Shown: positions 1-18,649 of the stretch, piece after piece
Layout: every line of letters begins with the position of its first letter
Numbering within the stretch: position 1 is the stretch's first letter
From: Candidatus Coatesbacteria bacterium
GTDB lineage: Bacteria; RBG-13-66-14; B26-G2; WVWN01; G020348885
Assembly: GCA_020348885.1 (NCBI GenBank)
Contig: CP070755.1
Location: forward strand, 747,734-766,382
Length of the DNA stretch: 18,649 bases
Direction: 5' to 3'
Program-made: the position numbers and the translations under genes
The notes under the pieces: generated by a model
What the model was told of the DNA's origin: nothing
Seen by the model: the letters and a program-made list of their open reading frames with translations, nothing else
Databases searched by the model: none

Positions 1-35
1 CGACGGAAAACCGGGCACCAAAACCGACGGAAACG

Positions 36-1508
36 ATGGAACGGATTAAGGAAATCGCAGGGAACTTCTGGGTACAGGTAGCTGCGTTCTGCTTCCTCAC
101 TGTATTCTCCGTGTTCTTACGGATTTTATTTTTACCTGTGACGCCCGACTTGGTCATATCACCTTTCTTTTCGTTAATCGATATAAGAATAAACGTGTAC
201 ATCTTATTACCGGCCTTCGTCTTCATCGGCTTCTTCCTATCCATTAAACCATTTTTAAGGTTCCCCACGGCGGGCAAAGTAATGTTCTTGGCCTCTTTTT
301 TCGTTCTGCTCACGGTAGCCGTAAATTCGGCCGACGGCGGTTTACACGAGATATATTTCCGCGCGCTCGGGGAATACCGAACCGACGCGTTAAAACTATA
401 CGAGCATGGGAACTTCCTGCGCGATTATCATCTCAACGTTAAAGGTTTAAGGGGACATACAACGGTACACCCACCTGGCACTTTCGTCTATTTATATCCT
501 TTTATAAAACTTTTAGGCCCAAACTGGAGGTTAATCGCAGTCGTGAACGCCCTTATCGCCAGCGCGGGCGCGGTATTAACGTGGAAATCCGCCGAAGAAA
601 TTTACGGCAGGGAAACGGCCGATTTCGCGGCGATGTTATATATCGCCGCGCCGAGTTTAATCCTGTACGGTTCGGGTTTCGACGCGGTTTACTGTTTTAT
701 AGGTACGTTAATTCTCTATTTCTCAGCTCTACTCTTAAACCGGCGGATGCCGGTATACGCCGTTTTAACCGGCGTTGCCCTGGCGATAGGCTTCTTTTTT
801 TCGTACCAGCTGGTCTTCTTAGCCCTATTGATCATCGTCTGGTCGGTCGTTTACCTGGTTAAAAAACCCAAAAACGGGGACAAAAAACGGGACACGTTCG
901 AAAGCGATTCGAACACATCATATTCGACGAATAATCGTTTGAAAACGGTTACCTTAAGCGAGACGTTCGCGAACGTATCGATAACCTTCGCGACATCGGC
1001 ACTCTTTTTTATATTTCTATATCTCGCGTTCGGATACGACGTAATAACCGTATTCCGACACCAATTACGTACCGCCGAAAAGTGGTTCAGCGCAGGGTGG
1101 AACGTCCTGTATTGGATTAAGTTAACGTTCTTCAAGGCGAGACCGTACGTAGGCGAACACCGTTCATATATCGAATGGGTCGCCGGGAACTTAATAGCTT
1201 TCGGTTTCCTGCTGGGGCCACCTACCGTTGTATTATTCATAAAAAACCAATTCCGCAAGACCCGAACCGGACGAAAACCCGACGGGGGTTATATTTTTAT
1301 ATCGGCGGTTACTGTTAGTTTCGTTTTGTATAACCTATCAGGGATGACACTTGGAGAAACCGAGCGCGTTTGGAACTTCATGATACCTCTTTTCGTAATC
1401 GGCGCCGGGTTTCAGCTCAGAGAAAACACGCGGTTATTATATCCCGTTTTAATCGTCAACCTCGTGATAAGCTGGCTTTTCGAGGTTTTTTTCTGGCACG
1501 TGAATTAA
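36..1508 (+). CDS. Polytopic integral membrane protein of about 13-14 TM helices in two hydrophobic blocks joined by a hydrophilic K/D/S-rich linker (protein residues ~270-305). Tentatively a GT-C superfamily glycosyltransferase (DUF2029/GT87-like) or a Wzy-like glycan polymerase.
   Basis: The 490-aa ORF is almost entirely hydrophobic helices. A periplasmic-loop-like stretch reads 'ADGGLHEIYF…LYEHG…VHPPGTFVYLYPF', which resembles the Asp and YxYPP loop motifs I recall from PimE/DUF2029 mannosyltransferases. That recall is from memory and unverified. The gene is visibly more A+T-rich than the downstream genes, with many TTA/ATA/AAA codons, as is typical of wzy/GT-C genes in polysaccharide loci. 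Only a weak RBS (GGAAA) precedes the ATG. Confidence 0.4.
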   Translation: MERIKEIAGNFWVQVAAFCFLTVFSVFLRILFLPVTPDLVISPFFSLIDIRINVYILLPAFVFIGFFLSIKPFLRFPTAGKVMFLASFFVLLTVAVNSADGGLHEIYFRALGEYRTDALKLYEHGNFLRDYHLNVKGLRGHTTVHPPGTFVYLYPFIKLLGPNWRLIAVVNALIASAGAVLTWKSAEEIYGRETADFAAMLYIAAPSLILYGSGFDAVYCFIGTLILYFSALLLNRRMPVYAVLTGVALAIGFFFSYQLVFLALLIIVWSVVYLVKKPKNGDKKRDTFESDSNTSYSTNNRLKTVTLSETFANVSITFATSALFFIFLYLAFGYDVITVFRHQLRTAEKWFSAGWNVLYWIKLTFFKARPYVGEHRSYIEWVAGNLIAFGFLLGPPTVVLFIKNQFRKTRTGRKPDGGYIFISAVTVSFVLYNLSGMTLGETERVWNFMIPLFVIGAGFQLRENTRLLYPVLIVNLVISWLFEVFFWHVN

Positions 1509-1534
1509 ACTGTTCCCTATCCTCATCTCGTCTT

Positions 1535-1556
1535 CGCCGAAAAAACCGTTTCGGCG
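1535..1556 (+). terminator. Perfect 8-bp hairpin (CGCCGAAA/TTTCGGCG, 6-nt loop) 27 nt after the stop of the membrane-protein gene, with no following U-tract.
   Basis: The inverted repeat was read directly from the sequence. No T-run follows on either strand, so it is at best a weak or Rho-assisted terminator, or an RNA-stability hairpin. Confidence 0.2.
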
Positions 1557-1624
1557 GTCGATACGTCCGCGCGGCCTATACGCTGTTTAATAAAACGAAA
1601 TAAAAAACAAAGGACACTAACCAT

Positions 1625-2638
1625 ATGTCGGCGATTATAGAATGCACCCTCTGCCCGACCCGTTGCGTATTGGAGAACTACCAGCGGGGCGACTGCCGCG
1701 TCCGGATTAACGTCGAGGGGCGGTTGAAGACGCTGGTCTACGGGAAGCCGTGCACCGTCCACGTAGACCCGATGGAAAAGAAACCTCTCTTTCATTTCTT
1801 GCCCGATACGTCCATCTATTCGGTGGCCACCGCCGGGTGCAATCTCCACTGCAAGTACTGCCAGAACTGGGGCATCAGCCAGACGCCGCCGGAAAAGACC
1901 CGCAACGTCGACCTCGACCCGGGGCAAACCGTAGCCGGGGCGCTGGCCGCCGGGTGTAAATCCATAGCGTATACGTACTCGGAACCGATAGTCTTTTTCG
2001 AGTATACGGTTGACACCTGCCGGCTGGCCCGTAAGGAAGGCCTCCGGAACGTCCTGGTCACCGCCGGTTACGTCGAGGAAAAACCCCTGCGGGAGCTGTG
2101 CGAGGCGGCCGATGCCGCCAACGTCGATTTCAAGGCGATTACCGACGATTTCTACCGGGAGGTCTGCGGCGGGCGAATCAAGCCGGTCCAGCGCGCTTTG
2201 ACGATTATGCAGGAGATGGGCCTCTGGCTCGAGGTGACCAACCTGCTCGTCCCGACGCTTAACGATTCGCCGGAGATGGTCGAAGGCTTAATCCGTTGGG
2301 TACTCGACAACTTGGGCCCGGACGTCCCCCTCCACTTCTCCCGGTTCACGCCGACGTATCAGCTCGAGAACCTGCCGCCGACCTCCGTGGAGACGCTCAC
2401 AAAGGCCAGAGAAACGGCGCTCGAGGCGGGGGTACGTTTCCCGTACGTGGGGAACGTACCGGGGCACGAGGGCAACAACACCTACTGCCCCGGCTGCGGC
2501 CGCTTACTCGTGGGGCGTTTCGGCTTCCTCATAACCGACTACGATATCGTTGACGGGAAATGCGCCGGTTGCGGCGAGCCCATCCCCGGCGTGTGGGAAC
2601 GCGGCGACTGGGACGGGAGCATAAGGATAGTTATGTAG
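1625..2638 (+). CDS. AmmeMemoRadiSam system radical SAM enzyme
   Basis: The N-terminus 'ECTLCPTRC…GDCRVR…LKTLVYGKP…HVDPMEKKPLFHFLP…SVATAGCNLHCKYCQNWGISQ' carries the radical SAM CX3CX2C (C72/C76/C79). The C-terminal zinc-ribbon-like pair 'CPGCG…CAGCG' is also present. The layout and the motifs 'HVDPIEKKPLFHF' and 'CQNWxISQ' match the AmmeMemoRadiSam (PFL-activase-like) family. An AAGGA RBS lies about 13 nt upstream of the ATG. Confidence 0.8.
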   Translation: MSAIIECTLCPTRCVLENYQRGDCRVRINVEGRLKTLVYGKPCTVHVDPMEKKPLFHFLPDTSIYSVATAGCNLHCKYCQNWGISQTPPEKTRNVDLDPGQTVAGALAAGCKSIAYTYSEPIVFFEYTVDTCRLARKEGLRNVLVTAGYVEEKPLRELCEAADAANVDFKAITDDFYREVCGGRIKPVQRALTIMQEMGLWLEVTNLLVPTLNDSPEMVEGLIRWVLDNLGPDVPLHFSRFTPTYQLENLPPTSVETLTKARETALEAGVRFPYVGNVPGHEGNNTYCPGCGRLLVGRFGFLITDYDIVDGKCAGCGEPIPGVWERGDWDGSIRIVM

Positions 2639-2669
2639 TCGGGGCTACCCGTTTTAAGCTCGCCCCGAC
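2638..2669. terminator. Intergenic hairpin (GTCGGGGC…GCCCCGAC, 8-bp stem, 16-nt loop) in the convergent gap between the radical SAM and HGD-D-like genes. A second 6-bp hairpin lies at 2669..2688.
   Basis: The inverted repeats were read directly. They sit in a 106-bp tail-to-tail intergenic region, which is the expected place for terminators, but there is no clear U-tract. Confidence 0.25.
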
Positions 2670-2744
2670 GAGTTATCGGCGAAACTCGGCGGAACCGGAT
2701 AGCGTAGCCGTAGGTATTTCCTCAAACGGAAAAGCGATTCCGGG

Positions 2745-3716
2745 TTATAAACGTGACCGCCGCCGCCCAAGCATCTCCAGAAAACACTCCAACCGTAGCC
2801 CAGCCTGCGCCGACAGCGGCCCCGGTCGGTCGCCCTCCAGGGTCAGCACCGGTACGTCCAGATGCCGCCTTATGAGCGCATCCTCGATGTGGCGGTAGCA
2901 AAAGCTCTGGACGTAGTTGATGACGCCCACTATCCCCCTTTTTTTCACTTCCTTCTTGATGTCTTTGAGTCGTGCCCAGACCCCGTAAGGGTAAGTATAT
3001 TCCGCGTACGCGGAAATCAGGTCGGGGGCGCCGGAGACCATCGCGAACTGCCTCGGTATCTCGTCGTAAACGATTCCGGCGCCCCGCTCGGTCAGGAAAT
3101 CGAACAGGCCCGAGAAGACGGGAGGAACGCCCAGAAGCCCCAGCCGCGTCTCCGGCGGCGACGGCTTTCGGGCTTTTGCCTCGGTTAAAAAGCCGTCCAC
3201 CCTCTCGGCGAAACCGTCCGCATCGCCTCCGCCCATGTCGCTGGCCGCCAGCAGGTAGTCGTGGTTTTCGGAACCGGTAATTCTATTCTCCTCCCACGTC
3301 AGCCTATCGATTTCCGCCAGGTCTTGCCTAACCGCCGCGAGGGCTTCGTACTGGTCGTGGGCGGCGCCCATCGCGTAGCCCAATCGCCCCGCGAGGCGTT
3401 CCACTTCGCGGGTAAGCTCGTCCCGGTCCGGCGCGTGTGGAAAGGCGAAAGGTATCACCTCGACGCCGGCGTCCTCCAGCGTCTCCATCAGGGCGATCGT
3501 GTTACTGCAATCGCCGCCGGTTACGCCGACGACCTTTTTGATTCCGTGCGAAATTACGATATCGAAAATCCCTTTGGTCCAACTGCAGCAGTTGCGCGGG
3601 AAGCCGGCACGCTCGGCCCGCCGGACTCCTTCGCCCGGGTCCGCACCGCCGATGAAAAGGTTATTTAAGTCAACCGGGCGCGAACCCGCGCCCAGTATCA
3701 CTTCTATCGGTAACAT
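2745..3716 (-). CDS. 2-hydroxyacyl-CoA dehydratase D-component / BadD / BcrC (HGD-D) family protein, as a lone subunit
   Basis: Cys-containing motifs 'NCCSWTKG', 'GGDCSN' and 'VINYVQSFCYRH' and the C-terminal 'LTLEGDRPGP…RLECFLEML' resemble the conserved core and C-terminus of HgdB/BcrC-type subunits. The 'RIEAFLEM'-like ending is recalled from memory. At 323 aa it is shorter than canonical HgdB. No HgdA partner or HgdC/activase ATPase lies within the window. Confidence 0.5.
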   Translation of the reverse strand: MLPIEVILGAGSRPVDLNNLFIGGADPGEGVRRAERAGFPRNCCSWTKGIFDIVISHGIKKVVGVTGGDCSNTIALMETLEDAGVEVIPFAFPHAPDRDELTREVERLAGRLGYAMGAAHDQYEALAAVRQDLAEIDRLTWEENRITGSENHDYLLAASDMGGGDADGFAERVDGFLTEAKARKPSPPETRLGLLGVPPVFSGLFDFLTERGAGIVYDEIPRQFAMVSGAPDLISAYAEYTYPYGVWARLKDIKKEVKKRGIVGVINYVQSFCYRHIEDALIRRHLDVPVLTLEGDRPGPLSAQAGLRLECFLEMLGRRRSRL

Positions 3717-3754
3717 CGTCGTAATGCCGACCCTGTTGTCGTTTTCCGCAGAGA

Positions 3755-4543
3755 TTAACTCGGCTCCTCGGTTTCCTCGTCTTCGGGGCTTAGCCTTATA
3801 AAGGTATAGTTTTCGCCGTGTTTTCGCTTGCCGCCGAAGCCGCCGCCCCGGGTCGCGAACTCGATTTCGTCGACGGTCATGTCCATCCAGGTCTCCTTGG
3901 AACGGCCCTCGTAGTATCGTACTAACATCTTCTGCCGGAGGCTGTATGTCAACTCGCAGTGTTCAGGTCCGTCCCAGGTAACTTTGTAGATAGCGTGTCC
4001 GGGACGTTCGTCCATCAGGTTGAGTAAGGTCTCGGCCTGCTTCATCGAATCGAACATTCGACTCCGGGACCCGAGGTATATCGTTTCTTCGGTATCGGAC
4101 GTTATCCGGTACGGATCCTCGTCTACGGCACCCAGCATCTCGTCCACGTACCGCTCCTCGTGGAAGTTCGGCCTATTTATACGCAGGGTAGCAACAAGCG
4201 AAGTATCTTCGGTCCCGCCGATCTCGGCGCTCTCCACGTCGAAGTACACGTCCACCCAGATAATGTCGTACTCGGGGTACTTGTGCTTATCGAAATAGTT
4301 AAAGAGCCGCTTAATATCTTTTTTCGTCGTTCCCGGCGCAACGGCTATCCTGAGCGTAACCGACGGCTCCTTAGCTTCCTCGTCAATGTCGACGCTGCCG
4401 ACCACGTACTCTACCGGCGGGGGTTTGTACGCCGCGTCGACCTCCCCACCGGTTTCGCCCTCGTCGCCGCCGCCACAACCGACCATTACCCCGACAAGCG
4501 CGACGAAAAGGGCAACCGACACCGATGCGTAAACCTTACTCAT
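3755..4543 (-). CDS. Putative lipoprotein of unknown function
   Basis: The N-terminal signal peptide ends in a lipobox-like 'VMVG|C' followed by a Gly-rich 'GGGDEGETGG'. The mature part is hydrophilic and acidic, with a C-terminal 'EDEETEEPS' tail. No family was recognised. The gene sits between coaX and the HGD-D-like gene with 28- and 38-nt gaps. Confidence 0.55.
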   Translation of the reverse strand: MSKVYASVSVALFVALVGVMVGCGGGDEGETGGEVDAAYKPPPVEYVVGSVDIDEEAKEPSVTLRIAVAPGTTKKDIKRLFNYFDKHKYPEYDIIWVDVYFDVESAEIGGTEDTSLVATLRINRPNFHEERYVDEMLGAVDEDPYRITSDTEETIYLGSRSRMFDSMKQAETLLNLMDERPGHAIYKVTWDGPEHCELTYSLRQKMLVRYYEGRSKETWMDMTVDEIEFATRGGGFGGKRKHGENYTFIRLSPEDEETEEPS

Positions 4544-4571
4544 AGTGCGTCCCTCCAGTCCAGCCCCCGAC

Positions 4572-5345
4572 CTATCTGTTCATCTTATTATAAGCGTACG
4601 ACAAACCTTTCAACGTCAGATCCGGATCCGTTACCTCGATATATTCGGAACATTCGACCACGTACCTGGCCAACCCGCCGGTCGCGACCACGGGGCACCT
4701 CTCGCCTACCTCCTCCCGGAACTTTTCGATCATACCGTCGACGGCCGCGGCGGTCCCGTATATCAATCCGGACCGTATCGAATCGGTCGTGTTTTTCCCG
4801 ACTGCCGACGCGGGCGCTTCGAACTCGACGGGCACGAGCCGGGCCGCCGACTCGGTAAGGGTCTTCGCCGCACGACCGAGGCCCGGCATTATCGCCCCGC
4901 CGACGTAATCTCCGTTGCCGTTCACCAGGTCGAGGGTAGTAGCGGTCCCGAAGTCGACTATAATTACGGGCGCGCCGAACGTCTCGCGGGCGGCGAGGGC
5001 GTCCACGACCCGGTCCGCGCCCACGTCTTCCGGCCGGTCGTAAGCGACGTTTATACCGAGCCGGGAGTAGTCCGGCCCCACGACGGTCGGCCTCCGGCCG
5101 AAATAACGTACCAGGGCCGTCTCGATTTTATCCGTCAGCGGCGGCACGACGCTGCAGACGATAGAATCCGCCGTCCCGATCTCGCGGCCCGCCCTCGATT
5201 CGATCAAACTAGCCATGAATAGACCGTACTCGTCGGCGGTCCGTTCGCCGCAAGTGGAGAGCCGAAAGCTGAAAAGCAGGTTTCCCTCGTCGAAAAGACC
5301 GCAGACCACCTGGGTGTTACCTATGTCGACTGCGAGAAGCTCCAT
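4572..5345 (-). CDS. coaX: Type III pantothenate kinase
   Basis: The N-terminus 'MELLAVDIGNTQVVCGLF' is the CoaX/Bvg-accessory-factor phosphate-binding motif (DxGNT). The later 'IIVDFGTATTLD' and 'GGAIMPG' are the second and third actin-fold ATPase motifs of CoaX. The 257-aa length is typical. A GAGGT RBS lies 6 nt upstream of the start. Confidence 0.85.
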   Translation of the reverse strand: MELLAVDIGNTQVVCGLFDEGNLLFSFRLSTCGERTADEYGLFMASLIESRAGREIGTADSIVCSVVPPLTDKIETALVRYFGRRPTVVGPDYSRLGINVAYDRPEDVGADRVVDALAARETFGAPVIIVDFGTATTLDLVNGNGDYVGGAIMPGLGRAAKTLTESAARLVPVEFEAPASAVGKNTTDSIRSGLIYGTAAAVDGMIEKFREEVGERCPVVATGGLARYVVECSEYIEVTDPDLTLKGLSYAYNKMNR

Positions 5346-5347
5346 GG

Positions 5348-6541
5348 TTACCTCTTCGCGGCCCGCTCGAAAACCTCGAGGAACCTGGCCGCCGATATTT
5401 CGACCGTCCAGCCCTCCTCGACGTACGAACGGCAGTTGGCGACCATCCCGGCCCAGAGAGAGTCGTCGGTCAGAAGACGCGCCACGGCTTCGCCGAACTT
5501 TTCGGTATCCCGGTCGACCAACCTACCGACCACGCCGTCGGCCACGGTCTCCCGGAAGCCGCCCTCCTTCACGGCGACGACCGGCGTGCCGCACGCCATC
5601 GCCTCGAGGGGCACGAGCCCGAACGGCTCGACCACCTGGGCCAGGGCCACTAACCTACACCGCTGATACTCCTTTACTATACCTTCTTCGGTAAGCATAG
5701 GCAACAGTTTGAGGGAAACGCCCAGCTCCGCGGCCCGTGTTTCCATATAACCCGATTCGCCCGGGAAGTCCCGATTATAGACCACCCGCAGTTCCGGCCG
5801 CACCGATTCCGGGATTTCGCCGAGAGATTCGAGTATAAAACGGTGCCCCTTGAACGGCGCGAGGACGCCGACGGACAGTACGGCGTTATCTCGTTCGCCC
5901 GTCGGAAGAGCCGTCGACGGAAACCGGGACAGATCCACACCCGGATAAATTACCTCCGGGAAAACGCCGTACGTCTTTATTAACGCTTCGCGGGTATGGT
6001 ACGAGTTCGCAACGATACAATCGGCGGCCGCGGCGTTCTTCCTGTCTCTCCCTCTCGCCAGCGTATCCGACGGGAGGTTTAAAAAAGCGCCCAACCGGTT
6101 TCGAAAACCATAGTCCGGGCGCGTCAACCGCGGGTGCTCGAACAACCTGCGGTGTACCTCCTGGGAGTAGTAAACCGTGGGGGTCTTCGCGAACCTCAAA
6201 AGCGACGGGGACTGCTCGACCCTGCAGTGGTCAACGAGTACCGCGCCGAAGCCGCCCGCGTCAATATCGCGGGCGACGCGCCCGGCCAATCGCCACAAGC
6301 GCCGGAGTCGCTCGACGTCAAAAGGGCGCCACAAAGGACCGACGTAGTCACTCACGGTCTTTAGCTTGAACGGGTAAACCGTTTCCGACGCGACGTAAGG
6401 TGTAAGCGGATAGAAGTCCCGGTCCGCCGACGCCGGCACGAAAAGGTGGAACTCCACGTCTGGAGACAACGCGGCCATCAAATCGTGAAGAAAGCGCTTC
6501 GCGCCGCCTGACGGCAGGTTATGGTAAACGGCTACGCGCAC
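5348..6541 (-). CDS. Glycosyltransferase family 4 (GT-B fold) protein
   Basis: It carries the '[19 protein letters not shown]' (EX7E-type) GT4 signature in the C-terminal half. The start is a GTG preceded by AGGGAGG, and the 5' end overlaps the upstream GT4 gene by 10 nt. The stop lies 2 nt before coaX. Confidence 0.8.
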   Translation of the reverse strand: MRVAVYHNLPSGGAKRFLHDLMAALSPDVEFHLFVPASADRDFYPLTPYVASETVYPFKLKTVSDYVGPLWRPFDVERLRRLWRLAGRVARDIDAGGFGAVLVDHCRVEQSPSLLRFAKTPTVYYSQEVHRRLFEHPRLTRPDYGFRNRLGAFLNLPSDTLARGRDRKNAAAADCIVANSYHTREALIKTYGVFPEVIYPGVDLSRFPSTALPTGERDNAVLSVGVLAPFKGHRFILESLGEIPESVRPELRVVYNRDFPGESGYMETRAAELGVSLKLLPMLTEEGIVKEYQRCRLVALAQVVEPFGLVPLEAMACGTPVVAVKEGGFRETVADGVVGRLVDRDTEKFGEAVARLLTDDSLWAGMVANCRSYVEEGWTVEISAARFLEVFERAAKR

Positions 6542-7671
6542 CGAGCGGCCTCCCTATAAACCTCCGCCGTTTCGCCGGCGGCCTTCGACCAGGAGAAATG
6601 ACCGGCCCGTTCCAACCCCGCGTCGCTGAGCTCGCTTCTCAATCGGTCGTTCTCCGTTATTCGTATCATTTCGGCCACGAACGCGCCGGCTTCGCCGGTC
6701 GGCACGAGGGAGCCCCACCGACCCACGACCTCCGAGACCGACGAATTATCGTACGCGATTACGGGGGTACCGCACGCCATGGCCTCCAGCGGCGGCAACC
6801 CGAACCCTTCGTATAGCGACGGGAACAGGAAGACCCGGGCGCCGCAATACAGGGCCGGCATCATTTCCTCGGATAAAAAACCGGTATAGGCTACTTCGCC
6901 ACCAACGATACCGCCGTGGGTACCTTCCGGCCATGTAAAACGGACGTTTCGGTAATATTCCGGGTTCCCCGTAAGCACAAGGGGTAGCGGCGCCCGGGAC
7001 TGCTCGCAGTATCGTCCATATATTTCCAACAAACCGCTGAGGTTTTTACGGTAATCGGTCGCTCCAACGTACAACAAATATTCGTCGGGAAGGTTAACTC
7101 GTTCGTTTAATCCACCGCAGCGAGCATCGGGTTTATATTGGGACGAACACGCTTCGTAGATAACGCGGATTTTGTCGGGCGGAACGCCCATATACCTGAC
7201 GATATCGCGCGCCGACGAGTTAGAAACGGTTATAACGGCCGCGGCCCGCCGCGCGGCGGCGGCCTGTATATTGAAGAAAACTTTCTCCCTCAATAGTAAC
7301 GACCGGCCCGGGAAGACAGCCGATATACAATCGTGAACGGTCAAAACGAACCGTTTCGGCGACCACGGCGGCACCACTTGCATATTATAATGCACGACCG
7401 CTACGTCCATTGCCCGGACGGCACGGGGCGTTTGTATCAAGTCGAATATGACCGACCGATATCGGTCGTGGTCGTCCGGGAGTTTTACCCCGGTGAAACT
7501 CGCTCCGTCGGGGAGCGACGGCTCCGGCGCGCCGGCCAGACCGAGAAAGCGGAGGTTTATGTCACCTTCCCCTTCTGATAACGCCGAATACAACTCCGCC
7601 GTATACCGCCCTATCCCCCGGAACCTGTGGGCGGTCTGCAACGGGCGTATATCGAACCCAACCTCTAACAT
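6532..7671 (-). CDS. Glycosyltransferase family 4 (GT-B fold) protein
   Basis: The N-terminus '[12 protein letters not shown]…GIGRYTAEL' and '[21 protein letters not shown]' are typical GT4 mannosyl/glucosyl-transferase motifs. An AGGGAA RBS precedes the start. It is the first gene of the GT4-GT4-coaX-lipoprotein-HGD-D operon. Confidence 0.8.
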
Positions 7672-7685
7672 CGTTCCCTTTAAGT

Positions 7686-7719
7686 AAAAAAGCAGGAACG
7701 ACGAAAACGCCGTTCCTGC
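7686..7719 (-). terminator. Rho-independent terminator of tatA
   Basis: On the - strand there is a perfect 9-bp stem GCAGGAACG / CGTTCCTGC with a 10-nt loop, followed directly by TTTTTT (plus strand 7686-7691 AAAAAA). It lies 32 nt downstream of the tatA stop. Confidence 0.6.
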
Positions 7720-7720
7720 G

Positions 7721-7729
7721 ATTATATCA
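7721..7729 (-). promoter_or_regulatory. Candidate extended -10 promoter (TGATATAAT) for the GT4 operon, overlapping the tatA terminator
   Basis: The - strand reads ...TTTGATATAATCGCAGGAACG..., a perfect TGnTATAAT element. The predicted transcription start falls inside the 5' arm of the terminator stem. Confidence 0.35.
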
Positions 7730-7750
7730 AAGTCGAATTAAGCCGCCACC

Positions 7751-7933
7751 CTATTTTTCCTTCTCTTCGTTATCGCGGGTAATCTCGTCGGTAATTTCTC
7801 GCGAAGCCTTTTTGAACTCGCGAATGCCCTTACCGAGGCCTTTACCTATCTCGGGCAGCCGCCGGGCACCGAACAGAATTAGGATTACAAGGAGAATAAG
7901 GAGTATCTCGGGAACGCCTATCGAACCGAACAT
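7751..7933 (-). CDS. tatA: Twin-arginine translocase subunit TatA/E
   Basis: The 60-aa protein 'MFGSIGVPEILLILLVILILFGARRLPEIGKGLGKGIREFKKA' has an N-terminal TM helix, the Gly hinge and an amphipathic helix with the conserved 'FG' and 'G…G.GIR.FKK' signature, then an acidic tail. A GGTGGTGA RBS precedes it. Confidence 0.8.
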   Translation of the reverse strand: MFGSIGVPEILLILLVILILFGARRLPEIGKGLGKGIREFKKASREITDEITRDNEEKEK

Positions 7934-7953
7934 CGCAAATCACCACCGGACGT

Positions 7954-7962
7954 ATTATAGCA
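7954..7962 (-). promoter_or_regulatory. Candidate extended -10 promoter (TGCTATAAT) for tatA
   Basis: The - strand reads ...GATATATGCTATAATACGTCCGGTGGTGATTTGCGATG. A perfect TATAAT with the TGn extension lies about 20 nt upstream of the tatA ATG. No good -35 is present, which is consistent with extended -10 promoters. Confidence 0.4.
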
Positions 7963-7982
7963 TATATCGGCGAAATCGGCGA

Positions 7983-8960
7983 TTAAAAACCCACCGACGC
8001 GGAAACGCGATGCGTACTACCGATACCGGGGTCACCCATGTACGCATAATCGACACCGAAAGCCATCCCGGCCGCCGCGATGCGTAGACCCGCGCCGCCG
8101 GAGATATCGGTACGTTCTTCCTGCCGCTTCTCGACGCCGAAGCGGAGGGCCACGACCCGCCTATACCACCACTCGGCGCCGCCGTGGATGTCCAGGCTCA
8201 AATTACCGGCGTTAAAGCCGGCGCCGACGTCGTACCCCGCGTTTTTCATATCGCCGTCAAAGGCCAACGTTAATTCGCTGTCGGCCGCCGTTATCGCTTG
8301 CGAGTACGAAGTCCCGAATTTCAGGTTGAACGGAATAGTCTCGGTCGTACCGGTGGACCACTCGATTCGGCCGACGATGTTCTGGGCGTGAACGCCGAAC
8401 TTGAACGGACCATACGGTCCCGCGAGAACGCCCAGGGCGACTACCTGCCCGGACGACGTACCCACGTCCGCCGTCCCCTGCCGTATATACACGAAGTTGC
8501 CGCCCAGGCTAATTTTCTTCCAAACCGGGCGCCCGTACGATACAAAATAGCCGTTATCGCTCCAGTTGACCTCGCGCCTGACGATCGGGCGCCTGTCTTC
8601 CGCGTCCGGATCGTCCCATTCGGTTATCACGATGTCCTGTACGCCCAGCCGCAACAAACCGCCACCGAACGTCCCGTATTTCCCGGCCCGATAGCAGCCG
8701 AAGATAGTATCGTAGTTCGCTAGACCGCCGAACGCGTAAGCGTGCATGAAACTCACTTCGTTCTGTTCGAGGGTCGCGAGTCCCGCCGGGTTCCAATAGG
8801 CGGCGGTCGAATCGTCCGCGACGGCGGAGAACGCACCGCCCATTCCCAGGGCACGGGCGCCAACGCCGTAGTTGAGGAACTCGCCGGCGTACTTATCGGC
8901 CGCCGACGCCGATATGGCCAACATCGCGGCGTATACTAAAATAACCGGTCTTTTTAACAT
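7983..8960 (-). CDS. PorV/PorQ-family outer-membrane beta-barrel protein (T9SS-associated shuttle/anchor family)
   Basis: The signal peptide (…AISASA|ADK) is followed by 'GVGARALGMGGAFSAVADDSTAAYWNPAGLA', the hallmark N-terminal motif of the PorV/PorQ family. The protein is Gly/aromatic-rich with alternating beta-strand-like segments and ends in Phe, typical of OM barrels. At 325 aa it is closer to PorQ size than PorV size. An AAGGGGA RBS precedes it, with a 28-nt gap after the C25-peptidase gene. Confidence 0.55.
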   Translation of the reverse strand: MLKRPVILVYAAMLAISASAADKYAGEFLNYGVGARALGMGGAFSAVADDSTAAYWNPAGLATLEQNEVSFMHAYAFGGLANYDTIFGCYRAGKYGTFGGGLLRLGVQDIVITEWDDPDAEDRRPIVRREVNWSDNGYFVSYGRPVWKKISLGGNFVYIRQGTADVGTSSGQVVALGVLAGPYGPFKFGVHAQNIVGRIEWSTGTTETIPFNLKFGTSYSQAITAADSELTLAFDGDMKNAGYDVGAGFNAGNLSLDIHGGAEWWYRRVVALRFGVEKRQEERTDISGGAGLRIAAAGMAFGVDYAYMGDPGIGSTHRVSASVGF

Positions 8961-8988
8961 CGCCGTCCCCTTCGTGGGGTTGATTAAG

Positions 8989-9279
8989 CTATTTCATTTT
9001 GATTAACTTCTGCTTAATCTCGCACTTGTCCGTCCCCGACCGGGCGACTACTTTATAGAAATAGACGCCGTTGGCTATCTCATCGCCGTCGCGGTCGCGG
9101 CCGTCCCAGTACAATTCGTTGTAACCCGGTGCCAGGCCGCGGGTTTCCAACTTCCTGATAAGCTTGCCGGTGACGGTGTAAATTTTTACGACGGCGCTAT
9201 CCAAATGCGAACTGTTGACGAAGGTGAAGTAAGTCCCGGCGCCGGCGAACGGGTTCGGGCAATTGTAAACGTTCGAAAG
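8989..9279 (-). other. T9SS (Por secretion) type-A C-terminal sorting domain of the C25 peptidase
   Basis: The C-terminal ~96 aa read 'LSNVYNCPNPFAGAGTYFTFVNSSHLDSAVVKIYTVTGKLIRKLETRGLAPGYNELYWDGRDRDGDEIANGVYFYKVVARSGTDKCEIKQKLIKMK'. This matches the canonical (Y)PNPF … V.IYd..G..V..l…..G.h…WDG.…G…..GVYFY… pattern and the basic tail of TIGR04183-type C-terminal domains. Confidence 0.75.
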
Positions 9280-12200
9280 CGCTAGGGCGCCGGCGACCCG
9301 CACTTCCACCGAACCTATCGTTTCGTTTTTCAAGTTATCGTAAGCCCTTACGTAAATCGTGTGGTCTCCTTCGGTCAGCGCGATTTTCTTCCTGATCTCG
9401 CCGGACCTATAATCGCCAACGGCAGGTTTGAAGTACTTAGTGATGTCCGTACCGTCGTTCGAAGAATTTAACGTCGAATCCACCGAATAAGCAATCGGCC
9501 TGAAGTCCACGTCCACATCTTCCGTATAGGACGAAACCATGACACCCGACGGGTCGCTGATAGATATAATCATCTCCGGATTCCCCGTTACTGGGTCCCC
9601 GGACCTGAAGCCGTAGTCGTCGAAATATATATCGACAGAGGGGCCGGTCGTATCTTCGGAGTCGGCTTCGCCGTGAACGCTTATTTCGTAGTCTTCGGGC
9701 AGTACATAATCCGCGTAGTTACCGGGGTCGTACGCGTAAACGCGTATCAACGCGTCGTCTATATCGCTAACTCCGCCGTCGGGATCGTATCCCCAGCCCG
9801 CTGTTACGGGGACCGGAATCTCAACGTCGAACCGACCGGCGTTAATTTCGCCGACGGCCCGCGACAACAGCCTTTCACGATGAACGTCGCCGACTTGGGA
9901 ATCTTCGCCGGTAAAGTAATACGGCCTGTCGTATAAAGAAACCTCCACGATACCGTTCGCCACACCGGGCACCGAACCGGTAACGTCCAGTACCCCACCG
10001 CGTTGAACGGGGTTAGGGATGGCCGAAACGTCGGTAACATCGGGACGCGGTACGGCGATCCGCATCGACGGGTCGCCCATAAGCGTATAAATAACCCATA
10101 ACCGCGTGCTGTCCGAGTACATCTTACCGCCCCAGAAAGCTTCGCCCAGAGTTATGGGCTCGTCGGGTAACTCCTGGCCGGGGAACAAGTTCAAATAGAA
10201 ACCTTCAAGATAATCGGCCTGGGACCCTTCGGTCCCGAGTCGAGAAGACCCGGTCGTCGCGACGGCGCCGCGGCCGGCGGGGTGCATCAAATACTCGTTT
10301 ATACATTCGTTGCTCGTAAGGTCCGACATCAACGGTATATCGTCGAAGTAGCTGTTAGTACAAGACATTTCCTTGACTATCGGGTAGCGGTTATAGTTAA
10401 CAAGGTCGTCGACGTCGTAATGGTTCCTTACCGCATGGACGAACAGGTCTTCGTGGGCCCATATCTGGGGACCGCCGTGGCCCGAGTACTGGACCAATAA
10501 ACGGTCGAAATTCGCGACCAGGTCCGGCGTCATCTCGGCTCGCACAAGGTCCATACGGTCGAACCTGGGGTCATAATCGAACCCGGGATGTCCCCTGTTC
10601 ATCCATTCTATATACATCTTATCGATGCCCAAACCAGGCGGAACGTACGGCGGGATTAAATATTCTTCGTAGTCTCTCGTAAAATGGCCACCGCCGCCCT
10701 CCACCTTGTCGTTATTATCTGCTACTAAAAGCGTCCTCGTTCTCCACGTTCCGAAATCCATTGACCGGTCGTACGCGACTATCTTATCGACCATATTCGA
10801 GACCTGTTCCTCGAAACGAGCCGGCAAACGAGCTATAAACGCGTCCGCTTGCAGGTCGTCGCCTTCGACGCAGACGAAGAAGTTGTCGCTGGCGCTGTCG
10901 CCGTTCGGGATAGTATATAGAAGCATAGTCGGAAGCAAGTTCCCGCCGAAATCCCGGTATTCCTTATCGTAATATCCGTAATTATCCTTATAATCGTAGC
11001 TGGCGTCGCCTACGAGTATTACGAATTCGGGTCTCGTCGAAAGGTCGTCGTAACGCGCTTTTACGAAGTTCCGTATCGCGACGGGGTCGAAGACACCAGC
11101 GGAAAACTCGTCGTACACGTCCGTAACCTTATACACGCCCGTTGACAGTCCCTGGTTCCGGCGCAAGTTAGCAAGGGGCTGAACGTTGTCGAAGAACTTC
11201 CTGTTGGTAATTATTAACAAGTCCTCGGCCTTGGCGACACGTAACGACGACGGCTCGTCCCTATAAAGGTCCGCCGGTTCAAGCTTGGCTCCAGCGTCGC
11301 ACGCGACGAACCACGTACGCCCGTCCAGGACTTCGTCTTCGAATCGGACTGTATATGTACCTGCATCTTCGATAGTTTCGAAACCTGTAATAATCCGGCC
11401 GCCGGTAACGTCGTAAACGTACAAATCGGACCCGGAAAACCCGTCTATCTCGAACAACATATCGCCGTGGTGGTCGGGCGGATTGGAAAACCTCAAGTAG
11501 TCGTTATACGCTTTGTAGTACCTTGGGTATTCCAGCTCGAAGTGGCTGAAATATATCGGATGGTTACCGCCGATACCCTGTAGTTCCTCGACTATCAAAT
11601 TATTCCCGCCGTCATTGAATATGCCCGGGTCGTCAACGACGACTTCCTCTTCGATTTGAGTATCGATAGGCCACGAATCCCTTTCCCATAGCAAGTGCTC
11701 TTCGTCCTTCTTATTAGCGTATATCCTCGTATAATGCGGGGCATTCGACCCGGGCGCACTACGTAATAAAAACTTAAAAAGCGTGGTTATGTTCGCCGCA
11801 ACGTCGTCCAATCCCCGGATGCTAAAGCTCTCTCTGTGGTCGCTACCGGGCGCGACTGAAAACCAGAACCATGTCTCCTCGCCTTCGTCTATTTTTGAGT
11901 TACTGCCCTCGTATAACCTTTCCTCTTCGAAATACGAACGCCAGGGGTAAGCGTCGACCGTTTCTATGTTTGGGTTCGACGGCGTCCCGTCTTTCTGGGT
12001 ATAGCGTAAACCGGGTTCGTCGCCCACTACGAGCCAATAAACGTTGTAGTTGGAGTATTTATGTCTTTCCAAGACGAACTGGTTACCCGTGTCTTCGAAG
12101 AAATGGGTGTTGTGGGCGAAGAATTCAACGTAATCACCGTCGTCGAAACTCCCGTCTCCTTCGCCGGCTACTATCATCGGGAGCTCCTCGATGCCCATAA

Positions 12201-13230
12201 CCGGGTCATCCAAATTCGTCGGCAACATTTCGCCGGTCCCCGCGTACAAGCGAAGGTTCCGCGGGTCTATAGAAGTATCGAAGCCGAAATCCGTAAGATA
12301 CTCGTACGAAAGACGATAAAAACCCGTGTTTTCTATAATTACCTTGTATGCGTGCGGCCACCGACCGGCCCAGATTTCGCCGTTGTTTTGCGTTTCACTG
12401 CCGGTCCGCGGCCATAGCGAAGCGACCGAATAGTTTAATACGGTCCGCGAGAGAGCTTTTTCGAACGAGTCGTCCGCGTCGAAACCTTCTTCTATAATGC
12501 CCGCTCGTCTCCGCCCGCCAGAGTGAATAACCTTGACGTGAATTTTACTGTAAACCCGCAAAGTACGTTCGGCCGTCTCGTAAGAGTACGCGTACGCGCC
12601 AACGCGGATCAAGCGTAAACCTCGGACTATCGAACTTCCTACTATCTCGGCGGCTTTTATAGGGTAAGTTCCTATTCCGTATGACGAATCGTCGTAAACG
12701 AAATCTTCGACTATAGCTTCGTATCCGCTTCTCTTAACGACCTTCTCGCCCGGCCGCGGGCAAAGGGCAATGTCTCTAACCATATAATAATCAATGTCCT
12801 CTACAGCAACCGTAACGTCCGAACCGACGGGAACGGCGATCCAAACATTCCTCCTAAGGAGTTCCGGCGCACCCGTTTCGCCGGCAGCCGAACAACCTGC
12901 CACGTGATACCGGGAGAACGACCGCCCAGCGACCTCCACCTCCGAGACGGTCGAATCGCCGAACTCGACCTCGAATACGGTCGACGAATCAGTAGCCGAT
13001 ATAAGGGTAACCTCTGTCGTTTCCGGCGGCGTTTCTCTCACGGCACCCGGCCCTACCTTTTCGACCGCGCCGAGGTCGCGAGAGGTCAACCCGTCGGTCA
13101 CATCGGCGGCGTTAGTCGCGGTATCGTCGGTAACCGCCGACTTATCCTTTCTCGTCAAGTCGGCATCCAAGGCAAAAGGCGAAACGGTCGCTACAATCGC
13201 CACCGAAAGCAATATCATCGCACGGAACAT
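8989..13230 (-). CDS. Secreted C25-family (gingipain-like) cysteine peptidase with a C-terminal type-A T9SS sorting domain
   Basis: It has a signal peptide (MFRAMILLSVAIVATVSPFALDA) and a GGAGG RBS. The central region 'LLIITNRKFFDNVQPLANLRRNQG…YKVTDVYDEF…VAIRNFVKARYD…EFVILVGDASYD…SDNFFVCVEGDDLQAD…ARLPARFEEQVSNMVDKIVAYD' follows the peptidase C25 catalytic-domain pattern. A His-Cys dyad candidate is '…QYSGHGGPQIW…' then '…VKEMSCTNSYFDD…'. The last ~96 aa form the T9SS sorting domain listed separately. Confidence 0.7.
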   Translation of the reverse strand: MFRAMILLSVAIVATVSPFALDADLTRKDKSAVTDDTATNAADVTDGLTSRDLGAVEKVGPGAVRETPPETTEVTLISATDSSTVFEVEFGDSTVSEVEVAGRSFSRYHVAGCSAAGETGAPELLRRNVWIAVPVGSDVTVAVEDIDYYMVRDIALCPRPGEKVVKRSGYEAIVEDFVYDDSSYGIGTYPIKAAEIVGSSIVRGLRLIRVGAYAYSYETAERTLRVYSKIHVKVIHSGGRRRAGIIEEGFDADDSFEKALSRTVLNYSVASLWPRTGSETQNNGEIWAGRWPHAYKVIIENTGFYRLSYEYLTDFGFDTSIDPRNLRLYAGTGEMLPTNLDDPVMGIEELPMIVAGEGDGSFDDGDYVEFFAHNTHFFEDTGNQFVLERHKYSNYNVYWLVVGDEPGLRYTQKDGTPSNPNIETVDAYPWRSYFEEERLYEGSNSKIDEGEETWFWFSVAPGSDHRESFSIRGLDDVAANITTLFKFLLRSAPGSNAPHYTRIYANKKDEEHLLWERDSWPIDTQIEEEVVVDDPGIFNDGGNNLIVEELQGIGGNHPIYFSHFELEYPRYYKAYNDYLRFSNPPDHHGDMLFEIDGFSGSDLYVYDVTGGRIITGFETIEDAGTYTVRFEDEVLDGRTWFVACDAGAKLEPADLYRDEPSSLRVAKAEDLLIITNRKFFDNVQPLANLRRNQGLSTGVYKVTDVYDEFSAGVFDPVAIRNFVKARYDDLSTRPEFVILVGDASYDYKDNYGYYDKEYRDFGGNLLPTMLLYTIPNGDSASDNFFVCVEGDDLQADAFIARLPARFEEQVSNMVDKIVAYDRSMDFGTWRTRTLLVADNNDKVEGGGGHFTRDYEEYLIPPYVPPGLGIDKMYIEWMNRGHPGFDYDPRFDRMDLVRAEMTPDLVANFDRLLVQYSGHGGPQIWAHEDLFVHAVRNHYDVDDLVNYNRYPIVKEMSCTNSYFDDIPLMSDLTSNECINEYLMHPAGRGAVATTGSSRLGTEGSQADYLEGFYLNLFPGQELPDEPITLGEAFWGGKMYSDSTRLWVIYTLMGDPSMRIAVPRPDVTDVSAIPNPVQRGGVLDVTGSVPGVANGIVEVSLYDRPYYFTGEDSQVGDVHRERLLSRAVGEINAGRFDVEIPVPVTAGWGYDPDGGVSDIDDALIRVYAYDPGNYADYVLPEDYEISVHGEADSEDTTGPSVDIYFDDYGFRSGDPVTGNPEMIISISDPSGVMVSSYTEDVDVDFRPIAYSVDSTLNSSNDGTDITKYFKPAVGDYRSGEIRKKIALTEGDHTIYVRAYDNLKNETIGSVEVRVAGALALSNVYNCPNPFAGAGTYFTFVNSSHLDSAVVKIYTVTGKLIRKLETRGLAPGYNELYWDGRDRDGDEIANGVYFYKVVARSGTDKCEIKQKLIKMK

Positions 13231-13355
13231 CAGTATCTTCCCTCCGCTGAACTATCTCCCGCAGGACGCGGTATCGTGAAAGTAAAAATCGGACGAAATT
13301 ACCATACTTCGGGTAAGGGCGCAATACATACTTGACCGCCGTACTTACCGATTAT

Positions 13356-13372
13356 CGTTGACACAGTCAACG
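13356..13372. promoter_or_regulatory. Perfect 7-3-7 palindrome CGTTGAC-ACA-GTCAACG in the 325-bp region upstream of the C25 peptidase gene
   Basis: It was read directly and is ~125-140 bp upstream of the peptidase ATG. It also contains TTGACA/TTGACT -35-like hexamers on both strands. It is a candidate dimeric-regulator operator. Confidence 0.35.
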
Positions 13373-13555
13373 AACTCGTAATGCCGATTATTTAATTCCG
13401 GTTGAATGAACAGGGTATCGAAACGTTGGGTTCTGTTAGTGCTCCTGTTCGTCGGTAGGTCTCGGCCGAACGATTTCCGGGCCGGGTTGTGTAGACAGCC
13501 GCCAAAACAAAAAGGCCGGTAATACGTACTTACAGTAATCCCGTAACTGATAACG

Positions 13556-14929
13556 TTACACTCCGGGCGTTTTTTTTACCAAACCGTCCAGTAACACGCC
13601 TAGCTGCGACGTTAATCGACGCCGGTAAAACCGGGATATTAACGCCGGCTCCGGCGCCACGGCAGCTTCACCTTTACGCCAATTCTCGAACGCTCTTACG
13701 AATCGACGGGCGACTCCACTAACGTCATCTGGTCCCGTGACCGATTCCTCGCCGTAAACGGCACGCACGAACCGGGCTGCTTCGCCCTCCGGTACCGCGG
13801 CCAGAACCGGCCTGCCCGCGCCCATATATTCGTATAACTTACCCGGGACCCTCTCGGGTTCGAAGGCAGGCCCCATTATTAGTAAGAGGAGGTCGGCCGC
13901 CTTACAGAAACGCAGGCCTTCCCGGTGGGATAAGTAACCCGCAAAAACGACTTTGCCGCCTATACCGAGGTTTTTTGCTTCCATTACGTCGTCGTCGGTA
14001 TTTACGCCGATCAGATACAACCTCGCCGCTTCTTTAAAGGCGTCGCTCTTCTCGCCGGCGGCGGCAAACGCACGGAGGATATCGACTGCCGTCAAGCCCG
14101 TGCCGAAGTTCCCGAAATGCACGATTATGAACTCGTTCCTCGAACGTTCTACCGGGTCTTCGTCGAAATCCGGCGGATCGAAGCCGTTGGGGATATTTAC
14201 GGCGGGTTTAACCGGCCCTATTATTGAACGCATTCGTTTAAACGTAGGCTCGGTGTTGAATACGAGGCCGTCGGCGTAACCGAGTACCCACCTTTCGAGT
14301 TTCGCGTTTACCGTCCGGTGAAGCGACGGCAGCTGTTTACGCCAAAAAAGGTTCCCCCAGACGTCTCTGAAATCGGCGACCCAAGGTAACCCGGTCAGCC
14401 TTTTTATCACCGAACCTACGAAGTGAGCCGACTCCGGCGGCGACGTCGTGTAAACGGCCTTTATGTTGTCCCGGCGGCATACCCGCAAGGCTTTGTATAG
14501 AGCGAACGGCGCCCACGCGACCTGAACGTCCGGTACAAAGAAGTACTTACTCGCGGCTGCGAAACAACCGTATCCGGATTTCGTCCCGGATTTTCGCTTC
14601 TCCTCGCGCGCTTCGAGTTCCCCGAACGACCGAAGAACCTCGATTTCGTCGCGCTTCCGGTTAGACCGACCTATTCCCTTCGACGCCAAGTAACCCAGCC
14701 GGAAAGGATCAAAGGACCCGGTTCTTACGACTCGTACTTCCGGTATTTCGTCTAACGGCGTCGGGTCATAGGAGCGATAAGCTATGTCCTTGACCGTAAG
14801 TATCGTCGGATCCCAGCCGAATTCGGGAAGGTATTTTGCGAACTTGACGGTACGCTGAACACCGCCGCCGCCGATGGGCGGGAAGTAATACGCGTTTACC
14901 AAAAGCTTTTTTAGGTTGGCGTTACCCAC
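13556..14929 (-). CDS. GT-B fold glycosyltransferase (GT4-like); tandem paralog B
   Basis: The N-terminus 'LLVNAYYFPPIGGGGVQRTVKFAKYLPEFGWDPTILT' has the Gly-rich loop of GT4-type N-terminal domains. The C-terminal half has 'GKLYEYMGAGRPVLAAVPEGEAARFV', an EX7E-like nucleotide-sugar binding region. The GTG start overlaps the TAG stop of the upstream paralog (TAGTG). About 30-35% of residues are identical to paralog A by eye, clustered in the N-terminal and C-terminal motifs. Confidence 0.65.
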   Translation of the reverse strand: MGNANLKKLLVNAYYFPPIGGGGVQRTVKFAKYLPEFGWDPTILTVKDIAYRSYDPTPLDEIPEVRVVRTGSFDPFRLGYLASKGIGRSNRKRDEIEVLRSFGELEAREEKRKSGTKSGYGCFAAASKYFFVPDVQVAWAPFALYKALRVCRRDNIKAVYTTSPPESAHFVGSVIKRLTGLPWVADFRDVWGNLFWRKQLPSLHRTVNAKLERWVLGYADGLVFNTEPTFKRMRSIIGPVKPAVNIPNGFDPPDFDEDPVERSRNEFIIVHFGNFGTGLTAVDILRAFAAAGEKSDAFKEAARLYLIGVNTDDDVMEAKNLGIGGKVVFAGYLSHREGLRFCKAADLLLLIMGPAFEPERVPGKLYEYMGAGRPVLAAVPEGEAARFVRAVYGEESVTGPDDVSGVARRFVRAFENWRKGEAAVAPEPALISRFYRRRLTSQLGVLLDGLVKKTPGV

Positions 14930-16227
14930 TAATCACCGATTAACGAGTCCAATAATTCAGCGTAAGCCCGGGCGATTTCCCGGCGGTCGTATCGTTTTAA
15001 CACCGAATTCGGGGTTCCCGGTTCGTTAAGCTCTCCCTGTTTATACCGTCCGTAGAGTTCGGTTAAAACAGCCGCTACGCCGTCGGCGTCGTCCGGAGAG
15101 ACGACGTAACCACCGTCGGTCTCCACGATTAACCGAGCCGCTTCGCCGCCCGGCGGGACCATCGCTATAACAGGGCGCCCGGCCCGTAAGTACTCGAATA
15201 TCTTCCCGGTCAGCGTCGTTCCCATGGCCGGCCCGTCGCCGATAATCAAAAGAGACGCGTGAGCCGAAACTATCTCCGAGACAGCATCCCGGTGAGGAAC
15301 GCAAGTTCGCATAACGACCGGTAGCCCGGACGCTTTTACGGCGGCCAATACGTCGTCGGACGCCGCGCCGATGAACCTTATCTCTATATCGTCGGCGCCG
15401 AAAACCCCGGACGCGATAGCCAGGCGAACCCCGTCAAGGAACGTAAACGGGTCCCTCCCGGCGTAGAACGTACCGGCATAAACTACGGTGAATTTACCTC
15501 GACGTTCGGGAACAACGCCTTCGAAATCGTCTTCGTCATAACCGTTGGGAATCGTAATAACTGGCGCGTCCAACCTGAAACGGCGGCGATAGTCGTCAGC
15601 CATCGTATCGGTTACGGTTACGACCGCCGATGCGGCCGATAAAACGCGCTGTTCCGCGAGTCTCCACCCGACAGCGTGGAAGGCGGTGGGCGCGCCGCCG
15701 AACGGGTTGTAAGTCCAGGCGTCTCTGTAGTCGAGTACCAGAGGTAAGCGGGTGATTCGCGACAAACGCGCGCCCAGCATATGGCCGGTATATGGAGGGG
15801 CCGTATTTATGACAGCCGTCAAACGGTAAACATCGGGAATCCGAAAAAACGCCGAAAGTGCCGGCCGGAGAAAACGGAATTGCGGGTCCGGGAACGAAAA
15901 AAACCGTTTTAATCGCGTGCCGAACGATTCACCCGTATTCTTCCGTTCGCGGCTCCCGCGGTTTCCGCGTTCGTGGTTCTTGAAAGTCTTATATAAACTC
16001 GCTACCCCGGCGAACGGGTCGGCGACAGGAACGCGAAACACGCGGACGCACGGCGGTATCTGCTCTAGAAGCACCGGGTCGCTATCGGTTTTACGCGGGT
16101 TGTCGGCCGCCAACACGACGGGCGTATACCCGAACTCCGGCAGGTATTTCGCCAGTTTCAACGCTCTTATAACTCCGCCGCCGCCGGCCGGCGGAAAGAA
16201 GTAGGATATTAATAAGACTTCTCGCAT
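14929..16227 (-). CDS. GT-B fold glycosyltransferase (GT4-like); tandem paralog A
   Basis: The N-terminus 'VLLISYFFPPAGGGGVIRALKLAKYLPEFGYTPVVLA', mid-motif 'FPDPQFRFLRPA' (compare 'VPDVQVAWAPFA' in paralog B) and 'GKIFEYLRAGRPVIAMVPPGGEAARLIV' parallel the downstream gene. It has an ATG start but no obvious SD. The start lies 11 nt after a terminator-like hairpin. Confidence 0.65.
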   Translation of the reverse strand: MREVLLISYFFPPAGGGGVIRALKLAKYLPEFGYTPVVLAADNPRKTDSDPVLLEQIPPCVRVFRVPVADPFAGVASLYKTFKNHERGNRGSRERKNTGESFGTRLKRFFSFPDPQFRFLRPALSAFFRIPDVYRLTAVINTAPPYTGHMLGARLSRITRLPLVLDYRDAWTYNPFGGAPTAFHAVGWRLAEQRVLSAASAVVTVTDTMADDYRRRFRLDAPVITIPNGYDEDDFEGVVPERRGKFTVVYAGTFYAGRDPFTFLDGVRLAIASGVFGADDIEIRFIGAASDDVLAAVKASGLPVVMRTCVPHRDAVSEIVSAHASLLIIGDGPAMGTTLTGKIFEYLRAGRPVIAMVPPGGEAARLIVETDGGYVVSPDDADGVAAVLTELYGRYKQGELNEPGTPNSVLKRYDRREIARAYAELLDSLIGD

Positions 16228-16230
16228 ATC

Positions 16231-16259
16231 TGCAACAAAGGGGCCGCGTAACGGCCCCG
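16231..16259 (-). terminator. Terminator-like hairpin after the lipoprotein gene (GGGGCCG-TTACG-CGGCCCC followed by TTTGTTG)
   Basis: It is a perfect 7-bp G+C-rich stem with a 5-nt loop, 21 nt downstream of the lipoprotein stop on the - strand. A T-rich tract follows that runs directly into the ATG of glycosyltransferase paralog A. Confidence 0.45.
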
Positions 16260-16280
16260 ATATTCCCTTTGTTATACTCC

Positions 16281-17075
16281 CTACTGCGGCAGCGGTTTAA
16301 TATCGTACTTGCTGAGGGACGATTCGAAAGTATAATGCGGACCGTTCGGGTATCCGATTTCGTCACCGGACATCTTGACGGTTCCCTTTTCCGGCTTGAA
16401 CCAGAAGTACTGCTCGAAATCGATTTTACTTTCGCCGCCCTGGGTTAAGTAGTAGGTAACGTATAAATTGCGCCGGATTTTGTACGCGTCGGTAAATATA
16501 CCGATTTCAGTGGTTACGTCTCCCTTCACAACCGTCGAGCAGTTAACCTCCACGTCCACCGTATCGTCGTGACCGTCGTTGTCTATATCGGCGGGCAACC
16601 CAATCGCCAGCGGCGAGATTCCCGTAACATTTACGACTTGCCAACTGGTACCGACCGAAAAGGGATATTCGGCCCAGAACCATACCGGATCGAAATAAAC
16701 CGAGTCGGTCATACCACGCGTCCCGTCGTAGTACTCGCGCCCGAACATCTTGTAAGTGTTCGTCTCGTTGTCCTGGACAAGGAAAACCTGATACGGCAGT
16801 TCGCCGTCTACGGCCCTTACGAAGTTCTGTACGGCCTCGTTGCCAATGACCGTCGAACCGTCGAAAGTATAGGTAACCGAGAACGGGTCGCCCAGGGGAA
16901 CGTTATTCTGATACCGCTGGTACGTATAAATCCAATAACTCTCGTCCGTATTGGGCAGGTAAGTCGGTATCTGTTCGTCAGGCGGCGTGGTTCCGTCTTC
17001 GGTGCATCCGACGGTAATAACCAAAAAAACGGCCGTTAAAAGCGCGGAGGTTAAAATGAAGCCGTTTTTTCTCAT
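16281..17075 (-). CDS. Putative lipoprotein of unknown function
   Basis: The signal peptide ends in a lipobox-like 'ITVG|C' (MRKNGFILTSALLTAVFLVITVGC). The mature part is rich in Tyr/Trp/Asp with 'DIDNDGHDDTVDVEV'. A strong RBS GGGAGAGGAG precedes the ATG. The start lies 45 nt downstream of the tRNA-Arg 3' end. No family was recognised. Confidence 0.5.
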   Translation of the reverse strand: MRKNGFILTSALLTAVFLVITVGCTEDGTTPPDEQIPTYLPNTDESYWIYTYQRYQNNVPLGDPFSVTYTFDGSTVIGNEAVQNFVRAVDGELPYQVFLVQDNETNTYKMFGREYYDGTRGMTDSVYFDPVWFWAEYPFSVGTSWQVVNVTGISPLAIGLPADIDNDGHDDTVDVEVNCSTVVKGDVTTEIGIFTDAYKIRRNLYVTYYLTQGGESKIDFEQYFWFKPEKGTVKMSGDEIGYPNGPHYTFESSLSKYDIKPLPQ

Positions 17076-17119
17076 TTCTCCTCTCCCAGCGCCGAGGTAA
17101 TGGTTTTTAGGCGAAATTA

Positions 17120-17193
17120 CGCGCCCGGAGGGATTCGAACCCCCAGCCTACGGATCCGTAGTCCGTTGCTCTATCCAATTGAGCCACGGGCGC
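17120..17193 (-). tRNA. tRNA-Arg (anticodon ACG)
   Basis: The - strand reads GCGCCCG-TG-GCTC-AATTGGATA-GAGC-A-ACGGA-CTACGGA-TCCGT-AGGCT-GGGGG-TTCGAAT-CCCTC-CGGGCGC-G. It folds as a perfect 7-bp acceptor stem with U8, G18G19 in the D-loop, a 5-bp anticodon stem, loop C-U-ACG-G-A, a T-loop TTCGAAT and a G·U pair in the T-stem. That G·U pair would be an A·C mismatch on the other strand. The discriminator is G and CCA is not encoded. Confidence 0.85.
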
Positions 17194-17208
17194 CCGTCGT
17201 TCGGCTAG

Positions 17209-17237
17209 AATATACCTTAACCGTTTTCGACTGTCAA
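17209..17237 (-). promoter_or_regulatory. Near-consensus sigma70-type promoter for tRNA-Arg (TTGACA-N17-TATATT)
   Basis: The - strand reads …aaCTTGACAgtcgaaaacggttaaggTATATTctagccgaacgacgg[tRNA]. The -35 is perfect, the spacer is 17 nt, the -10 matches 5 of 6, and the -10 lies 15 nt upstream of the mature tRNA 5' end. Confidence 0.55.
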
Positions 17238-17296
17238 GTTATATCGGGTGTTCGTTTTTCGGCGGGGCCGCCCGGCGGAATGGACTAACAAACCTG

Positions 17297-17325
17297 TTGA
17301 CATACGGCTCTTGGCGGTTTAATAT
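17297..17325 (+). promoter_or_regulatory. Near-consensus sigma70-type promoter on the + strand (TTGACA-N17-TAATAT), divergent from the tRNA promoter and facing a 250-bp ORF-free A+T-rich region
   Basis: The sequence is ctgTTGACAtacggctcttggcggttTAATATcc, with a perfect -35, a 17-nt spacer and a -10 matching 5 of 6. No ≥60-aa ORF lies downstream before the convergent flotillin gene. Confidence 0.45.
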
Positions 17326-17576
17326 CCTTACGCACCCGACATACGAAGGGGGGTTCGTAATATAGAATGAAGTATTCCTTGATCCACGTGGTACCTTCAT
17401 CGTATATCCTCATATATTTTTAATCCATCTATACAGAAGAGGATATATTATACGCCTTGGAGTGTATAATAATCCTCCTACCTTCCATTAGACCGCGCGG
17501 AAGCCGAACCCGATCCTGAATCCCACTTAGCATGCATAGGAAAACCGCTCGCTAACGAGCCCACGGCCTACCTACT

Positions 17577-18649
17577 TTATTCGCTTTTTTTATCCAGCTG
17601 CTCTTTCACCCCTTCAAGGAGTTCTACAAATGCAGCGGCATTAGGGTTATCCTTCATAGCGGATACTAGTGCGCCAGAGTTCAGGATTGCCTTCAGGATA
17701 CCCATAGGAAGTTGGGTTGCGAGATTTCCAAAGAAATCTCCAGCTTCTCCACTTCCGATTACGGTAACGTCGTTGATGGACTTAAGGGGCTCGTTCATCG
17801 CACCGACTACGGGAGCGAACGCCTTTACTATCTCCGGAGCTTGGTCCAGGATAAGCAGGAGCTTTCCTGTATCGTCTAGCTTGGCGAAGGCATCCGCCAA
17901 CTTATCCTTACCCGTGGCTTCAGCCTCCAGGGCTGCCTCGATACCTGCAGCTTCGGCAAGTTTATTGGCCTTAACGCCGTCGGCTTCGGCTATCTTTACC
18001 TCGCGCATCTTGGCAGCGTTACCCTTAGCTTCGGCTTCGGCTGTAACTTGTATCCTGGTAGCGTCACCCTCAGCGCGGGCTATAGTTGCGTTCTTATCCC
18101 CCTCGGCAACAGCCACCGCAGCTGTAGCTTTAGCCTCCGCGGGAGCTATCTCCTGATACTTGAGCTCCTCTTCGACCTTGTCTCTGGTAATCATGGCCAG
18201 CTCTTTACGCTCCGCTTCGACGGCTTTCTTGGCTTCCGCTTCCGCCAGTGGACCTGCCTGATTGGCCCTATTGGCCTCGGCTTCGGACAAAGCGCGGAAC
18301 TTGGCGGAGTTTACATCCAGTTCCTTCTGTGCCTCGGCGATGCCAATGCCGGCTTCTTTCTCCGCTTTCTCGGCAGCCAATCTCTGCGCAGCTTCTACCG
18401 TCCTAGCTTCAGCTTCGGCTACGGCACGGGCTTTCCTGGATTCAGATACTACCTGAGCAGTCCTCTTCATTTCCAGAGCGTCCAAGTAGCTCTCGCGTCC
18501 ATCTTCGAATTCTCTGTCGCCTACTTCCTGGATGGTGAATACATCTATTTCCAGACCTAGCTTTTCGAGGTCGTCGGCAGCGTACTTTACGACTCTCTCT
18601 GCGAAGGCTTTCCTATCCTCGATGAGGGCTTCTATCGTCATCTCGCCGA
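17577..18649 (-). CDS. Flotillin (SPFH/band-7 family, FloT/YqiK-like), C-terminal ~355 aa. The reading frame is open to the window edge, so the gene is 5'-truncated by the window.
   Basis: Ala/Glu/Lys-rich coiled-coil 'EA-repeat' region is followed by '…KLLLILDQAPEIVKAFAPVVGAMNEPLKSINDVTVIGSGEAG', which matches the conserved flotillin C-terminus (…LP.ia.a.a.pL..i..i.vi..G…). The ORF continues in-frame (…GE-M-TIEAL…) past position 18649, so the listed Met is internal. A hairpin GCTCG-CTAA-CGAGC plus TTTT on the - strand just after the stop (17546..17559) is a possible terminator. Confidence 0.75.
   Translation of the reverse strand, partial: GEMTIEALIEDRKAFAERVVKYAADDLEKLGLEIDVFTIQEVGDREFEDGRESYLDALEMKRTAQVVSESRKARAVAEAEARTVEAAQRLAAEKAEKEAGIGIAEAQKELDVNSAKFRALSEAEANRANQAGPLAEAEAKKAVEAERKELAMITRDKVEEELKYQEIAPAEAKATAAVAVAEGDKNATIARAEGDATRIQVTAEAEAKGNAAKMREVKIAEADGVKANKLAEAAGIEAALEAEATGKDKLADAFAKLDDTGKLLLILDQAPEIVKAFAPVVGAMNEPLKSINDVTVIGSGEAGDFFGNLATQLPMGILKAILNSGALVSAMKDNPNAAAFVELLEGVKEQLDKKSE

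Follow-up and report, generated by a model that had tools for sequence, protein, structure and literature searches.

PorU and a PorV/PorQ-family barrel in Candidatus Coatesbacteria: a probable core of the T9SS attachment complex with glycosyltransferase neighbours

Does a gingipain-like gene that lies beside an outer-membrane barrel and several glycosyltransferase (GT) genes encode a cargo protease with an anchoring apparatus of its own, or a component of the T9SS attachment machinery? The question is raised by a stretch of 18,649 nucleotides (hereafter, the window) from a MAG of Candidatus Coatesbacteria, a little-known candidate phylum. The original prediction, which had correctly suspected a host from a candidate phylum outside the Bacteroidia, saw in this locus a secreted cargo protease that forms, together with a dedicated PorQ-like barrel and GTs, a private anchoring or glycosylation module. 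All the open reading frames (ORFs) that it named were found in place, and its calls of a C25 peptidase, a type-A C-terminal domain (CTD), a PorV/PorQ barrel and GT4 glycosyltransferases are each supported by profile matches. Domain E-values in the profile searches of the window ORFs reach 1e-132, far past chance. The AmmeMemoRadiSam radical SAM gene (TIGR04337, 370 bits), the HGD-D gene and coaX were likewise confirmed. Coordinates below are those of the window, and all features are on the minus strand unless indicated otherwise.

The 1413-aa protein (8989..13230) is an orthologue of PorU, the T9SS C-terminal signal peptidase/sortase, and not an ordinary cargo protease. It scores 443.4 bits with NF033707, the NCBI PorU model (cutoff 420), and covers model positions 7-1092 of 1095. 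A phmmer comparison with the crystal structure of Porphyromonas gingivalis PorU, 6ZA2, gives an E-value of 4.9e-35, and residues 267-1409 of the query align with residues 15-1151 of the chain, colinear end to end. The same structure is the top PDB match of an AF2 fragment of the protein (pLDDT 87.7), with catalytic domains and prodomains of gingipains next. From the N terminus onwards, the protein comprises a signal peptide, an acidic linker, a gingipain-type prodomain, an N-terminal domain cluster, the C25 domain, Ig-like domains and the CTD. From the N-terminal cluster to the CTD, its domain order is that of PorU in P. gingivalis and F. johnsoniae, with which it also shares the His/Cys dyad and the sortase-type Arg, whereas about 266 extra N-terminal residues, which include the prodomain, set the window protein apart from both.

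The C25 catalytic domain spans aa 672-1058 (10057..11217; Peptidase_C25, 239.9 bits). Its catalytic His917 (10480-10482), in a GHGG motif, is invariant across 16 aligned homologues, while the catalytic Cys956 (10363-10365), in an SC motif, and Arg996 (10243-10245) are invariant across seven. Arg996 aligns with the PorU Arg of 6ZA2, named Arg722 in the literature. The C-terminal end, aa 1325-1413 (8992..9258), matches the T9SS CTD model TIGR04183 (30 bits, cutoff 23) and FlgD_ig (37 bits), and contains two motifs conserved among homologues, NCPNPF and NGVYFY, as well as conserved lysines at the C terminus. PorU is known to carry a CTD of its own that is left uncleaved, whereas that of the gingipains RgpB and Kgp is cleaved.

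Much of this inventory could also be read as that of a gingipain. RgpB and Kgp are C25 peptidases that carry a prodomain at the N terminus, and their prodomain fold (4IEF, 5MUN), C25 fold and type-A CTD all recur in the window protein; moreover, PorU is itself formally counted as T9SS cargo (Table 2 of PMC5445135), and the neighbouring barrel is PorQ-sized and short of the PorV equivalog cutoff. Nevertheless, gingipains have neither the three-domain N-terminal cluster nor the Ig-like domains through which the window protein is colinear with PorU over its full length, and they lack the Arg that PorU orthologues conserve on the C-terminal side of the catalytic Cys. Gingipain models also score far below PorU on this protein (E 2e-4 against 5e-35), which passes the PorU equivalog cutoff. 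A cargo protease at the centre of a private module is thus highly improbable, and what had been taken for a cargo gene unusually fused to the attachment machinery is a gene of that machinery.

The prodomain itself (aa 73-241; 12508..13014; Propeptide_C25, 49.7 bits) matches the Kgp prodomain 5MUN in phmmer (E 4e-6) and, in Foldseek, both 5MUN and the prodomain chains of the RgpB structure 4IEF (TMt about 0.8). Unlike the Coatesbacteria enzyme, P. gingivalis PorU has no gingipain-type prodomain. The combination of Propeptide_C25 with a PorU architecture is also found in PorUs of other uncultured lineages, such as L020 (951 bits) and L019 (513 bits, NF033707). Because these bona fide PorUs carry a prodomain too, it does not mark a gingipain, which further disfavours the cargo-protease reading. 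At both loci a PorV-family gene follows, as in the window, but the barrels are PorV-leaning, glycosyltransferases are absent, and the neighbours of such prodomain PorUs are housekeeping or cargo genes (dnaE-accA-trm112 upstream, an M6-like CTD protein downstream). The additional prodomain suggests that Coatesbacteria PorU may be made as a zymogen, latent in cis until export. Latency of P. gingivalis PorU is dimer-based.

The barrel gene (7983..8960) starts 28 nt beyond the porU stop and encodes a 325-aa, 14-stranded outer-membrane protein of the PorV/PorQ family (NF033709, 128.7 bits, cutoff 90). This adjacency had been regarded as unusual; it is canonical in Bacteroidota, where porU lies beside porV in P. 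gingivalis (PG0026/PG0027) and F. johnsoniae (Fjoh_1556/Fjoh_1555) in the same gene order as in the window, although the intergenic gap in P. gingivalis is 75 bp. A PorV-family gene also directly follows porU in L019, L020, L058 and L106 and in all loci of the clade that extend far enough (at least 13); in L103 the barrel is 3 kb downstream. We presume that the window barrel anchors PorU at the surface and acts as its shuttle partner.

Which member of the family it represents is less clear-cut. The AF2 model (pLDDT 90.6) has the 14-stranded, FadL-like fold of the P. gingivalis and F. johnsoniae partners; among the PDB matches listed, two PorV chains rank highest, 8GL6_F (TMq 0.73) and 6H3I_F, with F. 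johnsoniae PorV first, FadL/TodX behind and no PorQ chain. These matches, together with a position directly after porU like that of porV in the model organisms, argue for PorV. Yet the protein is shorter than PorV of P. gingivalis and F. johnsoniae and falls below both equivalog cutoffs, scoring equally poorly with PorV (38.6 bits) and PorQ (38.8 bits); the closest model is PorVQ2, an unpublished NCBI model, of which it matches the N-terminal half at 115.6 bits, also below cutoff. Barrels beside other PorUs are clearly PorV-leaning (171 and 235 bits), and a Poribacteria MAG carries a solitary homologue with no PorU gene nearby. Because the orthologue of the window barrel in L058 (36% identity) precedes another barrel that is closer to PorV (90.9 bits on PorV), the window barrel may not be a PorV orthologue. 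That it is a distinct paralogue, PorQ-like or 'PorV2'-like, with the canonical PorV elsewhere in the genome, has in our estimate somewhat less than an even chance.

The third gene of the unit is tatA (7751..7933; NF011430, 78.5 bits, cutoff 62; TIGR01411, 69 bits), which comes after the barrel gene in every relative. Directly after it lies an intrinsic-terminator-like hairpin (7692..7719) with a 12-bp stem, including 8 GC pairs, and a T-run; the hairpin is also found in an 82% relative (L002). When the regions upstream of porU are compared across nine loci, with PorU identities as low as about 38%, a single conserved block emerges, a promoter-like motif (13294..13324; TTG, about 20 nt, TAnTTT). 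porU, the barrel gene and tatA thus lie between this conserved motif and the strong terminator-like hairpin. The genes of the proposed co-directional cluster are all present; however, they do not form one unit, because a 325-nt gap with the promoter-like motif precedes porU and the hairpin follows tatA. A co-oriented tatA in the same apparent unit and a pair of GT4 paralogues upstream distinguish the window from the P. gingivalis and F. johnsoniae loci.

The upstream genes GT4_u2 (14929..16227; 432 aa; Glyco_transf_4, 52 bits) and GT4_u1 (13556..14929; 457 aa; Glyco_trans_4_4, 40 bits; Glyco_transf_4, 33.5 bits) are paralogues with 33% identity, and the stop of the former overlaps the start of the latter by 1 nt. 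The first gene of this conserved upstream unit encodes a predicted lipoprotein of 264 aa (16281..17075; lipobox LVITVGC), which has no family match in Pfam or NCBIfam, is kept in relatives at 43-85% identity and has no homologue in L058. Every member of the clade has GT4_u1 upstream of porU, and the lipoprotein-GT4-GT4-porU string holds down to 36-40% PorU identity, with roughly 100-325 nt, depending on lineage, between the GT pair and porU. The proposal that the porU-barrel pair is embedded in a glycan locus therefore stands only in part: the upstream pair keeps its place beside porU across the clade, and the GT genes downstream do not.

Two downstream GT4 genes (5348..7671; 6532-7671 and 5348-6541; 379 and 397 aa) give strong GT4 matches and occur only in the closest relatives, namely L001 (same sequence) and L002/L003 (82% PorU identity). 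In all relatives at about 40% identity the pair is absent and coaX directly follows tatA. The pair probably entered this lineage recently, inserted between coaX and the terminator of tatA, outside the porU unit. A PMT_2/GT-C-like ORF (36-1508, plus strand, opposite to porU; weak match, 32 bits, cutoff 26) shows no conservation, even in the relative at 82% identity. More tentatively, the downstream GT4s and this gene may be neighbours through recent insertion or chance.

Does the conserved upstream pair serve PorU? Conserved gene order alone is weak evidence, because the clade-wide block also holds the plainly unrelated coaX and HGD-D. Homologues of the pair also recur elsewhere. L058 has one upstream of its porU, across a gap of 75 nt, and the PorU encoded there is 29% identical to that of the window; in L022 and L024 PorZ (262-266 bits, cutoff 260) is directly upstream of a cluster of a GT4 gene and a GT4_u homologue; L030 and L035 share this arrangement, with PorZ detected there by tblastn only. 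These PorZ loci carry a Zixibacteria label. In all, five of 80 metagenome loci with GT4_u homologues, clumped into about three lineages, contain an attachment-complex gene, against a chance expectation that we estimate at about one locus or fewer; among the same 80, the universal single-copy gene coaX recurs only in one Coatesbacteria-type locus. The occurrence of such GT4 genes beside PorU or PorZ across lineages suggests, from gene neighbourhoods, a possible role in the synthesis of the anchor glycan.

Nonetheless, we give slightly better than an even chance to the reading that all GT neighbours are functionally unrelated to porU and the barrel, their proximity reflecting slow rearrangement within the clade and chance elsewhere. 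Besides coaX and HGD-D, the conserved block carries the lipoprotein gene; the gap with its own promoter-like motif parts the GT pair from porU; four other, distant PorU loci that we examined (L018, L019, L020, L106) have no GT nearby; and the GT4_u family is very large (>2000 homology matches), with one homologue in an ordinary LPS-core-like cluster beside a GT9 heptosyltransferase. This reading has to contend with the recurrence of the link in separate lineages and with different genes, above the estimated chance level, and with the failure of coaX to recur outside the clade. That the upstream pair helps to build a glycan or glycolipid acceptor for anchoring has about one chance in three. An analogy exists in exosortase/PEP-CTERM systems, in which a protein-sorting transpeptidase is also linked to GT4 polysaccharide genes; its enzyme family and sorting signal are unrelated to those of PorU, and the upstream GT4s match the PEP-CTERM-associated GT models TIGR04063 and TIGR03088 weakly, far under the cutoffs.

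By analogy with P. gingivalis and F. johnsoniae, PorU would be exported by Sec and then by the T9SS via its own uncleaved CTD, and the barrel would hold it on the cell surface. There it would cut the CTD off other cargo, leading to release or to transfer to a glycolipid anchor. A relative, L004, encodes a CTD-bearing M10 peptidase; therefore T9SS cargo exists in the clade. As known from the window and its flanks, the locus very probably represents the core of the T9SS attachment complex in Candidatus Coatesbacteria, whereas the described systems belong to Bacteroidota. The system as such is known, whereas the lineage is new and some features are variants. The pairing of porU with a PorV-family barrel is in itself ordinary; the recurring link to GT genes is a modest new lead.

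[quoted passage not shown] It scores 443.4 bits against the NCBIfam model NF033707 ('type IX secretion system sortase PorU'; curated cutoff 420), with positions 7-1092 of the 1095 in the model aligning to residues 294-1409. In a PDB sequence search, P. gingivalis PorU (6ZA2) was the top match (E 4.9e-35), colinear from query residues 267-1409 to chain residues 15-1151, with gingipain catalytic domains reaching E values of only ~1e-3 to 1e-4. Similarly, an AlphaFold2 (AF2) model of residues 60-1075 (pLDDT 87.7, pTM 0.90) has PorU 6ZA2 as its top structural match, followed by gingipain catalytic domains. Of the catalytic pair, His917 sits in a GHGG sequence that pairs with GHGG of PorU, Cys956 pairs with the TATC motif, and both are conserved in homologues. 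PorU orthologues also share Arg722, 32 residues past the catalytic Cys, which is absent from gingipains (Gorasia et al., PMC4560394). Arg996 of the window protein aligns with this residue and is invariant in a seven-sequence alignment of closer homologues, though not in a looser alignment of 16 homologues.

The original prediction had described this protein as a gingipain-like C25 cargo protease with a textbook type-A C-terminal domain (CTD). Both domain calls hold, with 240 bits for Pfam Peptidase_C25, a further match to Propeptide_C25, and 30 bits for the CTD model TIGR04183 (cutoff 23). The cargo reading does not. A gingipain-type protease would account for the prodomain and the C25 domain, but the protein also contains all PorU-specific regions and the PorU arginine, and its NF033707 score and full-length colinearity with 6ZA2 point to PorU. 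A textbook CTD fits this reading, since PorU travels through the T9SS like its substrates but retains this domain (PMC11285876), as the window protein would be predicted to do. Assignment to PorU2 was also rejected, as the protein scores 160 bits against a cutoff of 450 and bona fide PorUs reach 169-178 bits with the same model; a literature search for the names 'PorU2/PorV2' returned nothing.

The 325-aa ORF at 7983-8960 (-), which starts 28 nt past the porU stop, encodes a PorV/PorQ-family barrel, as had been proposed and as its NCBI name, 'PorV/PorQ family protein', already states. The family model NF033709 matches over its full length with 128.7 bits (cutoff 90). Below the family level, the equivalog models for PorV (NF033710, 38.6 bits, cutoff 250), PorQ (NF033711, 38.8 bits, cutoff 220) and PorVQ2 (115.6 bits, cutoff 325) all fall short, and the barrel is therefore filed at the family level alone. 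PorVQ2 gives the best equivalog-level score, through the N-terminal half of the model. No PDB entry matched the barrel by sequence, and an AF2 model built from 36 homologues (pLDDT 90.6) has 14 long strands. Its best fold matches are 8GL6_F (TMq 0.73) and 6H3I_F (TMq 0.64), chains F of F. johnsoniae translocon complexes, which we take to be PorV. FadL, TodX and TbuX rank next, so that a barrel of a different family is disfavored by both the above-cutoff family score and the PorV-like best fold.

Together, porU and the barrel gene form an ordinary porU-porV/Q module, and their pairing is textbook. In P. gingivalis, porU (PG0026) and porV (PG0027) are adjacent and 75 bp apart, and the F. johnsoniae orthologues of these genes are Fjoh_1556 and Fjoh_1555 (PMC5445135, a 2017 T9SS review). 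The gene order in the window is the same, with a gap of 28 nt versus 75 bp. Because this adjacency is canonical, the apparent anomaly of a cargo gene fused to the attachment machinery disappears. Among the metagenomic loci of the clade to which the window belongs (L002-L017, L025 and L105, with 36-87% identity to the window PorU), a window-type barrel follows PorU wherever the locus is long enough to include the next gene. More distant PorUs, at ~25% identity, are followed by a PorV-family gene in L019 (NF033707 513 bits), L020 (951 bits) and L106, and L103 has a barrel 3 kb downstream of PorU. The genomic context of porU is also conserved in some of these loci but is unlike that of the window: dnaE-accA lies upstream of porU and porV in L019, dnaE-accA-trm112 does so in L106, and trm112 directly precedes the PorU-like gene in L103. 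A large protein with a CTD is encoded after porV in both L019 and L020, and in L019 it has a Peptidase_M6 match. In L058 (29% PorU identity, NF033707 435 bits), two PorV/PorQ-family genes follow PorU. The first is orthologous to the window barrel (36% identity) and leans to PorVQ2, and the second leans to PorV (90.9 bits). This double-barrel arrangement suggests that the window-type barrel may be a distinct paralogue.

P. gingivalis PorU has nothing equivalent to residues 1-266 of the window PorU, in which a signal peptide and an acidic Thr-rich linker are followed by a prodomain. The prodomain matches Propeptide_C25 in Pfam and the Kgp prodomain 5MUN in the PDB sequence search, and structurally resembles the RgpB prodomain chains of 4IEF (TMt ~0.8). 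Gingipain prodomains hold the zymogen latent. By contrast, P. gingivalis PorU lacks a prodomain and was deposited as a 'dimeric latent' form, according to the title of 6ZA2. Sequence and model thus suggest that latency in the window PorU may be controlled in cis by a gingipain-type prodomain, unlike the dimer-based latency of the P. gingivalis enzyme. The same architecture is found beyond the window locus, in the PorU of many uncultured lineages: the PorUs of L020 and L019 bear the same N-terminal extension, and most homologues matched by the window PorU list PF08126. A literature search found no paper discussing prodomain-bearing PorU.

The co-directional run of genes described in the original prediction is present on the minus strand, with domain matches far beyond chance. 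In the direction of transcription, a predicted 264-aa lipoprotein (ORF at 16281-17075) is followed by two GT4 glycosyltransferases, GT4_u2 (14929-16227) and GT4_u1 (13556-14929), then by porU, the barrel, tatA (7751-7933), a second GT4 pair (6532-7671 and 5348-6541), coaX (4572-5345), a 262-aa lipoprotein (3755-4543) and an HGD-D family gene (2745-3716). The four GT4 genes were assigned from ORFs and domain matches. Neither lipoprotein belongs to a family in Pfam or NCBIfam, and both hold fixed positions in the block clade-wide, one before the GT4 pair and the other between coaX and HGD-D. On the plus strand, an AmmeMemoRadiSam radical SAM gene (1625-2638; TIGR04337 370 bits) is convergent with HGD-D, an arrangement retained in the relative with 82% PorU identity (L002/L003), and the window shows neither an AMMECR1 nor a Memo partner. 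An Rfam scan of the whole window returned only tRNA-Arg(ACG) at 17120-17193 (-), and nothing matched within the 325-nt gap that precedes porU.

This gap measures 325-420 nt in the window and its close relatives and only ~100 nt in relatives with ~40% identity, whose porU starts further upstream than the tblastn match. The sole block common to nine porU upstream regions is TTG, ~20 nt and TAnTTT (A or G at n), located at 13294-13324 (-) in the window. By our own reading it is closer to the -33/-7 promoters of Bacteroidota than to the classic sigma-70 pair, and it hints at an FCB-like transcription apparatus in Coatesbacteria. The tRNA-Arg gene contrasts with porU in this respect, being preceded by the best sigma-70-like match in the region (TTGACA, 17 nt, TATATT; 11/12; gene and match at 17120-17237, -). 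A terminator-like hairpin directly follows tatA (7692-7719, -); its stem has 12 bp, 8 of them GC, and is accompanied by a T-run. The 82% relative has the same hairpin. These features make three transcription units likely: lipoprotein-GT4-GT4, porU-barrel-tatA, and GT4-GT4-coaX-lipoprotein-HGD-D. A functional tie of tatA to the T9SS was considered and rejected; T9SS cargo uses Sec, and the co-orientation of tatA with porU, the one point in favor of a tie, is treated as incidental.

The glycosyltransferases were predicted to embed the module in a glycan-synthesis locus, a claim that receives partial support, and for the upstream pair only. All four GT4 proteins pass at least one Pfam gathering score for a GT4 N-terminal domain. 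Matches to the GT1-type C-terminal domain are strong in the downstream pair and marginal in the upstream pair (30.4 and 23.6 bits, cutoff 27). The order of protease, barrel and upstream glycosyltransferases is conserved in relatives: the string lipoprotein-GT4-GT4-porU-barrel-tatA-coaX-lipoprotein-HGD-D is kept in more than 12 loci, down to 36-40% PorU identity. The downstream pair (5348-7671), between the tatA terminator and coaX, occurs only in the closest relatives (at least 82% PorU identity); in relatives at ~40% identity, coaX directly follows tatA, which points to a recent two-gene insertion. The PMT_2/GT-C-like ORF at 36-1508 (+) was rejected as part of the locus, being a weak match on the opposite strand and absent from the 82% relative.

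GT4_u1 and GT4_u2 are paralogues with 33% full-length identity, and their family is large, with over 2000 matches (GT4_u refers here to the pair and its homologues). The motifs YFPPxGGGG and W[VI]xD[FY]RDxW define the GT4_u subfamily. To follow this family, metagenomes were scanned with its alignment, and the 80 resulting loci, ~0.9 Mb in total, were searched for attachment genes with tblastn and NCBIfam. They include one Coatesbacteria-type locus (L025) and L058, from a more distant lineage, in which PorU is preceded, at a distance of 75 nt, by a GT4_u homologue. The string in L058 (8045-15529) reads GT4_u homologue-PorU-barrel-barrel, and the orthologue-based HMM for the 264-aa lipoprotein has no match in that locus. 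Three other loci among the 80 (L024, L030 and L035) pair GT4_u with PorZ, an A-LPS (anionic LPS anchor) delivery protein. In L024 (6223-13847), L030 (5864-13741), L035 and also L022 (651-7776), the order is PorZ, GT4, GT4_u, an unannotated ~495-aa protein and GT2. In L022, a Zixibacteria-labelled MAG, PorZ scores 265.9 bits against NF052228 (cutoff 260) and the GT4_u homologue is two genes after it; PorZ of L022 and L024 spans 262-266 bits, and in L030 and L035 it was identified by tblastn. Hence a different attachment-complex gene, porZ, is linked to the same GT4 subfamily in Zixibacteria-labelled lineages. L045 and L077, also among the 80, encode a sub-threshold PorZ-like CTD protein adjoining a WbaP-like initiating transferase, and another GT4_u homologue lies inside an LPS-core-like cluster with a GT9 heptosyltransferase.

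By our own estimate, about one attachment-complex gene or fewer would be expected by chance in ~0.9 Mb of flanking DNA, and coaX, a universal gene, recurred among the 80 loci in the Coatesbacteria-type locus alone. Several observations nevertheless speak against such a link being functional. No glycosyltransferase lies near PorU in four further loci (L018, L019, L020 and L106), the loci that combine GT4_u with an attachment gene represent just three or four lineages, and the conserved block also holds unrelated housekeeping genes. No curated model for A-LPS or anchor-glycan biosynthesis matched the GT4 genes. That the upstream GT4s help to make the acceptor glycan for anchoring, as genomic linkage may indicate, is a reading that we consider less likely than not. 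The fuller proposal, in which GT4_u would be a dedicated acceptor glycan or glycolipid synthase coupled to the attachment complex and PorU would be kept latent by its cis prodomain and not by dimerization, we also consider less likely than not.

The module lies outside the phyla in which the T9SS is well described. NCBI places the Coatesbacteria phylum among unplaced candidate phyla, and reviews assign the T9SS to Bacteroidota, with possible occurrence in further FCB phyla (PMC11285876). A literature search for the T9SS in Candidatus Coatesbacteria found nothing. A profile search of genome contigs with seven closer sequences reached clade members alone, and relatives at ~40% identity carry the labels Coatesbacteria or Zixibacteria. 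In L004 (18836-20041), an M10 metallopeptidase with a Por_Secre_tail CTD is encoded a few kb past the downstream end of this block, so type-A CTD cargo exists in the clade. The 'complete' Coatesbacteria chromosome of bin961 (CP070633.1) has porU divided between two widely separated ORFs (at ~0.31 and ~1.94 Mb). One (L016:7842-10406, 854 aa) matches porU residues 59-682 and follows a lipoprotein-GT4-GT4 string, the other (L015:7224-10505, 1093 aa) matches residues 648-1413 and precedes barrel-tatA-coaX, and the two overlap by ~35 residues. This split is either a real rearrangement or a misassembly.

The analysis thus records a predicted T9SS attachment module for Candidatus Coatesbacteria. The system is familiar although the phylum is little studied, and it departs from the familiar form in two respects: its PorU bears a prodomain, and its GT4 linkage recurs elsewhere, there also with PorZ. 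The prodomain on PorUs of uncultured lineages implies a latency mechanism other than that solved for P. gingivalis. If the proposed role of GT4_u is true, its neighbors outside Bacteroidota would be porU and the barrel gene in Coatesbacteria and in the lineage of L058, and porZ in lineages labelled Zixibacteria, and this coupling would provide a genomic handle on cargo anchoring in phyla where A-LPS is unknown. The recurrent GT4 subfamily beside porU or porZ supplies candidate genes for anchor chemistry outside Porphyromonas.

What the first reader, a model, noticed from the sequence alone, without database searches (positions are those of the whole stretch)
17194..17576. A+T-rich 380-bp non-coding region beside tRNA-Arg with two divergent near-consensus promoters, inverted repeats and a possible sRNA or micro-ORF
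The tRNA-Arg(ACG) promoter (TTGACA-N17-TATATT, - strand) and a second, equally strong promoter on the + strand (TTGACA-N17-TAATAT, 17297..17325) face away from each other, with a G+C-rich palindromic block (17255..17280) between them. The + strand promoter fires into about 250 bp with no annotated ORF, running antisense toward the 3' end of the convergent flotillin gene. This region contains an imperfect inverted repeat CGTATATCCTC…GAGGATATATTATACG (17391..17454) and the 8-bp palindrome CCACGTGG. It also has a TGTATAAT element and an 18-codon hydrophobic micro-ORF (ATG at 17367, MKYSLIHVVPSSYILIYF) preceded by GAAGGGGGG. The stretch is visibly more A+T-rich than the flanking genes. tRNA-proximal, promoter-dense A+T islands are classic sites for small regulatory RNAs, antisense regulation or remnants of integrated elements.
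Basis: seen in the sequence. Interest (0 to 1): 0.55.

Follow-up and report, generated by a model that had tools for sequence, protein, structure and literature searches.

The report
Orphan promoter and candidate small RNA
Next to a tRNA gene in an uncultivated Coatesbacteria genome, a conserved promoter points into about 250 bases with no gene; they probably make a small non-coding RNA with one well-supported hairpin, but only two genomes carry it and the case is modest.

Summary
The two divergent sigma-70-like promoters are the two best matches in the whole 18.6-kb window.

The window comes from a Candidatus Coatesbacteria MAG. The tRNA-Arg gene and its promoter are conserved in all close relatives found.

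The + strand promoter keeps TAATAT and the 17-nt spacer in three lineages. In one of them (L006) it drives a protein gene about 50 nt downstream. The region beyond the tRNA promoter is a synteny breakpoint with four different arrangements.

Only the window and one metagenome contig (L001) share the 250-nt A+T-rich stretch.
- It has no conserved ORF; the 18-codon micro-ORF loses its stop in L001.
- It has no Rfam match, no repeat copies, and no phage or plasmid similarity.
- Its 82% identity is no higher than the four-fold synonymous sites of the adjacent flotillin gene (78%). Conservation alone therefore shows nothing.

Two hairpins (17367-17400 and 17439-17477) do carry a signal. They hold nine one-sided changes and one compensatory change. 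All keep pairing on the + strand, and all nine fail on the - strand.

Best reading: a lineage-restricted + strand non-coding or antisense transcript, confidence about 0.45. The main rival is a rearrangement scar. Interest is low to moderate.

The parts
17120..17193 (-). tRNA-Arg(ACG) gene
   Evidence: ARAGORN and Rfam tRNA at 69.2 bits. It is 100% identical in L001 and L007-L010 and about 97-99% in L006, L015 and L020.
17209..17237 (-). tRNA-Arg promoter, TTGACA-17-TATATT
   Evidence: Matches 11/12, the best site in the window. The -35 and -10 hexamers with their 17-nt spacing are conserved in L001, L006, L007 and L015.
17238..17296 (.). Fast-evolving inter-promoter spacer, containing the G+C-rich imperfect palindrome at 17260-17278
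   Evidence: In the whole-region alignment, 17241-17296 is 46% identical between window and L001. The longer -35-to-(-10) segment, aligned pairwise, is 66-73% identical among window, L001 and L006, with several indels. L007-L010 become unrelated from about 17245 onward.
17297..17325 (+). Divergent + strand promoter, TTGACA-17-TAATAT
   Evidence: Matches 10/12, second best in the window. TAATAT and the 17-nt spacer are identical in window, L001 (TTGGCC) and L006 (TTGACT). In L006 it precedes a GTG-initiated signal-peptide gene about 50 nt downstream.
17332..17535 (+). Predicted non-coding + strand transcript. The 5' end is inferred from the -10 box; the 3' end is undefined.
   Evidence: No open frame in the window and no coding-like substitution pattern. 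82% identical to L001 with a single 1-nt indel. No Rfam match. No + strand intrinsic terminator.
17367..17400 (+). Hairpin P1
   Evidence: 9 pairs. Four one-sided changes keep pairing on the + strand and become non-pairs on the - strand. One further potential pair is broken in L001 (17396 T>G). Its energy alone is not significant (z -1.35).
17439..17477 (+). Hairpin P2: 16 pairs with loop CUUGGA
   Evidence: Folds at -17.1 kcal/mol in the window and -18.8 in L001 on the + strand, against -14.7 and -12.0 on the - strand. Six of its pairs carry substitutions and none is broken, including one compensatory U-A to C-G change. Simulated probability is about 0.006.
17478..17488 (+). Invariant CU-rich stretch, CTACCTTCCAT, just 3' of P2
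   Evidence: Identical in window and L001. It is unpaired in the consensus fold, but its accessibility differs between the two single-sequence folds. Any seed role is speculative.
17367..17423 (+). 18-codon micro-ORF (MKYSLIHVVPSSYILIYF); judged not a gene
   Evidence: Stop codon lost and 6 of 18 residues changed in L001. No frame shows constraint.
17536..17576 (-). 3' stem-loop or terminator of the flotillin mRNA
   Evidence: Folds at -18 kcal/mol, z -3.7, on the - strand, with G-U-rich outer pairs that cannot form on the + strand (-10.7 kcal/mol, z -1.5). Terminator-like core at 17560..17547. The L001 substitution at 17559 keeps pairing only on the - strand.
17577..18649 (-). 3' part of the flotillin (SPFH/Band 7) gene, cut by the window end
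   Evidence: Pfam Band_7. 100% identical to the NCBI partial Coatesbacteria protein P0001 and 96% to P0002.

Best explanation
The 380-bp spacer holds two real, back-to-back sigma-70-type promoters.

The - strand promoter transcribes tRNA-Arg(ACG). The + strand promoter is ancestral to at least three lineages of this Coatesbacteria clade. In the window and in L001 it has no protein gene downstream.

It most likely transcribes a lineage-restricted non-coding RNA of roughly 200-250 nt, starting near 17332. The 5' two-thirds of that RNA fold into two hairpins, P1 and the much stronger P2, followed by a C-rich, G-poor tail.

No intrinsic terminator separates this RNA from the convergent flotillin gene. 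The transcript therefore either ends by Rho or by processing in the C-rich tail, or it runs antisense into the flotillin 3' end.

Its likely role is a small regulatory or antisense RNA.

Shown:
- the promoter consensus and its conservation
- the absence of coding potential
- + strand-specific maintenance of P1 and P2.

Inferred:
- that the promoter is active
- the positions of the transcript ends
- any regulatory function.
For: - The promoters are the two best matches in the window.
- TAATAT and the 17-nt spacing are identical in window, L001 and L006, although the surrounding spacer is only 66-73% identical with indels.
- No ORF is conserved in any of the six frames.
- Over P1 and P2, 50 of 50 cells pair on the + strand, with 9 one-sided G-U-compatible changes and 1 compensatory change.
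- The same helices read on the - strand give 41 of 50 cells, and all 9 one-sided changes become non-pairs.
- The overall transition spectrum is not biased in that direction: A<->G 14 against T<->C 21.
- For P2, six touched pairs with none broken has p of about 0.006 in simulation.
- P2 stability is kept or raised in L001 on the + strand and falls on the - strand.
- There is only one 1-nt indel in 251 nt.
Against: - Only two sequences carry the region.
- Its 81.7% identity is not significantly above the flotillin four-fold sites (77.6%, n=174). Purifying selection on the sequence as a whole is therefore unproven.
- Whole-molecule folds are not significantly conserved: p = 0.05 at best, and the single-sequence MFE structures differ outside P2.
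- Folding z-scores for the whole region are only -1.7 and -1.9.
- There is no + strand intrinsic terminator, although the organism uses canonical ones elsewhere.
- In L006 the same promoter serves a protein gene. Its conservation could therefore be historical.
- No transcript data are available.
Confidence: 0.45

Rival explanations
1. Rearrangement scar. The tRNA-Arg upstream region is a synteny breakpoint. The + promoter is a leftover of a divergently transcribed protein gene, as it still is in L006. The 250 nt are simply the spacer that travelled with the flotillin block. On this reading the stretch evolves neutrally and has no function beyond the flotillin 3' stem-loop.
For: - Close relatives show four different arrangements to the right of the tRNA promoter: flotillin (window, L001), a secreted-protein gene (L006), TauE (L007-L010), and tRNA fragments with terminators (L015-L017).
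- The right block is younger than the left. Four-fold site identity is 78% in flotillin against 55-63% in the left-hand genes, and flotillin has no codon bias (Nc 54).
- Spacer identity of 82% fits that neutral level.
- Runs of identity are no longer than chance would give at 18% divergence (inference).
- There is no terminator for a discrete RNA.
Against: - The + strand-specific pattern in P1 and P2 (9 to 0, plus one compensatory change) is unexpected for neutral DNA.
- The -10 box and spacing are retained in both lineages that lack a downstream gene.
- There is only one small indel in 251 nt, against several in the 97-nt inter-promoter spacer.
Confidence: 0.3
2. The conserved stretch belongs to the - strand. 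On this reading it is a long structured 3' UTR of the flotillin mRNA, or a 3'-UTR-derived small RNA.
For: - The stretch is directly contiguous with the flotillin stop codon and is co-inherited with flotillin.
- The - strand folds somewhat better overall (-78 kcal/mol, z -1.9).
- The 17536-17576 stem-loop is clearly - strand specific.
Against: - The stem-loop lies right after the stop codon and already looks like the mRNA's 3' end.
- P1 and P2 lose 9 pairs when read on the - strand.
- P2 drops from -14.7 to -12.0 kcal/mol in L001 on the - strand.
- The - strand MFE is not conserved (p = 0.39 and 0.70).
- No terminator exists at the far end near 17330.
Confidence: 0.1
3. Remnant of a mobile or integrated element, or a MITE, lodged beside the tRNA gene.
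For: - The stretch is A+T-rich relative to its flanks.
- It sits next to a tRNA at a variable junction.
- Relatives L015-L017 carry a degenerate duplicate of the tRNA 5' half and a tRNA-like 3' fragment at the same site.
- Flotillin GC3 (0.55) is lower than that of its neighbours.
Against: - The variable side is the 5' (promoter) side of the tRNA, not the usual 3' integration side.
- There is no partial tRNA repeat in the window or in L001.
- No integrase is present in the sequence available.
- No similar sequence was found elsewhere in the window or loci, in phage or plasmid records, or in viral, metagenome or genome pattern scans.
Confidence: 0.08
4. A small protein gene or a type I toxin: the 18-codon hydrophobic micro-ORF, or the longer ORFs that are open in L001.
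For: - An ATG at 17367 lies 13 nt after a G-rich stretch.
- The peptide is hydrophobic.
- L001 has open frames of about 75 codons on both strands.
Against: - The micro-ORF's stop codon is lost in L001, and 6 of 18 residues change.
- The window has at least 3 stops in every frame.
- pN/pS runs from 0.5 to 1.6 with no frame standing out.
- JGI called no gene there in L001.
Confidence: 0.03

Closest known systems
Independently transcribed intergenic small RNAs and cis-antisense RNAs at convergent gene ends (general bacterial class)
   Same: It has its own strong sigma-70-type promoter and no ORF. It carries a stable stem-loop maintained on the transcribed strand, and it is oriented towards the 3' end of a convergent gene.
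   Different: It has no Rho-independent terminator and no Rfam family. Only two sequences are known. No target has been identified, and there is no expression evidence.
Divergent promoter pairs in tRNA upstream regions / orphan promoters left by gene-order rearrangement
   Same: The -35 boxes sit back to back about 60 nt apart. In sister lineage L006 the same + promoter drives a protein gene. Gene order differs among close relatives exactly at this point.
   Different: In two lineages without a downstream gene, the promoter keeps its -10 box and spacing, and the downstream hairpin shows RNA-level maintenance.
Type I toxin-antitoxin loci with 18-19-residue hydrophobic peptides (Ibs/Sib type)
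   Same: It has a short hydrophobic ORF in a promoter-rich intergenic region (resemblance from general knowledge).
   Different: The ORF is not conserved, since its stop codon is lost. No antisense RNA promoter was found, and there is no repeat organisation.
tRNA-linked integration sites of genomic islands
   Same: Content varies next to a tRNA gene, and some relatives carry tRNA fragments there.
   Different: The variable side is upstream of the tRNA. There is no att-type repeat, no integrase and no mobile-element similarity in the window.

Membership tests
Any Rfam 15 RNA family (including 6S, SRP, tmRNA, RNase P, T-box, riboswitches and ribozymes) | Covariance-model score at or above the family's gathering threshold | tested here: not met
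   Only the tRNA reaches its threshold. The best other hit in the spacer is a eukaryotic lncRNA model at 23 bits against a gathering score of 38, which is a chance match.
Classical trans-acting bacterial sRNA | Own promoter | tested here: met
   TTGACA-17-TAATAT matches 10/12 and is conserved in three lineages. Activity was not measured.
Classical trans-acting bacterial sRNA | Rho-independent terminator defining a discrete 3' end | tested here: not met
   There is no + strand stem with a U-tract between 17326 and the flotillin gene.
Classical trans-acting bacterial sRNA | Sequence or structure conserved above the neutral background across relatives | tested here: inconclusive
   Identity of 82% is about equal to the flotillin four-fold sites at 78%. 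The P1 and P2 substitutions are + strand compatible 9 to 0. Only 2 sequences are available.
Classical trans-acting bacterial sRNA | Detected transcript and identified target | not testable with these tools
   No transcriptome or whole genome is available. The complement of the invariant CU-rich stretch has no other site in the window or in L001.
cis-antisense RNA to the convergent gene | Promoter facing the gene with no terminator in between | tested here: met
   Actual overlap of the transcripts was not tested.
Type I toxin-antitoxin | Conserved short hydrophobic ORF | tested here: not met
   Stop codon lost and 6 of 18 residues changed in L001.
MITE / REP-type repeat element | Multiple copies in the genome with terminal inverted repeats | tested here: not met
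   No second copy exists in the 18.6-kb window or in about 100 kb of related loci. Pattern scans of metagenome, genome and viral collections found no true copy. The whole genome of this MAG could not be searched.
tRNA-targeting integrative element (att site) | Direct repeat of part of the tRNA bounding the element, plus an integrase | tested here: not met
   The window and L001 contain no partial tRNA copy. No integrase domain appears among the neighbouring genes scanned. The window ends 1 kb to the right, so the far boundary cannot be tested.
Protein-coding gene | Open frame shared by relatives with an excess of synonymous change | tested here: not met

The most novel reading that the evidence does not exclude
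A previously undescribed structured non-coding RNA restricted to one Coatesbacteria clade. It would have arisen when a rearrangement at a tRNA-adjacent hot spot placed a protein-gene promoter in front of the spacer downstream of the flotillin operon. It would now act as an antisense or trans regulator, for example of flotillin expression.
Probability: 0.3. Interest if true: 0.4.

Novelty: new member of a known kind. Interest (0 to 1): 0.25.

Why it matters
If real, this would be one of the first candidate regulatory RNAs in Coatesbacteria, a candidate phylum with no cultured member; the paper search found no mention of non-coding RNA for it. It would also be a small, concrete example of a promoter being re-used for a non-coding transcript after a gene-order change. 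It does not bear on any long-standing open question. With only two sequences it remains a candidate.

Tried and rejected
- **Rfam.** An E-value scan of 16900-17900 and a gathering scan of the whole window and six loci found only tRNAs.
- **Exact look-ups.** The window's own lipoprotein and P0001 are not on record.
- **Distant flotillin homologues.** At 35-41% identity they show no synteny downstream.
- **Metagenome pattern scan.** The P2 apex pattern gave one chance hit inside an unrelated coding region, L002.
- **Genome-collection scans.** The clade-specific tRNA-promoter 30-mer and a 23-mer from the spacer each gave 0 hits. This clade is therefore absent from the representative genomes.
- **Mobile-element searches.** Viral scans and phage and plasmid blastn found nothing.
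- **Profile search.** nhmmer with a two-sequence profile against all loci found only L001.
- **Whole-molecule MFE conservation.** The tests were weak or negative: p = 0.05, 0.39, 0.28 and 0.70.
- **Conservation as evidence of function.** I first read the 82% identity, against 43-46% in the neighbouring spacers, as purifying selection. I withdrew this after finding that flotillin four-fold sites are 78% identical without codon bias.
- **CU-rich seed idea.** No complementary site lies nearby, and accessibility is inconsistent between the two sequences.
- **CsrB-like, T-box-like and 6S-like readings.** I considered these from sequence motifs and dropped them. There is no GGA enrichment, no Rfam hit and no rod-like fold.

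Full report
**Observation**

- tRNA-Arg(ACG) is at 17120-17193 on the - strand.
- TTGACA-17-TATATT lies at 17237..17209 on the - strand, and TTGACA-17-TAATAT at 17297..17325 on the + strand.
- The 9-bp inverted repeat TATATCCTC/GAGGATATA is exact.
- CCACGTGG, TGTATAAT, the ATG at 17367 and its 18-codon ORF are all present.
- G+C dips to about 0.42.

A scan of the whole window shows these two promoter-like sites are its two best matches, at 11/12 and 10/12. The other seven sites all match 9/12. The G+C-rich 'palindrome' is only an imperfect overlapping repeat.

**Source and relatives**

The flotillin fragment is identical to a partial protein of a Candidatus Coatesbacteria MAG. It has only one close relative among the proteins searched: P0002, 96% identical, on JGI contig L001.

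The lipoprotein gene on the other side of the tRNA gave a graded series of relatives from 90% down to 45% identity. Their contigs could be read.

The block tRNA-Arg, lipoprotein, two glycosyltransferases and a C25 peptidase is syntenic in all of them. The tRNA promoter is conserved down to L015.

**A synteny breakpoint**

To the right of the tRNA promoter, close relatives differ.
- The window and L001 have the + promoter, about 250 nt without a gene, and the convergent flotillin gene.
- L006 has the same + promoter: TTGACT, a 17-nt spacer and TAATAT, with the first 20-35 transcribed bases still alignable. There it is followed about 50 nt later by a GTG-initiated gene with a signal peptide.
- L007-L010 become unrelated about 8 nt beyond the tRNA -35 box. 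They carry a 350-nt spacer and a convergent TauE gene.
- L015-L017 carry a degenerate copy of the tRNA 5' half, terminator hairpins and a tRNA-like 3' fragment.
- The distant complete genome behind L020 has a gene directly next to the tRNA.

The inter-promoter segment is 66-73% identical among window, L001 and L006 and contains indels. TAATAT and the 17-nt spacing are nevertheless identical in all three. The + promoter is therefore ancestral to these three lineages and very probably functional.

**Is the 250-nt stretch conserved?**

Window and L001 are 81.7% identical over 17326-17576, with one 1-nt indel. The tRNA-lipoprotein spacer is 43% identical and the inter-promoter segment 46%.

I first read this contrast as purifying selection. 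The proper baseline removes it.

Four-fold degenerate sites of flotillin are 77.6% identical (n=174). The same sites in the genes left of the tRNA are 55-63% identical. Flotillin has no codon bias, with Nc 54.

L001 is also mosaic. Its left block is 92% identical to L007 but only 80% to the window, while its flotillin DNA is 93% identical to the window's.

The right-hand block therefore has a younger common history, through recombination or possibly assembly mosaicism. The spacer's identity is what neutral sites in that block show. Sequence conservation alone says nothing about function.

**Not coding**

Every frame of the window has at least three stops. pN/pS ranges from 0.5 to 1.6 with no frame standing out.

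The micro-ORF has 6 non-synonymous and 4 synonymous differences, and its stop codon becomes a sense codon in L001. JGI called no gene there in L001.

**RNA structure and strand**

Whole-region folding is unremarkable, with z-scores of -1.7 and -1.9. Conservation of whole MFE structures is at best marginal, p = 0.05 for the + strand. The two single-sequence folds agree only on P2.

Two local helices are informative. Over P1 (17367-17400) and P2 (17439-17477), all 50 sequence-pair cells are standard pairs on the + strand. They include nine one-sided changes that pass through G-U and one compensatory U-A to C-G change.

The same two helices read on the - strand have 41 of 50 cells paired, and all nine one-sided changes become non-pairs.

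The overall transition spectrum does not favour this outcome: A<->G 14 against T<->C 21. Random placement of the observed substitutions leaves P2 unbroken with six touched pairs in about 0.6% of simulations.

P2 folds at -17.1 kcal/mol in the window and -18.8 in L001 on the + strand. On the - strand the values are -14.7 and -12.0.

The stem-loop at 17536-17576 behaves the opposite way. It is strong and G-U-rich on the - strand (-18 kcal/mol, z -3.7) and weak on the + strand. Its substitution at 17559 is compatible with pairing only on the - strand. It is the 3' stem-loop or terminator of the flotillin mRNA.

The spacer therefore splits into two parts. About 40 nt belong to flotillin. About 200 nt carry the signature of a + strand RNA, the strand served by the conserved promoter.

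**Known families, repeats and mobile elements**

- No Rfam family other than tRNA matches.
- There is no second copy in the window or in about 100 kb of related loci.
- No true match turned up in the metagenome, genome or viral pattern scans.
- Nothing matches in phage or plasmid records.
- The window and L001 contain no partial tRNA repeat.
- The literature held here says nothing about RNAs of this phylum.

**Mechanism**

The best-supported reading is that the + promoter transcribes a non-coding RNA from about 17332. That RNA contains P1 and P2, followed by a C-rich, G-poor tail; G+C skew over 17400-17599 is -0.29.

The organism uses canonical terminators with U-tracts elsewhere, but none exists here on the + strand. 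The RNA is therefore probably not a classical discrete sRNA.

It may end by Rho or by processing in the C-rich tail, which is inference. Otherwise it continues antisense into the flotillin 3' end. A regulatory role, antisense or trans, is inferred and not shown.

The main rival is that this is a rearrangement scar: a promoter orphaned from the L006-type gene, plus the neutral spacer of the flotillin block. That reading explains everything except the strand-specific pattern in P1 and P2 and the retention of the -10 box and spacing. I put the two at about 0.45 and 0.30.

**Verdict**

The promoters and a + strand RNA hairpin stand. The micro-ORF, the palindromes and the MITE idea do not.
- The finding is a candidate lineage-restricted non-coding or antisense transcript at a tRNA-adjacent rearrangement hot spot, a new member of a familiar kind.
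- It rests on two sequences and no expression data. Interest is low to moderate.

Noticed in passing
L015 1-540 (also L016 and L017): About 170 nt upstream of the intact tRNA-Arg lies a degenerate copy of the tRNA 5' half, with 17 nt exact (GAGCAACGGACTACGGA, L015 351-367). Nearby are a bidirectional terminator hairpin (about 399-431) and, on the other strand, a tRNA-like T-arm/acceptor 3' fragment (about 148-181) followed by a terminator (about 117-141). ARAGORN and Rfam call nothing there. It looks like the trace of past recombination at this tRNA.
   Followed up: partly
L001 versus L007 and the window (L001 2663-7623; window 17321-18649): L001 is mosaic. Its lipoprotein/glycosyltransferase block is 92% identical to L007 and only 80% to the window. 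Its flotillin block is 93% identical to the window, and L007 has TauE there instead. This reflects either recombination at the tRNA or an assembly join.
   Followed up: partly
L011-L014, position 57 of the tRNA: Four independent Logan contigs all end at the same base inside tRNA-Arg. This is consistent with an assembly-graph branch at this variable junction.
   Followed up: no
window 17577-18641: Four-fold-site identity of flotillin to L001 is uneven. It is 90% in the part furthest from the spacer and 72% in the two-thirds nearest it. Flotillin GC3 (0.55) is lower than that of neighbouring genes (0.63-0.81).
   Followed up: no
window 16292-16304: The 13-mer GCGGTTTAATATC, which covers the start of the + promoter's -10 box, recurs exactly inside the 3' end of the lipoprotein gene. 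It is also present in L001. BLAST gives E = 0.21, so this is probably chance.
   Followed up: no
window 13231-13555: This 325-nt intergenic region, between the C25 peptidase gene and the glycosyltransferase gene, has long blocks identical to L001, for example CATACTTGACCGC..GTACTTACCGA. The rest of it is 66% identical or less. These blocks are probably promoter or 5' UTR elements.
   Followed up: no
window 8989-13230: A 1413-residue gingipain-like C25 peptidase has a C25 propeptide domain near the N-terminus and a C-terminal FlgD-Ig-like domain. It heads a conserved cluster with a UPF0164-like protein and several GT4 glycosyltransferases.
   Followed up: no
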